Below are positions 1 to 64,000 of a stretch of DNA of 64,000 nt, piece after piece. A program made the translations under genes and the position numbers. This DNA is from Candidatus Falkowbacteria bacterium (GTDB taxonomy: Bacteria; Patescibacteriota; Patescibacteriia; Patescibacteriales; WJLG01). The notes beneath the pieces are model-generated. The model saw only the letters and a list, made by a program, of their open reading frames with translations. It did no database searches and had not been told where the DNA came from. How positions within the stretch are numbered: position 1 is the first letter of the stretch; each line of letters opens with the position of its first letter. The DNA lies in NCBI GenBank assembly GCA_963747695.1, contig CAVVFV010000010.1, forward strand, positions 133,618 through 197,617, read 5' to 3'.

Positions 1-3000
1 ACAAATAAACGGTGGTGTTTCCTTGCGTAGTCAGATTTCCGTACTGATCTTTCCGCGTTACCACATAAGCCGCTCGGTTTCCGGCAATAATATTTCCAGG
101 ATTGTTTAGAGAAAAAGCAGCGGTCACTCCGGCGGCAAAAACTGCCGTGGAGGCAGAAGAAACATCCAGCCCGGTCGATTGCGTGTCCGAAAGCGACAGA
201 TGGACTGTTTCAGCTACTTGATCGCTAATGCTGGTGGTGCCGACGCCATTGACGATATTAATAAGCCCTCCTCCGGTCGCCGAACCGGTGATCAGTAAAG
301 TCACATCCTGCTGATAATTTGTTACGACATTATTCAAAGCGTCCTCAGCTTTAACGGTAACGACGATCGGAGCATCAACTGTTCCGTCGGCGGGTTGAAC
401 GATCACGAATTTCGTGGCGACGGGAGCCGAACTCGTAACCGTGAAAGTCTGCGCGTTCGAAGTCCCGCCGCCCGGGACCGGATTGAAGACGGTAATTTCG
501 GCGGTAGAAGTTACGACAGTCAGATCTGAAGCCGGAATAGTTGCGGTTAACTCAGTTGAAGAGGAATAAGAAGTCGCTCGATCCGATCCGTTAAACCTGG
601 CAACTGAGGTATTAACGAAGTTGGTTCCTTTAACTGTCATAGTGAACTGCGAATCACCGACTGTTTTAAGATGCGGCGTGATGGATATTGTCGTGGGCAC
701 AGGATTGTTGACCGTGAAAATTTGAGCGTTGGAAGTATCGCCGTGAACCGGATTGAAGACTGTAATTTCGGCAGTGGTGGTCGCCGACAGCATATCCGAA
801 GCCGGAATAACGACTGTCAACTGCGTGGAAGATGAAAAAGAAGTAGCTCGATCCGCGCCATTGAAACGAACGATTGAACTATTTAGGAAATTGGTTCCCT
901 TCACCGTCATTATGAATTGCGCATCACCGACAGTTTTGGTGTCGGGGGAAATGGAGACGGTCGTGGGGGCCGTAGCATTGACCGTGAATGTTTGGGCATT
1001 GGAGGTGCCGCCGCCTGGTGCCGGGTTAAAGACGGTGATCTGGATAGTATCGGAGGCAGTGAGCATGTCCGAGGCCGGGATAGTCGCCGTGAGTTGGGTC
1101 GAGGAGGAATATGAAGTCACCCGATCCGAACCGTTGAAGCGGACGACCGAGGTATTGACGAAGTTAGTGCCCTTGATGGTCATGGTGAACTGGGCATCGC
1201 CCACTGTCTTGGTGTTAGGCGAAATCGAGACCGTGGTCGGGATCGGATTGTTGACCGTGAAGGTCTGGGCATTGGAGGTGCCGCCGCCGGGGGTGGTATT
1301 AAAAACAGTGATCGCCGCAGTCGTCGTAGCTTTGAGCATATCGGTCGCCGGGATGGTCGCCGTGAGTTGGGTCGAAGAGGCAAAGATAGTAGAGAGAGCC
1401 GAGCCATTGAATTGAGCGACCGAGGTATTCACAAAATTGGTGCCCTTGATGGTCATGGTGAACTGGGCATCGCCCACTGTCTTGGTGTTAGGCGAAATCG
1501 AGACCGTGGTCGGGATCGGATTGTTGACCGTGAAGGTCTGGGCATTGGAGGTGCCGCCGCCCGGAGCCGGATTGACCACGGTGATTTGGGCGGTGGTAGT
1601 CGCGTTAGTCATATCCGAGGCCGGGATGGTCGCGGTCAATTGAGTAGATGAGGCAAAGGTAGTGGTTCTGTTTGATCCGTTGAATTGAACTTGGGAAGTG
1701 GCGACGAAATTGGTGCCCTTGATGATCACGGTGAACTGGGCATCGCCCACTGTCTTGGTGTTAGGCGAAATCGAGACCGTGGTCGGGATCGGATTGTTGA
1801 CCGTGAAGGTCTGGGCATTGGAGGTGCCGCCGCCGGGGGTGGTATTAAAAACAGTGATCGCCGCAGTCGTCGTAGCTTTGAGCATATCGGTCGCCGGGAT
1901 GGTCGCCGTGAGTTGGGTCGAGGATGAAAATGTGGTTGTGAGATTCGAACCATTATAACGAGCGACTGAGGAAGTAACGAAGTCGGCGCCCTTGATAGTC
2001 ATCACGAATTGAGCATCCCCTACTGTTTTAGTTGCAGGTGAGATCGAGACAGTTGTCGGGACCGGATAATTCACCGTAAAACTCTGAGCGTTAGAAGTGC
2101 CGCCAAAGGGAGATGGATTGAATACCGTGATCTGATCGGTGGTAGTTGCTTTTAATAAATCTGAAGCAAGGATCGTCGCGGTCAATTGAGTAGAAGAGGA
2201 AAAAGTAGTCGTGCGACTAGACCCGTTGAATTTTACGACTGACGAAGCGATAAAATTTGTTCCTTTGACGGTAATTGTGAACTGGGCATCATAAACGTTT
2301 TTAGTCGCGGGCGAAACAGAAACAGTCGTCGGCACCGGATTACCCGCGGTAATTCCAGTCGAAAGAGTTGAGCTGGATTTGTTGCCGGCATAATCGTAAG
2401 CCCAAATGGAAAAACTGTATCTGGTCGCGAAACTCAAACCGGTTACGGTGGTCGTCACCTTACGGTTAAAATTAATATTACGCAAATTAGCATCGGAAGA
2501 TGAACCCCAAAGCAAATCAGTTTCATGAATCGGAGTGGAAGTGCCAACGCGATAATAAATCTTATACTGTCTAAACAGGGCGGCATCTTCGGTCGAGGTA
2601 GCGCCATATTTTAAAGTCATTGAAGCGGTGGTGGAAGCAGTGGGAGTTAGCGCGCCGGGAGCGGTTGGCACCGAGGTATCAACTTTAAAATTGGGGCTGG
2701 CGGCATTGAACGCCGTCCAATTTTTTGAGCAGACGCTGCTGGAATCGCAAGCAAGCGATTGCCATTTGTAGCCGGTGGTGGAAGCGGTGGAATCCGGCAG
2801 ACTGATGATCTTCACCGCTTTTTTATTGTTGGTCAGATAATATTGTTCCGGGGTCGTAGTCGTATAGAAAGTTCCCGGCGAACTCATATTATTGTACTCA
2901 GTTGAAAGCCATTTGGGTGATCGGGCAACGGAGACGATGCGGACTTCGTCGATGGCGCCGCGAAACCACTCCTTGATCGCTGTGCCGCCGAAATAAGATC

Positions 3001-4246
3001 GTCCGATCTGCGTCGGGTCGGTGTCGCCCGCGAGTGAGCCGGAAATAGCCACCGGCGTTCCTTGCGCCGCGCCGTTATAATAAAAACGCAAGTTAGCGCC
3101 GTCATAAGTTGAAGCGACATAGTTGTATGAGCCGGAGACGATGCCGGTCGTACCGGTCAAGCCGTATTGCGTGCCGCCAACGTCAATTTCCGTGCGCAGG
3201 TGTTGCGGAGTTGAGGCGTCATAGGTCAAGTTGTAAATACTGTACGGAGCCGCCGCAGTGGGAGTGGTTTTGGCCACGATCTTGGCATTTGCCACTTGCG
3301 TCGGTTTGGGACTGATCCAGGCCGACAAGGTCATATTGGTAAGAGCGGTCAGGTTGCCGAGATTGATACCGGTGGTCGCTCCATCAAAACTTCTTGCGCC
3401 GTTGGCACCGCCGAATTTGCTGGTGGTCGCCGTCGTACCGACATTCGTTCCATTGAAAGAACCGACTGAATCCTTAAAATTACTATTGTTCAAGTGATAA
3501 ACCGAGATATAGCTATTGGTCCAAACGCCGCGGGCGCCGAAAGTCGTGGAAGAAGCCGGCTGCGAAGCGGTCGATGAACCGTAATATAAATAGAAGACGG
3601 GGTTAGACGAAGAAGAGATGGCGTCAGCGCGGAAATAAACTTCACCGGTTTTGGAGGAGGTAGAGATCGAAACGATCTCGACCGGCATTCTGGTGCCGGA
3701 GGAATTAGTGATCAAAATATCGCCGCCGTCGCTATTCCTCTTGGTATGAGTCCAGAAATTATTAGTCGAACCCAATCGATTCATTTCCAGATAGATCGGA
3801 AAATTTGTTAGAGACCCCCCGACCCTGGCCGCCTGGACCGTGATCGGCTGGCGATATTTATAACTTTTATCAAACCACCCGGTCGTGGTCGTGGCATTGG
3901 CCCAAATGCCGCTGCCGCAGGAAGAAAAAGTCGTACCGGTTTTGCAGAAAGAAGCCGGCGCGGTGGTGGCGGTAGTGAAAGAAGAAGGACTGGTGATCAA
4001 TTGGTAATAAACCAAGAACGGATCGGTTGCGTCGGAGGAAGTTGCCTGGAGATTGACCGTGCCATTGGTTACCCAAGCGCCGTTAGTGATGGCGGTCGAA
4101 GTGCTCGGTCCATATTGTTGCAGAGACGACGGATTAGCCGGCGCGGCCTGAGTGAAAAAATAACTAAAAATAAAGATGACTAAAACCATAACCAGCCCGG
4201 CGCCCATAAACCACCAATGGCTATTTTTTAATAATTTCTCCGGCAT
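1..4246 (-). CDS. Giant cell-surface protein (over 1415 aa), 5' complete, 3' end lies beyond the window start. Order: N-terminal membrane anchor, DUF2341-like region, LamG/concanavalin-like lectin domain, FN3-like domain, 7 tandem IPT/TIG-like Ig repeats, Big-like domain(s)
   Basis: Absent from the ORF track because it has no in-window stop. My translation of the minus strand is open from ATG at 4246 (MPEKLLKNSHWWFMGAGLVMVLVIFIF) to position 1. Motifs read: KYRQPITV..FPIYLEM..DGGDI; SVYHLN..FDG..LSAWI..YDGANLRFYYNG..IDEVRIVSVARSPKWL; VDTSVPTAPG..WAYDYAGN; repeated PTTVSISPNTKTVGDAQFTMTIKGTNF..SSTQLTATIPASD..GGGTSNAQTFTV. Domain names are assigned from memory of family consensus. Confidence 0.85.
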   Translation of the reverse strand, partial: MPEKLLKNSHWWFMGAGLVMVLVIFIFSYFFTQAAPANPSSLQQYGPSTSTAITNGAWVTNGTVNLQATSSDATDPFLVYYQLITSPSSFTTATTAPASFCKTGTTFSSCGSGIWANATTTTGWFDKSYKYRQPITVQAARVGGSLTNFPIYLEMNRLGSTNNFWTHTKRNSDGGDILITNSSGTRMPVEIVSISTSSKTGEVYFRADAISSSSNPVFYLYYGSSTASQPASSTTFGARGVWTNSYISVYHLNNSNFKDSVGSFNGTNVGTTATTSKFGGANGARSFDGATTGINLGNLTALTNMTLSAWISPKPTQVANAKIVAKTTPTAAAPYSIYNLTYDASTPQHLRTEIDVGGTQYGLTGTTGIVSGSYNYVASTYDGANLRFYYNGAAQGTPVAISGSLAGDTDPTQIGRSYFGGTAIKEWFRGAIDEVRIVSVARSPKWLSTEYNNMSSPGTFYTTTTPEQYYLTNNKKAVKIISLPDSTASTTGYKWQSLACDSSSVCSKNWTAFNAASPNFKVDTSVPTAPGALTPTASTTASMTLKYGATSTEDAALFRQYKIYYRVGTSTPIHETDLLWGSSSDANLRNINFNRKVTTTVTGLSFATRYSFSIWAYDYAGNKSSSTLSTGITAGNPVPTTVSVSPATKNVYDAQFTITVKGTNFIASSVVKFNGSSRTTTFSSSTQLTATILASDLLKATTTDQITVFNPSPFGGTSNAQSFTVNYPVPTTVSISPATKTVGDAQFVMTIKGADFVTSSVARYNGSNLTTTFSSSTQLTATIPATDMLKATTTAAITVFNTTPGGGTSNAQTFTVNNPIPTTVSISPNTKTVGDAQFTVIIKGTNFVATSQVQFNGSNRTTTFASSTQLTATIPASDMTNATTTAQITVVNPAPGGGTSNAQTFTVNNPIPTTVSISPNTKTVGDAQFTMTIKGTNFVNTSVAQFNGSALSTIFASSTQLTATIPATDMLKATTTAAITVFNTTPGGGTSNAQTFTVNNPIPTTVSISPNTKTVGDAQFTMTIKGTNFVNTSVVRFNGSDRVTSYSSSTQLTATIPASDMLTASDTIQITVFNPAPGGGTSNAQTFTVNATAPTTVSISPDTKTVGDAQFIMTVKGTNFLNSSIVRFNGADRATSFSSSTQLTVVIPASDMLSATTTAEITVFNPVHGDTSNAQIFTVNNPVPTTISITPHLKTVGDSQFTMTVKGTNFVNTSVARFNGSDRATSYSSSTELTATIPASDLTVVTSTAEITVFNPVPGGGTSNAQTFTVTSSAPVATKFVIVQPADGTVDAPIVVTVKAEDALNNVVTNYQQDVTLLITGSATGGGLINIVNGVGTTSISDQVAETVHLSLSDTQSTGLDVSSASTAVFAAGVTAAFSLNNPGNIIAGNRAAYVVTRKDQYGNLTTQGNTTVYL
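438..2345 (-). repeat. Seven tandem ~273-nt (91-aa) intragenic repeats encoding IPT/TIG-like domains; several units are near-identical at DNA level
   Basis: The period is set by identical shadow ORFs at 1180-1407 and 1726-1953 (offset 546 = 2x273). A ~115-nt core is identical in the three units starting near 1165, 1438 and 1711. Confidence 0.85.
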
Positions 4247-4380
4247 ATTTTTATGGATATTTTTATAATTACTAGTATTTACTTGATTTCTAGTCCGAGA
4301 AAATGAATGGTATCAACCGCGGGGCAAGCCCTGCACGCTTATTTCTAAAGGGTGTCCCCGCCGCAAACGGACGGGGTATT

Positions 4381-4450
4381 TTATCATCGCTCGCTCGGAA
4401 ATAATCCCTGCGAGGCGCGGGATTATTTCGCTCGCTTCGCTTGATAATAA
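4381..4450. repeat. Imperfect palindromic element with central hairpin CGAAATAATCCCTGCG-AG-GCGCGGGATTATTTCG
   Basis: Inverted symmetry read directly. The core CGAGGCGCGGG also occurs at 55262-55272. Confidence 0.6.
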
Positions 4451-4909
4451 AAAAACCGCGAAATAATTTCAGCGGTCGGCAAACTTTGCTAAATTTTCGA
4501 TGAATCGGCCAAGAACCGGGGTCAAAGCGCTTGCCTCATTCCCCGCCATAGATAATCCGGCACTGGAAAATAATTTTTTATCAGTGACGGAATAAAAAAA
4601 TATTTTTTGAGTGGTTTCCCCTCCCCCTTTTTTCCCCCGCATTGGCTTGAAGATTATATAATTCTAAAAGATTATCTCCGAACTAAACTCCGGAAAAAAT
4701 CATCTCAAAATGATCTCTTCTTGTCCTGATTATTATACCATAAGCCGAAAAAAGCGTTAAGAGCTATTGAACAGTGAGTTTATCCAGATAATCCGGCCTT
4801 ATTTTTAGAAAGAACGAAAAATTTGACGGCGGAGAGATTATTTTGATAAACTGTTTTTTATCAAGTAACCAGTACCTTTTCACCTGCTTATATTAAGGAG
4901 GGTCGGACG

Positions 4910-5479
4910 ATGAGAAACATTGCCATTATTGTCGGATCAAAATCAGATTTGAAGCAATCCGATGCGGGATTGCATTGGATCAAACAGAATCCGGGACTGG
5001 TCAACCTGATGCAAATCGATGTTTCCAGCCAGCACCGCAATCCGCGCCATACGCGGAAAATCCTGCGTGATCTGGCCGGACAGAATTTCTGGTATAATCT
5101 GTTCCATCCGTTCCGACGGAAAATCCAGCCCGACGCGATCATCATCGGCGCCGGCTGGGCCAACCAGCTCACCTGCTGCAGCGATGCCTATCTGCGTAAC
5201 GAGCTGCATAACGACAAGATAGTCGTGATTGGTGCGGCTTTCGAAGACACCAATCCTGAAACCGATCCGGAAGTCAGGCGCAAACATAACCAAGCCGCAG
5301 TCTTGAGCATCACCGAAGTGCCGGGCAGAAAAGTCGTCTATGATGATTTCTTCGGTGCCGAAGGATTCTTCCGCGCCTGTCAATTCGCCGCGCTGGGAGA
5401 ACTGCCGAAAATAGTTTTGAAAGACCCGCCCGAACCCTTATCGCTCACTCTCAACCAAGCTCTCACACTGGCCGCCTAG
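4910..5479 (+). CDS. Divergent AIR carboxylase (PurE)-family protein
   Basis: SD AAGGAGGG lies upstream. IAIIVGSKSDL, SSQHRNP and IIIGAGWANQL parallel the PurE motifs GSKSD, SAHRTP and GAGGAAHL. It sits next to purC and purB. It ends in TAG followed by a terminator. Confidence 0.55.
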   Translation: MRNIAIIVGSKSDLKQSDAGLHWIKQNPGLVNLMQIDVSSQHRNPRHTRKILRDLAGQNFWYNLFHPFRRKIQPDAIIIGAGWANQLTCCSDAYLRNELHNDKIVVIGAAFEDTNPETDPEVRRKHNQAAVLSITEVPGRKVVYDDFFGAEGFFRACQFAALGELPKIVLKDPPEPLSLTLNQALTLAA

Positions 5480-5499
5480 CATTCATCGCCGAAAAAAAA

Positions 5500-5530
5500 T
5501 GGGCCCGAAACAGTTGTTTCGGGCCTTTTT
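5500..5530. terminator. Bidirectional intrinsic terminator between the convergent purE-like gene and purC
   Basis: GGGCCCGAAAC-AGTT-GTTTCGGGCC, flanked by an A-run and a T-run. Confidence 0.7.
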
Positions 5531-5550
5531 AAATTGATGGACTATTCCGC

Positions 5551-6522
5551 TCAGTTCTTGACGGCGTAAGGGGCGAGATTCGAGACCATCCGCAGACCGA
5601 TCGGCGCCGGATCAATGACGAACTCTTTGCCGGTGATCATTTCGTAAAGCTGGATATACCGCTCGGAAAGCTGGACAACCAGGTCGTCCGGGGCTTTGGG
5701 AAGCTCTTTGTCTTTGTACGGATCGCAATGGGCTTTGAACCAGAGGCGGAGGAATTCCTTATCGATATTCTCCGGCTCTTTCCCTTCAGCCAGCAGCTGC
5801 AGGTAAGTTTTCTGGATCCAGAAACGGGACGAATCAGGCGTATGGACTTCGTCAATCAGAAGAATACTGCCTTCGGCGTCCATCCCCAGTTCATATTTGG
5901 TGTCGACCAGGATCAGGCCGTGCAAACCGGCAATCAGCTGTCCGCGAGCGAACAGTCTCAAAACGATATTGGCGAGTTTGTCCCAGGTCGGCCGGTCCAT
6001 GATCCCGCGCTTGACTATTTCATCCGGCGAAATCGCTTCATCATGTTCGTCCGATTTGGTAGTCGGGGTGATGATGTTGAAGGGGAATTTCTGATTCTTC
6101 TTCATTCCCTCCGGCAACCGATTGCCGCACATTTCCCGGCCGCCTTTTTCATAAAGCGTCCAGGATGAAGTGCTGGTCGAGCCAGTAAGGTAGCCGCGCA
6201 CCACGAACTCAATCGGGATCGGCGTGCATTTTTTGACGACCATCACGTTGGGGTCGGGCAGGTCGAGCAGATGATTGCCGACGATGTCCTTGGTCTTGTC
6301 GAACCAGAAACCGCTGACTTGATTGAGCACTTGCCCCTTGAAAGGCACGTTGGCCAACAGGCGGTCGAAAGCGCTCTGGCGGTCGGTCGTCACCATGACG
6401 AGCTTATCGCCCAGATCGAAACTGTCGCGCACCTTGCCTTTTTTCAGATTGGGCAGCTTGAGAAAGCTGGAATCGACCAGACAATTGTCCAGGTTCCGCT
6501 GAATCGTTTCTCTCGTAACCAT
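5551..6522 (-). CDS. purC: Phosphoribosylaminoimidazole-succinocarboxamide (SAICAR) synthase
   Basis: GKVRDSFD..VTTDRQSAFDR..VVRGYLTGS..LILVDTKYELG..IDEVHTPDSSRFW. I moved the start to ATG at 6522 (MVTRET), which is preceded by AAGGAGGAG; the track start at 6588 has no SD. Confidence 0.9.
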   Translation of the reverse strand: MVTRETIQRNLDNCLVDSSFLKLPNLKKGKVRDSFDLGDKLVMVTTDRQSAFDRLLANVPFKGQVLNQVSGFWFDKTKDIVGNHLLDLPDPNVMVVKKCTPIPIEFVVRGYLTGSTSTSSWTLYEKGGREMCGNRLPEGMKKNQKFPFNIITPTTKSDEHDEAISPDEIVKRGIMDRPTWDKLANIVLRLFARGQLIAGLHGLILVDTKYELGMDAEGSILLIDEVHTPDSSRFWIQKTYLQLLAEGKEPENIDKEFLRLWFKAHCDPYKDKELPKAPDDLVVQLSERYIQLYEMITGKEFVIDPAPIGLRMVSNLAPYAVKN

Positions 6523-6663
6523 GAAACTCCTCCTTGGAAATGGGTTAGGAATTGATGAAAATTGATAATGAATATTGATCGTTTTCAAAGGTACAGCAAT
6601 TCAAATTATCATAATCATTTGCCGCTGTCAAGCCGAATTCTAACCGCAATTTGCCGGCTCAAA

Positions 6664-6692
6664 TTGACTTATCGCGGTTATTCTGATAAATT
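6664..6692 (+). promoter_or_regulatory. Sigma-70-like promoter for purB (TTGACT-17-TAAATT)
   Basis: Hexamers and spacer read directly. The position argues for the 6753 start codon. Confidence 0.5.
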
Positions 6693-6752
6693 AAAAAGTT
6701 CTTGGAATGGAATGCAATTTTAAAAAATAACCTCAAGAGAAAGGGGCAAACT

Positions 6753-8189
6753 ATGCCTGAACGCAATTTGATTCTACCCGGTACGCTTCGCTATCAGCCG
6801 AAGGAACAAAAAGAATTTTTCGGCTATGATAATTTGTATTGGGGCTTGGCCAAAGTCGAAGTTGCCACCATGGAAGTTCTAAATGAGATCGGCGTTATCC
6901 CGCAAGCGGAATTCGAAACGCTGACTCCGGAACTCATCGAAATGCTGGAAAAAATCCCGACCACGCAAGTGGATATCGAAGAACGTCAGATAACCCATCA
7001 CGATGTCCGTGCCTGGGTTCATCTCGCCCAGCAATTGATGCAGGAAAAATTACGCCGCTGGGTGCATGTCCCGCTCACCAGCTACGACCCTCTGGATACC
7101 GGCCGCATCTGGCAATTCCGGGAATCTTATTTCAAGGGACTGAGGCCGACCCTTAAGGAATTGATCGGACTCTATATCCGAATGATCAGAAAATTCGCCG
7201 GTCAATTGCAGATCGGTCGAACTCACGGACAGCACGCTTTGCCAATCACCATCGGCTTCTGGCTGGCGACGATCCTCAATCGCATTCTGACCAACTTTTT
7301 CTGGATGGAGCAGCATGCGCAATCATTGACCGGAAAACTTTCCGGCGCGGTCGGAGCTTATAATGCCCAGGTCGGCCTGGGTTTCGAAAATCTTTGCGGC
7401 ACCGAGACTTTTGAACGCCGCGTTCTGGCCAAACTGGGCCTGAAAGAAGCGCGAATCAGTACGCAAATACTCCAGCCTGAACCGCTCGGTTATTATCTTT
7501 TTTCCGCCACGATGCTTTCCGCCTCGCTGGGCCAATTCGGCCGCGACTGCCGGCAATTGATGAGAACGGAAATAGGCGAAATTTCCGAATCATTTGAAGA
7601 GGGTCAAGTCGGATCATCGACCATGGCTCAAAAACGAAATCCCATTTGGTCCGAAAACACTGAAGGAATGTGGTTACGGACCAAAAATGAATTCGGCAAA
7701 GTTCTGGATACCCTCATCTCCGAACATCAGCGCGATCTGGTTGGCAGCTGCGTTGCCCGCGATTATCCGCTCATTGTCATCAACCTGCAACAGCAGATTG
7801 ATACTTTATGCAAAAAAGATAAAAGCGGACTTCCCTTCCTTTCCCGAATCAGCGTCAACGCCGATAATTGCCAGCGCAATTTTGAGATGAGCGCCAATGT
7901 AATTCTGGCTGAGCCGATGTATATCGCCTTGCAAATGGCAGGATATCCCGGCGATGCCCATGAATTGGTGAACAGAAAAGTAGTGCCTCTCGCGCAAAAG
8001 AAGCAAACTTCATTATTGGTTGCCTTAACCGAATTGTCGATTAACGACGAGGTTATTAGAGAAACCAAAATGAAAATTCCCGATGAAATTCTCGAGCTGC
8101 TTGGTTCGCCGGAAAATTACACCGGCAAATCAAAAGAGAAAGCGTTGCAAATTGCCTCTTATGCCGAAGGTCTGATCGACTCACTTTAA
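6753..8189 (+). CDS. purB: Adenylosuccinate lyase
   Basis: Fumarate-lyase signature GSSTMAQKRNP. The ORF is 6702-8189; I prefer ATG 6753 (MPERNL), which follows GAGAAAGGGG and lies downstream of the predicted promoter. Confidence 0.9.
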   Translation: MPERNLILPGTLRYQPKEQKEFFGYDNLYWGLAKVEVATMEVLNEIGVIPQAEFETLTPELIEMLEKIPTTQVDIEERQITHHDVRAWVHLAQQLMQEKLRRWVHVPLTSYDPLDTGRIWQFRESYFKGLRPTLKELIGLYIRMIRKFAGQLQIGRTHGQHALPITIGFWLATILNRILTNFFWMEQHAQSLTGKLSGAVGAYNAQVGLGFENLCGTETFERRVLAKLGLKEARISTQILQPEPLGYYLFSATMLSASLGQFGRDCRQLMRTEIGEISESFEEGQVGSSTMAQKRNPIWSENTEGMWLRTKNEFGKVLDTLISEHQRDLVGSCVARDYPLIVINLQQQIDTLCKKDKSGLPFLSRISVNADNCQRNFEMSANVILAEPMYIALQMAGYPGDAHELVNRKVVPLAQKKQTSLLVALTELSINDEVIRETKMKIPDEILELLGSPENYTGKSKEKALQIASYAEGLIDSL

Positions 8190-8193
8190 AAAA

Positions 8194-8230
8194 CTCCCGC
8201 TCCGGTCATTATGACGGAGCGGGATTTTTA
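8194..8230 (+). terminator. Intrinsic terminator after purB
   Basis: CCCGCTCCGGTCAT-T-ATGACGGAGCGGG followed by a T-run. Confidence 0.7.
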
Positions 8231-8278
8231 TTGCTCAAAGTTCCGCAAAGGTTTAATCCAAACAATTTTTCGATAACA

Positions 8279-8307
8279 TTGACAAAATAGTAAATAGATG
8301 ATATACT
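8279..8307 (+). promoter_or_regulatory. Near-consensus sigma-70 promoter (TTGACA-17-TATACT)
   Basis: Read directly; lies 56 nt upstream of ATG 8363. Confidence 0.6.
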
Positions 8308-8362
8308 GAATTTTCTTGTTCATTGCTAAAAAACCATCAACCATTACCCAAGGAGGGTCTTA

Positions 8363-8851
8363 ATGGAAATGACAATAACCGCGGCGGTAAACCGCACCAA
8401 GATGATAACAATCGTGTTTCCCTGGGCGATTTGCCGCAGCTTGATCGCCGGTATTATCACTGTGCTGGCCTGGGTCAAAAGGATAGGGATGATAATCGCC
8501 TTTCCGCTTGCCTGTCTGTTCATCGTCGCTTTTGTCGGCTGGATAATTTTTTCCGATACTTCCGCGCCCAATTTTTATCCCGGCGCCGGAAATGCAATTG
8601 CGGCAACGGCTGCGAGCGCGAGCGGTCAGGATGACGGAGGATTCTGGGGAATTTTTCAGGCCATCGGCGAGCTGGACCAACTCTGGGCCAAGGCCAATCA
8701 AATGGAACGAGCTTACGCCGAAACCGGGTTTAATTTTAATCCGCCTTTTATGGGCTGGCTCAATCGGGACCGGGAAAATTTCCGTCAAGAAGGCAACGCC
8801 GTCATCTATGATGATGGGCAAAACAAGGCGATAATTTTTTTATCGCAATAA
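8363..8851 (+). CDS. Hypothetical membrane protein (two N-terminal TM segments)
   Basis: SD AAGGAGGG lies upstream. Hydrophobic N-terminal half. Has its own promoter and terminator. Confidence 0.6.
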   Translation: MEMTITAAVNRTKMITIVFPWAICRSLIAGIITVLAWVKRIGMIIAFPLACLFIVAFVGWIIFSDTSAPNFYPGAGNAIAATAASASGQDDGGFWGIFQAIGELDQLWAKANQMERAYAETGFNFNPPFMGWLNRDRENFRQEGNAVIYDDGQNKAIIFLSQ

Positions 8852-8885
8852 ATTTCAAATTTGTCGGCCGCGCGCCGATAAATAA

Positions 8886-8921
8886 ATCCCGCGCCGGACA
8901 TTTACGGAGCGGGATTTTTTT
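8886..8921 (+). terminator. Intrinsic terminator
   Basis: ATCCCGC..GCGGGAT stem followed by T7. Confidence 0.65.
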
Positions 8922-8965
8922 ATATAAAAAAAGTTCCTCGAAGCGATCGCGGAACTTTTAACGGC

Positions 8966-9211
8966 TTATTCCAGAGTGGGGCTGCTGCCCGAAGATAAGA
9001 TTAAATGGACGAGCTGACCGCCGTTCTTCCTTAGTTGGCGGTTAATCCGCTTCTTTTCGGCGCGGTTAAGCCTGACCAATTCCGCAGCGCTCTCCTTTTG
9101 CGAACGCAACGGATATGCCCGGCCCAAAATGCCAGGCTGCTCGGGTAAATTGTTTGAGGGCGAAGCTCCGGCTCTATTCTTCCAGGGCAATAGTTTTGAT
9201 CCCATCGTCAT
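8966..9211 (-). CDS. Small basic hypothetical protein (81 aa)
   Basis: SD GAGGGGAG lies 6 nt upstream of the ATG. No family recognised. Confidence 0.45.
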   Translation of the reverse strand: MTMGSKLLPWKNRAGASPSNNLPEQPGILGRAYPLRSQKESAAELVRLNRAEKKRINRQLRKNGGQLVHLILSSGSSPTLE

Positions 9212-9303
9212 AAAACTCCCCTCTTGATAAGTTTATCGATTTTTCCCTAAAAAAAGTACGAATTCGACTTAAAATCATAACAAAGAAAATAAAAACAATC
9301 AAC

Positions 9304-10349
9304 TGTGCGCCGGTCCGGCAGCTTCCAACCAGTTCCCTGCCTGCCGGCAGGCAGGGTTGCCCGCTGACGTGCCCCCGGCACGTCAGCGTCGCTCGATCAT
9401 TCGTCTCGGCTTCCGCCTCGACTCATATCTCGCTCGCAACCAGTTCGAATCCCCATATCTTACAAAAATAAAAATCACCCAGAGGGTGATTTTTATTTTT
9501 GTGCGCTCAGAGGGATTTCCGCGTTCGCTCGCCGCCGGAATGCGGCTCGCTCTCTTGTCCAGGGTTGCCCGCTGACGTGCCCCCGGCACGTCAGCGTCGC
9601 TCGATCATTCGTCTCGGCTTCCGCCTCGACTCATATCTCGCTCGCAACCAGTTCGAATCCCCATATCTTACAAAAATAAAAATCACCCAGAGGGTGATTT
9701 TTATTTTTGTGCGCTCAGAGGGATTTCCGCGTTCGCTCGCCGCCGGAATGCGGCTCGCTCTCTTGTCCAGGGTTGCCCGCTGACGTGCCCCCGGCACGTC
9801 AGCGTCGCTCGATCATTCGTCTCGGCTTCCGCCTCGACTCATATCTCGCTCGCAACCAGTTCGAATCCCCATATCTTACAAAAATAAAAATCACCCAGAG
9901 GGTGATTTTTATTTTTGTGCGCTCAGAGGGATTTCCGCGTTCGCTCGCCGCCGGAATGCGGCTCGCTCTCTTGTCCAGGGTTGCCCGCTGACGTGCCCCC
10001 GGCACGTCAGCGTCGCTCGATCATTCGTCTCGGCTTCCGCCTCGACTCATATCTCGCTCGCAACCAGTTCGAATCCCCATATCTTACAAAAATAAAAATC
10101 ACCCAGAGGGTGATTTTTATTTTTGTGCGCTCAGAGGGATTTCCGCGTTCGCTCGCCGCCGGAATGCGGCTCGCTCTCTTGTCCAGGGTTGCCCGCTGAC
10201 GTGCCCCCGGCACGTCAGCGTCGCTCGATCATTCGTCTCGGCTTCCGCCTCGACTCATATCTCGCTCGCAACCAGTTCGAATCCCCATATCTTACAAAAA
10301 TAAAAATCACCCAGAGGGTGATTTTTATTTTTGTGCGCTCAGAGGGATT
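9304..10349. repeat. Perfect 208-bp tandem array. Five copies of a 146-nt body plus an 18-nt tRNA-Lys 3'-end segment, and four copies of a 44-nt spacer, running directly into tRNA-Lys
   Basis: Unit starts at 9354, 9562, 9770, 9978 and 10186. The track shows four identical 68-aa and three identical 94-aa phantom ORFs at 208-nt spacing. A degenerate TGTGCGC at 9304 marks the distal boundary. Confidence 0.95.
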
Positions 10350-10406
10350 CGAACCCACGACCGTCTCCTTAAGAGGGAGCTGCTCTACCAACTGAGCTAT
10401 GAGCGC
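10334..10406 (-). tRNA. tRNA-Lys (anticodon CTT), no encoded CCA
   Basis: Hand-folded: GCGCTCA/TGAGCGC acceptor, GCTC-AGTTGGTA-GAGC D arm, CTCTTAA anticodon loop, GTGGG-TTCGAAT-CCCTC T arm. It has one U-U T-stem mismatch and one G-A anticodon-stem mismatch. Confidence 0.85.
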
Positions 10407-10412
10407 AAAATT

Positions 10413-10528
10413 CAGATTTAAGTTAAGAAAGAAGAGATAAGGGATAAAAATATAATATCAATTTAACAGAAAATAGTCATTTGTCAACAAAAAAATTTCT
10501 TATCTTTTATCTCTTCTCTCTTATCTGA
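10413..10528. repeat. Imperfect palindrome with purine-rich / pyrimidine-rich arms (CAGAT..AAGAGATAAGGGATAA ... TATCTCTTCTCTCTTATCTGA)
   Basis: Arms read directly. The core CTCTTCTCTCTTATCT recurs in trmD and queA, and near-identically in ruvB. Confidence 0.6.
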
Positions 10529-10535
10529 TTTTGTG

Positions 10536-10609
10536 TGGCGGGGGAGAGAATTGAACTCTCGACCTCGGCGTTATGAATGCCGTGCTCTAACCAGCTGAGC
10601 TACCCAGCC
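10536..10609 (-). tRNA. tRNA with CAT anticodon (elongator Met, or Ile2 if lysidine-modified), no encoded CCA
   Basis: Hand-folded to 74 nt: GGCTGGG/CCCCGCC acceptor (one U-C mismatch), TTCATAA anticodon loop, GAGAG-TTCAATT-CTCTC T arm. Confidence 0.8.
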
Positions 10610-10647
10610 AATGTTTTATCTTTTTTTTAGTTTTATAAAGAATATAT

Positions 10648-10698
10648 GCCGTGCTCCCTGTCCCGCTTCGGCGGGATAACCAGCTGAGCTACCCAGCC
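10648..10698 (-). pseudogene. Truncated 5' copy of the CAT tRNA (positions ~1-31) carrying a 20-nt GC hairpin inserted in the D loop
   Basis: GGCTGGGTAGCTCAGCTGGTTA-[TCCCGCCGAAGCGGGACAGG]-GAGCACGGC, then unrelated AT-rich sequence. No anticodon or T arm. Confidence 0.75.
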
Positions 10699-10703
10699 AA
10701 ATT

Positions 10704-10768
10704 CAATTAAAAGTTAAAAATGAAAAATTACAAATAATTTTTAATTTTGCATTTTTAACTTTTAATTG
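10704..10768. repeat. Perfect 19-bp inverted repeat (CAATTAAAAGTTAAAAATG / CATTTTTAACTTTTAATTG) around a 27-nt loop
   Basis: Read directly. Confidence 0.8.
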
Positions 10769-10771
10769 ACT

Positions 10772-10847
10772 TGGTGCGCCCGGCAAGGATCGAACTCGCA
10801 GCCTCTTGGTCCGAAGCCAAGCGCTCTATCCATTGAGCTACGGGCGC
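10772..10847 (-). tRNA. tRNA-Arg (anticodon TCG), CCA encoded
   Basis: GCGCCCG/CGGGCGC acceptor, CTTGG-CTTCGGA-CCAAG anticodon arm, GCGAG-TTCGATC-CTTGC T arm, ACCA end. Confidence 0.9.
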
Positions 10848-10873
10848 AAACAAATTATTATTTTTTTCAAAAA

Positions 10874-10993
10874 GGGTCCGCCCGGTCATCCGACCGGGCG
10901 CCAGGGGTTCATCCCCTGGCGAAGCCATACACTCTATCCAGTTGAGCTACCGGAGCGCAAAAGGTGCGGGGCTATCCATTGAGCTACGAGCGC
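10874..10993 (-). pseudogene. Two truncated 5' copies of tRNA-Arg-like sequence, each followed by GC hairpin(s) and a T-run
   Basis: GCGCTCGTAGCTCAATGGATAG+CCCCGCACCTTTT (10993-10962). GCGCTCCGGTAGCTCAACTGGATAGAGTGTATGGCTTCG plus hairpins CCAGGGG-ATGAA-CCCCTGG and CCCGGTC-GGAT-GACCGGG (10958-10874). No canonical T arm. Confidence 0.7.
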
Positions 10994-11062
10994 GAAAAAA
11001 CTTGCAACCTTTTCCTTCTAAACTAAATTCAACTTAACATAAACGACCTATAAAATCAAATC

Positions 11063-11165
11063 AGGGACAGAGAAGAGTTAAGAGAGAAGGGATAAATTTA
11101 AATAAAAAATATTTTTACACAATCTCTTATCTCTTCCCTCTTATCTGCCCATCTCCCTCTTAACG
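11063..11165. repeat. Second purine/pyrimidine-arm imperfect palindrome (same family as 10413-10528)
   Basis: GAGAAGAGTTAAGAGAGAAGGGATAA ... TCTCTTATCTCTTCCCTCTTATCTG..CTCCCTCTTAAC. Confidence 0.5.
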
Positions 11166-11224
11166 CAAAAGGAAGAGCGAAATAATTTTTCGTCTTCCTT
11201 TTAAGCCACTGTATATGTGAGAAA

Positions 11225-11506
11225 TTATTTACCTTTCAATGAATCCTTTAATCTTTTGCCGGTGCGGAACTTGGCCACTTTAACCTCCGGGATCTGGATG
11301 CGTTCAGTCGGTTTCTGCGGATTGACTCCGCCGCGGGCGTAACGCGTCATGGTTTCAAAAGTGCCGAACCCGGTAATGGAAACATCACTCCCCTTCTTTA
11401 ACTCTTCGATGATGATGTCCACCATGGAGTTGATCATACTCTCGGCGAGTTTCCGGTTAGCGCCGGTCTTCTCCGCGATCTTCTCGATTAAAGTTGCCTT
11501 GTTCAT
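11225..11506 (-). CDS. hup: HU/IHF-family nucleoid DNA-binding protein
   Basis: MNKATLIEKIAEKTG..ITGFGTFE..RGGVNPQKPTERIQIPEVKVAKFRTGKRLKD. Confidence 0.9.
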   Translation of the reverse strand: MNKATLIEKIAEKTGANRKLAESMINSMVDIIIEELKKGSDVSITGFGTFETMTRYARGGVNPQKPTERIQIPEVKVAKFRTGKRLKDSLKGK

Positions 11507-11547
11507 AGTATTTGTTTTTAGTTTATGATGATTTGTTATTTGCTAAC

Positions 11548-11575
11548 ATTATAACAAATCCAAAAAAATTGGCAA
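11548..11575 (-). promoter_or_regulatory. Sigma-70-like promoter for hup (TTGCCA-16-TATAAT on the minus strand)
   Basis: Read on the reverse complement. Confidence 0.5.
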
Positions 11576-11647
11576 GTAATTTTTTACCTTGGCAGTAAGC
11601 CCGTCCAGAACCACCCCCAAACCCCTCCTTCGAAAGGAGGGGAGCCA

Positions 11648-13171
11648 TTATCTGGCGTATTCGATAACGCGGTTTTCGCGGATCACATTAACCTTGATTT
11701 CGCCGGGATACTTCAATTCAGCCTCGATTTTCTTGGCGATTTCACGGGCCAGATTCTGCATACCCAGATCATCGATCTTTTCGGCATTGACAAAGACGCG
11801 GACTTCGCGGCCAGCCTGCAAGGCATAGGATTTTTCCACGCCTTCGAAAGAATTGGTCAGACTTTCCAGTTCTTCCAATCTTTGCAGATAACGTTCATAA
11901 GTGTCGCTGCGGACGCCCGGCCGGGAAGCGGAAATGGCATCGGCAACTTTGACAATGATCGAAATCAAGCCGCGCGGATGATCATCATGGTGGGTTTCGA
12001 TCGGCGCGATGACTTCTTCCGGCAGATTGAATTTCTTGGCGATGTCGCGGCCGATCTCCGGATGTGTTCCCTGAACTTCATGATCGACAGCCTTGCCGAT
12101 ATCGTGGAGCAGACCGGCTTTTTTGGCCAGCGGCACGTCAACGCCCAACTCTTCGGCGAGTAACCCGGAAAGGATAGCGACTTCCACCGAGTGGCGCAAA
12201 GCATTCTGTCCGTAGCTGGTGCGATATTTCAAACGTCCGAGAATCAAGACTAATTTCGGATCAAAACCGGTAATGCCCAATTCATAGATGGCTTCTTCGC
12301 CGGCCTTCTTGATATCCAAGGCCAGATCTTTTTTGGCCTTATCGATCGCCTCTTCGATCTTGGTCGGATGGATGCGGCCGTCTTTGATCAGCGCATCGAG
12401 CGCGCGCTTGGCCACATGGCGGCGGATCGGCGAAAAAGCGGAAATGACGATCGTATTCGGCGTATCATCAACGATGATCTCAACGCCGGCCAATTGTTCG
12501 ATGACTTTGATGTTGCGCCCTTCGCGGCCGATCACCCGTCCTTTCATTTCGTCATTGGGCAGATCGACGTTGGTGGTGGAAATTTCCGGAGTGTAAGAAG
12601 AGACGACGCGCTGCATCGAACTGGCAATCAGTTCTCTCGCCTTTTCGTCGACGGCTTCGTCATTTTCTCTTTCCGCCTTATTCATTCTCGCCACTAAATC
12701 GTCCTTGGCTTCGGCTTCGACATTTTTAAACAGCACTTCCCGAGCCTCTTCCTTGGACATTTCCGCGATCTTTTTTAATTTTTCCAATTGTTCTTCGCGG
12801 ATCACGCGGATCTTTTCTTTCGCTTCTTCGACTTTATTGACCCGGTCGTACAGCTCCTGCTGCTTTTCCTGCAATTCCAATAAGCGTTTGGAAAATGAGC
12901 TTTCACGCTGTTCCAAACGGATCTGCAGGCCGTTCAGTTCTTCGCGGCGCTTGCGTTCTTCTTCTTTGGATTCTTCGATGATCTTTAAGGCCTTGTCCTG
13001 CGCCTTAAGCAAGAGATCTTTTTCTTTGGATCGGGCTTCGTGCAGGATCTTTTCCGATTTGTCTTCGGCGGCGCCGATCTGCTGCGAAACGCGCTGCTTG
13101 CGCACCCAATAACCTAACAAAAAAACTCCCGCGGCAACAATCAGACCAACCAAAATTTCAACAATAATCAT
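11648..13171 (-). CDS. rny: Ribonuclease Y
   Basis: N-terminal TM segment, long K/E coiled coil, KH motif GREGRNIKVIEQLAGVE, HD motif LLHDIGKA..HH. Confidence 0.9.
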   Translation of the reverse strand: MIIVEILVGLIVAAGVFLLGYWVRKQRVSQQIGAAEDKSEKILHEARSKEKDLLLKAQDKALKIIEESKEEERKRREELNGLQIRLEQRESSFSKRLLELQEKQQELYDRVNKVEEAKEKIRVIREEQLEKLKKIAEMSKEEAREVLFKNVEAEAKDDLVARMNKAERENDEAVDEKARELIASSMQRVVSSYTPEISTTNVDLPNDEMKGRVIGREGRNIKVIEQLAGVEIIVDDTPNTIVISAFSPIRRHVAKRALDALIKDGRIHPTKIEEAIDKAKKDLALDIKKAGEEAIYELGITGFDPKLVLILGRLKYRTSYGQNALRHSVEVAILSGLLAEELGVDVPLAKKAGLLHDIGKAVDHEVQGTHPEIGRDIAKKFNLPEEVIAPIETHHDDHPRGLISIIVKVADAISASRPGVRSDTYERYLQRLEELESLTNSFEGVEKSYALQAGREVRVFVNAEKIDDLGMQNLAREIAKKIEAELKYPGEIKVNVIRENRVIEYAR

Positions 13172-13438
13172 AAATAATATGAGTCTGCCCGGGGAGTTTT
13201 TTCGAGTTTAAATTGTGAGAAAAACCAAATTAATTAGCAATGCCAAACGCAGGGATTTATCGATTCCCTTCTTTATATATATGAAGTCTTATAAAGTTTA
13301 CTAGTTTAACCGTAATCATTTTGCTAATTTTAAATGAATTTCACCAAATTATCCTCAGATCCCGAGACAGAAACTGTTTTAAATAATATTAACTTTACAA
13401 ATCATAGCACTAAATTACCAATTTGTAAAGTGTCTGTC

Positions 13439-14479
13439 CTATTGGGCGGTAGTCGGTGTCACGCAGGAAGCATTGCCGGAAGCAGCCGAGCCGGCGGCAG
13501 TGCCGAAACCAGTCGAAGGATCGGTCGAGGAAAGCTGGGTGTTGCATTCGGCCGGCGGCGTGGTAAAGGCCGAACAAATGGTCTTCAGCAGGCTAGCCGG
13601 ATCTCGTTGCGTCTCGATGGTTTGACCATTGATGACCAAAGTCGGAGAACCTTGCACTTGATATTTGGTATTGTCAGCCTTCCAAACATTAAATTGCGGG
13701 AAGCAGTAAGGGCCGCCGGTGGCGCAGTCCGATCCGGTCCAGGTGCTCTTATCATTGAAACCGGCAATGACTTGGTAAGTTTTGTCGGTCGACGCAATAC
13801 AAGAAGCCAATTTGGCAGTATTGATCTTGGTGCTCTTGACGCAAGCGGCGGCTCCCGCCGGGTCACCGTTGCTGGCCAAATAGCAACCGAGGTAAGCCTG
13901 ATAATTTTGCGGCTCATTCTTCTGGATGCAATATTGGCTCAATTCCTCGTTCAATTCAACGGGAACCGTGGTATTATGCATCGAGTAATCGCAGAACTTT
14001 ACGGTAAAATTTATTTTTTTACCCAACGTCTTCACTACCGGCAAAATGCCTTTTTCAATTTCGGTGCCGTACGGGCATTGGCTCATCACGAATAATTCGA
14101 TGGTCGGCTTGGCCGATTTGGTGGTGACGGTTTGCGTGGTCGGAGGTGTTTGCGTGTTAGCCGCGGTCGAAGAAGGGGTAACTTGCGGTTTGGTCATATC
14201 GATCGCCTGCACGAAAAAAGTTGTCGCATCCTTGGTCATATAAGCGTCGACTTTCTGGTTATTGACGTCGATCGACATCTTATACACTCCGCTAAAATCG
14301 GAAATCGTGTCCACCGTCGCCTTGTATGACGCTCCGGCCAAGAGTTGATTGTTAATAAAATCAGTGATCTTAGCCTTGGCCTGATCGGGCGTAAGATTTT
14401 TTGTCGCCTGGGGAGTCTTGAGGCTGCAACCGGTCATCACCAGTACCAACATCAAGCCTAAAATAATGGCTTTTTTCAT
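13439..14479 (-). CDS. Thioredoxin/DsbA-fold lipoprotein (single-Cys CPYG motif, Cys-rich C-terminal half)
   Basis: Lipobox LVMTGCS. FVMSQCPYGTE and QVQGSPTLVINGQ resemble DsbA-family motifs. Divergent neighbour of trxB. Confidence 0.6.
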   Translation of the reverse strand: MKKAIILGLMLVLVMTGCSLKTPQATKNLTPDQAKAKITDFINNQLLAGASYKATVDTISDFSGVYKMSIDVNNQKVDAYMTKDATTFFVQAIDMTKPQVTPSSTAANTQTPPTTQTVTTKSAKPTIELFVMSQCPYGTEIEKGILPVVKTLGKKINFTVKFCDYSMHNTTVPVELNEELSQYCIQKNEPQNYQAYLGCYLASNGDPAGAAACVKSTKINTAKLASCIASTDKTYQVIAGFNDKSTWTGSDCATGGPYCFPQFNVWKADNTKYQVQGSPTLVINGQTIETQRDPASLLKTICSAFTTPPAECNTQLSSTDPSTGFGTAAGSAASGNASCVTPTTAQ

Positions 14480-14560
14480 AATTTTTAGTTTTGAAAATTA
14501 ATTATTGATTAATAATATCCATACTTTATCAAATACGACCAAAGAAGTCAAAAAGAGACA

Positions 14561-14593
14561 AATGTTATATTGCTATATTGTTATATTGTCAAG
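14561..14593. repeat. Half-copy of the ATATTG-octamer palindrome family (TGTTATATTGCTATATTGTTATATTGTC)
   Basis: Same left arm as the elements at 22069, 31129, 36681 and 45696. Confidence 0.6.
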
Positions 14594-14650
14594 ATTGGCT
14601 GGATTTGTATAAAGTATTATGTATAATGTATGATGTATTAGGTATCTTGG

Positions 14651-14750
14651 TTTTAATTTTGTAATTTTTAAATTTTTAAAGAATTTTTAATTCCTAATTT
14701 TTTAAAAATTAAAAATTGGGATTTATTTAAAAATTTAAAAATTATAAAAT
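14651..14750. repeat. AT-only palindromic element (ends TTTTAATTTTGTAATTTTTAAA / TTTAAAAATTATAAAATTA)
   Basis: The left 23 nt are identical to 46551-46573. The right end matches 46659-46672. Confidence 0.65.
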
Positions 14751-14790
14751 TATTGTGTATTTTAAATAATAAATTTTAAATCTAAAGAAT

Positions 14791-15726
14791 ATGTACGATG
14801 TAATAATCATTGGCGGCGGGGCGGCGGCGATGTCGGCGGCGATCTATGCCGCTCGACGGCAGATGAAAACTTTAATGTTCACCAAAGACATCGGCGGACA
14901 GATGATGTGGGCTTCGGTGATTGAAAATTATCCCGGCTTCAAATCCATCCCGGCTCCCGAACTGATCGATAAATTCGCCGAGCAAGTGAAGGAGCTGGGC
15001 GTAGAGATGAAAATCAGCGAAGTGAAAGAAATAAAAAAAAATGCCGACGAGGATTTTGAAGTTTCCGCCGGCAATGAAAAATATTCCGCCAAAACGGTGA
15101 TTGTCGCGATCGGCGCGGCGCACCGCCAGCTCGGCGTCCCGGGCGAAAAAGAATTGGGCGGGCGGGGGGTAGCATATTGCGCCAACTGCGACGGTCCGCT
15201 TTTCCGGAATAAAACCGTGGCCGTGGTCGGCGGCGGCAACAGCGCCCTCGATTCCGCCGGCCTGCTTGCCAAAATAGCCAGCAAAGTGTATCTGATCCAT
15301 CAATTCGATACTTTCCAGGCTTTTGAACACTTGGAAAAAAAAGTCAGGGAATCAGCCAATATCGAGCTGATTTTCCAGAGCAAGGTGGAAGAAATCCTGG
15401 GCGACAAAAAAGTTAAAGCGCTGAAAGTCCGTAATTTAAAAGATAACTCCCTAAAAGAAATTCCCGTGGACGGCATCTTTGTCGAAATCGGCTTTGAAGT
15501 TAGGAATGATCTGGTCAAGAATTTAGTGAAGACCAATGAACGCGACGAAATCATCGTTAACGATAAATATGAAACCTCCCTGCCCGGCTTGTACGCCGCC
15601 GGCGACTGCACCAACGGTCCCTTCCGCCAGATCGTCATCTCAGCAGGTCAAGGCGCGATCGCGGCTTTATCGGCTTATCAATACATCCAGATCAAAGAGG
15701 GTAATGTGAAAAAAATTACCAAATAA
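14791..15726 (+). CDS. trxB: Thioredoxin-disulfide reductase
   Basis: YDVIIIGGGAAAMSAAIYAARR, redox motif CANCDG, second GGGNSA dinucleotide fold. Confidence 0.9.
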   Translation: MYDVIIIGGGAAAMSAAIYAARRQMKTLMFTKDIGGQMMWASVIENYPGFKSIPAPELIDKFAEQVKELGVEMKISEVKEIKKNADEDFEVSAGNEKYSAKTVIVAIGAAHRQLGVPGEKELGGRGVAYCANCDGPLFRNKTVAVVGGGNSALDSAGLLAKIASKVYLIHQFDTFQAFEHLEKKVRESANIELIFQSKVEEILGDKKVKALKVRNLKDNSLKEIPVDGIFVEIGFEVRNDLVKNLVKTNERDEIIVNDKYETSLPGLYAAGDCTNGPFRQIVISAGQGAIAALSAYQYIQIKEGNVKKITK

Positions 15727-15761
15727 TTTAAATTCTTCAATCATCGATCAGCAGCAAAAAA

Positions 15762-15796
15762 ACTCCGCCGGATAAAAGCCGGGCGGAGTTTTTTTA
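15762..15796. terminator. Bidirectional intrinsic terminator
   Basis: A-run, then CTCCGCC..GGCGGAG, then T7. Lies between convergent genes. Confidence 0.7.
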
Positions 15797-15837
15797 AAAA
15801 TCTGATTAGCGCTCAAATAAATAGACAGGGGTTAATA

Positions 15838-16227
15838 TTAAATTACGTCGGGCTTTTGTTTGGTTCTGCTTTTTACGAAATAACTCTCCAATCTTTCTTG
15901 ATAATATTCTTTTTCAGCCGAAGACATCATGACATCAATCAGCTTGTTCAATCTGGTTTCGAACAAATCCTCATAACCATAAAATTCCTTTTGGTCGTCA
16001 GAATTATCCCGATGCCCCAAAAACATTCCATCTTGACCGCGCAAATAACCAAGCGTATTTACCGCCGAAATTATCGCCGGCATCTGCCAGGCCAAATCAT
16101 GCAAATTTTCCTGTTTTTTGGCGCGATCTTCGCCATCGACGAGCTGTTCATCAAGTAAAGTGGCGAATTTTCTGACAAATTCCGCGTACTCTTCACTCGT
16201 GGCGATCTTTCTTAATTGAATGTCCAT
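15838..16227 (-). CDS. Hypothetical protein (129 aa)
   Basis: Clean ORF between a terminator and an AT-rich upstream region. No family recognised. Confidence 0.55.
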   Translation of the reverse strand: MDIQLRKIATSEEYAEFVRKFATLLDEQLVDGEDRAKKQENLHDLAWQMPAIISAVNTLGYLRGQDGMFLGHRDNSDDQKEFYGYEDLFETRLNKLIDVMMSSAEKEYYQERLESYFVKSRTKQKPDVI

Positions 16228-16293
16228 AATTTTTTAATTAAGAATTAATTTTTTATCGTAATTTTTAAAATCGCGGGCGGTAAACCGGCTGAA

Positions 16294-16887
16294 TTATTTT
16301 TTAACCTCAAACATCTCTCCATGACCTGGGATGACATAATCGGCCATCGCTAAAATTTTCCGGCGGCTGGCGGTCAATTGTTTTTTATTTTTAACATAGA
16401 GATCCTCGAGCTTGAGCAAACTCTGACGGTCAGTTTTTTGTTTCTGCTTGTCCCACCACCAAAATACATCACCCGCCACGGCAACGTTTCCGAATTTTTT
16501 CGTTTTTACCAAAACCGAGCAATGAAACTGATCGTGCCCGGGAGTCTTGATTATTTTTATTCCGGTTCTGGGAACTTTTCCCTCATGACCGACATTTTTT
16601 CCGTCCCAAGAAAAGATGACGTTGGCATCGATAATTTTCGCTTGCGCAAAAATACCGGCCAGAAGACAATGATCCGAATGATTATGCGTCAAGATCACAT
16701 AATTTATTTTTTTGACAGACAAACCCTCCTCGGACAGGGCGGCCAAAAGCTTTTTTCTGTCCAGTCCCGGATCGACGATCACGTTTATCCCGTTTTCCCG
16801 GATCAAAGTAACAGTCGAGGAGGCGAACTCGCTGCCGTTTTTTTCCCTGGCATAGCCGGGGACTAAAATTTTAATTTCCGCTGGCAT
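16294..16887 (-). CDS. MBL-fold metallo-hydrolase
   Basis: HxHxDH motif (LTHNHSDHC), later H and D ligands. Confidence 0.8.
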   Translation of the reverse strand: MPAEIKILVPGYAREKNGSEFASSTVTLIRENGINVIVDPGLDRKKLLAALSEEGLSVKKINYVILTHNHSDHCLLAGIFAQAKIIDANVIFSWDGKNVGHEGKVPRTGIKIIKTPGHDQFHCSVLVKTKKFGNVAVAGDVFWWWDKQKQKTDRQSLLKLEDLYVKNKKQLTASRRKILAMADYVIPGHGEMFEVKK

Positions 16888-16897
16888 AAATTTAAGG

Positions 16898-17503
16898 TTA
16901 TTTTTTCCGGGCGATCAGCTCCACCACATTGTGCCAATGCGGTTCGGGACAGCCGATATGTCCGCGGTCGGCAATAGTTTTTTCTTCATATTTAATCAAT
17001 TCAAAATCGGAAAATATTTTTTTCAATTCTCCGGCCGCGACATAACAGTGCCGATTATCCTTCTTGGCGGCCAGCGGCCGTTTGGTGAAGAAACAGGAGA
17101 TGATCACGTATCCCCCGCTCTTAAGGGATTTTTTTATTTCCTCCACGACGCGGAGCGCGTCCGCCTTGGACAAAAAATGCAAAGAATTAAAAGCGTTGAT
17201 GGTCGAGTATTTATCCGGTTCGATCTTAAACGCCGCCATGTCCTGACAGAATAATTTCTGCCGCGCCGCCGGCAGATGTTTGGCGGCCCTGACCTATTCG
17301 ATCTTCTTGATCCCCTCGCGCGAATTGTCTACCGCCGTCACCTTGAATCCGTTCTGCAGCATAAATAAAGAATCCCGGCCCTGGCTGCAACCCAGATCCA
17401 AAAATTCCGAACCCGGCTCCAGCCGCTCAAAAACTTTAGCGAGCAGCCGATTCGACTTTTCTCCCCAAACGTTCTGATGTTTATAGATGCTATCGTACTT
17501 CAT
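16898..17503 (-). pseudogene. Class I SAM-dependent methyltransferase (TehB-like size) interrupted by one in-frame TAG
   Basis: ORFs 17294-17503 (motif I FLDLGCSQGRD) and 16898-17239 are in the same frame. The only interruption is TAG at 17294-17296, followed by 18 sense codons. Confidence 0.7.
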
Positions 17504-17582
17504 TGATTGTCTTTTACCTTATTATCGGCTAAGATTATCGTAACTTCACTATATCACCGATTTTATCAATCTTACAATAATT

Positions 17583-17661
17583 TGTCATTCCCGCGAAGGC
17601 GGGGATCCAGAATCGTTCGTAATGGATAATTTTACTGGATTCCCGCCTTCGCGGGAATGAC
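17583..17661. repeat. TGTCAT-terminated palindromic mini-element, family A (27-bp inverted arms TGTCATTCCCGCGAAGGCGGGGATCCAG / CTGGATTCCCGCCTTCGCGGGAATGAC)
   Basis: Read directly. Ends 5 nt before the rnhB ATG. Confidence 0.8.
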
Positions 17662-17665
17662 CTGA

Positions 17666-18313
17666 TTGATCATGCTTAATCTGAAAAAGGAAAATTCGCT
17701 GTTCGCCGCCGGTTTCAAGCTGATCGCCGGGATAGACGAAGCCGGCCGGGGACCGCTGGCCGGACCGGTGGTCGCGGCCGCGGTCGTTCTTGATGCCGCC
17801 GCTGCCGAAAAAATTTCCCAGATCAAAGAGTTCAAAAAACTTAAGGACTCAAAATTATTGCCGGCGAAAAAGCGCGAAGAATTTTTTGAGCTGATCATGA
17901 ATAATTTCACGGCGGTCAGCGTCGGCGTTTGCGATCATGAGACGATCGACCGGGTCAATATTTATCAGGCGACTTTTCTCTGCATGAAAAAAGCTTTGGG
18001 CGATCTGAAAATCAAACCGGATTATGTGATGCTCGACGGCCGCGCTGAAATTCCTAATTCCTCGCTCAAGCAGGAAAGCATCGTTGACGGCGACAATCTG
18101 GTTTTTTCCATTGCCGCCGCCTCGATTATCGCCAAAGTCACTCATGACCGGCTGATCGCCCAGCTGGCTAAAGATTACCCGCAATACGGATTTCAAAATC
18201 ATAAAGGCTATGGCACCAAGGAACATCTTGCCGCTCTCAGAAAATTCGGGCCGACGCCGTTTCACCGAAAAAGCTTCGGCCCGGTCAAAGATCTACTCCA
18301 AAAAACGCCTTAG
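17666..18313 (+). CDS. rnhB: Ribonuclease HII
   Basis: IAGIDEAGRGPLAGPVV, ..DSK.L.., SIAAASIIAKV. Confidence 0.9.
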   Translation: MIMLNLKKENSLFAAGFKLIAGIDEAGRGPLAGPVVAAAVVLDAAAAEKISQIKEFKKLKDSKLLPAKKREEFFELIMNNFTAVSVGVCDHETIDRVNIYQATFLCMKKALGDLKIKPDYVMLDGRAEIPNSSLKQESIVDGDNLVFSIAAASIIAKVTHDRLIAQLAKDYPQYGFQNHKGYGTKEHLAALRKFGPTPFHRKSFGPVKDLLQKTP

Positions 18314-18341
18314 CCGGGCGTTTTTTTAAATAATCGTCTAT

Positions 18342-18370
18342 TTGACAATTCATATAAAATCTGCTATTTT
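18342..18370 (+). promoter_or_regulatory. Sigma-70-like promoter with extended -10 (TTGACA-17-TATTTT, TGC immediately upstream of the -10)
   Basis: Read directly. It shows the track's TTG start at 18342 is actually the -35 hexamer. Confidence 0.55.
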
Positions 18371-18446
18371 AATCATTATTATAAACATTCTGTTTATACT
18401 AAAATACTCATTAAAACTGATCTTTACAATAACCTTGGAGGAAAAA

Positions 18447-19241
18447 ATGGTAGATCTCTTGGCCTTTACCAAGATTTTTTTGTTAAGCACGTCCATCGAT
18501 ATGGGCGTGATGCCGGGACATGATATGACCATGTATGATGCCGTAACTACTCAAAACGGATCGTTGCGAGTAAACCAGGCTTTCTACACGGATTACTCGA
18601 CGGATTTATGCATCAGTAAGTACTTTTGCGCCTCCGGAGGAATGCGCTGCTATTTCTTTTCAGAGCGCGCTTCCATCCTCGAATTTTATCCGTTCCGAAT
18701 GGACTTCCATTTCGGGGGCTCTCTGATGTACAAGATTTTCGAAGTCGGAATAAAACACGAGTGTGATCATCCGATAGCACCCAGCGCCAACCACTGCCCT
18801 TTGCCCGAGATTGATTTCCATCAGGATCGATTTTACGGAAAAGCCGTGATCGACGAAAATATTTCACGGATTTTCAATCTCCGCCTTTCTCTTGAAGCCG
18901 GCTTCGTACCCGCCTACAATGTTTACGTCTACCAGAAAATGGACGAGCAAGATTCCATCCCGATCCATCAGACCTTCTATCCTGATCTGCAAACCAAGAT
19001 CGGAATAACCAAGTTCGGATTTATCGGCAGCGGGATCAAGTGCTACTTGCCCAACAAGCGCCAACCCTTCGACTTCAATCTTGGCACCGGGCTAAGATAC
19101 AAGAACGTTGAACTGGGATGGAAATACGGCCGCGACAAACCAATGGCAGCCGACGGATCGGAGCTCCCTCTCCCCCGGCTCGATTCCCGCAAGCATGAAT
19201 TTTATCTTTGCGCCACCCTGGGAAAATCGTGGCGGAAATAA
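18447..19241 (+). CDS. Hypothetical protein with an internal two-fold duplication (beta-rich, aromatic-rich)
   Basis: ATG 18447 is preceded by GGAGG. The halves QAFYTDYSTDL..CYFF..PLPEIDFHQDRFY and QTFYPDLQTKI..CYLP..PLPRLDSRKHEFY align. Confidence 0.6.
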   Translation: MVDLLAFTKIFLLSTSIDMGVMPGHDMTMYDAVTTQNGSLRVNQAFYTDYSTDLCISKYFCASGGMRCYFFSERASILEFYPFRMDFHFGGSLMYKIFEVGIKHECDHPIAPSANHCPLPEIDFHQDRFYGKAVIDENISRIFNLRLSLEAGFVPAYNVYVYQKMDEQDSIPIHQTFYPDLQTKIGITKFGFIGSGIKCYLPNKRQPFDFNLGTGLRYKNVELGWKYGRDKPMAADGSELPLPRLDSRKHEFYLCATLGKSWRK

Positions 19242-19248
19242 CCTCTGC

Positions 19249-19282
19249 AAGCCTTGCCCAACCAGCAAGGCTTTTACTTTTT
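19249..19282 (+). terminator. Intrinsic terminator
   Basis: AAGCCTTGC-CCAACCA-GCAAGGCTT followed by a T-rich tail. Confidence 0.65.
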
Positions 19283-19431
19283 CAAATCTGCTTGATCAGT
19301 GGAAACTTTCTTTGTCTCATCAGTAAAATCTCAAGCCAAAACCATCGATCTTTGACAAAAAAATAAAAAAGTGGTATGCTGCCACATAAACTGAACCTTT
19401 GCTCATTTTTTCTTTAACCGAGGATAATCCA

Positions 19432-19827
19432 ATGAAACCGTATTTATTATTAATCCTGTTTGGCCTGCTCGCTTCGGCCTGGTCCGAGCCGCCAAAACTT
19501 GCCAAGCTGGCCGCTCCCCTTTCCTTATCGATTGTCCCGGGAAGTATCAATGCCCCCGCCCCCAAACCGTCGTTCAATTTCAATAATCAGACGGCTGGCT
19601 CAAATGATGAGGGACAAAGTTTCGGCAGTATCGGCGAGTTCGTTTATGGAGCGATCTACTTTTTCAATGAGCTGGCGGAAAAACAGCCTTTTTGGAAACC
19701 GGACAAAGGATTGATCATTCCGCTCTCGATCAAAAAAAATCCCTTACAGGTCATGCCCTCGCTTGACTATGATTCAAGGGACAATCACAAAAACAAATAC
19801 ACTTTGAGGGCCTGCCTCATGTTCTGA
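19432..19827 (+). CDS. Small secreted hypothetical protein (signal peptide MKPYLLLILFGLLASAWS; C-terminal ..LMF)
   Basis: SD GAGGA lies upstream of ATG 19432. TGA stop is followed immediately by a terminator. Confidence 0.55.
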   Translation: MKPYLLLILFGLLASAWSEPPKLAKLAAPLSLSIVPGSINAPAPKPSFNFNNQTAGSNDEGQSFGSIGEFVYGAIYFFNELAEKQPFWKPDKGLIIPLSIKKNPLQVMPSLDYDSRDNHKNKYTLRACLMF

Positions 19828-19828
19828 C

Positions 19829-19863
19829 TACAGGAATTCTCCCCGGATTCCTGTATTTTTTTG
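19829..19863 (+). terminator. Intrinsic terminator
   Basis: TACAGGAAT..ATTCCTGTA followed by T7. Confidence 0.7.
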
Positions 19864-19988
19864 TTAAAATTTAATCTTCTCGACCATCGCAATAGTTTGA
19901 CTTACTCTTTAAAAAGCGGTAGTATTAAAATAATTCTTAGGAATTATTTTATTTTTGGCAAAACCCTCTCTTGCCTTAAATTCAGTAT

Positions 19989-20029
19989 TATTCGTAGATT
20001 CGCATCATTCGCGAAATTAGCATTATATT
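19989..20029 (+). promoter_or_regulatory. Conserved ~40-nt promoter/operator module upstream of infB (three ATTCG direct repeats, then TTAGCATTATATT)
   Basis: TATTCGTAGATTCGCATCATTCGCGAAATTAGCATTATATT. A near-identical copy lies in the same orientation upstream of rpsA. Confidence 0.6.
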
Positions 20030-20040
20030 AATTATTTTGT

Positions 20041-22023
20041 ATGAACGTAACCGAGCTCGCCAGAATTTTAAAGATCACCCCTAATGAACTCCGGGAGAAA
20101 TTGCCGCGGATGGGTTTTGATATCGGTTATCGCGCCATCAAAGTCGATCCGAAAACCGCGCAGATGATCATCCGCGACTGGCCTTTTTTATTGAGAAAAC
20201 TGCAAGCCGAAGATGAAGAAAAAAATAAAGCCAAGCGGGAAGAGATGATCGCCGAAGGCGTGGTCAAAAAAATCGTGCCGATCCCTTCGATTATGACCGT
20301 CCGTGATTTTGCCGCTTTGACGCATCTGCCGGTCAACAAAGTTTTGGCCGAATTGATGAAGAATGGCGTCTTCGCTTCGATGAACGAGCGGATCGATTTT
20401 GACACGGCTTCGATCATCGGTTCATCTTTGGGCGTGGAAGTGACACTCGACGAATCCACCGGGACGGCGGCGCAGGCGGCGGAAGGCGACAAAAAAATCG
20501 AAGAAATCTTGGCGCGCGAAAAAGACAGCAATCTGATCATTCGGCCGCCGGTCATCGTGGTGATGGGCCACGTCGATCACGGCAAAACCAAATTGCTCGA
20601 TACGATCCGCACCACCAACGTCGCCGGCGGCGAACACGGCGGCATCACCCAGCATATCGGCGCTTACCAAGTTGTCAAAAATAATCGCCTGATCACTTTT
20701 ATCGATACCCCGGGTCATGAAGCTTTCACCGCGATGCGTTCCCGCGGCGCCCGCATTGCCGACGTGGCCATTTTGGTCGTGGCGGCCGACGACGGCGTCC
20801 AACCGCAAACCATCGAGGCTTACAAAATAATCCAGGCCGCGCAACTTCCTTTTATCATTGCCATCAATAAAATAGACAAACCGGGCGTGGACATCACCAA
20901 GATCAAGCAGGAAATGGTCAATAAATTGGGAATTCTTCCGGAAGATTGGGGCGGCAAAACAGTCTGCGCGCCGATCTCGGCATTGAAAGGGACAGGCATC
21001 CAAGAATTGTTGGATTTAATTTTGCTCACCGCCGATTCGGAAGCCAAAAGTATGCGCGCCAATCCGGCCGCTCCGGCCTTGGGCACGGTCATCGAATCGC
21101 ATATTGATAAAAATTCCGGACCGTTGGCCACGATCTTAATCCAAAACGGCACGCTGCGGGTCGGCGACCAATTAGTCTTGCACGGCAAAATTTACGGCAA
21201 AGCCCGCGCCCTCAAAAATTACCTGGGCGAGAACGTTCAAGAAGCATTGCCCTCGATGCCGGTAATGATCCTTGGCTTAAAAATGGCGCCGGCGGTCGGC
21301 GATGTCCTGCAAGTCGGCGAAGGCGAACGCATCAAAGGCAAAATCGAGAAGGTCGCGCAAAACCGCAGTTCGATCCAGATGAAAAATGAGAATGAAGGCG
21401 AGACCGACGTGAAAAGATTGAATCTGATCATCAAGAGCGATGTCTTGGGTTCGGCCGAAGCGATCGAGGAATCGCTGATGAAGATCAATACCGAGGAAGT
21501 CAAAGTCAAAATTTTAAATAAAAGTTTGGGAAATATCATCGAGGGCGATATCGCCCGCGCCGAAGCTTCCAACGCCGAGATCATCGGCTTTAACGTCAAG
21601 ATCTCGCCGGCCATCGAAGTTTTGATCCGCGAAAAAGGCGTCAAGGTCCATACGTTCAACATTATTTACGATCTGATCGATTATGTGCAAGAAGAAATGA
21701 AGAAATTGGTGGTTGCTAAATTCCAGCGGGTCGATATCGGACGCGTCAAAGTATTGAAAATTTTCCGCACCGAAAATAAGAGCCAGATCGTCGGCGGCAA
21801 AGTTTTGGACGGTCAGGCGAAAAACGGCGTCCGGGTCGAGATTCTGCGCAACAAAGTGATGGTTGCCCAAGGCAAGATAACTAAATTACAAGCGGGCAAA
21901 ATGGATATGCCGACGGTGGATATCAACCAGGAATGCGGCATGCAATACGAAGGCAAGCCGGTCATCCAGGAAGGAGATATCTTGCAATTTTTTGAAGAGA
22001 AAGAAGTGGCAGCTAAAATTTAA
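20041..22023 (+). CDS. infB: Translation initiation factor IF-2
   Basis: G domain VVMGHVDHGKTKLLD..DTPGHEAF..NKIDK; full-length C-terminal domains. Confidence 0.95.
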   Translation: MNVTELARILKITPNELREKLPRMGFDIGYRAIKVDPKTAQMIIRDWPFLLRKLQAEDEEKNKAKREEMIAEGVVKKIVPIPSIMTVRDFAALTHLPVNKVLAELMKNGVFASMNERIDFDTASIIGSSLGVEVTLDESTGTAAQAAEGDKKIEEILAREKDSNLIIRPPVIVVMGHVDHGKTKLLDTIRTTNVAGGEHGGITQHIGAYQVVKNNRLITFIDTPGHEAFTAMRSRGARIADVAILVVAADDGVQPQTIEAYKIIQAAQLPFIIAINKIDKPGVDITKIKQEMVNKLGILPEDWGGKTVCAPISALKGTGIQELLDLILLTADSEAKSMRANPAAPALGTVIESHIDKNSGPLATILIQNGTLRVGDQLVLHGKIYGKARALKNYLGENVQEALPSMPVMILGLKMAPAVGDVLQVGEGERIKGKIEKVAQNRSSIQMKNENEGETDVKRLNLIIKSDVLGSAEAIEESLMKINTEEVKVKILNKSLGNIIEGDIARAEASNAEIIGFNVKISPAIEVLIREKGVKVHTFNIIYDLIDYVQEEMKKLVVAKFQRVDIGRVKVLKIFRTENKSQIVGGKVLDGQAKNGVRVEILRNKVMVAQGKITKLQAGKMDMPTVDINQECGMQYEGKPVIQEGDILQFFEEKEVAAKI

Positions 22024-22068
22024 ATGCTTATTTAACGCCAAGCTTTTTCTTACATTTTCTTGTCTTAA

Positions 22069-22157
22069 AATGTTATATTGTTATATTGTCATATTGTGGC
22101 GCAACGATTTAAAAACTTTTAACAATATAGCAATATAACAATATTGCAATATATTCC
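22069..22157. repeat. ATATTG-octamer palindromic element filling the infB-rbfA spacer
   Basis: TGTTATATTGTTATATTGTCATATTG-TGGCGCAACGATTTAAAAACTTTT-AACAATATAGCAATATAACAATATTGCAATATA. Confidence 0.8.
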
Positions 22158-22535
22158 ATGCCAAACATCGATCGCCTAAATGAAACTCTGCGCAAGGAGA
22201 TTGCGATGATCATCACCGAGGAAGTGGAAATCCCCGGCGGGTTGATCACTATCACTCATGTCGAATGCGATACCAATTTCTATTCGGCGCGCATTTTGTT
22301 TTCCGTCCTGCCGGATTCGCTGGTCGGCACGGCCTTGGAAAAATTAAGGAAGAATTCCAAGCTGATCGCCGAAGAATTGAAGCATCGCATCAAGATCCGC
22401 AAAATCCCGCATCTCATCTGGGAATTCGATCCCACCGAAAAGCAGGCCGGCGCCCTCGACAAGATATTCGCCGAAGCGGAAAAAGAAAAAAATACTCCGG
22501 ATGAAGAGTTGGCAGACATCAACTATAAATATTAA
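22158..22535 (+). CDS. rbfA: Ribosome-binding factor A
   Basis: RLNETLRKEIAMIITEEV..ITHVECDTNFYSARILFSV..IRKIPHLIWEFD; position after infB. Confidence 0.85.
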   Translation: MPNIDRLNETLRKEIAMIITEEVEIPGGLITITHVECDTNFYSARILFSVLPDSLVGTALEKLRKNSKLIAEELKHRIKIRKIPHLIWEFDPTEKQAGALDKIFAEAEKEKNTPDEELADINYKY

Positions 22536-22564
22536 AAAACTCATCACTATTTTGAAAATAAATC

Positions 22565-22600
22565 GCCGCGGTTTCCTCTTGGGAAACCGCGGCTTTTTTT
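22565..22600. terminator. Intrinsic terminator between convergent genes
   Basis: GCCGCGGTTTCC-TCTT-GGGAAACCGCGGC followed by T7. Confidence 0.75.
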
Positions 22601-22605
22601 GCCTG

Positions 22606-23175
22606 TTAATCGTAATTGCGAACTTCACCGGTCCGCGCGTTGACCGCGGAATAGGCCGGCTTGGCGGCAACTCCTTTGGCCAGCGGACCGCCGGTCTGCG
22701 TCACCAAAAGCAACTGGGGAAATTCCTGATTGATTCTTGCCCAACCGGGATACGCGCCCGCGATTACTTTTCCCGCGATGAATATCGAACTTTTTTGCGG
22801 TGATCCCATATTGCGGCCGTCGTAATAGCCGAATTGCGCGACGACCAGGTCTTTGGAGCTATCGGCCATCCATTGGAAATAATAGCCGCCGCTGGTTGAG
22901 TCGGAAAAAATCACTTCATCCCGATATGACAGAACAATCCGCTGCCCGTTATTCGTAATTTCCAGATCATAATTGCCATATTTCCCGTTATGCAACGGCC
23001 GGTCAAGATCGAATCCGGTCGCGTAAAGCGAATCGACTTCGGTGGCAGAGGTCGGCCATTTGGCAACCGCTGTTATGCTTTCAGTTGGCCCGGTCAAATT
23101 TCCGCGACTGCATCCGGCAATAAAAAAAATTGCCGCGACGAGCGCCAATCGAACTGCTAACTTCTTCATGTTCAT
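22606..23175 (-). CDS. Hypothetical lipoprotein (189 aa)
   Basis: Signal peptide plus lipobox FFIAGCS. SD GAAGGGG upstream. Confidence 0.65.
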   Translation of the reverse strand: MNMKKLAVRLALVAAIFFIAGCSRGNLTGPTESITAVAKWPTSATEVDSLYATGFDLDRPLHNGKYGNYDLEITNNGQRIVLSYRDEVIFSDSTSGGYYFQWMADSSKDLVVAQFGYYDGRNMGSPQKSSIFIAGKVIAGAYPGWARINQEFPQLLLVTQTGGPLAKGVAAKPAYSAVNARTGEVRNYD

Positions 23176-23317
23176 GGACTACCCCTTCTTTTTGGTGAAT
23201 AGTTATAAAAAGGACTTTTTTTGTTTGACTTCAAATTTTCCGTTGATAATTAACGTTATTTTATGTATAGCAATTAAACTTGCTTTTGTCAAGGCATAAA
23301 AAACTTCGCCGCCAATT

Positions 23318-23343
23318 AAAAAAGGCCCGCACTGTTGCGAGCC
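23318..23343 (-). terminator. Probable intrinsic terminator after the 270-aa gene
   Basis: On the minus strand: GGCTCGCA-ACAG-TGCGGGCC followed by T6. Confidence 0.5.
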
Positions 23344-23371
23344 TTGTGATGAGGTGAAAAAAGGACGTTAC

Positions 23372-24184
23372 TTACGGTTGCGTGGGCTTGGGCCGCGGAT
23401 TGACGATACCGTCAACTGAGACCGTGCCGATTGCTCCGTAAATAATCGAGATGCTGACGCCGCCGATCTTCGGTCCGACCCAGAGTAGCTGGATCAGCCG
23501 GCCGATGTTCGCGCCGGAGACAACCGTGACCGTGTCTTGTCCGGACCAGAGCAGCGTATCCTGGGTTATCCAGTCGCCGTAGGCCTGAATCAGAATGGTA
23601 TTCAGCGTACCCGATGGCGAGGCGGCCAGATAGTCATAGGCCAGTTTCAAAGTATCGAAACCCGAATTTTTGGCAAAAACCGAGTCCGCCACTTTGACGC
23701 CGTTGACTGTGATCTTGACTTCGGTCATCGAATCGGAAACCGGGAAGATCCGTACCGGCAACTGGGAATACTTGGACGGCAGATTCAAGGTTACGTTCAC
23801 CGTATCGTTTTCGATGACGGTGCAAGTGGTCGAATCGGAATGGATTACCTTGCCATTCACGTCGACTGACCAGGCCTTGACGTTCCAAGGCGTGGCCGTA
23901 ACCCGGAGATCAGCATAGATCTTGTTGATCTGAACCTGCGCATTACCGGAAAGAGGGAAAGAATCACTCCGAGTTCCCTGTCCGGTAGCTGACAATTGCA
24001 GATACCCTTCGCGCAGCTGGATGTTGGCGGCTTTCGCCAGCGATCCGACCGGGCCGACATTGATCAAAGCCGCGACTGATCCGTACCCCGCACCGTTACT
24101 CGCGGTGGGGCTTTTTGAACAGGAGCAGGAGCTGTAAATAACTCCGATCGCTCCGATCAAACAATACAGTAAAATGTTTCTCAC
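23372..24184 (-). CDS. Secreted protein or lipoprotein, distant member of the local paralog family (GTG start)
   Basis: AGGAGGA SD with GTG start. Signal peptide ending SSCSC. Shares ..VGSLAKAANI.. and C-terminal ..WVGP....G.IG.VSVDG.. with the two genes upstream. Confidence 0.7.
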   Translation of the reverse strand: MRNILLYCLIGAIGVIYSSCSCSKSPTASNGAGYGSVAALINVGPVGSLAKAANIQLREGYLQLSATGQGTRSDSFPLSGNAQVQINKIYADLRVTATPWNVKAWSVDVNGKVIHSDSTTCTVIENDTVNVTLNLPSKYSQLPVRIFPVSDSMTEVKITVNGVKVADSVFAKNSGFDTLKLAYDYLAASPSGTLNTILIQAYGDWITQDTLLWSGQDTVTVVSGANIGRLIQLLWVGPKIGGVSISIIYGAIGTVSVDGIVNPRPKPTQP

Positions 24185-24215
24185 ACTTCCTCCTGGAAAA
24201 GATGAAACGGACTAA

Positions 24216-25163
24216 TTACTTCTTCTTCGACAAACCGGACGGAGCTGCGGTTCCATCGACCGTTATCAGTCCGATGGAGCCAACATTGACATTCACCGTT
24301 TTTTTCTGAGTGACATTTCCGGGTCCGACCCAATTTAGCGTAAACGCATAGTTAGTGTCGGCTCCGGCGGTTACGTATGGAATCGTCAACCAGCCAAATG
24401 AAAGCGCCATTGGTATTCCACCCCAAGAACCGCCCACAACTACTTCAATACCCTGTGGTGGCGGATTCCAACCCATGTTGGGGGGGTTATACGCCCTGAC
24501 CGGAAGCCAATCATACCTTAGCTTAACCGTGTCCTGTGCAGTTACGCTTCCGATGGGAAATGTCGTATCTGCAAAAAGATTGTAGGAATAGGCGGGATAA
24601 GGCACGTCAACACTGTCACCATTGAATTGATAAAGTGAGACTTCGTTGGCACTGTCGGAAATACCGCTGATTCTTACCAGCAGCATCGAATAGTCCGAAT
24701 TGACCGACATGTTAACCGAGGAAGTATCGCCCATGACCACGGAAAAATTCGTGGATCCGTTGTGTACCCTTTGCACTACAGAGCTAGTACAGGATGGGCA
24801 ATTTGTCTCATACTGATACTTCTGCGTGGCATAAGTATTCACCTGGATCATCCAATTTTTTGGCGCCAGACTGAACGGCTCCGAAACTGTCTGAGAACCG
24901 CTACCGGAAATCGGAATCATGACGTGAATCGGCACTTCGCCGGTGGCCGTCAGATCCATAGTGAGCGAATCCAGATTGATATCTTTGGCCTGGGCCGCTT
25001 TGGCCAGACCGACTGCGCCGAGTTTGACATTGACGCGGACAAAACCGGTCGCGCTGTTGGAATTTCCGGAATTGGCGGAGAGCGGCATTGATTTGTTGGA
25101 GCAACCAGCTATCAGCCAAACCGCAAACAAAGAAATCGACAAGACAGAAATAAGCCTCTTCAT
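24216..25163 (-). CDS. Lipoprotein, paralog family member (315 aa)
   Basis: Lipobox LIAGCSN. Aligns along its length with 25220-26104 (GAVGLAK, DLTATGE.PIH, YSMLLV, LNW.GPG, VG.IGLIT). Confidence 0.75.
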   Translation of the reverse strand: MKRLISVLSISLFAVWLIAGCSNKSMPLSANSGNSNSATGFVRVNVKLGAVGLAKAAQAKDINLDSLTMDLTATGEVPIHVMIPISGSGSQTVSEPFSLAPKNWMIQVNTYATQKYQYETNCPSCTSSVVQRVHNGSTNFSVVMGDTSSVNMSVNSDYSMLLVRISGISDSANEVSLYQFNGDSVDVPYPAYSYNLFADTTFPIGSVTAQDTVKLRYDWLPVRAYNPPNMGWNPPPQGIEVVVGGSWGGIPMALSFGWLTIPYVTAGADTNYAFTLNWVGPGNVTQKKTVNVNVGSIGLITVDGTAAPSGLSKKK

Positions 25164-25219
25164 CAGATCCTCCTCGAAAAATAGTTAAGGAAAATTTTGC
25201 CTAAACAGTTTGTGAAAAA

Positions 25220-26104
25220 TCAGTTAGGTTTAGGAACTGGTGTGCCGATTGCCGTAATGAGGCCAATCTTCCCCACCGTGACCGTGATTGTCTTGACCTG
25301 CGGTACTCCGCCCGGACCGATCCAGTTGAGATTGAAACTGTACGTCGTATCCTGTCCGGCGATTACTTGCGGAATTTCCAAGGCTCCCCAATAAAGAGGG
25401 ATCCCGGGTGCTCCGTAAGTGCCGCGAATGATCGCCTGCACGCTTTGTTTCTGCATCTGGACGTTCAGATAATCATCGTGAAGCTTGATTGTGTCACTCG
25501 GCCCCATCGAACCGACAGAGAAAGAACTGTCACAGAGCTCGGTCATGCTGTTAGCCGCGTTCAAACTATCGCCCGAATACAAAGTAACGTCGTTGCAACT
25601 GTCCGGAATCGGATTGACCCAGACCAGGAGCATTGAATACTGCGAGCTGACTGCCATATTCACTTTGGCCGTATCGCCAGCCGTCACTGTGAAAGACGTC
25701 GAACCTTGGTGGACTACTCTGGTCTGGAGGAAATTGCCGCACATCGGACATGAGTAATTGACGACCAGGTGCGTGGCATAAGTCTTGACCAGGAGCGACC
25801 ATTGCCGCGGATCAAACGAAAAAGTGCTGTTAACGATTTGCTGGCCATGACCCGACAACGGAAAAACGCGATGAATCGGCGTTTCGCCAGTTGCGGTCAG
25901 ATCAAAGGTCATCGAATCGAGGTTGATGGTGGCGGCTTTAGCCTGCTTGGCCAAACCAACCGCACCCAGATCGATCGTAATCGCCGCGACTCCGCTTCCG
26001 CCGGCCGGATTGACCGAAACCGGGGACATTTTTTGATTGGAGCAACTTGCCACCAACCAAACAGCAAAGAAAGAAACCGCAAACACTGCAACGAGCCTCT
26101 TCAT
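25220..26104 (-). CDS. Lipoprotein, paralog family member (294 aa)
   Basis: Lipobox LVASCSN. GGAGG SD. Paralogous to 24216-25163. Confidence 0.75.
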   Translation of the reverse strand: MKRLVAVFAVSFFAVWLVASCSNQKMSPVSVNPAGGSGVAAITIDLGAVGLAKQAKAATINLDSMTFDLTATGETPIHRVFPLSGHGQQIVNSTFSFDPRQWSLLVKTYATHLVVNYSCPMCGNFLQTRVVHQGSTSFTVTAGDTAKVNMAVSSQYSMLLVWVNPIPDSCNDVTLYSGDSLNAANSMTELCDSSFSVGSMGPSDTIKLHDDYLNVQMQKQSVQAIIRGTYGAPGIPLYWGALEIPQVIAGQDTTYSFNLNWIGPGGVPQVKTITVTVGKIGLITAIGTPVPKPN

Positions 26105-26294
26105 GAGACCCTCCTCTTGGAAAAATGGTGAAAAAACAAAAAGACCGCCTTGGCCTTTCTTCCGCTAATAATTATAAGGAACTAGCAAAAACGACGACAA
26201 AACGAATGATACAATTAAATATAATTTTTGTCAACGGTAAAAAAATGCTCCACACAGTAATAGTGCAGAGCTGGGATGATCGCGATCGACTATC

Positions 26295-26657
26295 CTATTC
26301 CGGTTCGTATAAACAAGCTTCGACGCGGGTTTTGCGCCGCGAAGACAAAGGCAGACTGGCGCTAGCGCAGGCATTGCGGAAGGCGCGGCGCAGCAAGACA
26401 GCATTATGACCTTTGCTTATTCCCGCTTCATAATGAGCCTTGATCGATTTGAGCTTGGCCATCAGGTTATCATAACCGGGCATTCGTTTGCCGCCGGGCG
26501 CTGATCTGGCGAATTTTTTTTCGGCCAGATTAATCAGCCAGTCGATCCGCCTGGTATCGGCGAGTAAAATATCCTTGGCCTCTTGGCCGAATTGGCGGAC
26601 GGTTTCGCAATCGACGATTTTCAAAAATCCGACTGAAACTTCCAAGGTTAAAGCCAT
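26295..26657 (-). CDS. Hypothetical protein (120 aa)
   Basis: ORF only; no family recognised. The C-terminal third is of low plausibility. Confidence 0.45.
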   Translation of the reverse strand: MALTLEVSVGFLKIVDCETVRQFGQEAKDILLADTRRIDWLINLAEKKFARSAPGGKRMPGYDNLMAKLKSIKAHYEAGISKGHNAVLLRRAFRNACASASLPLSSRRKTRVEACLYEPE

Positions 26658-26805
26658 TGCTAAACTCCTTCGTTGTGGTTAAGGAACAATTAAATTTTAT
26701 TAATATAATATTATTTATAGCAAATTAATTCCGCCCGGTCAACGAAAATCCGCCGCTTCCGGCGCTCTTCCCAATTCTTAAAATAATCTATATAATTCCT
26801 CTGAT

Positions 26806-27786
26806 ATGGAAATCCAAGAATTAAAACCTAAATTCATCGCCGCTTTGGCCAAGATCATTACGGCCGAGAATATCCTGCTCGTCACTCACGAACGGCCGGA
26901 CGGCGACGCCTTGGCATCGCTGGGCGCGCTGGCGGTTTTCCTGAATCAGCTGGAAAAAACCCAGACGCTTTTTTGCGCCGACCCGGCCCAGGAATTCTTT
27001 TCTTTCCTGCCGGGCATCGACCGATTAACCGCCGTGAAACCGGCGGATTTTTCCGTGTTCGACCTGATCATCGTTCTGGATTGCGGCTCGCTCTCGCGGA
27101 CCAAACTCACCGAGGAGATCAGCGGGCGGAATAAAGATCAATTTGTTATCGAGTTCGACCATCATCCCAAAACCGAAGATTATTCGGACCTGGAAATCCG
27201 CTGCGTGATGTCTTCGACGGCCGAGTTGCTTTATTATTTTTTTCATTACAATAATCTGCCGTTTTCCAAAGGAATCGCCAATTGCCTGCTGACCGGAATA
27301 CTCACCGACACCGGCAATCTGCTTTTCGGCGCCGTCACTCCGGAAACGATCCGCATCTCTTCAGTGATGCTCTTAGCTGGCGCGACTTTCCCTAAAATCA
27401 CCCGGCACACCGTGCAGAACAAAAGCTTGTCGGCGATGAAAGCCTGGGGCCGGATCCTGGATAATTTAAAATTAAACATCCGCTATAATATCGCCTATTC
27501 GGTCTTGACTTTCGAGGAGATCCTGAAATTAAAAAAACAATTCGGCAATGATAACCTGCTGGACGCGGCCACGGATATTTTGAATAATATCGACGGCGTC
27601 AAAGCGGTGGTATTCTTGCGCGAAGAGATCAAAGGCCAGATCCGCGGCAGCTTGCGCACTAAAGATAAAAATATCGACGTTGCCCGACTCGCCTCCTTTT
27701 TGGGCGGCGGCGGCCATCCCCGCGCCGCGGCCTTCCGCCTCAACGGTAGCATCGCCAAAACGGAAACCGGCTGGAAAATAATTTGA
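26806..27786 (+). CDS. DHH/DHHA1 phosphoesterase (NrnA-type oligoribonuclease / pAp phosphatase)
   Basis: HERPDGDALAS, VLDCG, FDHHP, GGGGHPRAAAF. Confidence 0.85.
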   Translation: MEIQELKPKFIAALAKIITAENILLVTHERPDGDALASLGALAVFLNQLEKTQTLFCADPAQEFFSFLPGIDRLTAVKPADFSVFDLIIVLDCGSLSRTKLTEEISGRNKDQFVIEFDHHPKTEDYSDLEIRCVMSSTAELLYYFFHYNNLPFSKGIANCLLTGILTDTGNLLFGAVTPETIRISSVMLLAGATFPKITRHTVQNKSLSAMKAWGRILDNLKLNIRYNIAYSVLTFEEILKLKKQFGNDNLLDAATDILNNIDGVKAVVFLREEIKGQIRGSLRTKDKNIDVARLASFLGGGGHPRAAAFRLNGSIAKTETGWKII

Positions 27787-27840
27787 GTATCTGTCGCCGC
27801 TTTGTATCCGCCATAATCTTCAAATTTTGCTAATTTTTTT

Positions 27841-27874
27841 AAAAATAAAATCCCGCCTGTTATATTAGGCGGGA
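27841..27874 (-). terminator. Intrinsic terminator after the 27896-28222 gene
   Basis: On the minus strand: TCCCGCCT-AATATAAC-AGGCGGGA followed by a T-rich run. Confidence 0.65.
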
Positions 27875-27895
27875 ATTACCTTTAGAAAATAATTG

Positions 27896-28222
27896 CTAAA
27901 GCGGCCGTTCGGCGATAACTATGCAATCCACCCAACTTAAGGTCGACATGATTACCGCTTGAGGTTCTCCGCTGTTCCGAGGATCGAATTCCTCTTTCTT
28001 AAAATTACCCTGCGCGATGAAATCTTCGATTTTCATGAACATCCAGGCATTTTTTATGCTTCTGACCGCCTCCGGGCAATCTCCGGAGTATTCGGCATCG
28101 CCCTTGAAAAACAGGCCGTCAAAACGCTGCTGATTAGCCAGCGGTATCTCGGCTACCGTCCCTTTATCGCTGATCGTGAAAATCGTCTGAATGCTGATAT
28201 CGAATTTCAAAGGAAAACTCAT
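27896..28222 (-). CDS. Hypothetical protein (~108 aa)
   Basis: ATG 28222 lies 6 nt after AAAGGGG; the track's TTG at 28228 is less likely. Confidence 0.5.
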   Translation of the reverse strand: MSFPLKFDISIQTIFTISDKGTVAEIPLANQQRFDGLFFKGDAEYSGDCPEAVRSIKNAWMFMKIEDFIAQGNFKKEEFDPRNSGEPQAVIMSTLSWVDCIVIAERPL

Positions 28223-28236
28223 TGCCAACCCCTTTC

Positions 28237-28941
28237 TTAAAACGTTTGTTTTTCTTTACGCCATTTTTTTATTTTATCATGATCGCCGGATAAAAGTACT
28301 TCCGGTACTTTATAACATTTTTTATTAATTGTCAAGACCTCGGGACGGGTATATTGCGGATATTCCAAAACGCCTGCCTCGGAATGGGATTCAGAAACCG
28401 AGCTTTCAGCATTGCCAAGCACGCCGGGCAAAAGCCGGGTGATCGAATCAATCATCACCGCCGCGCCCAATTCGCCACCGGTCAAAACATAATCGCCGAT
28501 GGAAATTTCCTCATCGATAAAATTCGCGACCCGTTCGTCCACGCCCTCATATCGGCCACAGATAAAAACAACTTCATCAAGTTTGGCGTATTCCCGCGCT
28601 TTTTTTTGCGTCCATTTTTTACCCTTCGCCGATAACAAAATAATTTTTCTTCCTCGCCCGCCGAAGCCTTGGCGTAGGCGGGTTTTTTTTCTTCTCTCTT
28701 CTCTCTTATCTCTTATCTGCAAGGCGCGTAGCGCCTTGATGATCGGTTCCGCCTTCATAACCATCCCCGCTCCCCCGCCGTACGGCGAATCATCGACTGA
28801 TCGATGCTTATCAGCCGTCCAATCGCGCAAATTATATGCTTTAATCTTGATAATTTTTTTTACAATCGCGCGCTTAACCATCCCCTCATTAAAATAAGAG
28901 TCCAGCATTTCCGGAAAAATTGTAATAATGTTGAATATCAT
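28237..28941 (-). CDS. trmD: tRNA (guanine37-N1)-methyltransferase, carrying a ~20-aa basic insertion
   Basis: IITIFPEM..DDSPYGGGAGMVM..ICGRYEGVDERV..SIGDYVLTGGE..YTRPE. Extra segment IRDKREERRKKTRLRQGFGGRGR. Confidence 0.9.
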   Translation of the reverse strand: MIFNIITIFPEMLDSYFNEGMVKRAIVKKIIKIKAYNLRDWTADKHRSVDDSPYGGGAGMVMKAEPIIKALRALQIRDKREERRKKTRLRQGFGGRGRKIILLSAKGKKWTQKKAREYAKLDEVVFICGRYEGVDERVANFIDEEISIGDYVLTGGELGAAVMIDSITRLLPGVLGNAESSVSESHSEAGVLEYPQYTRPEVLTINKKCYKVPEVLLSGDHDKIKKWRKEKQTF

Positions 28942-29049
28942 TTTTAGCTAATCAATCGGTTAGGTGCTTAATCGTTAATTCTATTTCGGATAAATAAATT
29001 AATCTTCCTTATAGCGCGCCTTGGAAAATTTCCGTTAAATCACGCAGCG

Positions 29050-29129
29050 TATCACCGCCGTTGGCGGGACAGGGAAGCCGTACCCCGCCGCTCGCGAGCA
29101 GCGGGGCTAGGCTTCATAGCGGAGTGATA
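29050..29129. repeat. GC-rich extended hairpin (GAAGCC-GTA-CCCCGC..GCGGGG-CTA-GGCTTC nested in TATCACCGC/GCGGAGTGATA)
   Basis: Nested complementarity read directly. No match to ncRNA families I know. Confidence 0.45.
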
Positions 29130-29224
29130 GGAAATAAGGCCTGCGCGCAGTTTTTCTTGTCCCGTCATTTTTGCGGGATGTGCTACTTTTTTCTAAAAAA
29201 AGTGGCAAAGATTTTTGATAATAA

Positions 29225-29287
29225 TGTCGGGAATAGACCCTCCCCGCCTCGCAGGGCTCGGCACCCCTCCCGAGGAGGGGACTTTTT
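29225..29287. repeat. CCCCTC-hairpin element (family E) abutting the ftsH stop codon
   Basis: GTCGGGAATAGACCCTCCCCGCCTCGCAGGGCTCGGCACCCCTCCCGAGGAGGGGAC. An inverted copy lies at 34422-34513. Confidence 0.75.
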
Positions 29288-31118
29288 ACGCTTTCTTTCC
29301 AACTATGGCTTCGAATTCGTCTTTTTCCATCGTCTCCTTAATCATTAAGGCAGAGACGATCTTTTCCAAATCGGCTTTCTTAGTATTGAGAATCTCGACG
29401 GCGGTCTTAACCGCGGTGTTGATCAATTTACCCACTTCGCCATCGATCGCTTCGGAAGTTTTCTCGCTGTAATCACGGCCTTCGCGCATCTCGCGGCCCA
29501 AGAAAACTAATTCGTCGGAAGTGCCATAGGTGCGGATCGGCAAGTTATCGCTCATACCGTATTCAGTAACAATAGCCTTAGCGAGATCAGTTGCCGTGCG
29601 CAAATCCGAAGATGCGCCGGTGGTGACGTCGTTGAAGATTAATTTTTCCGCCATCCGTCCGGCAACGAGTACCGCCAATTCTTCGACGAATTCTTCTTTG
29701 GAATGCAAGCGGCGGTCTTCCATCGGCGTCTTCAAAGTATAGCCGGCGGCGCGACCTCTAGAGATGATCGAAATTTTTTGCACCGGATCGACGTTTTTCA
29801 AATTATGCGCAACCAGCGCATGGCCGGCTTCGTGATAGGCGGTTATTTTCTTCTCCCGGTCGGTGATAACGCGGCTTTTCCGTTCCGGACCGATCAAAAC
29901 TTTTTCGATCGAATCGAAAATCGTCTGCATCTTGATTTCTTTTTCGTCTTTCTTGGCAGTCGCGATCGCCGCTTCATTCAAAAGATTGGCCAAATCGGCG
30001 CCGGAAAAACCAGCGGTGCGCTCAGCGATCTTTTTCAAATCGACATCGGCGGACAGCGGCTTTTTTTCGGAATGGACTTTTAAGATCGCCTCTCTTTCTT
30101 TCAAATCCGGAATTTCCAAAACCACTTGGCGGTCAAAACGTCCCGGGCGCAGCAAGGCCGGATCCAAAACATCGGGACGGTTAGTCGCGGCAATGACGAT
30201 AATTTCCGTTTCCGAATCAAAACCGTCCATTTCCACCAAGATCTGATTCAAGGTCTGTTCGCGTTCGTCGTGGGAACCGCCCAACCCGGCACCGCGACGG
30301 CGGCCGACGGCATCGATTTCATCGATAAAGATTATGCAAGGCGCGGTTTTTTTCGCTTTATTAAATAAATCGCGGACACGGGAGGCGCCGACACCGACAA
30401 ACATTTCCACGAATTCTGAACCGGAAATATGATAGAACGGCACATTAGCTTCACCGGCCACGGCTTTAGCCATCAAAGTTTTGCCCGTCCCCGGGGCGCC
30501 GAGCAATAAAAATCCGCGAGGAATGCGCGCCCCGATCTCGCGGAATTTTTTAGGAAACTTTAAAAATTCAATCACTTCTTTCAATTCTTCCTTGGCTTCT
30601 TCTGAACCAGCCACGTCTTTGAAGGTGGTTTTATTCTTGGCGTCCTCGCGGAATTCCTTGGCTCCTGATTGCCCGAACATCATCGCTTTGGAATTGGCGC
30701 CGGCCACTGAACGCAGCATAAAATAGATCAGCACGCCGATGATCAAGGTCGGCAAAACTATCGGCAAAATAACCGATAACCAGTAATTAGAGCTCGAGCT
30801 GTTCTTGACTGTGATATTTATTTTTTCGATCTTATCCGGAGTGACGCCGTAATTTTTCAGCAAGTCGGACAAAGATTCACTGTCTTCCTTTTGGACGATC
30901 TTCACCGACTTGTCATTAAGCGTCTCGGTCACTTTTGTTCCCTCGACGACGATAGAAGCCACATTGCCGTTATTAATATCCTGCACCAGAGCGCCAATAT
31001 TTGAATCAGTGCTCGTCGGCTTGCTCATCAGGTTACCGCCGCCAAACAAACTGAAAATACCGGCCAAAACGAGGAACACGGCAAAAAAGATAATAAAATT
31101 TTTAATTAAATTTTTCAT
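29286..31118 (-). CDS. ftsH: ATP-dependent zinc metalloprotease FtsH
   Basis: Two N-terminal TM segments, Walker [12 protein letters not shown] region, HEAGHA zinc site. Confidence 0.95.
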
Positions 31119-31128
31119 ATTTATTATA

Positions 31129-31208
31129 TGGCTATATTGCTATATTGTTATATTGTTAAGCGATTTAAATCGTTGCGTAACAATATGACAATATGACAAT
31201 ATAACAAT
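31129..31208. repeat. ATATTG-octamer palindromic element 10 nt upstream of the ftsH start
   Basis: TGGCTATATTGCTATATTGTTATATTGTT-AAGCGATTTAAATCGTTGCG-TAACAATATGACAATATGACAATATAACAAT. Confidence 0.8.
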
Positions 31209-31304
31209 TTTATGTAACGCCCATATCATAACAAAAATAAGGGTTTTGTCAAAAAAAAGAGCCGCCGGTTTTGATTCCGACGGTTCAGCTTAAAAGTTTA
31301 GTCA

Positions 31305-31586
31305 CTATTTTGTCTGCAGGGAGATTTTCCTGCTGAACGAATTGCCGCTGGCAATTATGGTGACGGGGTTATGATTCTTATCAACGGCTTTGATTTCGAA
31401 GGCCACTTCGTCGGTCTCCGAGCAGCCGTAGAGATCACCAACAAACAAAACGTGTTTGTTGATAATCTTGACATCGCTATATCCTTCTTCAACGGCCCGG
31501 ATAACGTTGTCAGACCGAACGTTTATGCCACAGCTTGAAAAAAACAAGCTGCAGAAAATAACCGTCAAAAGAACTGCGTACTTCAT
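31305..31586 (-). CDS. Small lipoprotein (93 aa)
   Basis: ATG 31586 follows GGGAGG. MKYAVLLTVIFCSLFFSSCG carries a lipobox. Confidence 0.55.
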   Translation of the reverse strand: MKYAVLLTVIFCSLFFSSCGINVRSDNVIRAVEEGYSDVKIINKHVLFVGDLYGCSETDEVAFEIKAVDKNHNPVTIIASGNSFSRKISLQTK

Positions 31587-31740
31587 GCTGCCTCCCAGAA
31601 GGTTGAATGGATTATAGAGCAATATCTTAATATTTGTCTAAGGCTAATTATATCATAATTAGCTAACTTTGTCAATATTGGCAATAGGCAAGAAAACCCG
31701 GCTTAAGGCCAGGTTTTCCTTGCTTTATATTGAGCGATGA

Positions 31741-33006
31741 TTATTCTTTTTCTTCTTTCTTAGCCTTCTTGGCCTTTTTCGGCTTGTCCTCTGAAGCTTT
31801 AGCGGAGGAGGATTTTTCTTCCTTAGCCTCTTCTTTCTTCTCGGATTTTTCTTCAGCCTTTTCGATCTTTTCCTCTTTTATCTCTTCTTTCTTCTCTGTT
31901 TTTTTCTTGCCGCCTTCTTTGACGACTTGCAAGCCCAGGCGATGTTCTTTGGGTTCGATGGAAGTGATCTCAAAATCCATCACCGTGCCGGCCTTGTAAA
32001 GTTCTTCGATCTTCTGACCAGCCAACAAACCCAATTGTGAGATATGAGCCAAGCCATGGATGAGCTCGTCGAGTTCGACGAACAAACCGAACGGATTGAC
32101 TTTGAGGATTTTGCCGTTCACCACCTGGCCGACTTTGTATTTTTCAGCCACGCCAGCCCACGGATCAGTCATCAATTTCTTGGCCGATAAGAAAATCTTC
32201 GAGCCGTTGATGTTGATGATTTCCGCCTTGATCGGATCGCCGACCTTATACAAATCTCCCGGATTGTCGATTCTCTTCCAGGCCAATTCGGAAATATGGA
32301 TCAAACCTTCCATGTTCTCGCCGAAGGAAACGAAGACGCCGAAATCGGTGACGGCAGTAACTTCGCCTTCCACAACCGCGCCGACCTGGTACTTACTGAT
32401 AACATCTTTTTGATTTTCGCTCCAGGCTTCTTTTTCACTGAAGATGATCTTATTCTCATTCTCGTCCAAAGTCATCACCTTGGTTTCCATATCCATACCG
32501 ACAAACGATTTCAATTTTTCCAAAATCTTGGATTTGTCGCCGCCTGAAACGCGGGGATAATTTTCCGGCGCCAATTGGGAAACCGGCAAGAAACCGGAAA
32601 TCTGGCGGAAGCGGACCAACAGGCCGCCTTTGTTGCCGTCGATAACTTTGACTTTGACATTGGTCTTGTCCTTGTACGCTTCGCGCAGAGTGTCCCAGGC
32701 TTTTTCCTGACCGGCAATGCGGAAAGACAATTCCAATTCACCGTGTTCATTTTCCAGATCGACCACCGTGGCGTCGACTTCGTCGCCCGGTTTCAAGTTG
32801 GCGTATTCATCGGCTTCGCCGTAAAGCTCCGGACCGCGAACCACGCCGACCAAAATGCCATTGATGTCCAAACGGACTTCCGCTTTCGAGGCAGCCAAAA
32901 CCGTGCCCCTAACTGCTTCGCCGACAGCCGGAACGACCAATTTATCTTTCTCCAAGAGCTTGGCAAATGCCTCCTGCTCCGGAGTTAAATTCTTCTTCTC
33001 TTCCAT
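31741..33006 (-). CDS. rpsA: 30S ribosomal protein S1 (four S1 domains plus a K/E-rich tail)
   Basis: Repeated G..V.G.V......G.FV....G..GL.H.SE motifs. Confidence 0.9.
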   Translation of the reverse strand: MEEKKNLTPEQEAFAKLLEKDKLVVPAVGEAVRGTVLAASKAEVRLDINGILVGVVRGPELYGEADEYANLKPGDEVDATVVDLENEHGELELSFRIAGQEKAWDTLREAYKDKTNVKVKVIDGNKGGLLVRFRQISGFLPVSQLAPENYPRVSGGDKSKILEKLKSFVGMDMETKVMTLDENENKIIFSEKEAWSENQKDVISKYQVGAVVEGEVTAVTDFGVFVSFGENMEGLIHISELAWKRIDNPGDLYKVGDPIKAEIININGSKIFLSAKKLMTDPWAGVAEKYKVGQVVNGKILKVNPFGLFVELDELIHGLAHISQLGLLAGQKIEELYKAGTVMDFEITSIEPKEHRLGLQVVKEGGKKKTEKKEEIKEEKIEKAEEKSEKKEEAKEEKSSSAKASEDKPKKAKKAKKEEKE

Positions 33007-33008
33007 AA

Positions 33009-33049
33009 AATTATAATGCTAATTTTCGAATGATGCGAATCTACGAATA
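33009..33049 (-). promoter_or_regulatory. Second copy of the ATTCG-triplet promoter/operator module, directly upstream of rpsA
   Basis: Minus-strand reading: TATTCGTAGATTCGCATCATTCGAAAATTAGCATTATAATTTT, then ATG. Confidence 0.6.
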
Positions 33050-33215
33050 TAGATTCTATTTAATCCAACAAAAAAAGCATTTTAACCCGCGCATTCTTTA
33101 GTTAGAATACCGAGTCCCCCGACCACCTTAAATCAAGGGTTTTGTTATAGGTGATAATGATTATAAATGACTGATGATATATTAGTATAAACCACAAAAA
33201 ATTGCAAGAGCGGAC

Positions 33216-34394
33216 CTATTTGATAAACATCGCGTCGCCATAACTGTAAAACCGATATTTTTTCTTAATCGCCTCTCGATAGGCGCGATCGATATTTTTC
33301 TTGCCGGCCAAAGCGGAAACTAACATCAATAAAGTCGATTTGGGCAGATGGAAATTGGTGATCATAGCATCGACGATCTTGAATTTATATCCCGGATAAA
33401 TAAAAATATCCACCCAATCCTTGAAGCCGCGTAGGCCCGCAATACTTTGCGGGCAGGCTTTTTCCTGCCAGCAGGCTTCCAAACTTCTCGCGCTTGTCGT
33501 TCCCACGGCGATTATCCGTGACCGCGGAACGCAAGGTATTGCGTTCCTACGATTTATTTCCGCGATAACCTTACCAACTATCTCTACCCACTCGGAATGC
33601 ATTTTATGTTCCAAGATATTTTCCGTCTTCACCGGCGCGAAAGTTCCCATTCCGACATAAAGCGTAATTTCCAAAATCTTCACGCCTTTTTTCTTAATCT
33701 TCTTCAAAAGCTCCGGCGTAAAATGCAACCCAGCCGTCGGCGCCGCCACGCTGCCGGCCTTATTATTAGCAGCATATACGGTTTGGTATTCTTGTTTGTC
33801 TTTTTCAATGATTCTCTCTTCTCTCTTATCTTTTCTCTGATTCTCTATATACGGCGGCAGCGGCACTTCGCCGATCTTTTCAATCGCTTTCATCAGCGCC
33901 GCGCCGGATTTATTGAATTGCAAATCCCAAGTACCATCATGATTATTCTTTAAAATGACGGCTGTCATCCTGAGCGGAGCGTCAGCGGAGTCGAAGGACC
34001 CCTTCGAAATTTTAGAAACTTTAAGTGGTTCCTCGACTTCGGCCGTGGCGGCCTTCGCTCGGAATGACAGATGTAAATTTTCGCTCACCCGGCCACCCAG
34101 TAAACACTGCCAAGTATTCGCGCTCAATTTTTTATGCAATAAAACTTCAACTTTCCCGCCGGTTTCTTTTTTCTTCGCCCACAGCCGCGCCGGAATGACT
34201 TTGGAATTATTCAATACCAAAATATCGCCCGGATTCAAATAATCGATGATATCAAAAAAATGCTTATGTTCGATCTTGCCCGTCTTCTTGTCCAGCACTA
34301 AAAGCCGCGAACTGTCTCGCGGCTCAGCCGGATGCGTGGCGATCAATCCATCCGGCAAATTAAAGTCGTAATCACTCAACTTCACGTAACGCAT
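33216..34394 (-). CDS. queA: S-adenosylmethionine:tRNA ribosyltransferase-isomerase, about 50 aa longer than typical because of in-frame repeat insertions
   Basis: YDFNLP..LIA..P...RD.SRLLV..; PLPPYI; GSVAAPTAGLHFT; IIAVGTTSARSLE; NFHLPKSTLLMLVSA. Confidence 0.9.
   Translation of the reverse strand: MRYVKLSDYDFNLPDGLIATHPAEPRDSSRLLVLDKKTGKIEHKHFFDIIDYLNPGDILVLNNSKVIPARLWAKKKETGGKVEVLLHKKLSANTWQCLLGGRVSENLHLSFRAKAATAEVEEPLKVSKISKGSFDSADAPLRMTAVILKNNHDGTWDLQFNKSGAALMKAIEKIGEVPLPPYIENQRKDKREERIIEKDKQEYQTVYAANNKAGSVAAPTAGLHFTPELLKKIKKKGVKILEITLYVGMGTFAPVKTENILEHKMHSEWVEIVGKVIAEINRRNAIPCVPRSRIIAVGTTSARSLEACWQEKACPQSIAGLRGFKDWVDIFIYPGYKFKIVDAMITNFHLPKSTLLMLVSALAGKKNIDRAYREAIKKKYRFYSYGDAMFIK
33963..34069. 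mobile_element. TGTCAT-terminated palindromic element (family B relative) inserted in frame inside queA
   Basis: TGTCATCCTGAGCGGAGCG..GTCGAAGGACCCCTTCGAA..GGTTCCTCGACTTCGGCC..GCCTTCGCTCGGAATGACA. Same termini and core as the intergenic copies at 55762-55871 and 56413-56523. Translated as ..RAKAATAEVEEPLKVSKISKGSFDSADAPLRMTA.. Confidence 0.75.
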
Positions 34395-34421
34395 AACTCG
34401 TAACTCATAACACTTTTTTTA

Positions 34422-34513
34422 AAAATCCCCTCTTGCCTGCCCCGCAAAGCGGAAGTGTGCGTGGGGGAGGGGTGACTCGCGCCGCGAGACGGGGAGGGTC
34501 TATTCCCGACATT
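34422..34513. repeat. Family E element (inverted relative to 29225-29287) between queA and the nuclease-like gene
   Basis: ..CCCCTCTTGCC..GGGGGAGGGGTGACTCGCGCCGCGAGACGGGGAGGGTCTATTCCCGAC. Confidence 0.7.
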
Positions 34514-34515
34514 GG

Positions 34516-35628
34516 CTATGCAGCAGTCTCGCATAGGACCGCAGCACCACCCGACGTCCAATAATTATCAGCAACCCTACTTATAGCCTCTATCATACCG
34601 TCCACCTTACAATTCCAACCATCTATTCCAAAAACAGTTCTATTTGTGCCCTTCTCAACATGGATTCCAACTTTAGCAATTAGCGGTTCTAACTCTGCTA
34701 TCCTAGAAATTTGTTCCGCTGAGGCCCCCTTTTTTGGATAATCAAAAGAAATTCTTAAAACTCCACCTGATTCCAAAACAAATAATGGTTTTGTGCCGAG
34801 CGAATCAAACATTGCCGAAAAAGAACTGCGAATTGCCCCGGTGCCCCAGATTATTTTAGATTTTTGTTTTGCAAAATCATATAATTTTTTAACAGCGACA
34901 ATTTTTTCGCTATCCAAATTTTTTCGCACATCTTCAAAAAAACTTTGTTCATCCCATTTCATCCGAGGGCTCTCCGATGAATTAGCAGAAACATTTTTCT
35001 TTGCCTCGATACCGAATAATTTTGGGATCATTATTTTATATTTTTCGAACTCATAATACTCCATCTGAACAGCGTAAATATCAAATTGGCTATTTCGATT
35101 AACGTAAACGATTAAATCCCTTAATCTATCGTCAATCGAATCCATTAAAATAACAAATTTAATATTGCCGCTTTGAAGATTTCGTTTAACAGCCTCAATC
35201 AATATGCCAAATTGATCATCATCAATTTTAAAAGAAGACACAACCTTTTCCTTAAAACTAACTTTAAATTTTTCACGAATTTTATCACCAATTTTTACTA
35301 TAAATTCATCAAAGTCGCTATGTCGCCACAGCGAAGCCCCATAATCCAATGCTTGGGCAACGACCTTTCTTCTGTCTGGGTTTACCTCCCTCTTAGTTTC
35401 AACGACATAAATATCGCCGTCCTTATCAATAGCCAAAGCATCGATTGGACCCGATTCAGTCGCAAATTCTCTAGCTAGCACTAATAGCTCTTTATCTTCC
35501 TCTATTTCGTAAACGGGAATTGATTCCGGATTTTCATGAATATATTCTTGTAAATACCCTTCCTTCTCGATTTCCATCTTGTTAACCCTCTTTACCTTTT
35601 GACCATCTTCTAAAACCATTAATGGCAT
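34516..35628 (-). CDS. PD-(D/E)XK (NucS/DUF91-like) nuclease-fold protein with an uncharacterised C-terminal domain
   Basis: GPIDALAIDKDGDIYVVETKRE..VAQALDYG pattern. About 35% GC in a sampled 60-nt stretch versus about 52% in ruvB. Confidence 0.55.
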   Translation of the reverse strand: MPLMVLEDGQKVKRVNKMEIEKEGYLQEYIHENPESIPVYEIEEDKELLVLAREFATESGPIDALAIDKDGDIYVVETKREVNPDRRKVVAQALDYGASLWRHSDFDEFIVKIGDKIREKFKVSFKEKVVSSFKIDDDQFGILIEAVKRNLQSGNIKFVILMDSIDDRLRDLIVYVNRNSQFDIYAVQMEYYEFEKYKIMIPKLFGIEAKKNVSANSSESPRMKWDEQSFFEDVRKNLDSEKIVAVKKLYDFAKQKSKIIWGTGAIRSSFSAMFDSLGTKPLFVLESGGVLRISFDYPKKGASAEQISRIAELEPLIAKVGIHVEKGTNRTVFGIDGWNCKVDGMIEAISRVADNYWTSGGAAVLCETAA

Positions 35629-35637
35629 ATTATTAAT

Positions 35638-36672
35638 TTAAAATAGTTTTTTATCTCTTCTCTCTTCTTTTTTATCTTTCTTCAAATGCTCATACGCGTG
35701 CGGCGTCGCGATGCGGCCGCGAGGGGAACGATCTAAAAAGCCGAGGCGGATGAGATAGGGCTCATAGACATCTTCAATCGTTTCCATTTCTTCGCCCGTG
35801 GCGGCGGCGATAGTATTGAGACCAACCGGTCCGCCGGCGAATTTATCAATAATGGTTGTTAATATTTTGCGATCCACCCAATCCAGACCGAGCTCGTCGA
35901 TTTCCAGCATGCCAAAAGCGTCGCGGCAAGTGTTGTCCGATAAGCAGCCATCGCCTTTGACGGCGGAATAATCGCGGACACGTTTTAGTAAGCGATTGGC
36001 AACTCTGGGCGTGCGGCGAGCGCGAGAAGCGATCGCTTTCAAAGCGGCCGGATCAATCTCTACGCCTAAAATCTTGGCCGAGCGTTCGACTATTTTTTCA
36101 ATATCTTTATCTTCGTAAAAATCCAAATGGTGATGATGGCCAAAGCGGTCGCGCAACGGCGCGGAAAGCATGCTGACTTTGGTGGTCGCGCCGATCAAGG
36201 TGAATCTAGGCAGATCAATGCGCACCGTGCGGGCGGCCGGACCTTTACCTAAAATAATATCCAGAGCATAATCTTCCATCGCCGGATACAAAATTTCTTC
36301 CACGGTTTTGTTCAAGCGATGGATTTCGTCGATGAACAGCACATCGCCTTCTTCCAAGTTTGATAGGATCGCCGCCAGGTCGCCGGATTTCTCAATCGCC
36401 GGGCCGGTGGTGACGCGGATGTTGGCACCCATCTCTTTCGCAATCAAATGCGCCAGCGTGGTTTTGCCTAAACCCGGCGCGCCATATAACAAAACATGCT
36501 CGATCGATTCCTTTCTCCCTTTCGCCGCCTGAATGGTAATTTCCAAACTATCCTTAACTTTATTCTGCCCGATATAGTCGGCAAATTTCTGCGGCCGCAA
36601 AGTCAAATCTAAAGAGTTGTCTTCTTTCTCCTCTTTTGGATTAATTATTCTATTAATCGATTCTTCTGGCAT
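35638..36672 (-). CDS. ruvB: Holliday junction branch migration helicase RuvB
   Basis: [27 protein letters not shown] winged helix. Confidence 0.95.
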
Positions 36673-36680
36673 GTTTCGTT

Positions 36681-36752
36681 AATGTTATATTGTTATATTG
36701 CTATATTGTTGCGCAACGAATTAAATAGTTTAACAATATAGCAATATAACAA
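36681..36752. repeat. ATATTG-octamer palindromic element filling the DUF4186-ruvB spacer
   Basis: AATGTTATATTGTTATATTGCTATATTGTT-GCGCAACGAATTAAATAGTTT-AACAATATAGCAATATAACAAT. Confidence 0.8.
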
Positions 36753-36753
36753 T

Positions 36754-37107
36754 TTAGCAATTTTCCAATATCCAACTCATTATTATATCAATAATATACC
36801 TATTTTCCTCATCGTTCAAGGCTCGGCCTTTTGGTATCTGGTGCCATTTTTCCAAACAGCCGCGGCAGCAGGTGGCCGTCGCATGTTGTCCGACGAAGAC
36901 CGGATGGCCGTGGAACGGAGTCTGCTTTCCGTCGTTTTTCGGTTCCGCTGGCACCAATCGTTCTTTAATAAATTCTTCCGCGTGCATTTTTATTTCTTCA
37001 ATCCCTTTCTTGTTGATATATTCCAAATTTTTCAGCTTCAACTTAAAACTTGAGCGAAACTTCGACTTGGCCAATCTGATTTTCAATTCTTCCCAACTTT
37101 TAAACAT
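36754..37107 (-). CDS. DUF4186-family protein
   Basis: HPVFVGQHATATCCRGCLEKWH motif, recalled from the family. Confidence 0.65.
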   Translation of the reverse strand: MFKSWEELKIRLAKSKFRSSFKLKLKNLEYINKKGIEEIKMHAEEFIKERLVPAEPKNDGKQTPFHGHPVFVGQHATATCCRGCLEKWHQIPKGRALNDEENRYIIDIIMSWILENC

Positions 37108-37117
37108 AGCCTAGCTT

Positions 37118-37759
37118 TCAAATAATTTTCGGCAGCCAATCCTTTCTAACGCCCTCAATCACCTTGAGATCGAATAAATCATTAATCAATGACATTTTTC
37201 TTTTATCCTGCTCGAGCTCGGCGACATTTTTAAAAATATTTTTTGTTAATTTACTCAGAATTTTTTCTTCATAAAACATCGTTTTATAATATTCGGGACG
37301 TAAATCTTGATGCTCATAAAGCTTTTGCATCGCCGCAAGATGTTTTTCAATCAATTCCTTATCCTCGCTATTCGGATTGCCCATCGCGCCGATCAGCGGC
37401 AGATATTTACCTATCTCTATTTCCGCCGCGTTCCGAATATCGCCGATAACCTTGATGGCGGTATTTAACGCCAACCATTTTTCTTCCAGTTCGTTTAATT
37501 CTCCTAAAAATAATGGTTTCACCTCCCGATAATAAGCCTTGTCCGAAATAAGATGGGCGATCCAGCCCTTACGGAAATCATCACCACCGATAAAATTTTT
37601 ATCAATCAGATCTTTACCATGCGTCAGCGAACGGTCGATCTTGGTAAAATACCGGCTGTCCGGGTAAACGGCGCCGGTTAGATATTTGCCCAAATCTCTG
37701 ACTTGCAAATCGTCCTTTATTTCCAAAGCAAATTTAATGTGGCTGGCTTGCAGTGGCAT
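37118..37759 (-). CDS. Hypothetical protein (213 aa)
   Basis: Clean ORF; only vague resemblance to His-rich metal hydrolases. Not assigned. Confidence 0.5.
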   Translation of the reverse strand: MPLQASHIKFALEIKDDLQVRDLGKYLTGAVYPDSRYFTKIDRSLTHGKDLIDKNFIGGDDFRKGWIAHLISDKAYYREVKPLFLGELNELEEKWLALNTAIKVIGDIRNAAEIEIGKYLPLIGAMGNPNSEDKELIEKHLAAMQKLYEHQDLRPEYYKTMFYEEKILSKLTKNIFKNVAELEQDKRKMSLINDLFDLKVIEGVRKDWLPKII

Positions 37760-37767
37760 AGTTATGA

Positions 37768-40700
37768 TTATAATTTCCTAAATTCGCAAATGCCGTTGTA
37801 GTCGCAGAATTTGCATTGCTGGCCGGGGGTCGCCGGAAATTCTCCCTTGCGGATCGCGCGGATAGTTTCAGAAATCTTTTCATCAAGCTTGGCGAAATCT
37901 TTTTCCTTGCCTAAAAATTCTATCTCGCTATTATCATTCAAATAGCGATAACAAAGCGCGCCGACTTCCTGACGGAATAATTCTTTCACGGCTTGCTGGT
38001 AAATCAATAATTGCGCTTTTTCATTGAATTCCAATTTCTCTTTGGGCTTGCCGGTTTTGTAATCAACAATCTTCAGCCTGCCATCGGGCATTTCGTCGAT
38101 GCGGTCTATTTTTCCGGCGATGGTGATCCCCTCGCCATCGATCTTCATTCGCAGGGCGAAAGCTTTTTCCAGAAACAGGACTTTCGGCCAATTATTTTTA
38201 TATTCTTCATAAAAAGCCTTGGTCATCTCTCTGCCTTTCTCGTGATATTTTTTCTTGTTGGCTTCGGTTTCATACCATTCGTCGATCCACGATTCTTCAT
38301 AAATTTTCAGGCAATCTTCCAGAGAAAGTAACACACCCCGGCCTTCGGCCACCACTCTTGATAGAGGGGAATTTTCTTTTTTATCAGCCGGAGAGACAAA
38401 TAAACTATCCTGCTTTTTTTCGCCGGCTTCTTTTACGGTTTGAAGGATTTTCTGCAAAGTTGAATGCATGGTCTTGCCGAAGGACATCTGGAAATTGCCG
38501 CGTTTGGGAACTCTTAAGATATTATCAAACCGATATTGATACGGGCAGCGTTCGTAAGCTTCAAATTGGGAATAGGAAAATCTTTCCGGCGCTTGAGGTA
38601 CCCAACTCCGCTCCGTGGCGGAGCTTCGCTGGGCAAGTCCGGCAATTTTTAATTTCTTTCCGCGCAACATTGAATTCTTATCTTCCAGCGGTTCGACCGC
38701 TTTTTCATCGGCATTGCTGATATCCAAATCTTCGGCTAATTTAGTTTCGACTAAAAATCTTGAAGCGCGTCGTTCGCGTTTCCCGCCGGCATCCGACGAC
38801 CAGGAAAAATAAATCCCTTTTTTGGCACGAGTAATCGCCACGTAAAACAACCGCCGTTCTTCTTCCAAGTGATGGTCGCCAGCGGGGATTATCTCGTCGA
38901 GCAAAGCATCAGGAATCTTGATTGACTCAGAACGCTCAATCGATGGAAATCGCTTATCGATTAAATTTATGACAAAAACGTATTTGAATTCCAAACCTTT
39001 GGCGGCGTGCACGGTCATGATTTTGATCATCGCCGGGTCTTCTTCGTCGCTCAAAGGCAATGTCCCCTGCTCGCCGGCTTCCATCTCGACCGCTAGTCCG
39101 GCCAAAAATTCCCGCACTGATTTATCGGTCGAGCTGGTCTCAAATTCCTTGATCCGCTTCATGAATTGATTAAGCTGGTTAGTCGCCAAAATCTGCTGCC
39201 GCTCCGGCTGGGCATATAGATATTTCAAATACCCGGTGTCTTCGAGAAAATCCGAAAATATTTCCGAGGCCGGTTTATAGCGCGCATCCGCGGCGTGCTT
39301 GCGGAAAATTGCCAAAAATTTGTTGATCTTTTCCAAGGTTGCGCTGCCCAAACCCAGCGCTGAAGCTTCATTCAAGACTTTATAGAGCGACATGGCTTTG
39401 CGCGAAACGATATAATTCATCGCCGCCAATTCTTCGGCGGTAAAATTGAAAACCGGCAAAGTCAAAACTTTATACAAAGCCACGCCGTCATATTGGTCGG
39501 CCACGGCAGTCAGATAACTGATTGAATTGATAATCGGTATTGCCGCGTAAAGTCCGCGAGAAGAAAATAATTTATAAGGAAACTGCGCCTCGTCCAGATA
39601 GACGCAAATTTCCTTGCCCGCGTCATTAGATCTAGCCATAATCGCAAAGTCTCCCCAATTCGCCTCTTTGTCCTCAGTTTTTAGTTCGGCAATTTTCTTG
39701 ACCACCCGAACCATCTCATCGGCGGTATCGGCGCCGCGAATCACTTCAATCGAACCAGCATCTTTAAAATTCGCTTTTAATTTCTTAGATAATTTATCAC
39801 CGTCGTTCTTCAATTGCTCCTCTAGGCGGTTGGGATTATTCAATTTGATAAAATCATAGGCCAGATCCAAAATATTCTGCCGGTTGCGGTAATTCTCAAT
39901 CAAAAAAACCTGTTTGGCGTCAGGGTAATCTTTTTTGAATTCCAAAATATTGGCCATGGCCGCGCCGCGGAAGCGGTAGATCGCCTGGTCATCGTCGCCG
40001 ACGACCGTAATATTATTTTGCGGGGCAGCCAATAATTTCACCAGTTCATATTGCGCCCAATTCGTATCCTGGAATTCATCGACTAGAATATATTTGAACC
40101 TGGTTTGATAGCGCGCCAACACATTCGGCCGCTCGCGGAAAAGCTTAAGGCAATAATTGATCAGATCGCCAAAGTCCAGCGCATTATTTTCCAACAATAA
40201 ATTTTGGTAGATATGAAAAGCATTGGCCACTTCCTCAATCTTTTTAACTTCGAATTCCGCCACTTCCTGATCGAATTCACCTTTGGCATTAAGAAAATCT
40301 GCCGTAGGCGCGCAATGCTTCGTGGGTCCGCAATGCTTTGCGTACCGGTCTTCTTCACTGCTTTTCGGAACGCAAGGTATTGCGTTTCTACGTCCGCTTA
40401 GCATCCCGTCCAGATTCTGCCGCAGCTCTTCGGCATATTCCAAATATTTCAACGGCGTGATGTCTTCGTCTTTGCAACGGGAAAAATGCTTGAGCAAGTC
40501 GCGGATGAATTTGGTCGGGTTGCCCATCGGCCGATAATAATCCAGGCCGAACCGGTCCAGATGTTTCTTGAACAAAGCATACTGCTGATATTCGTCGAGC
40601 AATTTATAATCGGTCGGCAAACCGATATCTAAACCGGCTTCAGTCAAAACATCCTGGCAGAAAGAATGGAAAGTGGAAATCGACAAATCAAAAAAAGCGC

Positions 40701-40935
40701 CATAAGGCAACAGCCGATCAACGCGTTCCTCCATTTCGCCGGCCGCTTTTTCGGTAAACGTCAACGCTAAAATCTCTTCGGACTTGGCTTTGCCCGAGTC
40801 GATCAAACCGACGATCCTCTCTGAGATTACGCTGGTCTTGCCTGTGCCAGCGCCGGCCACGATCAATAATGGCCCTTCACCAAACTGAACCGCTTCGGCT
40901 TGCTCTTTATTTAATTGGTTTTTCTTCATTTCCAT
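37768..40935 (-). CDS. UvrD/PcrA-type superfamily-1 helicase fused to a C-terminal PD-(D/E)XK (Cas4/AddB-like, 4-Cys) nuclease domain
   Basis: GAGTGKT, LVDEFQDTN, VGDDDQAIYRFRGA, TVHAAKGLEF, YVAITRAK. C-terminus: CPYQYRF..DRID..VDYKTGK..CKFCDYNGIC. Confidence 0.85.
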   Translation of the reverse strand: MEMKKNQLNKEQAEAVQFGEGPLLIVAGAGTGKTSVISERIVGLIDSGKAKSEEILALTFTEKAAGEMEERVDRLLPYGAFFDLSISTFHSFCQDVLTEAGLDIGLPTDYKLLDEYQQYALFKKHLDRFGLDYYRPMGNPTKFIRDLLKHFSRCKDEDITPLKYLEYAEELRQNLDGMLSGRRNAIPCVPKSSEEDRYAKHCGPTKHCAPTADFLNAKGEFDQEVAEFEVKKIEEVANAFHIYQNLLLENNALDFGDLINYCLKLFRERPNVLARYQTRFKYILVDEFQDTNWAQYELVKLLAAPQNNITVVGDDDQAIYRFRGAAMANILEFKKDYPDAKQVFLIENYRNRQNILDLAYDFIKLNNPNRLEEQLKNDGDKLSKKLKANFKDAGSIEVIRGADTADEMVRVVKKIAELKTEDKEANWGDFAIMARSNDAGKEICVYLDEAQFPYKLFSSRGLYAAIPIINSISYLTAVADQYDGVALYKVLTLPVFNFTAEELAAMNYIVSRKAMSLYKVLNEASALGLGSATLEKINKFLAIFRKHAADARYKPASEIFSDFLEDTGYLKYLYAQPERQQILATNQLNQFMKRIKEFETSSTDKSVREFLAGLAVEMEAGEQGTLPLSDEEDPAMIKIMTVHAAKGLEFKYVFVINLIDKRFPSIERSESIKIPDALLDEIIPAGDHHLEEERRLFYVAITRAKKGIYFSWSSDAGGKRERRASRFLVETKLAEDLDISNADEKAVEPLEDKNSMLRGKKLKIAGLAQRSSATERSWVPQAPERFSYSQFEAYERCPYQYRFDNILRVPKRGNFQMSFGKTMHSTLQKILQTVKEAGEKKQDSLFVSPADKKENSPLSRVVAEGRGVLLSLEDCLKIYEESWIDEWYETEANKKKYHEKGREMTKAFYEEYKNNWPKVLFLEKAFALRMKIDGEGITIAGKIDRIDEMPDGRLKIVDYKTGKPKEKLEFNEKAQLLIYQQAVKELFRQEVGALCYRYLNDNSEIEFLGKEKDFAKLDEKISETIRAIRKGEFPATPGQQCKFCDYNGICEFRKL

Positions 40936-41059
40936 ATCTTCATATTATATTACAATTTTCTTTTTAACACTATTGACAAACGCTGTAAAATATGATAAAA
41001 TTTCAATATTCGTTCTGTAAAATAAAATATCAATAAACCTCATCAATCCGGGAGGATTC

Positions 41060-41557
41060 ATGAAAAAGTTCGAAGTATTAGGAATCGTTTCTCTGGTCGT
41101 CTTCTTTGCCATGCAGGCCGTCCCGCACAACGCCGCGAAAATCGCTTCCTGCCTCATCCCTAGCATTGTCTTCCTTTCACTCGCCTTCCTGTCGGCTGGC
41201 ATTGCCTGGAGTTCCAAAAGCTCCGGGTGGACAGCGATGACAGCAGGAATGGTGCTGATGGCGGCTAGCACGCTGATTTTTTCCGCCATCGATGCTAATA
41301 TCTGCCTGACCAAACTGGTTTTTGCCGCTATCTGTCTGGCGTTCATGGTTATGGTGATAATGATCGTCGCTCTGATGGGGGCCGGTTCTGATAATAACGG
41401 AACTTTGATCTTATCGATAATTGCCGGCACGATTATCATTATCTCACTCGGCCTGATATCAGGCTTGGCGCCGGCGCTCTGCCTGGCAGCAGCCAATGCG
41501 TGCTTTTTTTCCGCCCCTCCGATCTTTAGGCAGAAAAAAATTATTATTGTCAATTAA
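41060..41557 (+). CDS. Hypothetical polytopic membrane protein (165 aa)
   Basis: GGGAGGA SD lies 4 nt upstream. Four to five hydrophobic helices. Preferred over the antisense 202-aa ORF. Confidence 0.6.
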   Translation: MKKFEVLGIVSLVVFFAMQAVPHNAAKIASCLIPSIVFLSLAFLSAGIAWSSKSSGWTAMTAGMVLMAASTLIFSAIDANICLTKLVFAAICLAFMVMVIMIVALMGAGSDNNGTLILSIIAGTIIIISLGLISGLAPALCLAAANACFFSAPPIFRQKKIIIVN

Positions 41558-41624
41558 AAAGATCTGCTGCGGCTTTCGGAATAATCTTCTGCAGGCCGCT
41601 TTTTTATTGTTTTATTATTGTAAG

Positions 41625-41653
41625 TTGATTTTTCAAGAGCTAAAGACTAATAT
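41625..41653 (+). promoter_or_regulatory. Promoter (TTGATT-17-TAATAT) ending 6 nt before the uvrC ATG, implying a leaderless mRNA
   Basis: Hexamers read directly. No SD lies between the -10 and the ATG. Confidence 0.45.
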
Positions 41654-41659
41654 TGAAAT

Positions 41660-42994
41660 ATGAATCTAAAAAAAGTCAAAGAATTGAATATCCCGACCAG
41701 ACCAGGCTCTTATCAATATTATGATAAGTCTGGAAAAATAATCTATGTCGGGAAAGCCGCGAATTTAAGGTCGCGGGTGCTTTCGTATTGGCGGGAAAGT
41801 TCCGTGCTGGCACCCGATAAACAGCTGATGCTCAGTGAAATCAAAGAGATCAAATGGATTGAAACCGACACCGAAATCGAAGCTTTGTTATTGGAAGCTA
41901 ATTTGGTTAAGCGTTATCAGCCGGAATATAATATTATGCTCCGCGATGATAAACGCTATGCTTATATAAAAATCTCTATTGAGGATCAATGGCCAAGAGT
42001 TTTCTTAACGCGGGAAATCGCTAAGCAGGGAAAGTATTTCGGTCCGTTCTTAAGTGCCGAATCAGTCAAGGAAGTTTTAAAGATCATCCGCTACATCTGG
42101 CCGTTCCGCTCTTGCGCGACTATGCCGAAGCGCGCCTGCTTATATTATCGGATCGGCAAATGCCCGGGCATGTGCGAATTTCCAGTATCACGCGAAGAAT
42201 ATTTAAAAACGATTAACGAGATCGATAAATTTCTACAAGGAAAAAGAAAAGAAGTCGAAAAAAATCTTCAATCTTCGATTATCAATCTTCAATCGCAAAT
42301 TAATAAACTATCAGGAGGTGAAACAAGACAAAAACTCGAGGAAAGGTTGCAAGCGTATCAATACCGTTTATTTAACTTAGAAAAAGTTCTGGCAAATTCC
42401 CGGATTTTGACCGTTGGCGAAAAATACGCCGCCGATGTGATTGAATTGGCCAAGACTTTGAATCTCCCAAAAATCCCTGCCCGCATCGAAGGTTATGATA
42501 TTTCCAATATTTTCGGCAAAGAAGCGGTCGGCTCAATGGTGGTTTTCGCCGAAGGCGAGCCGGATAAGAATGAATACCGCAAATTTACCATCCGCGGCGT
42601 GGCCGGCGCACAGAGCAAGGGCGACGATACCGGGATGCTCAAAGAAGTTTTGGAACGGAGATTTCATAATCGACCCACGCCGGAAAACGGCGGGGCAGGT
42701 TGGCCGATGCCGGATTTGATTATTATTGACGGCGGAAAAGGCCAGCTTAACGCCGGTTTAGTAATTTTGAAAAAATTTAAATTTAATATTCCGATCATCG
42801 CCATTTCCAAAGGCGAAGGTCTGCGCTCGGCGCATGCGCCGGACAAGATATTTTTTCCGGGTATGAAAACTCCGTTGCTTTTGCCGCTCGCTTCGCCTTC
42901 TCTTCACGTCATCAAGCGCGTTCGGGATGAGGCGCATCGTTTTGCGATCAGCTTCCACCGGCAGCGGCGCTCAAAAAATTGGTTAAGCCATTAA
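41660..42994 (+). CDS. uvrC: Excinuclease ABC subunit C, short form lacking the C-terminal (HhH)2 domain
   Basis: GIY-YIG motif (GSYQYYD..IIYVGKAANLRSRV), central UvrC domain, IEGYDISN endonuclease V-like domain. Only 444 aa. Confidence 0.8.
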   Translation: MNLKKVKELNIPTRPGSYQYYDKSGKIIYVGKAANLRSRVLSYWRESSVLAPDKQLMLSEIKEIKWIETDTEIEALLLEANLVKRYQPEYNIMLRDDKRYAYIKISIEDQWPRVFLTREIAKQGKYFGPFLSAESVKEVLKIIRYIWPFRSCATMPKRACLYYRIGKCPGMCEFPVSREEYLKTINEIDKFLQGKRKEVEKNLQSSIINLQSQINKLSGGETRQKLEERLQAYQYRLFNLEKVLANSRILTVGEKYAADVIELAKTLNLPKIPARIEGYDISNIFGKEAVGSMVVFAEGEPDKNEYRKFTIRGVAGAQSKGDDTGMLKEVLERRFHNRPTPENGGAGWPMPDLIIIDGGKGQLNAGLVILKKFKFNIPIIAISKGEGLRSAHAPDKIFFPGMKTPLLLPLASPSLHVIKRVRDEAHRFAISFHRQRRSKNWLSH

Positions 42995-42998
42995 AAAA

Positions 42999-43024
42999 CC
43001 TGACAAAATGTCAGGCTTTTTTTA
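42999..43024 (+). terminator. Intrinsic terminator after uvrC
   Basis: CCTGACA-AAA-TGTCAGG followed by a T-run. Confidence 0.7.
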
Positions 43025-43057
43025 TATCAAGCTAAAAAAATAGCTACTAAGAGAATA

Positions 43058-43130
43058 TCTTCTTACTTCTTACTTCTTACTTCTTACTTCTTACTTCTTA
43101 CTTCTTACTTCTTACTTCTTACTTCTTACT
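43058..43130. repeat. Heptanucleotide microsatellite, (TCTTACT) x10.4, equal to (GAAGTAA)n on the minus strand
   Basis: Counted 10 exact units across 43061-43130. The last unit contains the final Lys codon and the TAA stop of the DUF4340 gene. Confidence 0.95.
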
Positions 43131-44034
43131 TCAAATCCGTCATCTTCTTATCCAGCGCGTCGCGATCGGTTTTGGAAATCAAGTAAATGTCGTCGTTAGC
43201 CGCTGACTTGGCGTAGCAGAGATTGTCTTTGGTACAGTCGCCGATCATGATCGTATCGTCAAAATCTCCGCCTGTAACCTGGACGATGATGCTATGCTTT
43301 TCCAAACCGGTGTTGGTAAAAGTCTGGGCGGGAATCTTCACCGCCGTCAAATTTTGCAATACGCTTAACACCGCGTCAATCTTGGTCGCATCGACGTCGA
43401 ATTTCTTCGGCTGGGTGCCAGTCCACTGGTTGGCGATCTGTTCGACGGTAAATTGCCGGTCAGGATATTGGAAGCGGATCTTCTCGCTGCGTTCCTTCAT
43501 AAAAGAAAAGATGGTCAGGCTGCGCCAATCGCTGCGGCCGAAAATGCTGTTCAAATCCAAAGCGATCGAAAAAGTCTTGCTGGAATCCGGCTCGGCGATG
43601 TAGGTGCCGGAGTAATCGGGCGTCGTGGTGCCGACCACAAAATCAAAAGTCTGCCGGCCTTGTTCGATCTCGACCTTAATTCCCTGACCATCGGTACCGA
43701 AAGAACTTTTTTTATCAGCGTTGGTGCTGACCGTTTCGATCGGCAAAACGCCGATTTCATTCAGCGCCGAGTCCAAGGCGCCGGCGGCGGTATTGTCCAC
43801 GCTGAAATTTTTCACGCCGGCGATCGCCCAACCATCGGCGGTTTTGTCCAATTCGGTTTTCTGCCCGTTATTATCGATCGAGATCTTTTTAATTTGCGCC
43901 AAAGAGACGGCGGCCAGAAAATTCTTTTCCTGCCCTTTGGTTTTTTTCCAGTCAGCCAGCGGTCCGCTCCAGATCCAAGCAAAAGCGACCAGTAATATCA
44001 AAATTCCTCCCAGGATTAAATTCTTTTTAGACAT
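43126..44034 (-). CDS. DUF4340-like protein (N-terminal TM), a usual partner of GldG-type ABC accessory proteins
   Basis: N-terminal anchor LILGGILILLVAF. Operon position downstream of the GldG-like gene. Confidence 0.65.
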   Translation of the reverse strand: MSKKNLILGGILILLVAFAWIWSGPLADWKKTKGQEKNFLAAVSLAQIKKISIDNNGQKTELDKTADGWAIAGVKNFSVDNTAAGALDSALNEIGVLPIETVSTNADKKSSFGTDGQGIKVEIEQGRQTFDFVVGTTTPDYSGTYIAEPDSSKTFSIALDLNSIFGRSDWRSLTIFSFMKERSEKIRFQYPDRQFTVEQIANQWTGTQPKKFDVDATKIDAVLSVLQNLTAVKIPAQTFTNTGLEKHSIIVQVTGGDFDDTIMIGDCTKDNLCYAKSAANDDIYLISKTDRDALDKKMTDLK

Positions 44035-44078
44035 ATATTTCGCATAACTCGTAACGCGTAACGCGCAACGATTTTATT

Positions 44079-45680
44079 TTATACTGTTGTCAAATTAACC
44101 GCGGCCGGCGCGGTTTTCTTGTCCCGGCGGCGCAGGAAATACCGGGCAACGCCGAACACGAGGACGATTACGGTAACGCCAAAGATGTTCAGATAGCGCA
44201 TCGTTTCTTTGGCCGCGGTGGACGGCAAAGTTATCGGCCGTTCCGTCGCGGTCTTGGCGCGGATATTGATCAAATCGGAATCCAAAGACAAGCCGTCGAC
44301 CAGGTTCTGGAAGAAAAGCATATTGTCCGAACCGTCACCCGTGAACATATCGGTGGCAAAATCGGAGTCGCCCACCAAAACAATCCTGGCTTTATCCGTT
44401 GATCCGGCGCCGAAAGCGCTGGTCACTTTGCCCGAAACATATACCGCCAGATCATATTGGCCGGATTTGCCGCTGGCATTCGCGGCGGCTTGCGGATCAA
44501 GGACGAAACTATCCGTTTCGGCCAAGCTGTCACTAGTAGATTTGGCCAGGTAAACGACGTTTTCGCCGGCCTTCGGCGTTACGTCAATACTTGATACCCA
44601 AGGAAAAATTATGCTCTGCAGATTGGCGACGATCACATTGGATTTATCCATATTGTTCGGCAAAATTTTCGGCCAAAGCGGATAATTTATCATATACGTC
44701 ATGCTGTAACCGCCGCTCGTGGAAGAAAAAGACGCCCGGCCGTTGGAAGAAGCATCGGCGATCAAATCATTATTAAGCTGCAAACCGTAAGCGGATAATA
44801 ATTTACTCAAGCCCAGATCATTTTTCGTCGCCCCCATTCCCTTGGCCACTGTCACGCCATCAGCCAGAAGGATCAGCGACTTGCCTTTCATCACGAACGC
44901 ATCGATCTTTTTCAATTCATCGTCGGTGAATTTATCCTGCGGACCGACGATCAGCAATGTGCTGACATCATCGGTGATCTGATCTTTAGCCAGATCGATA
45001 TTCTTGACCTCGTAAAGGTCGCTGAGTTTGGCATAAGCCTGCGTCATCAAGGTGTCGCCCGAGTTCGGATCGCCGGTGGTCGGCACAGTCTTGTTGCTGG
45101 TCACCAGGCCGATGACCGGCAAATTTTTTCCGGCTAATTTTTTGATATCGGAAGTGACCTGATATTCCAGATTCGAGGTATCGCTCACCACCGGGATGAC
45201 TTCGGTCTTGCCGCCATACTGCAAAACGATCCCCAGATAGCCGTTGACGACCTGGTAAGAATCATTGCGCATCACATTGAACTGCAAAGTCGGAATGCCC
45301 TTGGCCGCCAATTCGTTGGAGGCGTCTTTCAAGGTAGCCGGATCAATCATTTGCACTTTTATTTTCCCGTTGGAATAGCTGGAGTATTCAGCCAACAGAT
45401 CACTGACTTGCTGCTGCAAATCCAAATATTGCGCGGGCAGATTCTTGCTGAAATAAGCCTTAATATTGACAACATCGTCAAGATTGGCGGCGGTTTTTTT
45501 GCTGGCGGTCGACAAAGAGTAATCACCGTTGGCAGTCAGATCCCAGCGGAAATGTAACTGGCTGAAAATAAAATTAATAACAAGCAAGAGACCGATAATA
45601 ATAACAATTGTAATAAAATTATCACCTTGCTTTGGCAGCTTCCACGCCCTGATCCGTTTCGTTATATCGAAAAATTTCAT
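44079..45680 (-). CDS. GldG-like ABC-transporter auxiliary protein (N- and C-terminal TM anchors)
   Basis: Architecture and position after the ABC-2 permease. NIKAYFSKNLP-type N-terminal region. Confidence 0.7.
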   Translation of the reverse strand: MKFFDITKRIRAWKLPKQGDNFITIVIIIGLLLVINFIFSQLHFRWDLTANGDYSLSTASKKTAANLDDVVNIKAYFSKNLPAQYLDLQQQVSDLLAEYSSYSNGKIKVQMIDPATLKDASNELAAKGIPTLQFNVMRNDSYQVVNGYLGIVLQYGGKTEVIPVVSDTSNLEYQVTSDIKKLAGKNLPVIGLVTSNKTVPTTGDPNSGDTLMTQAYAKLSDLYEVKNIDLAKDQITDDVSTLLIVGPQDKFTDDELKKIDAFVMKGKSLILLADGVTVAKGMGATKNDLGLSKLLSAYGLQLNNDLIADASSNGRASFSSTSGGYSMTYMINYPLWPKILPNNMDKSNVIVANLQSIIFPWVSSIDVTPKAGENVVYLAKSTSDSLAETDSFVLDPQAAANASGKSGQYDLAVYVSGKVTSAFGAGSTDKARIVLVGDSDFATDMFTGDGSDNMLFFQNLVDGLSLDSDLINIRAKTATERPITLPSTAAKETMRYLNIFGVTVIVLVFGVARYFLRRRDKKTAPAAVNLTTV

Positions 45681-45695
45681 ATTTTTAAATTATTA

Positions 45696-45790
45696 AATGT
45701 TATATTGTTATATTGTTACTCAACGAATTTGATTACTCGGCGCATTTTTTTCACAACGCAACAATATGACAATATATCAATATGGCAATT
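45696..45790. repeat. ATATTG-octamer palindromic element filling the permease-GldG spacer
   Basis: AATGTTATATTGTTATATTGTTACTCAACGAATTT..CACAACGCAACAATATGACAATATATCAATATGGCAAT. Confidence 0.75.
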
Positions 45791-45795
45791 TTATA

Positions 45796-46530
45796 CTATC
45801 GCCACGCCCGTTTCTGAATAACCTGCGCGTTGAGCCAGAGGAATAAGAAAATAAAAGTCAGGTAATAAACGATATCTTGAGAATCGATCACGCCGCGGGC
45901 AATACTGTCAAAATGCGTGCCCAATCCCAGAAAGGCGAAGACGGGGGCGATAGCGGGCGGCGCTACCTGGAGGACAAAGCTGGAACCGACGATCAGCGCC
46001 GCGAAACAAGCGACTAAGCCGAGTACGAAAGCGATGATCTGATTGCGGGTCAGCGCCGACAGGAAAAGCCCAAGCGACAAATAAGCGCCGGCCAAGAAGA
46101 TCGATCCCAGATAACTGCCGATCAGCGGACCGAAATCCAGCCGGCCCAGGAAAGAAATGGAAACCGGAATGGTAAAAGTCAAAGCCAGGGCGATGATCAT
46201 AAAACATAAAGCGCCCAAAAATTTAGCCAGCACGGCTTGCCAGGTGGTGATCGGCAAGGTCAGCAGAAATTCGATCGTGCCGGATTTTTTTTCTTCCGCC
46301 CAAAGCCGCATTGTTACGGCCGGCGAGAGAAATAAGAAAATCCAGGGCAGCAGCGCGAAATATTCGCGCATGCTCGCTTCCTGATAAATGAAAAAATTCT
46401 GGAAGAAAAGCCAGTTGCCGGCCACCAAAAACACCGCAATGAATATGTAGGCGATCGGGGAATTGAAATAGGACATCAGCTCCTTCTTAAATAAAGTCCA
46501 GATTATTTTGAAATATTGTTTATTATTCAT
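45796..46530 (-). CDS. ABC-2 type transporter permease (GldF-like)
   Basis: Six hydrophobic segments. Position downstream of the ATPase. Confidence 0.8.
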   Translation of the reverse strand: MNNKQYFKIIWTLFKKELMSYFNSPIAYIFIAVFLVAGNWLFFQNFFIYQEASMREYFALLPWIFLFLSPAVTMRLWAEEKKSGTIEFLLTLPITTWQAVLAKFLGALCFMIIALALTFTIPVSISFLGRLDFGPLIGSYLGSIFLAGAYLSLGLFLSALTRNQIIAFVLGLVACFAALIVGSSFVLQVAPPAIAPVFAFLGLGTHFDSIARGVIDSQDIVYYLTFIFLFLWLNAQVIQKRAWR

Positions 46531-46544
46531 AATTATATCAATTT

Positions 46545-46680
46545 TTGAATTTTTAATTTTGTAATTTTTAAATAAGTCTTAATTTTTAATTATTAAACTT
46601 TGAAATTACCGCTGGTTTAAAAATTAATAATTTGACCTTAAAAATTATTTAGAAATTAAAAATTATAAAAATTTAAAAAT
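46545..46680. repeat. AT-only palindromic element, second copy (see 14651-14750)
   Basis: TTTTAATTTTGTAATTTTTAAAT ... AAATTAAAAATTATAAAAATTTAAAAAT. Confidence 0.65.
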
Positions 46681-47607
46681 TTATTTTGTCAGTTCCCTAA
46701 ACGCGTCTTCCAGCGACGCCTGATACTTGGCAATCTCCAAAACATTGAACCCGCCGATGATCAGCGCCTTGTTGATCGCGGCCCGGGCATCGCGGCCCGC
46801 TTCAGTTTCCACCTCATATAAGATGGCGCTGCCTTCCTGCCCGACCGGCACAACTTTAGTCACTCCCGGGGTTTTGCCCAACAGCGCCAAAACTTTTTCC
46901 TTGGCGCCTTCAACTTTTATCTTTACCATCTCCCTGGATTTGGTCTGCTTGATCAATTCGGCCGGACTGCCTTCGCCGACGATTTTTCCGTTATTGATGA
47001 TAATCACCCGGTCGCAAACCGCGCTCACCTCGCCCAGAATATGCGTGGAAAAAATCACGGTTTTTTCTTTGCCGATCTTCTTGATCAACTCGCGGATCTC
47101 CATTATCTGATTCGGGTCCAAGCCGGTAGTCGGTTCATCCAAAATCAAAACATCTGGATTGCCCATGATCGCCTGCGCCAATCCCACTCTTTGCCGATAG
47201 CCTTTGGATAATTCGTCGATCAATTTATTCATCACTCCGGAAACGCCGCAAGCCGCCGCCACTTCCGCCAGCCGCGACTTCAGTTTTTCACCCGACAAGC
47301 CGCGCATTTCCGCCACGAATTTCAGATACTCTCTGACTTTCAGATCTTCGTAAAGCGGCACGGTTTCCGGCAGATAGCCGATCTTGGCCCGAGTCGCGAG
47401 AGAATTATTGACTGCATCGATACCGTCGATCGTAATCGAACCGGAAGTCGGAGTCCAAAAAGAAGTGAGGATCTTCATCGTCGAAGTCTTGCCCGCGCCG
47501 TTCGGGCCCAAAAAACCGAGGATCTCCCCGGTCTTAACCGAGAAGGAAATATCGTTCAAAATCTGGGTATTACCGATCTTTTTGGTGAGATTTTTGATTT
47601 CGATCAT
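46681..47607 (-). CDS. ABC transporter ATP-binding protein (GldA-like)
   Basis: Walker A GPNGAGKTS, signature LSKGYRQRV, Walker B LILDEPTTGLD. Confidence 0.9.
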   Translation of the reverse strand: MIEIKNLTKKIGNTQILNDISFSVKTGEILGFLGPNGAGKTSTMKILTSFWTPTSGSITIDGIDAVNNSLATRAKIGYLPETVPLYEDLKVREYLKFVAEMRGLSGEKLKSRLAEVAAACGVSGVMNKLIDELSKGYRQRVGLAQAIMGNPDVLILDEPTTGLDPNQIMEIRELIKKIGKEKTVIFSTHILGEVSAVCDRVIIINNGKIVGEGSPAELIKQTKSREMVKIKVEGAKEKVLALLGKTPGVTKVVPVGQEGSAILYEVETEAGRDARAAINKALIIGGFNVLEIAKYQASLEDAFRELTK

Positions 47608-47710
47608 ATTTAAAAAAAATTATTATCTTAGAATTTCCGCCGAACGGACTATTAATACTAATACGACAAAACTATATTTTTGTGACATCTAATGTGTAAT
47701 CTTACCAAAT

Positions 47711-47751
47711 AAAAAAGCCTGGCGTCAATCTTGCGCGCCAGGCAAAAAAAT
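47711..47751 (-). terminator. Intrinsic terminator after the Cys-rich gene
   Basis: GCCTGGCG..CGCCAGGC flanked by A/T runs. Confidence 0.65.
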
Positions 47752-47788
47752 GTCGTTATAAAAAACAGGTTTTGAAAATCCGCCCAGC

Positions 47789-48109
47789 TCACTTATCATC
47801 AAATTTTCGTCCGCACAAGGAGCAGTCATAAATGTCCTGATTGTCAGGACTGGCTCCGCCACCCATATTGCACGTTTTCCATGAACATAGTCTCTCTTCT
47901 TTGCAATCGGGATTAAGACAAATGTGCCGGCTAGTATTGTAGATCACGTCTGGATTATCATTCAGATCAATGACACATACAATCGGAGCGCCGCAAACGC
48001 ATTTTTGGTCGATTACCTTTGTGCTGACATCAAGACCAAGATCTTTGATCTTCAGCTTGATCGTCTCTTCAGGAGTGAGTAATTTTTCGGACTTCTTACT
48101 TTCATCCAT
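47789..48109 (-). CDS. Small Cys-rich (zinc-ribbon-like) hypothetical protein
   Basis: Ten cysteines, including C.C, C...C and CSLCG pairs. GGAGGG SD upstream. Confidence 0.55.
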   Translation of the reverse strand: MDESKKSEKLLTPEETIKLKIKDLGLDVSTKVIDQKCVCGAPIVCVIDLNDNPDVIYNTSRHICLNPDCKEERLCSWKTCNMGGGASPDNQDIYDCSLCGRKFDDK

Positions 48110-48158
48110 AATCCCTCCTTTTTAAAGATCAGCATGATTGAACTTATTCTAAAAAAAA

Positions 48159-49265
48159 TTATATGTCCAATTCTTTTAAAGCCTCTTTTTGTTTCTTGTT
48201 CAAATTTTTCGGCGTCCTGATGATTACTGTTACCAGATGATCCCCTTTCGTGCGCCCATCTTGATATTGCACGCCCTTATTTTTCAATTTAAAGACCGTG
48301 CTCGATTGCGTGCCTTCGGGGATTTTCAATTCGACCGGCCCGTAAACCGTTTCAATCTCAACCTTGGCGCCCAAAGCCGCTTGGGAAAAATTAATTTCTT
48401 TTTTAGTTAAGATATCATAATCATCGCGCGCGAATTTGTCACTCGGCTTCACTCTGATTTCCAAATACAGATCGCCGGCGCTGGCGCCTTTTTCGCCAGC
48501 CTCGCCATATCCGGGAATCCGGATGCGGCCGCCATTGTCCACGCCGGCCGGAATCTTCACTTTGAATTTTACCGTATCGTAAACCGTTCCCGCGCCGCGG
48601 CAAGCTTCGCATTTCTGGGAAACGGTTTTGCCTTCGCCGCCGCAATTCGGGCAGGAGGTTTCGGTCTGGATATTTCCTAAAATCGTTTGTTGAACTCGGC
48701 GGACGCGGCCGTGCCCTTTGCAAGTCGGACATTCTTCAACCTTCGCATTCGGGTGAGCGCCGGAACCATTACATTCTTTACAGACGACCTTTTTCTTCAG
48801 CGTGACTTCTTTCTCGACGCCGAAAATGGCTTCCATAAAATCAACCGTCATTTGCGCTTCGATATCCTGGCCGCGCTGCGTCCGCCCTCGTCCGCCTCTG
48901 GCGGAGCGGGATGAACCAAAACCAAATATATCTCCTAGTCCGCCGAACATTTCGCCCAGATCGCCCAAGTCATCCATATTGATATTCATTCCGCCATTCT
49001 GAAAACCGCCGAAGCCTCCATAACCTCCCTGACCAGGATTAAACCCTCCGGCGCCGTTGAAATTCGCACCGAATTGATCGAATTGTTTTCTCTTTTCCGG
49101 ATTCCCCAAAACCTGATAAGCTTCATTGATCTCCTTGAACTTATCGTCTTTGCCCGCGTTCTTGTCCGGATGATATTGATGCGCCAATTTCAAAAACGCC
49201 TTCTTGATCTCGTCGGCGGAGGCCGTTTTTTCTACACCTAAAATCTTATAATAATCTTTAGACAT
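48159..49265 (-). CDS. dnaJ: Molecular chaperone DnaJ
   Basis: J domain with HPD (YHPDKN), G/F region, four CxxCxGxG zinc motifs. Confidence 0.95.
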
Positions 49266-49447
49266 GTTTATTTAAAAATGATAGATGATAAATGATAGAT
49301 GATAAATTTCTTAACATTATTTATCACTTATCATTTATTATTAATCATTGATACAACCTATTGCTTTTTTTATTAATTTATGTTATACTATTTAGACGTT
49401 CATTTGAAATTAATTAGCCATAAAATCCAATCAACGAAAGGATTGCC

Positions 49448-49708
49448 ATGTACCCAGCACCCCTGACAAAAGAAGAATCTGCGGAGAATATCAAGGTGAT
49501 GTTCAGATGGTTCAAGGTCATGATCATTTTGGCCAATCTCGCGGCCATCGCCATCGCCATTACCGACAACCAGGATCTTCCTGAACTCAGCTCCAAAATA
49601 TTTTGCTGCATCCTCGGCGTCGGTATCCCGTGGCTTGCCTTCATGGTCTGCAAATTCATGATCGACAACCAGACCGAACAAGAGCAAACAGGAACCAAAC
49701 AATCCTAA
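49448..49708 (+). CDS. Small membrane protein (86 aa, two TM segments)
   Basis: AAAGGA SD upstream. Own terminator. Confidence 0.5.
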   Translation: MYPAPLTKEESAENIKVMFRWFKVMIILANLAAIAIAITDNQDLPELSSKIFCCILGVGIPWLAFMVCKFMIDNQTEQEQTGTKQS

Positions 49709-49732
49709 CAAACATTTTTTCGATCACCAGAG

Positions 49733-49764
49733 CGCCTCTAAGGAAAAGAGGCGTTTTTATTTTG
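49733..49764 (+). terminator. Intrinsic terminator
   Basis: CGCCTCT-AAGGAAA-AGAGGCG followed by a T-run. Confidence 0.7.
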
Positions 49765-49765
49765 C

Positions 49766-50053
49766 TTAGGCTTTGAATCCGATCTCCTTATTCAATTCTT
49801 CCGCTTCCTTGATCTTGCCGAATTTGGCTTCATAATCTTTCAACGCTTTTTCCATCACCGCGATCATCCGTTTATAATGTCCGGGGTTGGAAATTATCTT
49901 CGCGACCACGCGGCCGTTCTGCCCGACCAGATTGAAAAACGGCAAAGTGAATTCATCCTTATTAAAGACGACTTGCATCGCGTTGGTATACTCCCCGCCC
50001 GGAATGTTGTCGGCGATCTTAATTTCCACCGGCTTAGTTTGATTGGGTCCCAT
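49766..50053 (-). CDS. DUF3467-like protein
   Basis: GGEYTNAMQVVFNKDEFTLPFF pattern, recalled from the family. Confidence 0.55.
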   Translation of the reverse strand: MGPNQTKPVEIKIADNIPGGEYTNAMQVVFNKDEFTLPFFNLVGQNGRVVAKIISNPGHYKRMIAVMEKALKDYEAKFGKIKEAEELNKEIGFKA

Positions 50054-50078
50054 AGTATTAAGAATTATAAATTATAAA

Positions 50079-50651
50079 TTACAAATTATAAATTTTTAAT
50101 CGATTCTTAAATTCTTTCAAACTTTTCACCCCGCCCTTTAAAACCGCTTCGTATATTTTAAAGCCGGCGATTATAATCTTGTTATCATTCCTGAATTTTT
50201 TTAACGCGAGAATCAGCTCTCTCTGCCGATCGGAAATTTTTTTCCAGAAAACGATGCTGGCTTTCGTCCTTCTGGCAAATTCCTTTTCGTCCATGAACCA
50301 AACATCGATCGTCCAGGTTTCGCCGGCGAATCTGGTTTTCATGCCGAGATAATGGCCATTAGGAAATTCTTTGCCCATTCTGGGATCATCCCATTTACCG
50401 CCGATAAAATAACTCTTGAATTTATTCTGCCAATAAAGCCGGTTGAATATCCGTAAAACTTCCTGCCTGGAATATTTTTTTGCTCTCGTCACCTCCAGAT
50501 CAATATCGCCGTGCATCATCAAACCAAGCGAATAGGCGCCGACCAAATGCACCTGGCCGAATTTTGCCAAATCCTTGATCAGTCCGGTCTTGGTCAGTAA
50601 ATTATCGGCTTGATTTTTATATTTTCGGCTGATTCGGGTAAGTTTTGACAT
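50079..50651 (-). CDS. Nucleotidyltransferase-fold protein (putative)
   Basis: HLVGAYSLGLMMHGDIDLEV resembles the G[SG]..D.D minimal NTase motif. AT-rich. Confidence 0.45.
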   Translation of the reverse strand: MSKLTRISRKYKNQADNLLTKTGLIKDLAKFGQVHLVGAYSLGLMMHGDIDLEVTRAKKYSRQEVLRIFNRLYWQNKFKSYFIGGKWDDPRMGKEFPNGHYLGMKTRFAGETWTIDVWFMDEKEFARRTKASIVFWKKISDRQRELILALKKFRNDNKIIIAGFKIYEAVLKGGVKSLKEFKNRLKIYNL

Positions 50652-50660
50652 AGATATTTA

Positions 50661-50712
50661 ATTCCCCTCTTGGGAGGGGTGTCTGCCCCGCACGGACGGG
50701 GTGGGTTTATTG
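50661..50712. repeat. Family E element
   Basis: TTCCCCTCTTGGGAGGGGTGTCTGCCCCGCACGGACGGGGTGGGTTT. Confidence 0.7.
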
Positions 50713-50719
50713 TCTTTCA

Positions 50720-51469
50720 TTATTTAAAAAACTTTTTTATCTTCCGCCAGAATTGCGGCTTGATCGAGTTGCGAGCGGAAAGATGACCGCCCTTCTTTAA
50801 ATATAGGTGTTGGCAGCCAAGGTCTTTAACGAACTTTTTCACTGATGGCGTACTGATAAGCTTATCGTCATTAGCTTGAATTATGAAAATATTTTTGGCG
50901 TTCAATTTTTTTACGACCGAAGCCGGATTATATATTTTACCTTCTTCTAATTTTTTCCAATCGCGGTGATCAAACCGGTATCCTTCGCCGAAGGCCGCAC
51001 GGGTGAATTTTTCCAGCCAAGGCATCGGTTCGATTTTACTATGCACTTCTTCGCGCCAATCAACCACAGGCGAAAACGCCACGGCCTTTTTAACTTTCGG
51101 ACTCTGCGAGGCCAAGATGACCGCCGGTCCGCCGAAACTTGAACCGATCAAATAAACCTGCGGCTTCTTTATCTGCAAAACTTTGCCGCTCCACAAATCC
51201 TTAAAACCTTTCGGCAGTTCTTCAATAATATCCAAGATATCCTGATGCGGTGACACTCGCAAAAACTTTCCGCCGCTCTCCCAGGTCCCGCGATATCTCG
51301 GCAAGAACGCCCAATAGGCTCGCTTAGCCAGCCAAAAAAGCATTTCATCACTTCTGCCCGGATAGCCAGGCATGCCGCCGCAAACAATCACCACCTTATT
51401 CGATCTCTTCTTAGGAGCAACAAACTCGCAGATAATATCTTTCTTAATTCTAGTTCTCAATGTATACAT
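50720..51469 (-). CDS. Alpha/beta hydrolase (dienelactone hydrolase / peptidase S9-like)
   Basis: Nucleophile elbow GSSFGG. The start was moved to ATG 51469 (MYTLRT) because the track's N-terminal 43 aa read through a family E repeat. Confidence 0.75.
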   Translation of the reverse strand: MYTLRTRIKKDIICEFVAPKKRSNKVVIVCGGMPGYPGRSDEMLFWLAKRAYWAFLPRYRGTWESGGKFLRVSPHQDILDIIEELPKGFKDLWSGKVLQIKKPQVYLIGSSFGGPAVILASQSPKVKKAVAFSPVVDWREEVHSKIEPMPWLEKFTRAAFGEGYRFDHRDWKKLEEGKIYNPASVVKKLNAKNIFIIQANDDKLISTPSVKKFVKDLGCQHLYLKKGGHLSARNSIKPQFWRKIKKFFK

Positions 51470-51477
51470 AAATTTAA

Positions 51478-51524
51478 GTCCCCTCTTGAGAGGGGTGGCC
51501 GAAGGCCGGGGTGTGTGAAGATTT
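51478..51524. repeat. Family E element (reverse orientation) directly 3' of the DUF559 gene
   Basis: CCCCTCTTGAGAGGGGTGGCCGAAGGCCGGGGTGTGTGAAGATT. Confidence 0.75.
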
Positions 51525-51947
51525 TCAAAGGCGCGGACTATTTTTACCCATCCAATCCTTAATCTCCTCGACAATCGCCCAACGGGCATTTTTAACATTG
51601 CTATCTGTAAACCGCAAGAATCTTATTCCCAATTTTTCCAATTCCCTCTGGCGAATTTCATCTTCAATTTCTTTATATCCGTGCGAATCACCATCGATCT
51701 CGATCGCCAGCCGCAATTCGTCGCAGAAAAAATCGACAATATAATTTCCCATTGGCTTCTGCCGGTGAAAATTATAACCGCGGATTTTTCTCTGTTTCAA
51801 CTCCTGCCAAAGCAGTATTTCGGCCAAGGTGCTATGTTTTCTCAAATTACGCGCCAGCTGTTTCAATTTTGGATCGTATTTGATCAATAATTTTGTTTTT
51901 CTTATCCCCCTCCTTATTAATAAATTATATTTCCCGCCGCTTCCCAA
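51525..51947 (-). CDS. DUF559 (Vsr-like PD-(D/E)XK) endonuclease-domain protein; start codon uncertain (TTG in track)
   Basis: LRKHSTLAEILLWQELK..GYNFHRQKPMGNYIVDFFC..LAIEIDGDSH..R...L...G...LRF. Confidence 0.8.
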   Translation of the reverse strand: MGSGGKYNLLIRRGIRKTKLLIKYDPKLKQLARNLRKHSTLAEILLWQELKQRKIRGYNFHRQKPMGNYIVDFFCDELRLAIEIDGDSHGYKEIEDEIRQRELEKLGIRFLRFTDSNVKNARWAIVEEIKDWMGKNSPRL

Positions 51948-52083
51948 TCTTCACACACCCCGTCAGTCCGCGGCGGACTGCCACCCCTCTCTAGAGGGGA
52001 CTTTTTCCGACGCCGGTTTCTTCGTTGCGAAGTCCCCTCTGGAGAGGGGTGCCGAGCCCGGCGAGGCGGGGTGTGTGAAGATG
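51945..52083. repeat. Two family E elements in head-to-head arrangement (51945-52005 forward, 52030-52083 reverse)
   Basis: AATCTTCACACACCCCGTCAGTCCGCGGCGGACTGCCACCCCTCTCTAGAGGGGAC ... AAGTCCCCTCTGGAGAGGGGTGCCGAGCCCGGCGAGGCGGGGTGTGTGAAGAT. Confidence 0.8.
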
Positions 52084-52105
52084 TTATTTGCGACAAAATG
52101 ATTTT

Positions 52106-54013
52106 TTACTTCTTTTCTTGGTATTCTCCTTCAACCGGACCCTGTTCATCTTTCTTCGCTTCTCCGGCGTTAGGTTGTTCGGCACCCGGAGCTCCGGCAC
52201 CCGGCTGACCCGCTTGTGATTGGTACATCTTCGCGCCGATCGATTGCGCGAGCTGATTCATTTCTTCCAATTTTTTCTTGATCGCCTCGGTATCCGTGCC
52301 GTCCTTGATCTTTTTCAGATCTTCGACATGATCGGTTAAAGTCTTGATATCTTCCGGCGACATTTTGGCGCCCATATCTTTGATCAATTTTTCCGTCTGG
52401 AAAATCACACCCTCGGCTTGATTTTTCAGATCAATGCTTTCCTTTTTCTTCTTGTCATCCTCGGCATGCAGTTCGGCTTCTTTCTTCATCTTCTCCACTT
52501 CTTCCTTGGATAAACCAGAGGAAGCAGTGATGGTGATCTTCTGCTGTTTATTGGAAGCTTTGTCGGTCGCGGAAACATTCAAGATGCCGTTGGCGTCGAT
52601 ATCAAATTTAACTTCAACTTGCGGGACACCGCGAGGAGCCGGCGGAATGCCGTCGAGCATAAATCTGCCCAAAGTTTTATTATCAGTCGCCATTGGCCGT
52701 TCGCCTTGGAGAATATGGATTTCGACGGAAGTCTGGCCATCAGCCGCGGTCGAGAAGACCTGGGATTTCTGTGTCGGGATGGTGGTGTTGCGTTCGATCA
52801 ATGGAGTGGACACGCCGCCCAAAGTCTCAATGCCCAAAGTCAAAGGCGTCACATCAAGCAACAAGATATCTTTCACTTCGCCTCTTAAAATACCGCCTTG
52901 CACGCCGGCGCCAGCCGCCACGACTTCATCCGGATTGACTGACATATTCGGGTCTTTCTTGAAAAAATCTTTAACCAGGGCTTGCACCATCGGCATGCGA
53001 GTCTGGCCGCCGACCAAAACGACTTCTTGCAGATCTTCAACTTTCATTCCCGCGTCAGCCAAAGCTTTTTTGCAAGGCTCGATAGTTTTCTGCACCAAAT
53101 CGCCCACCAATTCTTCCAATTTCGCGCGAGTCATTTTTTTCACCAAATGCTTCGGACCTTCCGCGCCGACAGTAATGAAAGGCTGATTGATTTCGGTTTC
53201 CATCGCGCTCGACAATTCGATCTTGGCTTTTTCGGCCGCTTCCTTGATGCGCTGCAAAGCCAGCGGATCTTTGGACAAGTCCACGCCGTTCTCGCGCTTG
53301 AAATCATCCAAAATCCAATTGATGATGCGCTGATCAAAATCCGCGCCGCCCAAATGCGTATCGCCGTTGGTGGCTTTCACCATCACGCTGTCGCCGGAAA
53401 CATCCAAAATGGAAACATCGAAAGTTCCGCCGCCCAAATCGTAGACCACGATCTGATGGCCTTGCTTCTTGTCCATACCGTAAGCCAAAGCGGCCGCGGT
53501 CGGTTCGTTGATAATTCTTTTCACATCTAGCCCAGCTATCTGGCCGGCATCTTTGGTCGCCTGTCTTTGCGAATCGTTGAAGTAAGCCGGCACGGTGATG
53601 ATCGCTTCGGTGATGGTTTCGCCCAAACGCGCTTCGGCATCAGCTTTTAATTTTGACAAGATCTTGGCGGAAATTTCCTGCGGAGTATATTCTTTGCCGG
53701 AAATGATGATCTTCACGCCTTCGCCGGCCTGCACGATCTTGAACGGCATATTCTTGAGGTCGCGCTGAACTTCGGCATCATTGAAATGACGGCCGATCAA
53801 ACGCTTAACTTCAAAAATCGTGTTCTCCGGATTAGTGACGGCTTGCCGTTTCGCTGAAGCGCCCACCAGCCATTCGCCGGATTTGGAAATCGCGACGATG
53901 GACGGAGTAGTTCTCATGCCTTCCGAATTTTCTAAAATTTTCGGCTGCCCGCCTTCGACGATCGCCATCGCGGAGTTAGTTGTTCCTAAGTCGATTCCTA
54001 GTATTTTACTCAT
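52106..54013 (-). CDS. dnaK: Molecular chaperone DnaK (Hsp70)
   Basis: [17 protein letters not shown], full substrate-binding domain and lid. Confidence 0.97.
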
Positions 54014-54044
54014 AGATTTTTTTATTAAATTAATTTTTATAAAA

Positions 54045-54284
54045 CTAAATTTTACCCTGTTTTATATTCATCTTCTCCCTTGCAGTTAAAGTTTTTGAAT
54101 CCGGACATTTATCTTTTAAAATTTTCATTATTCCTTTTAATTCATCAATGACTTCCTTAGAAAGACAGGCTTCGGATTGAATATTTTCGTTTGAATTTAA
54201 ATTTTGAATCCTTGAATGAATTCCTGCTTTAAGCTCGCGATATTTTTTTATTAATTTTTCACAATCATTATTTTGATTTTCCAT
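54045..54284 (-). CDS. Small hypothetical protein (79 aa), AT-rich
   Basis: Begins 3 nt after the upstream gene's stop codon. No family recognised. Confidence 0.5.
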
Positions 54285-54287
54285 AAT

Positions 54288-55061
54288 TTATTTTTTAGCT
54301 CTGGCAGAGTCTTGCCCTAAGGACTCCGACGAGGCCAATTTTTTAGATTCTTCCCACGTTTTATTAATTTCTTTTTGGCGTAATTTCTTTAATTCCGCGG
54401 AATCGCAATAATCACCGCCAAGCTGATCTTTAAAACGTTTTTCTATTTCTTCCATTCTTATATATAACTTTTCTCTTGCGTAAAGGTGCTCTTGTCCATC
54501 CTCTCTAGATAAATAATTTAATATTTCCATCTCGTGAACAACATCTCCTAATACATCCATGTAGTCAGTCCAGTCTTTAACCACCCTATCAAGCAATGTT
54601 TTATCATGTTTAAAGCGTTCGCTAAGGCGAATAAAGTTTTTTTTACCACAATCAAACGAAGCAATCTCTATTCCGTTTTGTTCACCATCTTTCAAATCCC
54701 TTGTTTTTATTTTATTTAAAAGAAAACTTTCCTTTTGTTCAATTTCGGCTCGTACATCTTCGTTAGCTCCGTCAGAGGCTTCCTCCACAGACCCCGATGA
54801 TATCAAACGCTGCTTAATTTTTCCTTTTTTACCATACACTAGTAATTTATAAATTTTATATGTCAGAAAAGCTGAGCCAAAAGCCCCAATTAAAATTGCT
54901 GCCGAATTTACATCAGAATATACTCTGGCATTTTCCGAAATATGTATTCCAATCATATTTAATACTAAAGTCGTGATCAATGCCACGATAAATTTAATCA
55001 CTTGGTAAAAAATTATTAATGTAAAAAAACCAATTACAAATCCTAAAATTTTTTTTCCCAT
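54288..55061 (-). CDS. Hypothetical membrane-anchored protein (257 aa; two N-terminal TM segments and a charged helical C-terminal domain), AT-rich
   Basis: Hydrophobic segments FVIGFFTLIIFYQVIKFIVALITTLVL and AAILIGAFGSAFLTY. Confidence 0.6.
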   Translation of the reverse strand: MGKKILGFVIGFFTLIIFYQVIKFIVALITTLVLNMIGIHISENARVYSDVNSAAILIGAFGSAFLTYKIYKLLVYGKKGKIKQRLISSGSVEEASDGANEDVRAEIEQKESFLLNKIKTRDLKDGEQNGIEIASFDCGKKNFIRLSERFKHDKTLLDRVVKDWTDYMDVLGDVVHEMEILNYLSREDGQEHLYAREKLYIRMEEIEKRFKDQLGGDYCDSAELKKLRQKEINKTWEESKKLASSESLGQDSARAKK

Positions 55062-55129
55062 AGTTGTTAGTTCAAATTAATTAATTTTGGCTCTGACAGA
55101 GTCTCGCGGCTGCAGACTCTGCCAAGGCT

Positions 55130-55300
55130 GATCTTCACACACCCCGTCCGCGCGGCGCGGCCACCCCTCTCAAGAGGGGAATTTTACTTGTCATTGCGAG
55201 CGCCTCGCGAAGCAGTCTCGCCCTGACTGCGTCTGCTCTTGGGCAGGACATATTAGCCGCGAGGCGCGGGTTTGCTTCGTCGCTAATCGCTCCTCGCATA
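55130..55300. repeat. Composite of a family E element (55130-55186) and a TGTCAT-terminated element of the GCGAGCG type (55189-55300)
   Basis: GATCTTCACACACCCCGTCCGCGCGGCGCGGCCACCCCTCTCAAGAGGGGAA, then TGTCATTGCGAGCGCCTCGCGAAGCAG..CCGCGAGGCGCGGG..CGCTCCTCGCA. Confidence 0.7.
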
Positions 55301-55314
55301 TGTGTTATGTTTTT

Positions 55315-55749
55315 TTATTTCTTCTCAATCTTAATATTTTTTACGACCTGTTCGGTTCCCGCTTCGGAATACTGAATTTTCAAGATGCCGGACTCGGAAA
55401 TGGCCGAGGCTCTGTCGCCGTCCACATGAGCCGGTAACGGAATGGAACGGAAGAATGAGCCGCGGCGGATTTCTTTGCGGTAATAATCTTTATCTTCCAC
55501 CTCGCTTTTCTTTTCGCTTTCGCCCTTGATCGTCAACACATCATTTTCGATGGCGATGGAAACTTTTTCCGGATCGATTCCGGCTAATTGCGTTTCGACA
55601 ATTAAATTACCGCCATCCTCATATATATCCACGGCTGGGACAAAGCCGGCGGAATCGGTGCGGCGCACCATCGGCACGAATTCAGAGAACATCTTGTCCG
55701 TATCATCGAACCCGTCGAAGAACGGACTCCACTTGATTAAATTGCTCAT
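55315..55749 (-). CDS. Hsp20/alpha-crystallin family small heat-shock protein
   Basis: VDIYEDGGNLIVETQLAGI..VSIAIENDVLTIKGE..F.RSIPLP..V....A....GIL.I. Confidence 0.9.
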   Translation of the reverse strand: MSNLIKWSPFFDGFDDTDKMFSEFVPMVRRTDSAGFVPAVDIYEDGGNLIVETQLAGIDPEKVSIAIENDVLTIKGESEKKSEVEDKDYYRKEIRRGSFFRSIPLPAHVDGDRASAISESGILKIQYSEAGTEQVVKNIKIEKK

Positions 55750-55761
55750 ATTTTTTTACAT

Positions 55762-55871
55762 TGTCATTCCGACCGAGCACGCCGCGTGCGAGCGGAGGAA
55801 CCGCTTCGAGTTATTTAAAACTTTAAGGGGTCCTTCGACTGCGGCCGAGGCGGCCTTCGCTCAGGATGACA
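55762..55871. repeat. TGTCAT-terminated palindromic element, family B, filling the grpE-hsp20 spacer
   Basis: TGTCATTCCGACCGAGCACGCCGCGTGCGAGCGGAGGAACCGCTTCGAG..CTTTAAGGGGTCCTTCGACTGCGGCCGAGGCGGCCTTCGCTCAGGATGACA. Confidence 0.85.
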
Positions 55872-55885
55872 AAAAAAATAAATTA

Positions 55886-56401
55886 TTACTCTAGAACTAC
55901 GCGGGCGGCACGGATTACTTTGCCGTTTAATTTATAGCCGGTCATAATCTCTTTCGCGACTTTTTCGCCGGTGCCTTCGACCGCTTCCATTTCGGCCGGA
56001 TTGAATTTCTCGCCGATCGTTTTTATCTCATCAACGCCATTCACGCTCAGTAAATCTTTAAATTGCTTCACGGTATATTCCACGCCCTTCACCCAGGCGC
56101 TGGCCTTTTCAGCTTCCGGCAAAGATATGATGGATAATTTCAAATGATCGTAGACCATCAAAAATTCCGATAGAACTTCCTGATTGGCATATTTCACGAA
56201 TTCATCCTTTTCGATCGATTGCCGTTTGATCAGATTCTGTTCTTCCGCCAGCACGCGCAAATACTTATCATTGGCGTCTTTCAATTCGGTTTCCAAACGC
56301 AGAATTTTTTCATCAGCAGTTTCTTCCTGCGGTGCAATTTCTTCATTATTTTTTCCCTTGTCCTCCGTATCTTTAGCGGAGGAGGATTTTTCTTCTGACA
56401 T
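55886..56401 (-). CDS. grpE: Nucleotide exchange factor GrpE
   Basis: Coiled-coil N-terminus, YLRVLAE.QN..KR, C-terminal beta domain GYKLNGKVIRAARV. Confidence 0.9.
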   Translation of the reverse strand: MSEEKSSSAKDTEDKGKNNEEIAPQEETADEKILRLETELKDANDKYLRVLAEEQNLIKRQSIEKDEFVKYANQEVLSEFLMVYDHLKLSIISLPEAEKASAWVKGVEYTVKQFKDLLSVNGVDEIKTIGEKFNPAEMEAVEGTGEKVAKEIMTGYKLNGKVIRAARVVLE

Positions 56402-56412
56402 ATTTAATCTTC

Positions 56413-56523
56413 TGTCATTCCGACCGAACGCGCCGCGCGTGAGCGGAGGAACCGCTTCGAGTTTTTTAAAAACTTTAAGGGGTCCTTCGACTGCGGCCGC
56501 GGCGGCCTTCGCTCAGGATGACA
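56413..56523. repeat. TGTCAT-terminated palindromic element, family B, filling the hrcA-grpE spacer
   Basis: About 95% identical to 55762-55871 by eye. Confidence 0.85.
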
Positions 56524-56532
56524 AAATAATTT

Positions 56533-57231
56533 TTAACTTTTAACTTTTAACTTATTTAAAATATACTCAACTAGCGACAGATTCCGTTCGTAGTCCATCC
56601 GCATCGGGCCGAGGATGCCGAACAAGCCGGATTGATTGCCGCGTTTGTATTTGGCAAGGATCGCGCCGCAGAAATTGCCGAACGGATTTTCTTCGCCGAT
56701 CATAATTTGCGCTTCGGTGCCGGTCTTTTCAAAAATATTATCGATAATCTCGTCCATCCGGTCGATCACGGCGGATACATTATATACCAAGCCGCTGTTC
56801 AAGAATTCCGGCTGCTGAAAAAGATTGGATAATCCAGTGTAATAAAGATTATTTTTGTGGAAAGCCCAGAACACAGCGGAATCGGTCAGCGCCGCCAAAG
56901 TCTTGGCCGTGTCGCGCATCGCTCCCTCGTCCGAATCACCCAAAGCAATATCTAATTCCTGCAAATCTTTATCTTTGATTTTCTTCGCTTTTTTCTTGCC
57001 GATCACTTCCGCTAAATATAATTTATAGGCGGCTTCGGTGGGAACGCGGCCGGCGGAAGTGTGAGGCTGGCGGATAAATCCTTCCTCTTCCAGTTCCGCC
57101 ATAATATTGCGCACGGTCGCCGAAGAGCAATCCAGTTTATATTTCTCCACCAAATTCGAAGACCCGACCGGTGCGCCGGTCGAAATATGTTCTTTAATGA
57201 TGGCTTCAAGAATTTGTTTTTTCCGATCCAT
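56533..57231 (-). CDS. hrcA: Heat-inducible transcription repressor HrcA (short form, 232 aa)
   Basis: Winged-helix N-terminus ILEAIIKEHISTGAPVGSSNL..SSATVRNIMAELEEEGFI.QPHTSAGRVPT. A CIRCE operator lies upstream. Confidence 0.85.
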   Translation of the reverse strand: MDRKKQILEAIIKEHISTGAPVGSSNLVEKYKLDCSSATVRNIMAELEEEGFIRQPHTSAGRVPTEAAYKLYLAEVIGKKKAKKIKDKDLQELDIALGDSDEGAMRDTAKTLAALTDSAVFWAFHKNNLYYTGLSNLFQQPEFLNSGLVYNVSAVIDRMDEIIDNIFEKTGTEAQIMIGEENPFGNFCGAILAKYKRGNQSGLFGILGPMRMDYERNLSLVEYILNKLKVKS

Positions 57232-57366
57232 AGTTTTTCGCTTCGCTCGGCCGCACTACTGATGCGGCGCATACGAATATTACGTAATGTTGATCTACGA
57301 ATGCATCCAAATCACTAAATTAATGTTCGAGTCATTCAGCTTCGCTCGTAGATTGGAATTATTATC

Positions 57367-57396
57367 ATAATACTTTATTTAGCACTCAGGTGTCAA
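57367..57396 (-). promoter_or_regulatory. Probable hrcA promoter: the -35 TTGACA lies in the CIRCE spacer, followed by an 18-nt spacer and -10 TATTAT
   Basis: Read on the minus strand: TTAGCACTCTTGACACCTGAGTGCTAAATAAAGTATTAT. Confidence 0.45.
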
Positions 57397-57405
57397 GAGT
57401 GCTAA
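57379..57405. promoter_or_regulatory. CIRCE operator (HrcA binding site), a perfect inverted repeat
   Basis: TTAGCACTC-AGGTGTCAA-GAGTGCTAA matches the consensus TTAGCACTC-N9-GAGTGCTAA exactly. Confidence 0.9.
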
Positions 57406-57525
57406 ATAATCAGCAATTAACCATTCCCGCTCTTGACTATTTTAATTTTTTATGCCAAATTATAATCGGTTCGTTTACAATCAATTCTTGTCCGATATTT
57501 TTCAAATCCCAAAAAGGAGAAACGT

Positions 57526-58881
57526 ATGGAAGGTAAATTTTTTAAAGGCTCAGTAAGCGGCTTTCCGCTTCGCGGTAGGCTGATAAATTTCGGCAGCGGC
57601 GACGCCGGCAAAACGCTTTCGGCCGCCACGAAAGTGGCCAAGGGCGCGTTGGTAGTCGGCGGCGGCCTGGCTGTCGCCAGCGGCATTATCAACCTGTTCA
57701 AATTCGGGGGTAGCTTATTAACAGCTGCTTTTGAGTCGTATGAGAGTGAAGAAGAGAAAAAAGAAAGAATCAGAAGGGAAGAAGAAATAGCCAGGGAATT
57801 GGCAAAGCAGCGGAGCAGACAGGCCTTAGAAAAATTCAAAAATGGACTTCCCGAAATGCTGACGATCGATCTCTTGTGCATGGCCAAAACTGAGGACCAA
57901 TTATTTTATGGCATTTGCGCCAGTGATAATCTGGATATCTTTTGTGAACATGAACCGTTTTCAATCCCGATTAAATTAATCAAGTTGATTACCCAGATTG
58001 AAAACCGGGGAACCCTGCTGAATGCGGTCGTCCTGCTTGACGGTTCAACTTTCGTCGTTAACGATTATTTGGACGAATTACCGACTTTGAATTTCTGGAC
58101 TGTCGCCGGACTGCACAAGATTCCTCTTGGTTCAGATCTCCAGTTTGTCAGCGGAATGATGCCCAAAGATAAAGAGCAACTTGCTCAAAACTTGAGAACC
58201 TTCATGGCCCAAAAGGAAGATGATATAATTTCCCTGCTCGGCGAAGAGGGGCTGATGAAAATATTGACCGAATGCGGTATTAACCCGGTGCCAAGGCGAT
58301 TAGCTGGCCTGACTCCGGCCGCCAATTGCGAAAAACAAAAAGCCGAACCGCCGCACGAGGGGGAAAGCCCCGCTACTGCAACAGAAAAAACTCCGCTGGC
58401 GGATTCAGACTCAACTTCCCGCAAAGAAGAAACAGCTGTTCCGGATACCCAGCCCAGCGAACAGCTGAAAAGAGCGGCGATCTATGCCAAGCTGGATGAA
58501 GTCGACCGCCAAAAACTGATGACCAATTTTGAACGGGCGGAAGAAACTGTTCCGTCAGAAAAAGCAATGCTGCTCGAAACGGAGCGACTAATCAAGAAGG
58601 TCAAATTCCATATAAAAGAGCTCGAATTTAGGATTCGCCGGCTGTCCAATGAATTCAAATTTGACCGGAAGACACTCAAATCCAACAAAAATATCGTCAA
58701 GATTTTCAAAAACAACAAGGAGCAATATGAGGAGAACTTGCTCGAACTGGAAACTAACGCCAAAGACCTGCGACTGCAGCTAAGTAAGTGGGCGGAATAT
58801 AAGAAAATAATATTCACCAGCGATGCCGACGGATTAGATTCACTGGGCGAAGAGCTTCGGCGCGCGACTTTGGTGCAATGA
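57526..58881 (+). CDS. Hypothetical protein (451 aa): Gly-rich N-terminal hydrophobic segment, acidic/basic coiled coils, low-complexity linker
   Basis: AAGGAG SD. VVGGGLAVASGIINLF segment; EEEKKERIRREEEIARELAKQR; C-terminal heptad-like region. No family recognised. Confidence 0.65.
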   Translation: MEGKFFKGSVSGFPLRGRLINFGSGDAGKTLSAATKVAKGALVVGGGLAVASGIINLFKFGGSLLTAAFESYESEEEKKERIRREEEIARELAKQRSRQALEKFKNGLPEMLTIDLLCMAKTEDQLFYGICASDNLDIFCEHEPFSIPIKLIKLITQIENRGTLLNAVVLLDGSTFVVNDYLDELPTLNFWTVAGLHKIPLGSDLQFVSGMMPKDKEQLAQNLRTFMAQKEDDIISLLGEEGLMKILTECGINPVPRRLAGLTPAANCEKQKAEPPHEGESPATATEKTPLADSDSTSRKEETAVPDTQPSEQLKRAAIYAKLDEVDRQKLMTNFERAEETVPSEKAMLLETERLIKKVKFHIKELEFRIRRLSNEFKFDRKTLKSNKNIVKIFKNNKEQYEENLLELETNAKDLRLQLSKWAEYKKIIFTSDADGLDSLGEELRRATLVQ

Positions 58882-58939
58882 ATGCCAAAATTCGCCAACG
58901 GTAGTTGTCGGCAAACTTCTCAACCAGTTTTCAATCAGC

Positions 58940-58971
58940 GCGCGTCCATTCCTCTGGACGCGCTTTTTTTA
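58940..58971 (+). terminator. Intrinsic terminator
   Basis: GCGCGTCCA-TTCCTC-TGGACGCGC followed by T7. Confidence 0.75.
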
Positions 58972-58995
58972 GCTTCTTCGAACCATTTTTTCAAC

Positions 58996-59021
58996 AAAAA
59001 AAAGCAACCCAAGGGGGTTGC
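58996..59021 (-). terminator. Intrinsic terminator after the TPR gene
   Basis: On the minus strand: GCAACCC-CCTT-GGGTTGC followed by T8. Confidence 0.7.
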
Positions 59022-59025
59022 AGTT

Positions 59026-59592
59026 CTACTTGGCAGCAAACGCTAAATCGTTGCTGCTGAACATTTGCTTTTGCATCGCATCGTGCAGACAATGGAATGC
59101 CTCGGCCTTGCTGTTCCGCTGAACTTCGGCGACTCGCAGCCGCGCCGCTTTGATCCGTTCAAACGAATCTTTCTCCTCTTTTTTCAAGCCGGCTGCCGTC
59201 CCCAGCGACAATTCATCGAGCAGCGATAGTGCCCGGTCCCAATCACCCAAATTGCTGTAAAGGCCGGATTGAAAGAACATCACGTATCGGCTTTTTTTGC
59301 CCGGTCGGCTTTGACCATTTTCCGGTTCAAAAGCATCGAGCTGCTCAGCGGAATCAGACGGATTGAGCGTTGCATACAGATCGGCGGCATGGTTCAAGAG
59401 AATTTCGGCCGACTTGAGCCATCCCAAGCGCCGACAAGTTTCGCCCAGATAATAATAGACTGTGTGGCTGTTCGGGTTATTTTTCCGCGCCTGGCGAAAA
59501 TGTATTAACGCCTCGTCCAGATTATTTTCTTCCAGACTCAATATTCCAAGATTGCAGCGAGCTTCAAACCCCAGTTTTTTAGCCATAGCCAT
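59026..59592 (-). CDS. TPR-repeat protein (188 aa)
   Basis: Two to three TPR-like units (LDEALIHFRQARKNNPNSHTVYYYLGETCRRLG..). GGAGGATGG SD. Confidence 0.65.
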   Translation of the reverse strand: MAMAKKLGFEARCNLGILSLEENNLDEALIHFRQARKNNPNSHTVYYYLGETCRRLGWLKSAEILLNHAADLYATLNPSDSAEQLDAFEPENGQSRPGKKSRYVMFFQSGLYSNLGDWDRALSLLDELSLGTAAGLKKEEKDSFERIKAARLRVAEVQRNSKAEAFHCLHDAMQKQMFSSNDLAFAAK

Positions 59593-59689
59593 CCTCCTTA
59601 TTATGAAGGAACAAAGCGTCTTCCTGCCTTTAATATTAGGCCGTTGGCTGGCTTTGTCAATCCAAAATTCGGCTAAAATTATCGTGCTC

Positions 59690-59718
59690 TTGACATTTTT
59701 ACTAATTTATGATAAGAT
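59690..59718 (+). promoter_or_regulatory. Sigma-70-like promoter (TTGACA-17-TAAGAT)
   Basis: Read directly; lies 69 nt upstream of ATG 59787. Confidence 0.55.
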
Positions 59719-59786
59719 TCCCTGATTTTAGAAGAACTTTCTAAAATATTAAAAGATCGCTATTTCACAATTAAAAGGGAGGTTTT

Positions 59787-61476
59787 ATGTTCTCTGTCGT
59801 CCTCATCACCGGTTTGTTTCTGGTTGCCGTGTGTTGGTTGGTCCACTTTGTCGCGTGGGTCAACTCAAAAATGCTCGCGCCCGACGGATCAGTCGAGTGG
59901 CTAAAAGTGAACGGCAAGGAAGACCGCGCCCAGATCGCGCTGAAGTTTTACTTCGGCGACAATTTTGGGTGGACGATCAGCGTCCTGCGTTCCGTCTTCC
60001 GCGTCCTGATCAAGGTCGCCGCGACACTCTGGCGTTTCACCGCTCCGGCCATCGTCAGAGCCGCCAAAAAAATTCAGTTGTCGCTTTCCATAGCGCGGCT
60101 GAAAATTTTGAAAGCGCGCGCTGAAAAGAAAGCCAAGGCGGCGCGGAAAATCGTGCCGGTCATTCCCAAAGCGCGGCAGGTCAAAGCTGACAAGAAAAAG
60201 GAATTCGTCCCGATTCGGATCGAAGAACCAAAAACGGAACTGCTCGCAACAGCAAAGCTTGCGGCGGCGGAACCGGTGGCGGAAAAAGACGAGGAGCTGA
60301 CGCTGAAAGAAAAACTGGCGGCGCTCTTTGCCAAATTACTTCCCGCGAAGCCGGTGAAGAAACCCGTGCCGGTGAAAAAACCGACCGATCGGGACTTGCT
60401 TGACCAGTATCATCGCGATGCTGAAAAAACCGTCGACTACCGAACGCAAATGCATTACCTCGAACTCGCCAAAACGCAAATTCCCTTGGACATCTTTATC
60501 AGAATGCCTGGTGGAGCCGAAATTCTGGATAAATATCTGGAAAGTAATCTTTGGGTCAGGCGGCGCTGGGAATCAGTTTGCCAATATTATTTCAGTCTGC
60601 CGTTTGAAGAACTCAATGACGAATCGTGGGTTCGGCATTGGCATTATACGGTCTGCCTGGAATCCATCCTCAAAACCGCCATCGTTCTTCCTTCCGAAGA
60701 AAAACCGGCCGATCCGATAGTCCAGCACTTCCAAACGTCGCTGCCTGAACAACAAAGCGGCGTCACGCTGGCCAATTCGAACGGAGTTTCGTTCGCTACG
60801 CTTTTTGACAAGACGGTGGGCAAAATTGTCCATGAGGATAACGAATCCCTGCCCGCCTTAGTCGAAAAACCGAACACGGAAGCGAATGACGCCTCACGAA
60901 CATCCGCTACGGCAAATCCGCCGGCGGCTGCGACCAAAGAAAAAACTTCCGAACCGGAAATCAAAATCGCCAAAGTCGAGGCGGTCGTCACGGGTAAGGA
61001 AGACAAAGAAAAAGTAAGCGTACTGATCAAACAGGTTGATCGCACGAAGGAAGTCCAAACTCGCCAAACAAATCCGCAATCGGAAGGAGAGAGTATGAAA
61101 TTCTGGGAAGATCTGAAAAATGTGTTGGGCCTGATCCCACGCCTGAAAGGACGGTCAAAGGACGTCAAAAAAGCGCACGACGAGCTGATCGTAGCCGCCC
61201 TTAAAAAACAGGTTGCGGATACGAACAGCGATGTGCTGGTCGCCGACAAAGCCAACATGGAATTGCGCAGAGCAATTTCTCAACGAGAAAAAGAATCTGC
61301 TTCCTTTGGAACAGGAAGTCAGCGAATCATGGTTGTTGCACTACATAGAGCTCGATGAAGCCAAGAAAGCCCACGAGCAAGGCAAAACCATCGAAGAAAT
61401 CAAGCTCAAACTCAGTTCGCCCAAGGATGGCGAACCGGAAACTATGCCCAAAGCGGCTCAAGAACAGCTGGCCTAA
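59787..61476 (+). CDS. Hypothetical membrane-anchored, Lys-rich/coiled-coil protein. The track ORF ends at 61358, but the reading frame appears to shift by +1 near the A5 run at 61288-61292 and continue to 61476
   Basis: GGGAGG SD. N-terminal TM VVLITGLFLVAVCWLVHFVAW. The +1 frame (KKNLLPLEQEVSESWLLHYIELDEAKKAHEQG..) ends 25 nt before a strong terminator. Confidence 0.6.
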
Positions 61477-61500
61477 GGCGAGCAAGCATCAAATGTATCG

Positions 61501-61537
61501 ACCCTGACTGTCTTATTCAGTCGGGGTCTTTTTTTAT
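61501..61537 (+). terminator. Intrinsic terminator
   Basis: ACCCTGACTG-TCTTAT-TCAGTCGGGGT followed by T7. Confidence 0.7.
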
Positions 61538-61637
61538 TCATTATCTAAAAAATATAGCTAAAACCTCTTAATTTTCCCGATAAATTATCTCTAATATTAA
61601 ATGATTTACCGCCATTTTCATCTTTCCCCTAAAACCA

Positions 61638-61667
61638 TTGACTTTTCATGCTATTTTATGCTATACT
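61638..61667 (+). promoter_or_regulatory. Strong sigma-70-like promoter with extended -10 (TTGACT-18-TATACT, TGC immediately upstream of the -10)
   Basis: Read directly. The predicted TSS near 61674 gives a ~270-nt leader for the SPFH gene. Confidence 0.6.
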
Positions 61668-61700
61668 AAAATGATTTGGAATAAGGCAAATTCTGCCAAG

Positions 61701-61863
61701 GGGACTGTCATCGAATGCTCATTTAGTCATAAATTTTCAAATTTTGAGGAAATTTTTTTCAAAAATTTTTGAAGCGATATGACCATATCGTTGAAAAGAT
61801 TTTTGAAAAAATTTACCGAAATTTGAAGATTTAGGGCAAATACGGCATTCGATGACAGTTCCC
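61701..61863 (+). other. About 163-nt imperfect long hairpin (TGTCAT-containing 18-bp outer stem, AT-rich inner stems, apical CGATATG-ACC-ATATCG). Either a structured 5' leader or a MITE-like element
   Basis: GGGACTGTCATCGAATGC pairs with GCATTCGATGACAGTTCCC. TTCAAATTT, AAATTTTTT and CAAAAAT segments pair across the axis near 61783. Confidence 0.6.
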
Positions 61864-61947
61864 GAATCTGAATCAAATGTCCCTTACAATTTTTTGTAAG
61901 TAACATCAAAACAATCCATTCTGAAACCTTAATCAAAGGAGTCCTGT

Positions 61948-63720
61948 ATGATGAACGCGCTTATCGTTGTCGCGATTGTGTTGGCTGTCTATCTTCTCGC
62001 CCGGTTCTGGATCTTCCGGAACTGGTTCGCGAAGAGAAAGACGGAGACCGAGTATGAGAAACGATTGTCGGAAATCCGCGCGACCGAAGAAGGAAGAAGG
62101 GTCGCCGACGAAATCCGCCTAACTGAGCTGGACCTCGAAAGAACGAAGAAGCAAACCTTGACCGAACAGGAAAAGATCAACCTCATCCAGTTGCGCAAAA
62201 CTCATCTCGAGTTGAAGCGGTCATTGCTCAAATCCTTGAAGGATGAAGAGCCGACTGCCGGCGCAACGGACTCCGGAGTCGAAGATTCCCAAAACAAGCG
62301 AAGCCGTCGCGGGAAAAAAGGCTGGTCAGTAATGATCAGTTTAGTTTCGCTGGCCGCAATCGTCATTTGGGCCGGAATGAGTTTTCTCAATCACTGGGAA
62401 TGGCCCGCCACCTATCTGCCGATCATCGGTATGATCGCGGCCGCCGTGCTCATCATCAGGAGACTTAATTCGAACAAAAAAAACAAGGTCAACCAGACAG
62501 GAAACAAGACGGGCAGGAAGTCCAAACCAGGCAAAAAAAAGAGCAAAGAAATTACTCAATTATTTTACCCTCACTGGTTATGGATTTCGTTTCTGGCAAT
62601 GATAAGTCTTATTCCTATTACCGTTTTGATTCTGAATCTTTCTTGGCAGTACAGTCAGAAACATCCGGCAATTTTTTATCTCAGCATTGTCATTTCCCTG
62701 CTCATCGCGGCTTATTATCTGGTGCGTACGGTCAAAGGCGCAAACAATCCGTTGCCGGAAAAAGATGAGTTTGCCGTAACTATTTTTAAAAAATATTGCG
62801 GCACAAGGAAAACCCCCGGGCTATTCTTTGCCTTTCCCCTTTTCGGCTGGGTCGAACTTCTGGGCATAAGCACGGAAGACGATCAAGAGCAATTATTCCA
62901 AGTGGTCGATAAAGAAGGAAAAGTGAGCACGGCGCGGTTTGACCTCGACGATGCGAGCGTTCCCCTGCTGGCCGACGTCTTCTTCCGAATCGTCGATGCG
63001 TATAAATTCCTTTTCGGCAATGAAGATAGCGTCCAGTCCATGGTCGAATATGTCGAAGCCTATCTGCGGCGAGTCTTTATAGTGCCAGCGGATGCGGCAA
63101 GCGGAAAATCAGAACGAGTCATGAATTTGGAAGAAGCCTTACTGTTCAAAGCCAAAGACATGATCACCCGCTTTAATACCGAGAATAACGAAAACGGAGA
63201 AGTTCATCGTGATTTCGTTAAGTCTCATTGGGGAATAGAAGTTTTTCGGATCCAGATCAGGGACTTTGACCTAAATGAAGAACAGCGCAAAGCGTTAAAT
63301 ATGAAACTTGAAGCGAAAAAAAGAAAAGAAGCGGCCCGGGAAGATGCCGATGCCGAAGCTGTGCGAGCTGACGGCAAAGCGCGCGGAATCGAAAGGCTGG
63401 CTAAAGCAAGCCGGGTGGAATTTGCGGAAAATGCCGCAGGATATTCGGATGCCGTAAACTCGTTCGCGGGCAAAGTCGAACCCGACGAAGTTCTTTTTCA
63501 CATTAGGGAAATGAGAAAATTCGGTATGCCTAATGCCACCCTCGTCATCAGCGACGGAGGCGGCAATGCGGCATTTGGCGCCCAATTCGAAGCGGGCCGC
63601 CAAGCTTACAACAGAAACAACGAAAGGAAAGAACCAAATGCTGAAACCATATTACCCAAGAAACGGCCGGACGGTTCAAAGGAAGGAACAGGGTCTTCCG
63701 ACAAAAAACCCAACGGCTGA
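61948..63720 (+). CDS. Polytopic membrane protein with a C-terminal SPFH/Band-7 (prohibitin/flotillin-like) domain
   Basis: AAAGGAG SD. About five TM segments with a coiled coil and a Lys-rich linker. SPFH-like FRIVDAYKFLFG..WGIEVFRIQIRDFDL..EAKKRKEAAREDADAEA. Confidence 0.7.
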   Translation: MMNALIVVAIVLAVYLLARFWIFRNWFAKRKTETEYEKRLSEIRATEEGRRVADEIRLTELDLERTKKQTLTEQEKINLIQLRKTHLELKRSLLKSLKDEEPTAGATDSGVEDSQNKRSRRGKKGWSVMISLVSLAAIVIWAGMSFLNHWEWPATYLPIIGMIAAAVLIIRRLNSNKKNKVNQTGNKTGRKSKPGKKKSKEITQLFYPHWLWISFLAMISLIPITVLILNLSWQYSQKHPAIFYLSIVISLLIAAYYLVRTVKGANNPLPEKDEFAVTIFKKYCGTRKTPGLFFAFPLFGWVELLGISTEDDQEQLFQVVDKEGKVSTARFDLDDASVPLLADVFFRIVDAYKFLFGNEDSVQSMVEYVEAYLRRVFIVPADAASGKSERVMNLEEALLFKAKDMITRFNTENNENGEVHRDFVKSHWGIEVFRIQIRDFDLNEEQRKALNMKLEAKKRKEAAREDADAEAVRADGKARGIERLAKASRVEFAENAAGYSDAVNSFAGKVEPDEVLFHIREMRKFGMPNATLVISDGGGNAAFGAQFEAGRQAYNRNNERKEPNAETILPKKRPDGSKEGTGSSDKKPNG

Positions 63721-64000
63721 AAAGGAAAACACAAATGGTGAATCGGGAACTCCGGAAAAATGCCAACCAACGGGCAGGCCGGCGGTGAGCAATGAAACAC
63801 TGTCAATTCTTTTCGTGATCGGAGTATTCGTAGTCGGGACAATTCTTCTGGCATATCTCCAGAACTTGAAAAACCCTGCCGCGACCATCACGGACATCGT
63901 GTTCAGCAATAATTTCTGGTTGTTTACCGTAGCCTGCGTTTTAAGCTGGATCTACGGCGTGATCAAGAAAAAAAGCTTGCTGCACGTTGTCAACCGAATT
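63638..64000 (+). CDS. Hypothetical membrane protein, 3' end beyond the window; overlaps the SPFH gene end by 83 nt in another frame
   Basis: Not in the track (no in-window stop). ATG 63638 follows AAAGGAAAG. Translation MLKPYYPRNG..SILFVIGVFVVGTILLAYL..FWLFTVACVLSWIYGVI is open to 64000. Confidence 0.5.
   Translation, partial: MLKPYYPRNGRTVQRKEQGLPTKNPTAEKENTNGESGTPEKCQPTGRPAVSNETLSILFVIGVFVVGTILLAYLQNLKNPAATITDIVFSNNFWLFTVACVLSWIYGVIKKKSLLHVVNRI

Follow-up and report, generated by a model that had tools for sequence, protein, structure and literature searches.

The window analysed here, a 64,000-nt stretch of DNA from a Candidatus Falkowbacteria bacterium, contains a small gene for a DUF559 nuclease that is flanked on its two sides by a short palindromic repeat, named the E module, in inverted orientation. 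This bracketing of a Vsr-like nuclease gene, proposed in the initial annotation of the window, was borne out, and the arrangement is kept in 83 loci from more than 12 phyla. The recurrence of the cassette, together with scattered gene-less modules, suggests an undescribed nuclease-and-repeat partnership like that of REP and RAYT. We place at about even chances the reading that this locus belongs to a widespread type of cassette, in which a nuclease gene is joined by its partner repeat in a REPtron-like organisation with an unrelated enzyme. The organisation of the cassette resembles REP/RAYT more closely than an IS with MITEs. Briefly, the locus consists of one gene and three module copies:

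51525..51887, minus strand: DUF559 (Vsr-like PD-(D/E)XK) nuclease gene, 120 aa plus a TGA stop; the maximal ORF reaches a TTG at 51947
51476..51524, plus strand: E module copy A, abutting the DUF559 stop codon, tail towards the gene
51945..52005, minus strand: E module copy B, inverted relative to A, tail towards the gene, 58 nt ahead of the likely start of DUF559
52030..52083, plus strand: E module copy C, same sense as A, 26 nt from B, between DUF559 and dnaK

All three repeat copies previously placed around the ORF were recovered at their positions. The inverted copy had also been described as overlapping the 5' end of the gene, which was not upheld: the coding sequence 51525-51887 was chosen after the 99%-identical P0001, called as 120 aa, so that copy B, about 58 nt upstream, does not overlap the gene. 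Three elements make up each E module: the palindrome hp1 (CCCCTCT..AGAGGGG), hp2, which is a variable GC hairpin, and the tail GGGGTGTGT. The consensus has a 16-bp hp1 (CCCCTC..GAGGGG), an optional and hypervariable hp2, and a conserved tail (GGGGTG[T/G]GT) that sets the polarity; hp1 is preceded by AAGT or AATT and followed by TGG. The parts of copy A are, in order, hp1 CCCCTCTTGAGAGGGG, hp2 GGCC-GAA-GGCC, and the tail GGGGTGTGTGAAGATT. Copies A and B have a 16-nt palindrome and a 16-17-nt tail in common and differ in the middle hairpin, and their arms show 83-85% pairing over 26-36 nt. As single-stranded DNA, copy B folds with -13.4 kcal/mol (z = -3.9). Furthermore, B and C form a head-to-head doublet (51945-52083), a large hairpin with a fold of -54.3 kcal/mol (z = -9.9). 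Other copies of the module are distributed along the window:

55131..55183, minus strand: solo copy D, 15-nt tail GGGGTGTGTGAAGAT identical to those of A, B, and C; between a 257-aa ORF and hsp20
50660..50712, plus strand: solo copy with the diverged tail GGGGTGGGTTTATT; between a hydrolase gene and a 190-aa ORF
29223..29285, minus strand: solo copy whose tail, GGGGAGGGTCTATTCCCGACATT, belongs to a second subfamily; directly after the stop codon of ftsH
34422..34513, plus strand: solo copy of the second tail subfamily, hp1 loop expanded; between queA and a 370-aa ORF
38329..38373, minus strand: copy in a helicase ORF, in-frame insert NSPLSRVVAEGRGV; missed in the first reading
37768-40935, minus strand: UvrD/AddA-like helicase-nuclease ORF of 1055 aa, holding the 38329..38373 module
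11598..11645, minus strand: short-form variant without hp2, ACCACCCCCAAACCCCTCCTTCGAAAGGAGGGGA; adjoining the RNase Y stop codon
4352..4392, plus strand: 5'-truncated remnant (GGGTG, hp2, GGGGTATTTT) resembling the 50660 copy, judged by eye only

The solo copies that had been listed near 29225, 34422, 50661, and 55130 are real, with the boundaries given above. The two partial copies listed at 4338 and 11590 fared differently: the latter is the short-form variant, which matches a form common in other phyla, and the former is only the truncated remnant. The motif CCCCTCTNNAGAGGGG has five matches in the window against a shuffled expectation of 0.03, and GGGGTGTGTGAAGAT has four exact matches against 0.92 expected with up to three mismatches. 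Most long spacers (hp2) fold as hairpins with a mean z of -2.5 (triloops GAA in 15, GCA in 4, GGA in 3, and GTA in 3), and some, such as GCCGAGCCCKGCGAGGC in copy C and in the 29223 copy, have no hairpin fold; hp2 is therefore usually, but not always, a hairpin. No Rfam covariance model reached the gathering score in the window and eight repeat loci, and the sub-threshold matches were generic long-hairpin (miRNA precursor) models only. In four E copies, including A (on the minus strand), B, and D, hp1 and a T-rich run are terminator-like. Since this combination resembles an intrinsic terminator, part of the conservation could reflect an expression role. The T tract is absent from many E copies, several copies lie inside ORFs, and the sequence is conserved across phyla.

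The assignment of the ORF to the Vsr-like PD-(D/E)XK endonucleases was confirmed by profile and structure comparisons. On the Pfam PF04480 (DUF559) profile, the protein scores 103.3 bits (curated cut-off 20.6; E = 8.6e-30), and PDB profile searches matched 3hrl at 1e-23 and the homing endonuclease I-Bth0305I (3r3p) at 0.004. Its AlphaFold model (pLDDT 84) retrieved 3hrl (2.5e-8), 3r3p (6e-4), and Vsr itself (1vsr, 1.2e-2) in Foldseek, and the protein is accordingly predicted to adopt the Vsr-type alpha/beta nuclease fold. D52, E63, D65, H69, D76, and Q80 are invariant in 16 sequences and are candidate active-site residues. The 120-aa protein is essentially the catalytic domain alone. An equivalog relationship to E. 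coli YcjD (NCBIfam PRK09767) was rejected (70 bits against a cut-off of 218), as was a defence system, for which PADLOC gave only weak matches to the nuclease domain. The gene is under purifying selection, with dN/dS of 0.08-0.12 for the window gene against its orthologues and 0.01-0.2 in 11 orthologous DUF559 pairs.

Besides the window, the gene-first survey of 83 DUF559 loci took in its two closest relatives, L002 and L003, together with 80 contigs from genomes. These contigs represent Bacteroidota, Ignavibacteriota, Chlorobi, Thermotogae, Thermodesulfovibrionia, Planctomycetota, Verrucomicrobia, Cyanobacteria, Firmicutes, Patescibacteria, Cloacimonadota, Desulfobacterota, and others. The module is enriched 189-fold close to DUF559, with a density of 5.2 per kb up to 150 nt from the gene and 0.027 per kb at distances over 2 kb, and at least one tailed module lies within 150 nt of the gene in 71 of the 83 loci. 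The polarity is fixed, with the tails facing the gene: upstream modules are F rather than R in a ratio of 58:6 (p = 9e-12), and downstream modules are R rather than F in a ratio of 42:7 (p = 4e-7). The R-F-gene-R layout of the window recurs in many phyla, and tandem module arrays beside DUF559 show mirrored polarity on its two sides. DUF559 genes at 37-43% identity have modules that are spelled differently and follow the same hp1-hp2-tail plan. In many cassettes the gap between module and start codon is too small for a promoter. Many DUF559 proteins end in HTPNPSQEGN, a translated module, and some open frames continue from DUF559 across modules into ispG, queG, and a PLP enzyme. A viral vector for the cassette was rejected, as viral contigs hold only distant DUF559 relatives (at most 45% identity), some of them with analogous modules.

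The repeat-first survey started from the module itself and found 114 copies in 80 metagenome loci. Of these copies, 81 stand alone, 25 are found at the edge of a contig, and 8 are next to DUF559 (about 9% of the assessable copies). DUF559 is the sole protein family that recurs beside the module in this search. Doublets within 100 nt occur head-to-head (12) and tail-to-tail (10) in these metagenome loci, which also contain gene-less F-R pairs of 100-130 bp that are MITE-like. The closest homologues of the helicase ORF of the window, P0121 and P0122, lack the module, and P0123 carries it with a different hp2. The homologues without the module are 79-83% identical, and this copy is an insertion polymorphism.

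The two ends of the cassette evolve in concert. Ends of the same locus are more alike (0.744) than ends of different loci (0.656), a difference reached in none of 5000 permutations, and the two ends consist of identical 26-28-mers in four loci (L058, L079, L067, and L073). The similarity of two paralogues in a single Pontibacter genome stops about 10 nt beyond the hp1 on either side, and in another pair of loci (L010 and L055) the 38-nt upstream module is identical although the dS of the gene is 1.8. Across Bacteroidales, Brocadiaceae, Cytophagales, Flavobacteriaceae, Ignavibacteriales, and Cloacimonadota, cassettes are found at orthologous positions. Such persistence across whole orders indicates vertical inheritance for long periods and rare movement of the gene. 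DUF559 is present in one or a few copies, and the modules of a given genome differ from each other in hp2, which gives no sign of a recent burst.

The initial annotation had interpreted the locus as a nuclease-driven mobile element with MITE derivatives and had pointed to empty sites and target-site duplications as checks. Part of this interpretation stands, namely the inverted bracketing, the concerted ends, the MITE-like gene-less pairs, and the one insertion polymorphism. Against it are the vertical inheritance, the lack of a recent burst, and the nearest upstream module of L002 and L003, which is direct rather than inverted. Both checks came out negative. BLAST of the cassette flanks against all fetched loci gave only occupied orthologous loci and no empty site. 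No consistent direct repeat was found outside hp1 in the Pontibacter paralogues, the helicase insert, or the gene-less pairs, where the flanks only lengthen the palindrome by 3-6 nt; for the helicase insertion, the alignment is ambiguous with respect to a target-site duplication, because the site falls within an A-rich linker that varies.

We infer that the DUF559 nuclease recognises and cuts the module and thereby spreads modules. In this model, the nuclease would bind hp1 as a dimer, as its homologue I-Bth0305I, a dimer cutting a pseudopalindrome, does on its own target (PMC3239194), and the tail would be read for polarity. It would then nick or cut at hp1, either in duplex DNA or in a hairpin or cruciform extruded from single-stranded DNA, and host repair, replication, or recombination would copy or relocate the modules. 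Such copying may yield the singlets, the head-to-head doublets, the tail-to-tail MITE-like pairs, and the tandem arrays beside the gene. Strand transfer is, to our knowledge, beyond a hydrolytic PD-(D/E)XK nuclease acting alone, and host functions would therefore be required for mobility. The cassette of about 0.5 kb could occasionally move or be transferred as a unit, because the gene lies between two inward-facing modules, and would mostly be inherited vertically as a resident, selected gene. Only tentatively, and with clearly less confidence than in the partnership itself, we propose that the DUF559 cassette is a new minimal class of mobile element of about 0.5 kb, in which a Vsr-like nuclease as the sole protein recognises palindrome-plus-tail ends and moves or copies them via host repair, giving rise to dispersed palindromic repeats. 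If this is true, it would be a second, enzymatically unrelated system of the REP/RAYT type and would provide a function for about 21,000 protein clusters. In some lineages, such a cassette may also lock itself in through an in-frame connection to an essential gene (ispG, queG).

The closest known system is the REPtron, which combines a RAYT (TnpA-REP) gene with REP/REPIN repeats (PMC3733652). In both, the enzyme gene is single-copy and vertically inherited and has a short palindromic repeat on its two sides in inverted orientation, and the same repeat is dispersed as singlets and as head-to-head doublets with long hairpins. In both, most copies are found at gene 3' ends and an occasional one within a repair gene, with no target-site duplication (PMC3733652). 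In contrast, the enzyme of the cassette is Vsr-like PD-(D/E)XK whereas RAYT is an HUH Y1 transposase, and the three-part E module lacks a GTAG or CGTC tag by its palindrome. Membership in the GTAG/CGTC REPs was rejected, as neither tag is conserved at the hp1 flanks. The E spelling is common to several phyla, whereas REPs are lineage-specific. An IS with MITEs has in common with the cassette the terminal inverted repeats (28-60 bp) around one gene and the gene-less 100-130 bp pairs with the same ends. The cassette differs in having no DDE, serine, or tyrosine transposase, no target-site duplication, and no families of near-identical copies, and in the persistence of the gene at orthologous loci over long evolutionary spans; we also know of no autonomous IS as small as about 0.5 kb. 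The palindromes tolerated in frame (the helicase insert and the DUF559 frames into ispG, queG, and the PLP enzyme) recall Rickettsia palindromic elements (RPEs) and REPs in coding sequences. The RPE sequences are unrelated to the E module, and we know of no enzyme partner of RPEs. Integron attC or Xer pdif modules were set aside because the module is linked to no gene other than DUF559 and does not resemble such sites in sequence.

The kinship with EDxHD and Vsr nucleases, which share the catalytic fold and detectable sequence similarity with DUF559, leads to a reading that we hold to be unlikely, in which DUF559 is a free-standing homing endonuclease and a homing-type selfish gene, and the E modules are its pre-existing, dispersed targets rather than its products. 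A module would be cut and repaired from a gene-bearing copy, with the module halves as homology arms, and the gene would thereby be copied between two modules. Several observations agree with this route. The sequence and fold of DUF559 are akin to those of the EDxHD homing endonuclease I-Bth0305I, the palindrome of hp1 suits a dimeric nuclease, gene-less tail-to-tail F-R pairs would offer homology on both sides, and no target-site duplication is expected. The loops of hp1 are also sometimes expanded (L019 compared with L017, and the 34422 copy of the window), which fits a central cut with imprecise repair, and the conserved palindrome flanking DUF559 is a candidate cleavage target. However, insertion restores an intact hp1 on both sides, while homing normally destroys its target. 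The DUF559 gene has no intron or intein context and is bracketed by repeats that also stand alone, and its 120-aa product lacks the separate N-terminal DNA-binding region of I-Bth0305I. Genomes carry one or a few of these genes, at orthologous loci where they are fixed; among these loci no pair of occupied and empty alleles was found, and every orthologous locus examined was occupied, with no homing into an empty allele seen. The spread of the modules themselves, including the copy inside a coding sequence, is also left unexplained. Vsr acts with Dcm on T:G mismatches, and no Dcm or T:G mismatch context was seen at the cassette.

The terminator-like copies point to another reading, which we consider improbable, namely that gene and modules serve the host. 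The modules would have a structural or regulatory role in DNA or RNA, for example as outward-facing terminators, insulators, or mRNA stabilisers, and would spread by other means. DUF559, in this case a housekeeping nuclease, would process hairpins and cruciforms or keep them in check, with the flanking copies acting as its expression signals or autoregulatory sites and co-transferred with the gene. The terminator-like form of A, B, and D, the solo copies at the 3' ends of the housekeeping genes ftsH and RNase Y, the strong purifying selection and long vertical inheritance of DUF559, and the many cassettes without room for a promoter between module and start codon are all in line with it. A terminator, however, has no role for the tail, and terminator sequences are not conserved across phyla as hp1 and the tail are. 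Modules in frame within ORFs and the many copies missing a T tract also speak against this reading, which leaves the tandem arrays with mirror polarity and the MITE-like pairs unexplained. Finally, a chance placement of the E copies near the ORF, as ordinary terminators rich in GC or as palindromes of low complexity, would fit the simple terminator pattern of some copies; this reading has a negligible probability and is effectively refuted by the 189-fold enrichment at DUF559 with fixed polarity in the 83 loci, the concerted evolution of the two ends, and motif counts far over the shuffled expectation.

DUF559 is a very large family without an assigned function, with 20,983 clusters at 50% identity (E <= 0.001). 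Many families of short palindromic repeats have no known enzyme partner, for example CGTC-tagged and untagged REP-like repeats (PMC3733652). No prior description of an association between DUF559 and repeats was found in the literature on DUF559, hp1 and the tail, Vsr-like nucleases with inverted repeats, or YcjD. The polar, conserved, cross-phylum linkage of nuclease and module provides a concrete and testable hypothesis for both the function of DUF559 and orphan repeats. If the REPtron-like partnership is true, a second class of enzyme would have entered the lifestyle of a repeat with a domesticated nuclease, and a small dimeric nuclease with a defined recognition module of about 30 bp would be at hand. 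The peptide tails HTPNPSQEGN and PLERG in predicted proteins would then be explained as translated repeats. For annotation, modules that are open in frame distort the start and stop calls of DUF559 and its neighbours.

The ORF at 51525-51947 (minus strand) of the window encodes a DUF559 nuclease (PF04480, E = 9e-30); a 99%-identical database protein of 120 aa is called from the TTG at 51887. It is surrounded by E modules, repeats composed of a palindrome (hp1), a hairpin (hp2) and a tail. In the copies at DUF559, hp1 is a near-perfect 16-bp palindrome, CCCCTCTnnAGAGGGG, preceded by AAGT or AATT, hp2 is a GC-rich hairpin after TG with a different sequence in every copy, and the tail is CGGGGTGTGTGAAGAT. 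We name the hp1-to-tail orientation F and its complement R. The following copies were located.

E modules in the window
51476-51524, copy A, directly after the TGA stop of DUF559
51945-52005, copy B, inverted relative to A, 58 nt upstream of the likely DUF559 start
52030-52083, copy C, inverted relative to B, 26 nt beyond B
55131-55183, tail identical to that of A, B and C
50660-50712, diverged tail
29223-29285, second tail subfamily, GGGGAGGGTCTATTCCCGACATT
34422-34513, second tail subfamily, GGGGAGGGTCTATTCCCGACATT
38329-38373, in frame within a helicase-nuclease ORF
11598-11645, short form without hp2
near 4352, remnant

The inverted bracket proposed in the initial annotation is thus present, although copy B does not overlap the 5' end of the gene as had been stated. 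The dispersed copies reported near 29225, 34422, 50661 and 55130 were recovered, as were the partial ones at 4338 and 11590, whereas the copy at 38329-38373 had been overlooked. Read in the direction of DUF559, copies C (R) and B (F) precede the gene and copy A (R) follows it, with the tails of both B and A pointing towards DUF559. Five hp1 matches (0.03 expected by chance) and four exact tail matches (0.92 expected) occur in the window. Folded as single-stranded DNA, each copy forms both hairpins, and the B+C doublet forms a single long hairpin (-54 kcal/mol, z = -9.9). Many hp2 loops are G-N-A triloops with a C-G closing pair (GAA 15, GCA 4, GGA 3, GTA 3; at 51498-51508 in the window and at many loci), a motif known from exceptionally stable DNA mini-hairpins, which hints at a function in single-stranded DNA. 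The centre of hp1 is a repeated site of 15-30-nt insertions that leave the arms intact (L017 versus L019 downstream module, window 34427-34472, L031, L065 and L069), as frequent breakage and repair there would yield. The two copies of the second subfamily share an identical 23-nt tail variant and, with their hp1 ends inward, bracket a 5.2-kb block of ftsH, ribosomal protein S1 and queA; no second DUF559 matching this tail was found in the window. Downstream of DUF559, the frame of an alpha/beta-hydrolase gene (50720-51598, minus strand) is open backwards through copy A, where it reads HTPRPSATPLKRGLKF, to an ATG within the DUF559 3' end. The gene caller took this ATG as the start on contig L001 (284 aa, 50-nt overlap with DUF559); the true start is likely the ATG at 51469.

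The two closest relatives, metagenome contigs L002 and L003, carry a DUF559 gene about 77-79% identical in the same dnaK...DUF3467-dnaJ neighbourhood, and the gene content between dnaK and DUF3467 differs among the three genomes. E module clusters surround the gene in both contigs (five upstream and three downstream in L003). The nearest upstream copy is in R orientation in both, so what this lineage conserves is a gene within a cluster of E modules, not the exact inverted bracket. A scan with a DUF559 alignment, one genome per species, gave 80 loci from more than 12 phyla at 52-67% protein identity, and inspection of the flanks revealed an E module at almost all of them. The upstream plan is (AAGT)CCCCTC..GAGGGG, TTA or hp2, GGGGTG[T/G]GT, ending 5-120 nt before the start codon. 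The downstream plan is ACACACCCC, TAA or hp2, CCCCTC..GAGGGGA(A/C)TT; this module often overlaps the DUF559 C-terminus, which accounts for the HTPNPSQEGN-type tails of database DUF559 proteins. Over 83 loci (these 80, the window, L002 and L003), a simple detector found tailed modules at 5.2/kb within 150 nt of the gene and 0.027/kb beyond 2 kb, a 189-fold difference. Upstream modules are mostly F (58 F, 6 R; p = 9e-12) and downstream ones mostly R (42 R, 7 F; p = 4e-7). At least one tailed module lies within 150 nt in 71 of the 83 loci, and several of the others have variant spellings missed by the detector. Chlorobi, Thermodesulfovibrionia, Runella, Brocadiaceae and others also show the R-F-gene-R layout found in the window. 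In some Bacteroidales, up to six F copies are arrayed upstream of the gene, with arrays of R copies downstream.

DUF559 and the modules at its ends behave as a single unit. F and R modules are more alike within a locus (identity 0.744) than between loci (0.656; none of 5000 permutations as high), and in four loci they are identical 26-28-mers. Spelling variants travel with the gene: Pontibacter ramchanderi has CCCCTTGAGGGG...GGGGTGT, a variant found elsewhere in Flavobacteriaceae, and other Pontibacter species have the spelling CCCCTCTTGAGAGGGG...GGGGTGTGT. Two paralogues in one Pontibacter genome share similarity across the stretch from the upstream to the downstream hp1 and for about 10 nt beyond it at either end, but no further out. 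DUF559 is under purifying selection (dN/dS 0.01-0.2, 11 pairs), and at a gene dS of 1.8, where synonymous sites are saturated, L010 and L055 still have the same 38-nt F module. More distant DUF559 genes (37-43% identity; viral-collection contigs L084-L091) have differently spelled modules on the same hp1-hp2-tail plan, for example GCTCCCCC..GGGGGAGC, TG, TCAGCC-GCA-GGCTGA, CTGAGAGGG, which suggests a separate cognate repeat for each DUF559 clade. In 10 of 12 loci from three lineages (L005, L021, L041 and L066 in Bacteroidales; L018, L022 and L034 in Cytophagales; L067, L068 and L073 in Flavobacteriaceae; gene at about 10001 in each), the DUF559 frame lacks a stop codon and continues across the R modules downstream into a housekeeping gene, namely ispG/GcpE, queG or that of a PLP-dependent enzyme; where the housekeeping protein would normally begin, no methionine is seen. 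This could be a real N-terminal fusion or a means of making the cassette (gene plus bracketing modules) undeletable.

Modules also occur without the gene. A metagenome scan with the pattern CCCCTCT-N(2-4)-AGAGGGG-N(2-30)-GGGGTGTGT gave 114 copies in 80 loci among the matches listed, comprising 81 solo copies whose tail side could hold a gene but has none, 25 at contig edges and 8 adjoining DUF559 in the expected polarity. When all ORFs adjoining these copies were clustered, DUF559 was the only recurrent protein family, and no alternative driver (RAYT or other transposase) was evident among the matches listed. The metagenome loci contain at least 12 head-to-head doublets within 100 nt and at least 10 tail-to-tail F-R pairs 18-45 nt apart; the latter are 100-130-bp units with ends as in the cassette and no gene. 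The copy at 38329-38373 reads NSPLSRVVAEGRGV in frame within a 1055-aa UvrD/AddA-type helicase-nuclease. The nearest homologues, at 83% and 79% identity, are missing precisely this segment; a third close one carries at that position a module whose hp2 differs, and more distant ones have none. DNA alignment places the insertion, of 42-45 nt, in an A-rich linker with no clear target-site duplication; likewise, no direct repeat flanks the tail-to-tail pairs, where the palindrome is merely extended by 3-6 nt. In a related genome (L111 1-2229), gene calling breaks the helicase-nuclease gene that has a module at this site into ORFs of 770 and 242 aa, with the break close to the module; the gene may be disrupted by the insertion, or the call may be wrong.

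The cassette moves slowly. BLAST of its flanks revealed orthologous positions in Bacteroidales (6 loci), Brocadiaceae (6), Cytophagales (3), Flavobacteriaceae (3), Ignavibacteriales (2) and Cloacimonadota (2), at 68-97% flank identity, all occupied and none empty, and the different hp2 in every window copy gives no sign of a recent burst. The initial annotation had envisaged a selfish mobile element with MITE-like derivatives; a conserved unit with gene-less relatives does exist, but its mobility is slow. This picture, of a gene long resident and under selection beside numerous old copies of its repeat, agrees with descriptions of RAYT/REPIN and not with an active IS. Defining features of a DDE-type IS with MITEs are lacking, as neither such a transposase nor a target-site duplication was found.

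Among known systems, the REPtron, a RAYT gene with its REP/REPIN repeats, is organised most similarly; it uses an HUH transposase instead of a PD-(D/E)XK Vsr-like nuclease, and its repeats carry the GTAG or CGTC tag that E modules lack. We give roughly an even chance to a REPtron-like model in which DUF559 acts on E modules. The modules may also be transcription terminators, since hp1 followed by A(C/A)TTTT was flagged as terminator-like in four copies, each time reading out of the cassette; this role cannot explain why the sequence is conserved across phyla, nor does it account for the tail, the copies lying in frame or the arrays in mirror image, and Rfam gave no match to E modules. Homing, in which the DUF559 gene invades modules, would likewise have the enzyme act on them and adds a small further share of probability; the regeneration of an intact hp1 at each end and the lack of empty alleles weaken it, and the intron or intein and DNA-binding domain of EDxHD homing endonucleases are absent here. 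We rate the partnership of nuclease and palindromic repeat as a kind already known, in a new version with a Vsr-like enzyme; a categorically new class of minimal mobile element is less likely than not, with an appreciable chance. The literature searched, one collection and hence not proof of novelty, held no description of DUF559 with flanking repeats or of the hp1 sequence.

The Vsr-like assignment of the protein holds. A profile search of PDB sequences matched 3hrl, a Neisseria DUF559 protein (1e-23), and the I-Bth0305I catalytic domain (0.004), and the AlphaFold model (pLDDT 84) resembles 3hrl, I-Bth0305I, PvuRts1I and Vsr. I-Bth0305I forms a stable dimer and cleaves a pseudopalindromic site (PMC3239194), so given the kinship in fold, recognition of hp1 by a DUF559 dimer would be a reasonable proposal. 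The family comprises 20,983 clusters at 50% identity (E <= 0.001).

Other repeats were observed in the window. Arrays of the octamer TTATATTG / CAATATAA, in inverted pairs around short spacers, occupy five intergenic sites (14544-14619, 22044-22168, 31110-31213, 36664-36766 and 45663-45796); they are a family separate from E and possibly a binding-site array. An 82-nt repeat, GAGTCGAAGGACCCCTTCGA...GGCCTTCGCTCGGAATGACA, has three copies (33988-34069, 55790-55871 and 56442-56523), two of them within about 700 nt of E copies. Five tandem 208-bp units, four identical and each with the 41-nt palindrome ACAAAAATAAAAATCACCCAGAGGGTGATTTTTATTTTTGT, lie at 9352-10483 beside tRNA-Lys, tRNA-Met and tRNA-Arg (10333-10847). 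Six tandem repeats of about 273 bp (61-88% identity) span 438-2230, and 43059-43135 is a perfect tandem array of the heptamer CTTCTTA.

Follow-up and report, generated by a model that had tools for sequence, protein, structure and literature searches.

Does the row of five genes beside the heat-shock operon of this Candidatus Falkowbacteria genome form one functional unit? The locus closes a stretch of 64,000 nucleotides (the window), and the initial annotation proposed that its genes, here called A to E, could constitute a membrane-scaffolding or stress-response module. All five reading frames were found, and ORF calls over the 64-kb window place hrcA, grpE, hsp20 and dnaK next to them together with a perfect CIRCE operator, which bears out the described heat-shock neighbourhood (Table 1). 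Pfam detects a TPR in B and SPFH/Band_7 in D and nothing in A or C, in agreement with the statement that no other family could be recognised. Scans of A-E with NCBIfam, PADLOC and PHROGs gave nothing above threshold beyond these two Pfam assignments. Each gene had also been credited with its own promoter or terminator; this is correct for A, B and C, where a promoter-like site and a strong terminator accompany each gene, but not for D and E, which have a common promoter and no intervening terminator.

Table 1. Coordinates of genes, regulatory sites and protein segments in the window.
Feature	Position	Strand	Description
hrcA	56533-57231		heat-shock gene
CIRCE operator	57379..57405	.	TTAGCACTC-N9-GAGTGCTAA, zero mismatches
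Gene A	57526-58881	+	451 aa
Gene A terminator	58940-58963
Gene B	59026-59592	-	188 aa, TPR protein
Gene B promoter-like site	59660-59633
Gene B terminator	59021-59004
Gene C promoter and leader	59690..59746	+	TTGACA-17-TAAGAT, TG upstream, conserved block TGATAAGAT
Gene C leader palindrome	59726-59746	+	TTTTAGAA-N5-TTCTAAAA
Gene C	59787-61476	+	ORFs 59787-61358 (523 aa) and 61213-61476
Gene C terminator	61500-61528
Gene D promoter	61638..61676	+	TTGACTTTT...TATGCTATACTAAAATGATT, promoter scan
Palindromic insertion	61702..61861	.	160 bp, 17-nt terminal inverted repeats, D 5' leader
Gene D	61948-63720	+	590 aa, SPFH/Band_7
D residues 1-200	61948..62547	+	TM1, cytoplasmic coiled coil with motif ATEEGRRVADEIRL, TM2-TM3 hairpin, Lys-rich linker (predicted)
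D residues 201-590	62548..63720	+	TM4-TM5 hairpin, SPFH (266-440), CC1, CC2, C-terminal helix, Gly-rich tail (predicted)
Gene E	63638-64000	+	open from ATG 63638, runs off window end

A single module working with the heat-shock operon is attractive at first sight. All five products are membrane, coiled-coil or adaptor-type proteins, heat-shock genes are adjacent here and in L004, L007, L008, L011 and L019 (L numbers denote loci fetched for comparison), and B, C, D and E occur together in the window, L001 and L004. Conserved co-occurrence nevertheless fails for the whole set. Gene A has no homologue in any of the loci examined, and B-C and D-E are each found without the other: D-E occurs without a TPR gene in L007, and L008 carries B and a C-like gene but lacks D-E. 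Their divergence is also discordant between genome pairs, since B and D are 73% and 42% identical to their L001 homologues but 30% and 47% identical to those of L004. The only CIRCE in 64 kb sits in the hrcA promoter, where it overlaps the -35 hexamer, and lies upstream of any gene A promoter. It belongs to hrcA and marks the left boundary of a variable slot, outside the module. Moreover, close relatives fill this slot with unrelated genes, and D and E, followed by a pilin gene, have no chaperone gene nearby in L013, where a DEAD helicase and a cation ATPase flank them, or in L016, where their neighbours are gyrB and TIM. The co-occurrence comparison largely refuted the one-module proposal, which we now regard as very unlikely. 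A to E do not make up a single stress module: D-E is a conserved unit and B-C a separate pair, and their position next to hrcA-grpE-hsp20-dnaK reflects synteny specific to the lineage rather than co-regulation.

Gene A encodes a single Gly-rich hydrophobic segment (residues 37-55) followed by charged helical sequence. It has no match in Pfam, NCBIfam or PHROGs, and its sole PADLOC match, PbeC, is weak (18.7 bits) and falls on the coiled coil. The gene forms a singleton cluster with no relatives in any fetched locus or in viral contigs, and it is missing from L004, the closest relative (HrcA 92% identical). On these searches, gene A is an unrelated, genome-specific insertion or orphan outside the conserved unit.

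Genes B and C are a frequent but separable accessory pair, transcribed divergently. B is soluble and, as described, a 188-aa TPR protein on the minus strand (Pfam TPR_2, 41.4 bits against a cut-off of 27); besides the L001 and L004 homologues, a weak match is present in L008. Gene C, which is "gene 1" of the cassette discussed below, had been described as a protein of about 560 aa. The size is right after repair, but in this sequence the frame is broken: a +1 shift near 61269 (CGC-A-GAG) moves the last 69 residues into the ORF 61213-61476. The repaired product of 562 aa aligns over its whole length with P0003, a homologue of 561 aa, and the search of 5.8 billion proteins found only these two family members. 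The protein has an N-terminal TM helix, followed by the conserved segment EWLKVN...KFYFGDNFGW and a helix rich in Lys/Arg; its middle is long, variable and of low complexity, and its helical C-terminus is conserved. The N-terminal domain is weakly similar to L008_356 and L019_295. The AF2 model of C (pLDDT 42) consists mostly of helices and disorder. C is predicted to be a TM-anchored, largely disordered and helical protein. Its promoter element is conserved in the window, L001 and L004, and its leader motif also occurs 5' of L019_295 and L007_230.

Gene D is a genuine SPFH protein of a rare, distinct clade. Pfam SPFH/Band_7 scores 33.8 bits (cut-off 23.6) over residues 278-471, and Band_7 matches 90 of 92 members of the D family. 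The AF2 model has a mean pLDDT of 81, exceeding 90 across the SPFH region, and Foldseek retrieves cage-forming proteins, namely stomatin (6e-11), HflK/C (1e-10) and QmcA-YbbJ (2e-9), as well as prohibitin, erlin and flotillin; a profile search of the PDB gives QmcA at 1.9e-4. Among 1.84 billion (1.84e9) representatives, the D profile finds 135 at E<=1e-3 and does not retrieve canonical SPFH proteins at that threshold. The description of D as a polytopic 590-aa protein holds as well. Five TM helices are predicted, in the order TM, coiled coil, TM hairpin, TM hairpin, SPFH, and CC1 is a 62-residue helix (residues 444-505). The structure of residues 1-200 was taken from AF2 secondary structure and positive-inside counts, and such counts place both the coiled coil and the SPFH domain in the cytoplasm.

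The N-terminal module of D also occurs apart from the rest of the protein. It is a separate gene in L008, L011 and L019 (D profile against L011_139, E=4.5e-4; L019_182 against L011_139, 1.5e-6, and against the L007 D, 0.008), in P0073 and P0106 it is joined to different SPFH domains, and the TM2-TM3 hairpin is specific to the window and L001. The D promoter element is also found 5' of D in L001, L003, L004 and L006, and 5' of the free-standing TM-coiled-coil-TM gene in L008-L010 and L019. A free N-module behind a D-type promoter indicates mosaicism. The D leaders of L001 and L004, conserved in other respects, lack the palindromic insertion, whose arms of 70 nt are 73% complementary.

The overlapping downstream membrane protein reported previously is E, which overlaps D by 83 nt; only its first 120 residues are seen because the window ends at 64000. 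A six-sequence alignment shows an N-tail, predicted to be cytoplasmic, with the motif YPRxGR, followed by TM helices. Full-length homologues are 224-271 aa long; they have a conserved N-tail of 35-75 residues and 3 TM helices, and their C-terminal part is a beta-rich domain of about 90 aa. E lies 3' of D in L001, L002, L004, L005, L007, L013-15 and L016-18. The E profile matches the gene downstream of D in all of these up to L013-15, and BLASTP links the L016 E to that of L013 (8e-8). Genomic contexts were sampled for 9 of the 135 D family representatives, and the D-E pair is present in 8 of the 9 lineages with sequence beyond D. The suggested pairing of the SPFH protein with a small membrane partner was therefore well founded, as D-E is an operon pair conserved across distant genomes. 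In addition, a VirB2-like pilin profile (PF18895) matches the gene directly 3' of E in L002, L004, L007, L013/14 and L016. These are all 5 of the lineages whose sequence extends past E, and they cover three different flanking contexts. The D-E-pilin gene order is conserved. The C-terminal hairpin of the pilin is 56-80% identical among the examined loci and the ectodomain is variable. In the present genome the window stops inside E, and the pilin gene should lie just past its end.

D and E might simply be an ordinary housekeeping SPFH-NfeD pair, a divergent form of QmcA-YbbJ or stomatin-NfeD that serves to modulate FtsH or the quality control of membrane proteins, with the pilin incidental. NfeD proteins are described as having a soluble all-beta domain after three hydrophobic stretches and as sharing an operon with the SPFH gene (PMC2636767). 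E resembles this description, and among solved structures D is closest to QmcA and to archaeal and human stomatin. However, E has no match in Pfam (including NfeD, PF01957), NCBIfam or PDB searches, and its extra conserved N-tail and the size of its beta-domain count against that scheme. NfeD domains lie on the SPFH side, whereas the beta-domain of E is predicted to be outside the cell: positive-inside counts place it there in L019_420 and L008_414, and probably in E, although the topology of E is weakly determined. The same beta-domain also occurs on a polytopic protein not associated with SPFH, next to the L019 pilin, and the pilin gene follows E in all 5 lineages with enough sequence. We consider this explanation unlikely, but it keeps some weight.

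Hypervariable, mosaic content and conserved promoters characterise the slot that runs from hrcA to the pilin gene. Relative to L004, HrcA, Hsp20 and GrpE are 92%, 85% and 75% identical, whereas D, B, E and C are 47%, 30%, 25% and about 18% identical. DNA similarity to L004, L008 and L019 ends at the CIRCE. In L008-12 and L019, where DnaK or Hsp20 is about 90% identical, HMM searches find no B, C, D or E match except the L019 beta-domain; these genomes have other genes in the same layout, with conserved promoters and a pilin gene at the end. Over its last 100 aa, L019_420 shares 71% identity with the beta-domain of the L004 E, and the neighbouring pilins are 56% identical, ectodomain included. 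The slot evolves by rapid divergence and by module exchange between lineages. GIY-YIG, DUF559 and HigB-like toxin genes lie near the slot in relatives, and in L006 a truncated D homologue stands beside a GIY-YIG gene.

Such turnover is reminiscent of a variable defence or competition island of the anti-phage or toxin-immunity type, in which D-E would be a membrane-disrupting or abortive-infection effector pair. The sharp differences in content between genomes with DnaK about 90% identical, the nearby selfish elements and the palindromic insertion in the D leader would all suit it. Yet no PADLOC model rises above noise, no nuclease, NTPase or sensor domain occurs in any cassette version, layout and promoters are conserved across versions, unlike the free assortment of defence islands, and the same conserved pilin gene always ends the cassette. 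An island of this kind is improbable. Relaxed selection on fast-decaying, lineage-specific ORFs, with inherited gene order as the only thing conserved, could likewise account for divergence so extreme relative to neighbouring genes and for the truncated L006 homologue. Since gene C is frameshifted here, at least part of the cassette may indeed be decaying in this genome. As a general account, decay is extremely unlikely: D and E are intact and full-length with conserved motifs in at least 7 lineages, the SPFH domain folds confidently, the D-E-pilin order is kept amid unrelated flanks, and promoters are better conserved than coding sequence.

Our preferred reading, to which we give slightly better than an even chance, is that the window holds one version, the SPFH type, of a cassette found specifically in Patescibacteria (CPR), with D-E as its functional core and, in relatives, a PF18895 pilin at its end. 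D would be held in the membrane by hairpin TM helices, with the N-module coiled coil and the SPFH domain facing the cytoplasm, and would most likely form a ring- or dome-shaped assembly on the inner membrane face, like stomatin, QmcA and HflK/C. This ring could corral E and a membrane pool of pilin protomers, and may store, sort or quality-control the protomers before they are used by a surface apparatus whose genes lie elsewhere. We infer ring formation, topology, contact with E and the pilin, and biological role; gene order alone is never proof of a physical interaction among the three. The genome belongs to Patescibacteria: the clusters that Hsp20, IF-2 and RNase Y join at 90% identity bear that name. 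PF18895 is the VirB2-like pilin family of CPR (bioRxiv 10.1101/2025.01.22.634366). No VirB4 or VirB6 gene of the type IV secretion system (T4SS) machinery occurs within 10 kb of the cassette in L004, L007, L008 and L013, so the link to secretion comes from the name of the pilin family alone. Related genomes keep the pilin without D-E, and the SPFH protein is thus dispensable for it. The T4SS of Agrobacterium sits in SPFH-marked membranes, yet SPFH proteins are not needed (PMC8656257).

Among known systems, the SPFH1-type pairs QmcA-YbbJ of E. coli and stomatin-NfeD of Pyrococcus (PH1511/PH1510) are the best sequence and fold matches of D. Like D-E, they pair an SPFH protein that is anchored in the membrane and has a long coiled-coil helix with a small partner from the same operon, which combines three hydrophobic segments with a beta-rich domain at its C-terminus. 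The SPFH domain of QmcA is reported to be cytoplasmic, and that of D is predicted to be so. D differs by its extra N-terminal TM-coiled-coil(-TM hairpin) module and hairpin anchor and by its place in a separate rare clade. E differs from NfeD partners by the lack of detectable NfeD similarity, the long cytoplasmic N-tail and the probably extracellular beta-domain, and the gene order is SPFH first and pilin gene after.

HflK/C-FtsH resembles D in the SPFH fold and the cage-forming type of CC1/CC2 helices (Foldseek E about 1e-10). D reaches only 20.6 bits on the NCBIfam hflK model, however, against a cut-off of 159.4; the present locus has a single SPFH gene with no K/C pair and no adjacent ftsH, and the predicted orientation is opposite (cytoplasmic, whereas HflK/C is periplasmic). 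Flotillin-NfeD2 systems (FloT/YuaG-YuaF of B. subtilis, YqiK-YqiJ of E. coli) also combine an SPFH scaffold with an operonic all-beta membrane partner, but flotillin Foldseek matches are far lower (5e-6 or worse, target-normalised TM-score about 0.25), and D is much shorter after CC1, without the extended flotillin-type repeat region.

The VirB2-like pilin genes and arrays of Patescibacteria belong to the same phylum and the same PF18895 family as the cassette pilin. In the published account, the pilins lie near virB4 or in tandem arrays, their ectodomains are highly variable, with a proposed role in host adaptation, and neither SPFH nor Band-7 is mentioned (bioRxiv 10.1101/2025.01.22.634366). 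The cassette pilin differs from these in that it is single, far from T4SS genes and always preceded by an E-type beta-domain membrane protein.

The five frames that the initial annotation placed beside a heat-shock locus are all present (genes A to E, listed in the table with the other features). Immediately upstream, the minus strand carries hrcA, grpE, hsp20, two orphan ORFs and dnaK. The initial description of the cluster was largely correct, and its reading of the five genes as a membrane-scaffolding or stress-response module is unsupported. Housekeeping genes account for the other ORFs scanned in the window: dnaJ, ruvB, a UvrD/PD-(D/E)XK helicase-nuclease, a UvrC endonuclease-domain gene, an ABC-transporter auxiliary protein and a queuosine-synthesis gene. 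TPR and SPFH had been named as the only recognisable families, and B and D indeed exceed curated Pfam cut-offs, B with TPR_2 (41.4 bits; cut-off 27), TPR_14 (31.6; 23.5) and TPR_1 (30; 27.8). Pfam is blank for A and C, and NCBIfam, PADLOC and PHROGs assigned A, C and E to no usable family and showed nothing above noise; the PADLOC hits were sub-threshold (PbeC, 18.7 bits; a 2TM effector, 13.2 bits) and fell on coiled-coil or TM segments. PDB sequence searches with A, C, E and the C-terminal domain of E, an Rfam scan of 50000-64000, and two profile scans of genome contigs, one with a TPR and one with an SPFH alignment, returned no match.

Features of the window and gene order in related loci from other genomes (L001 to L019)
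Sequence	Position	Strand	Feature
Window	52033-52076		44-nt GC-rich element downstream of dnaK
Window	54045-55061		two orphan ORFs between hsp20 and dnaK, 257 aa and 79 aa
Window	55762-55877		direct repeat, ~116 nt, first copy
Window	56413-56529		direct repeat, ~116 nt, second copy
Window	57379-57405		CIRCE, perfect inverted repeat TTAGCACTC-N9-GAGTGCTAA, overlaps hrcA promoter -35
Window	57526-58881	+	gene A, 451 aa
Window	59026-59592	-	gene B, 188 aa, TPR
Window	59726-59746		palindrome TTTTAGAA-N5-TTCTAAAA just downstream of gene C promoter -10
Window	59787-61358	+	gene C, 523 aa; last 69 residues of the repaired 562-aa product in ORF 61213-61476
Window	61702-61861		160-bp insertion in 5' leader of D
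Window	61948-63720	+	gene D, 590 aa, SPFH/Band_7
Window	from ATG 63638	+	gene E, 83-nt overlap with D; frame runs past window end
L001			TPR(-), C, D, E; identity to window: B 73%, C 42%, D 42%
L001	3489-3532		44-nt GC-rich element in C-D spacer
L002, L005			D, E
L003			contig ends ~170 nt past D; uninformative on E
L004			hsp20, grpE, hrcA, TPR(-), C, D, E, PF18895 pilin, tyrS
L004	9173-10135		VirB2-like pilin with long ectodomain
L006	165-1773		D homologue truncated at 306 aa, unrelated tail, then GIY-YIG endonuclease gene
L007			dnaK, hsp20, grpE, hrcA, 230-aa gene, D, E, pilin, tyrS
L011	19408-19752		gene with 23S_rRNA_IVP and weak bAvd Pfam matches
L013/14			D (26% identical), E, pilin between DEAD helicase and cation ATPase; distant
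L016			TPR gene, D, E-like gene, pilin; beside gyrB and TIM
L019	1464-2441		VirB2-like pilin with long ectodomain

Each gene had been credited with its own promoter or terminator. This holds for A, B and C, which have sigma-70-like promoters and strong intrinsic terminators; D also has its own promoter, but E shares the D transcript according to the promoter/terminator scan. The expected protein of about 560 residues from C is obtained as 562 aa once repaired; the gene is split here by a +1 frameshift at about 61269 (CGC-A-GAG; within 61260-61270, GAA TTG CGC A GAG). The repaired product aligns through to the end of a 561-aa homologue. Programmed frameshifting was rejected, since the sequence lacks a slippery run and the homologues need no shift; either the mutation is real and inactivates the gene or the assembly is wrong, and the site lies outside any homopolymer run. 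The AF2 model of C (pLDDT 42) was too poor for structure search.

Neither regulation nor gene order connects the cluster with heat shock. The CIRCE is the only one in 64 kb, allowing up to 3 mismatches, and it belongs to hrcA. It lies upstream of any candidate promoter for A, and none precedes B, C or D in the window. The D-E-pilin set also occurs without chaperone neighbours (L013/14, L016). Adjacency to the heat-shock genes is synteny inherited within one lineage.

Several small elements were seen in the heat-shock locus itself. The ~116-nt direct repeat (87-94% identical between copies) fills the spacers upstream of hsp20 and grpE and holds GC-rich inverted repeats; it may act in regulation or belong to a dispersed repeat family. 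The larger of the two orphan ORFs encodes N-terminal hydrophobic segments and a coiled coil, and related genomes carry other small genes in the hsp20-dnaK gap (59+139, 215 or 216 aa), making this a second variable slot within the heat-shock locus. The 44-nt element translates as '...GAEPGEAG...' and is 93% identical between the window and L001, a dispersed intergenic repeat common to both genomes.

Contexts of the D family were collected from nine lineages (L001-L007, L013/14 and L016), a fraction of the family only. In all five lineages with sequence at that position (L002, L004, L007, L013/14, L016), a pilin profile match lies directly downstream of E. The window stops before this position, and the profile has no match within 1-64000. 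From this recurrence across lineages it follows that D-E is conserved and that D-E-pilin is the recurring unit. The five genes do not co-occur as a set: A is a singleton cluster, B-C can be separated from D-E, and divergence is discordant, B being 73% identical to its L001 counterpart and 30% to that of L004, as against 42% and 47% for D. In L007, D-E stands with neither a TPR gene nor a recognisable C, and L008 shows the converse, a TPR gene and a C-like gene but no D-E; B-C is a separable pair. Gene A is an orphan, absent from L004 and without a relative in any fetched locus or in IMG/VR, and by the IMG/VR search it is not of phage origin. Its likeness to the 230-aa first gene of L007 was discarded (E=0.04 only), the L007 gene instead carrying the leader motif of gene C. 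Two of these loci have peculiarities of their own. The D gene of L006 may be disrupted by a homing element. L001 (GCA_028712675.1, JAQTQY010000073.1), the source of the only close D homologue, is labelled 'Candidatus Omnitrophica bacterium' at NCBI; its contig may be mis-binned or mislabelled, as the cassette and the window's housekeeping relatives point to Patescibacteria. The 90%-identity clusters that contain the window's Hsp20, IF-2 and RNase Y bear the name 'Patescibacteria group bacterium', and related loci have the PF18895 pilin; on these grounds we place the genome in Patescibacteria and set aside Omnitrophota.

D is a bona fide but rare SPFH protein. Band_7 (PF01145) matches residues 278-471 with 33.8 bits against a cut-off of 23.6, and 90 of 92 D-family members match it. 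An AF2 monomer model from a 92-sequence alignment has a mean pLDDT of 81, and over 90 across 200-520, with strands at 266-348 and 430-440 and a helix at 444-505. Foldseek with this model retrieved human stomatin (6e-11), the QmcA-YbbJ complex (2e-9), HflK/C, prohibitin, erlin and flotillin, with probability 1.00 for stomatin, HflK/C, QmcA, prohibitin and erlin; a PDB sequence-profile search found QmcA (1.9e-4) and archaeal stomatin. Word-indexed homologue searches, including a run with an 8-sequence profile, recovered only the query and one relative. Exhaustive HMMER against 1.84 billion cluster representatives gave only 135 proteins with E<=1e-3, of which 7 reached E<=1e-30; with so few matches in so large a set, D therefore belongs to a small clade, and ordinary HflK/C and stomatins were not pulled in. 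The protein is built of TM1, a coiled coil with the motif ATEEGRRVADEIRL, a TM2-TM3 hairpin confined to the window and L001, a Lys-rich linker, and a TM4-TM5 hairpin that anchors the directly following SPFH domain in the membrane. This domain is followed by a 62-residue CC1 helix, CC2, a C-terminal helix and a Gly-rich tail. Positive-inside counts predict that the coiled coil and the SPFH domain are cytoplasmic. By its shared CC1/CC2 architecture, D would form a cytoplasm-facing ring like its structural relatives.

Full-length homologues of E (224-271 aa; in L004 at 8168-8983) begin with a charged N-tail that is cytoplasmic and contains YPRxGR. Three TM segments follow, and then a C-terminal domain of about 90 residues whose sequence shows beta-strand periodicity (the beta-domain). 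E has no Pfam, NCBIfam or PDB-profile match of any family. Charge counts favour a beta-domain on the membrane side opposite the SPFH domain of D, where an NfeD-type partner would have it on the same side, and the domain is predicted to lie outside the cell. The positive-inside counts for an outside C-terminal domain are clearer in polytopic proteins that carry a domain at the same position than in E; among these, an E-type beta-domain is demonstrable only in the 420-aa protein of L019 (L019_420).

The region between hrcA and the pilin gene, here termed the slot, is recombining and hypervariable, with fixed promoters. Between the window and L004, HrcA is 92%, Hsp20 85% and GrpE 75% identical, D 47%, B 30% and E 25%, and C (~18%) gives a weak collinear hhalign match only. 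At the DNA level, L004, L008 and L019 resemble the window across the heat-shock genes; the similarity ends exactly at the CIRCE and is regained in just two places, the D promoter and the SPFH core. Loci from the same 90% DnaK/Hsp20 clusters (L008-12, L019) retain the layout from hrcA to the pilin gene with other genes in it: a C-like first gene, then genes for a TM-coiled-coil(-TM) protein (139-194 aa), a soluble protein (206-313 aa) and a polytopic protein (~400-420 aa), and last the pilin; B, C, D and E are undetected there except for a weak TPR (L008) and a beta-domain (L019). Parts are shared between versions as a mosaic. Over its C-terminal 100 residues, L019_420 has 71% identity with the beta-domain of L004 E, its membrane part is common to the 402-aa protein of L011, and the pilins adjoining L019_420 and L004 E are 56% identical, Cys-rich ectodomain included. 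The free TM-coiled-coil proteins resemble the N-module of D, that is, TM1 and its coiled coil (D profile against L011_139, E=4.5e-4; L019_182 against L007 D, 0.008), and the N-terminal domain of C is found again in L008_356 and L019_295.

Across slot versions, promoters are conserved better than proteins. The elements TTGACTTTT...TATGCTATACTAAAATGATT stand upstream of D or of a free N-module gene in the window, L001, L003, L004, L006, L008-10 and L019, and a TGATAAGAT promoter with a palindromic leader stands upstream of C or its first-gene counterpart in the window, L001, L004, L007 and L019. The palindrome behind the gene C promoter has equivalents at the same place in L001, L007 and L019 and could be an operator or a 5' hairpin. 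The insertion in the D leader resembles a miniature transposable element in having 17-nt inverted repeats at its ends and a long, imperfect palindrome. It is single-copy in the window, and the leaders of L001 and L004, conserved in other respects, lack it. A diversity-generating (DGR) origin of slot variability was also considered. The slot showed neither an RT nor a template repeat, and a single Avd-like gene turned up, 10 kb away in L011; this gene, ~9 kb beyond dnaK, possibly encodes a DGR accessory protein.

PF18895 has been used to trace VirB2-like pilins in CPR bacteria, and T4SS components together with a pilin array were reported as essential for the epibiotic life style of the phylum (bioRxiv 10.1101/2025.01.22.634366). 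The pilins of L004 and L019 have a Cys-rich ectodomain of ~200 aa before the conserved C-terminal TM hairpin, compared with 15-60 residues in the others, and the pilin has a conserved cytoplasmic loop (AAGNExAVEKG). Pfam lists show no T4SS genes (VirB4, VirB6, VirB3, coupling protein) within 10 kb of the cassette, the gene set of the slot, in L004, L007, L008, L011, L013 and L019, and no such machinery was found in ten large window ORFs scanned between 33216 and 51598. Relatives retain the pilin without D-E. SPFH proteins are dispensable for the Agrobacterium T4SS (PMC8656257), and our literature search found no paper linking SPFH proteins with CPR pilins.

The ring of D would probably surround E and perhaps the pool of pilin, and diversifying pressure would act on the outward-facing beta-domain and on the ectodomain of the pilin. 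We regard it as possible, though rather unlikely, that D, E and the VirB2-like pilin make up one transmembrane unit in ultra-small epibiotic Patescibacteria. D would then be a dedicated SPFH cage for a secretion-system pilin, with its ring as cytoplasmic organiser. Recombination at a fixed chromosomal slot would exchange the exposed beta-domain and pilin ectodomain jointly among lineages, and the cassette would change host or surface specificity. SPFH proteins are found almost everywhere, and to our knowledge very few bacterial ones have a defined client. A small, delimited SPFH clade genetically tied to one family of membrane client, the VirB2-like pilin, offers a concrete client hypothesis for an SPFH cage, and a hypervariable, promoter-anchored cassette locus could explain how surface structures diversify in reduced genomes. 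Should the pilin link prove incidental, the locus would still illustrate module shuffling cleanly, with an SPFH domain either joined to a TM-coiled-coil module or separate from it, and a beta-domain that moves from one membrane scaffold to another.

Among known systems, HflK/HflC is a K/C gene pair with periplasmic orientation, whereas the locus here has a single SPFH gene whose product is predicted to be cytoplasmic, and D scores 20.6 bits with TIGR01933 against a cut-off of 159.4. The proposed pairing of an SPFH protein with a small membrane partner stands in that D-E is conserved across lineages, but the partner is not NfeD by Pfam or PDB: PF01957 was absent from Pfam scans of three full-length homologues (L001 and L002 at E<=1; L013 at E<=0.1). 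NfeD has three hydrophobic stretches followed by an all-beta domain and forms an operon with an SPFH gene (PMC2636767). E recalls it in its three TM segments, its beta-patterned C-terminal domain and its operon with an SPFH gene. D-E is thus an uncharacterised form of this SPFH-plus-partner theme; its link to a VirB2-like pilin was unexpected, and it lies in a mosaic cassette locus of Patescibacteria.

Follow-up and report, generated by a model that had tools for sequence, protein, structure and literature searches.

The leader of the SPFH gene analysed here contains a 165-nt AT-rich palindrome that is absent from two orthologous loci and recurs, as a diverged copy, at an unrelated locus in a distant organism. 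We consider it most probable (at roughly 60%) that this is a lineage-specific, MITE-like insertion acting at the RNA level, as a hairpin that affects processing or stability of the mRNA. The parts of this reading are not equally secure. That the palindrome is an inserted repeat element is very probable, a function of the element as RNA has about even odds, and RNase III as the specific agent is, by analogy with known systems, a tentative and rather doubtful suggestion.

The window (the whole 64-kb stretch of DNA that was analysed) is a piece of bacterial chromosome that also encodes DnaK, HrcA, FtsH and an AddA-type helicase-nuclease. The features of the SPFH locus are listed below in window coordinates; L001 and L259 are the two orthologous loci.

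61500..61528, plus strand: intrinsic terminator of the upstream gene, an 11-bp stem followed by a T-run (terminator scan)
61638..61667, plus strand: sigma-70-type promoter, TTGACT-18-TATACT, with a TG-extended -10 (promoter scan)
61674..61697, plus strand: native leader, with the 5' strand of stem P1 (61674-61682) and hairpin P2 (RNAalifold, single-sequence folds)
61700..61864, plus strand: AT-rich palindromic element, very probably inserted, 165 nt, 32% GC (inverted repeat, fold, empty sites, second copy)
61865..61873, plus strand: 3' strand of P1, AATCTGAAT, pairing with 61674-61682 (leader folds, alignment with the L001 empty site)
61877..61906, plus strand: native hairpin P3 (ATGTCCCTTACAA / TTGTAAGTAACAT), common to L001 and absent from L259
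61936..61941, plus strand: Shine-Dalgarno sequence AAGGAG, 6 nt 5' of the ATG (read from the sequence; full-leader fold)
61948..63720, plus strand: SPFH gene, encoding a 590-aa membrane protein with a C-terminal SPFH/Band 7 domain (Pfam)

A preliminary description of this DNA had proposed a strong promoter with an extended -10 followed by a long hairpin in the leader of an SPFH gene, and all three elements of that proposal stand. The promoter was recovered by our scan (TTGACT at 61638-61643, an 18-nt spacer and TATACT at 61662-61667, with 10/12 matches to the consensus) and is conserved in both orthologous loci; its position predicts a transcription start near 61674. The terminator at 61500..61528 (near-identical in L001, still discernible in L259) marks where a separate SPFH transcription unit begins, and the promoter scan found no promoter-like site between the hairpin and the SPFH start codon. 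The identity of the gene is confirmed by a match of its product to Pfam PF01145 (E = 4.4e-8), and the protein has its nearest relative in a Candidatus Omnitrophota MAG. The hairpin, being downstream of the conserved promoter, does lie in the SPFH leader.

The palindrome itself consists of two 70-nt arms (61700-61769 and 61794-61863). The minimum-energy RNA fold of 61695-61870 is a single extended hairpin of 72 pairs with a folding energy of -81.8 kcal/mol, while dinucleotide shuffles of the same segment average -32.4 kcal/mol (sd 3.75; z = -13.2), and 0/200 were as stable. Its base is a GC-rich clamp of 20 contiguous pairs (61700-61719 with 61844-61863), above which the interior is made up of AT-rich helices and a tandem G.A 2x2 loop, ending in the apical loop GACC (61781-61784). 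The imperfect palindrome had been described with an 18-bp outer stem, AT-rich inner stems and an apical CGATAT/ATATCG stem, and all of these are present; only minor details needed correction, namely the base of the stem (61700 and not 61701), the end of the inserted unit (61864) and the sequence of the loop (GACC). Folding the leader as a whole gives the same hairpin. At 32% GC, the element stands out from the surrounding window (about 47%).

The element has no real coding capacity; only spurious short open reading frames cross 61700-61864. It also yields spurious open reading frames in gene calls, such as P0004 (see below). The terminator scan found no intrinsic terminator after the hairpin, and a reading as an intrinsic terminator or attenuator was ruled out by the lack of a U-run on its 3' side. 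Retron or CRISPR-like readings were ruled out as well, with no reverse transcriptase or repeat array among the nearby genes. Against Rfam release 15, the element matched no family at the gathering score. The best match (49.5 bits, against a gathering score of 117) was to a plant microRNA precursor and reflects the generic shape of a long hairpin. Across the whole window, the above-threshold Rfam matches were tRNAs only.

A search with the full-length SPFH protein returned only itself and P0002 (42% identity), and a search with the domain alone added P0003 (53% identity over the domain). P0002 and P0003 lie in syntenic loci (L001 and L259) with the same succession of an opposite-strand TPR gene, a large open reading frame and the SPFH gene. 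In L001 the promoter reads TTGACT-17-TATACT, and the upstream terminator and leader are conserved almost base for base; identity to the window is 91% over the promoter and 5' leader and 80% over the 3' leader, compared with 67-75% in neighbouring coding DNA. Yet a gap-tolerant pairwise alignment of the intergenic regions shows that 61700-61864 is absent from L001. With a slash for each junction, the empty site in L001 is ...TTCTGCCA / ATTCTGGGTCAAATG..., where ATTCTG follows the junction, and the filled site in the window is ...TTCTGCCA / A-GGGGACTGTCAT...ATGACAGTTCCC-G / AATCTGAATCAAATG.... In L259 the promoter is kept, and the 95-nt leader is without a long inverted repeat. The TPR proteins of the window and L001 are 74% identical to each other and 31-32% identical to that of L259, and for the large open reading frame the corresponding values are 50% and 25-27%. 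On these identities L259 is the outgroup, with the window and L001 as sisters. Since a single gain is simpler than two losses on this branching order, the hairpin was most simply gained in the lineage of the window.

The insertion point lies within a structure that the leader appears to have had already. RNAalifold on the three orthologous leaders predicts 13 pairs, of which 3 show compensatory changes; coming from three sequences, this is modest support. This common structure begins at the predicted transcription start, and in it stem P1 encloses hairpin P2, formed by GGCA (61685-61688) paired with TGCC (61694-61697). Single-sequence folds agree with P1 and P2. The element falls precisely between P2 and P1's 3' strand, and the folding models suggest that the leader, with the element in the P1 loop, can become a three-way junction. 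Because the insert pairs with itself, P1 and P2 should still be able to form, and the insertion would therefore be tolerated. As the element lies within P1, its hairpin would also be part of a 5'-terminal structured domain.

We looked for further copies with an exhaustive protein search, using as the query a 69-codon spurious minus-strand open reading frame that runs across the element. The single match, P0004, aligned to element-encoded residues only. The DNA encoding P0004 (L260) is a 577-nt contig from a Hainich H43 groundwater assembly, and it carries a full-length copy that is 81.6% identical to the window element (133/163 positions). The context of this copy is unrelated to the SPFH locus; it follows the C-terminus of ruvB (Pfam RuvB_C), and a different gene starts 88 nt further on. 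A promoter (TTGAAA-18-TAAAAT, with TG) ends 7 nt 5' of the copy, and the predicted transcription start is the first base of the element. Each copy thus closely follows a promoter with an extended -10 and is oriented alike relative to the gene after it (though with n=2 this orientation has a 50% probability by chance), and in both loci that gene, which has a ribosome-binding site of its own, begins 83-88 nt beyond the element. The RuvB C-terminus of L260 is only 48% identical to the RuvB of the window, so the host of the second copy is distant. In the window, a different gene follows ruvB after 9 nt, and the ruvB contexts of the window and L260 are not comparable. For a non-coding element to be 82% identical in so distant a host suggests that it has moved between lineages, is under strong selection, or both. 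Together with the empty sites in L001 and L259, this copy at an unrelated locus favours an earlier suggestion that a mobile palindrome had landed in a 5' UTR.

Two copies of the element are now known, one in each of two different organisms. BLAST and a covariance model built from both copies (R1) found no second copy in the 64-kb window, and R1 detected no diverged copies in the window, L001, L259 or L260. The best extra R1 match (17583-17663) is an unrelated GC-rich palindrome. We also scanned for exact terminal repeats, with GRACTGTCATCGAATGC in 185,579 species genomes and part of the metagenome contigs and with ACTGTCATCGAATGC in viral contigs. These scans hit at least 257 loci, and among the matches listed all were chance occurrences of a single arm, without a second arm or similarity to the interior; the pattern is, however, too strict to match the second copy, which has TGTCGAC within that stretch. 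When both translated copies were used for a profile search, P0004 was again the sole match, and the conserved 19-mer AAAAATTTACCGAAATTTG was absent from viral contigs. A parent insertion sequence would have ends beginning GGGGACTGTC.

With two diverged copies, it is possible to ask on which strand the structure has been kept. The window element folds to -81.8 kcal/mol in the sense orientation and to -58.2 kcal/mol in antisense, and for the L260 copy the values are -72.4 and -54.9 kcal/mol. The sense fold is thus the more stable one in both copies, by some 20 kcal/mol (24 in the window and 17.5 in L260). The R1 scores are similarly asymmetric, at about 190 bits for both copies in sense (190.5 for the window) against 110.2 (window) and 96 (L260) in antisense. 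We then counted mismatches after aligning the left arm to the reverse complement of the right arm, which avoids the bias of counting predicted pairs only. The window element has 6 G.U and 0 A.C mismatches, and the L260 copy has 7 G.U and 1 A.C, the latter at the outermost, possibly flanking, position. As 2 of the G.U positions are common to both copies, the independent events number about 11 G.U and no more than 1 A.C (binomial p about 0.003). From one copy to the other, 4 pairs have changed on both sides, one of these double changes converting the window's TGTCAT to TGTCGA/TCGACA in L260, and 8 have changed on one side through G.U. Both copies have kept the tandem G.A/A.G 2x2 loop that lies under the apical stem.

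Were a DNA palindrome to decay neutrally, G.U and A.C mismatches should be equally frequent; the observed imbalance argues that the structure has been maintained on one strand. That strand is the sense strand, and the simplest account is selection acting on the RNA fold. A strand-biased mutation spectrum could add to the excess of G.U, although a ratio of 11:1 is far beyond typical biases.

The element shares several features of the bacterial MITEs as set out by Delihas (2008; PMC2229807). These are non-coding and shorter than about 200 bp (165 nt here), with terminal inverted repeats, of which 20 end pairs are kept in L260 with compensatory changes. They are also A+T-rich and give a long, stable stem-loop in the transcript (32% GC and -81.8 kcal/mol in our case), and they are recognised by filled and empty sites, here with L001 and L259 empty and the flanks conserved. 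MITEs are, further, repeated many times in unrelated contexts of one genome; for the element, the one additional copy lies in an unrelated context in another organism. The element differs in its termini; both copies end GGGG.../...CCC(G), where most but not all MITE families have 5'-TA-3' (PMC2229807). The flanks (CCAA / element / GAAT in the window and ATAA / element / GCAT in L260) show no evident target-site duplication in what are two copies only, and a possible AA/AA duplication in the window is not repeated in L260.

Several well-studied repeats resemble the element in part. The Correia elements of Neisseria (CREE/NEMIS) are likewise non-coding, about 105-157 bp long and bounded by terminal inverted repeats (PMC2649163, PMC2229807). 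They too vary in presence and absence between related genomes and often lie between a promoter and a gene, forming a hairpin in the mRNA. In that position they belong to the transcript, and RNase III binds or cleaves the hairpin (PMC2649163, PMC2229807), cleavage being what has been demonstrated for the Correia element between the promoter and mtrCDE in Neisseria (PMC2649163). There is, however, no sequence similarity between the two; Correia elements have repeats flanked by TA/CA targets where our element ends GGGG...CCC, the host phylum is unrelated, and the element is known from one copy per organism. It also creates no outward promoter of its own. Neither copy contains an IHF consensus, an optional feature of Correia elements, and both are unrelated in sequence to the Correia repeat and core.

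The ERIC (IRU) elements of enterobacteria, imperfect palindromes about 127 bp long, lie in intergenic regions that are transcribed; they are co-transcribed with the genes beside them, and their effect on mRNA stability depends on orientation (PMC2229807). The structure of our element shows the same kind of orientation specificity. Again there is no sequence similarity, and ERIC has 7-bp terminal repeats and TA termini. The documented effect of ERIC also runs via RNase E on upstream transcripts, while our element lies in a 5' leader and has a 20-bp clamp. YPAL (RU-2) of Yersinia is a 168-bp palindromic mobile element without TA termini that was recognised by its empty and filled sites in related genomes (PMC2229807). 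YPAL inserts next to or across dyad symmetry (PMC2229807), and our element sits inside a native leader stem-loop. Unlike the element, YPAL is not AT-rich, its inverted repeats are internal rather than terminal, and it makes target duplications of 3-26 bp.

The explanation we prefer joins these observations as follows. A small, non-coding, AT-rich element with terminal inverted repeats would have been mobilised by a transposase and inserted into the P1 loop of the SPFH leader, where, by folding on itself, it would have left the native structure intact. Carried in the mRNA that starts at the conserved promoter upstream, it would form a 72-bp hairpin closed by the 20-bp GC-rich clamp. This long duplex may be cleaved or bound by RNase III, or it may act as a stable 5'-proximal stem that alters decay of the mRNA. 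Either mode would change the amount of SPFH protein, much as Correia elements in leaders do in Neisseria and ERIC in Yersinia. On paper, the uninterrupted 20-bp clamp and the 72 pairs provide the duplex length that RNase III requires (about two helical turns). A motif search saw no RNase III gene within the 64-kb window, a stretch too short to say much about the genome as a whole. A stem that protects the 5' end is plausible too, above all in L260, whose hairpin would start at +1.

A more ambitious version of the same idea, which we think unlikely, would make the element a horizontally spreading module of structured RNA, a portable and orientation-specific 5'-UTR hairpin, with its GC clamp, conserved internal loops and tandem G.A motif, under selection at the RNA level. 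Distant groundwater bacteria would then acquire it directly behind strong promoters, and there it could be docked on or processed by a double-strand-specific RNase or an RNA-binding protein, or it could stabilise the 5' end. To our knowledge, no RNA regulation has yet been characterised in Omnitrophota and neighbouring phyla; such a module, if real, would be a mobile element of post-transcriptional control in these groups.

Alternatively, the element may have no function. A selfish or neutral MITE could have landed in a tolerant P1 loop, its hairpin being a by-product of the inverted repeats used in transposition. The element is indeed an insertion relative to the orthologues, it occupies a junction at which a self-folding insert spares P1 and P2, and with only two copies known, the shared orientation and 5'-UTR position could be chance. 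Such a palindrome should, however, accumulate G.T and A.C mismatches equally if it matters only as DNA, and the observed bias, some 11 against no more than 1 and towards the same strand in each copy, is hard to square with this. Nor does it account for the energy gaps between strands (24 and 17.5 kcal/mol), which again occur in both copies, or for the conservation of the non-canonical tandem G.A loop. Neutral insertion therefore seems to us an unlikely account, though the most serious competitor of those considered here. Strand asymmetry would also be expected if the element were recognised as a folded single strand of DNA, for example by a Y1 transposase as in IS200/IS605 or REP/RAYT systems, with its place in a 5' UTR incidental. 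The lack of an evident target-site duplication is typical of such systems as well. Yet the hairpins of known IS200/IS605 and REP elements are short (about 20-40 nt) and subterminal or single, unlike one 165-nt hairpin that runs from end to end of the element. The co-orientation with the downstream gene and the promoters directly upstream would also be explained by a role as RNA and not by one as DNA, and we regard selection as single-stranded DNA as distinctly improbable.

The hairpin could be an ancestral cis-regulator of the SPFH leader, lost by precise deletion in the lineages of L001 and L259; long palindromes are prone to deletion, and an unrooted comparison of three taxa cannot by itself separate gain from loss. 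With L259 outside the pair formed by the window and L001, however, this would take two independent precise losses in place of one gain, and an element specific to SPFH genes would not be predicted to have a homologous copy at an unrelated locus in a distant organism. We give this very little credence, and no more to the proposal that the hairpin encodes a discrete small RNA or is the precursor of one, whether as processed double-stranded RNA or as an independent sRNA gene. The predicted start in L260 does coincide with the first base of the element, and the weak Rfam matches are only to long-hairpin microRNA precursors (best 49.5 bits vs 117), but these fall far below threshold and reflect a generic hairpin shape, neither copy is followed by an intrinsic terminator or U-run, and each has a gene with its own ribosome-binding site 83-88 nt downstream. 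Least credible of all is the RNA thermometer raised in the preliminary description, in which AT-rich stems would melt on warming and free translation. The inner helices are AT-rich, and there is a very weak ROSE-like match in Rfam (16.8 bits vs a gathering score of 76, E = 2.1). On refolding, however, the predicted structure was identical from 10 to 55 C, and at 65 C the clamp and inner helices were still closed and the fold largely intact. Both the Shine-Dalgarno sequence and the start codon are 72-84 nt further downstream, unpaired with the hairpin, and the orthologues work without it.

A co-transcribed, MITE-like palindrome in a 5' leader is of a kind already well known, while the element family itself appears to be previously undescribed. 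Our literature searches found no description of it and no paper linking Omnitrophota with MITEs, and for the TGTCATCCTGAG motif they returned unrelated primer sequences only. On the reading we prefer, an uncultivated, Omnitrophota-like groundwater lineage would join the few cases in which a palindromic repeat in a 5' leader has been retained as a structure on one strand, the kind of regulation by tinkering known from Correia and ERIC. The promoter and leader are also found with the hairpin in the window and without it in L001 and L259, which amounts to an unusually clean natural comparison of its effect on expression.

The TGTCAT near the ends of the window element had been taken as a possible sign of membership in a mobile palindrome superfamily with TGTCAT ends. 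The palindromes in question are the following.

Window 33963-34069: GC-rich TGTCAT-ended palindrome, intergenic
Window 55762-55871: GC-rich TGTCAT-ended palindrome, intergenic
Window 56413-56523: GC-rich TGTCAT-ended palindrome, intergenic
Window 17584-17662: GC-rich TGTCAT-ended palindrome, intergenic
L001 3350-3585: GC-rich palindrome of another form, intergenic

Like the element, these palindromes are intergenic and present or absent between relatives. They are, however, 55-66% GC and 80-236 nt long, with TGTCAT at the extreme tip and the neighbouring sequence TGTCATYCYGAGCGAAGG.... In the window element the hexamer is 6 nt internal, and in the L260 copy it is replaced by TGTCGA/TCGACA. Neither BLAST nor a covariance model detected similarity between the element and the TGTCAT palindromes of the window. 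With the hexamer internal and not conserved in the second copy, and nothing else that aligns, we do not place the element in that superfamily, and a shared TGTCAT hexamer is an unreliable family marker. The intergenic regions of the window and of L001 carry two different insertions.

The leader of the SPFH gene contains a conserved native 5'-terminal structure, which begins where transcription of the gene is predicted to start and in which a stem (P1) encloses a small hairpin (P2). Three compensatory pairs in P1/P2 were found among the three orthologues, namely the window and the syntenic loci L001 (its sister) and L259 (the outgroup), and the promoter and leader are 91% conserved, compared with 67-75% for coding DNA. 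The P1/P2 structure may in itself be an uncharacterised cis-regulatory motif. Further downstream, each of the three leaders is predicted to form a short pairing that masks part of the Shine-Dalgarno sequence.

Window 61674-61697 with 61865-61873: P1 stem enclosing the P2 hairpin; equivalents in L001 and L259
Window 61926-61941, L001 3766-3782 and L259 6640-6656: predicted CCU(U)...AAGG pairing, 3-4 bp only

Palindromes of several other kinds occur in the L001 counterpart of this intergenic region and elsewhere in the window:

L001 3350-3585: GC-rich palindrome, 236 nt, 66% GC, ends TTGTCATTGCGAG/CTCGCAATGACAA
Window 17584-17662, 33963-34069, 55762-55871 and 56413-56523: GC-rich TGTCAT palindrome family and a shorter relative
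Window 10700-10772, 14654-14752, 22066-22153, 46550-46683 and 49277-49349: further long AT-rich intergenic inverted repeats, arms 30-49 nt
Window 9462-10334: ACAAAAATAAAAATCACCCAGAGGGTGATTTTTATTTTTGT, a terminator-like palindrome of 41 nt present in five copies
Window 10334-10847, minus strand: cluster of three tRNA genes

The L001 palindrome is situated between the SPFH promoter and the upstream terminator and has no counterpart in the window; in the sister lineage the SPFH intergenic region was therefore struck, in an independent event, by a palindromic element other than that of the window. The GC-rich family of the window (107-111 nt, 55-59% GC, tips TGTCATYCYGAGCGAAGG) has two copies in the hrcA-grpE-hsp20 heat-shock operon, flanking grpE on both sides. 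Because the matching spacers of L259 differ in sequence from those of the window, these two copies are insertions too. The shorter relative reads TGTCATTCCCGCGAAGGCGGGG. The L259 hrcA-grpE spacer has an unrelated palindrome of its own (L259 2340-2432, AGTAGTATGCAGTATGG...CCGTACTACCTACTACATACT), which occupies the site of a TGTCAT element in the window.

The source genome seems generally to carry long hairpins between its genes. The AT-rich inverted repeats elsewhere in the window have no sequence relation to the 165-nt AT-rich palindrome of the SPFH leader (61700-61864). The 41-nt palindromes, spaced exactly 208 nt apart and directly upstream of the tRNA genes, belong to a tandem array with units of about 208 nt.

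Upstream of the SPFH gene, a large ORF (window 59787-61476) is apparently frameshifted within 61261-61295. Its L001 counterpart is a single 561-aa protein whose alignment splits over two window frames, following one until about 61295 and the other, which sets in at about 61261, as far as its stop at 61476. The ORF could be a pseudogene or use a programmed frameshift, and an assembly error could also account for the frame change. An A-run lies nearby.
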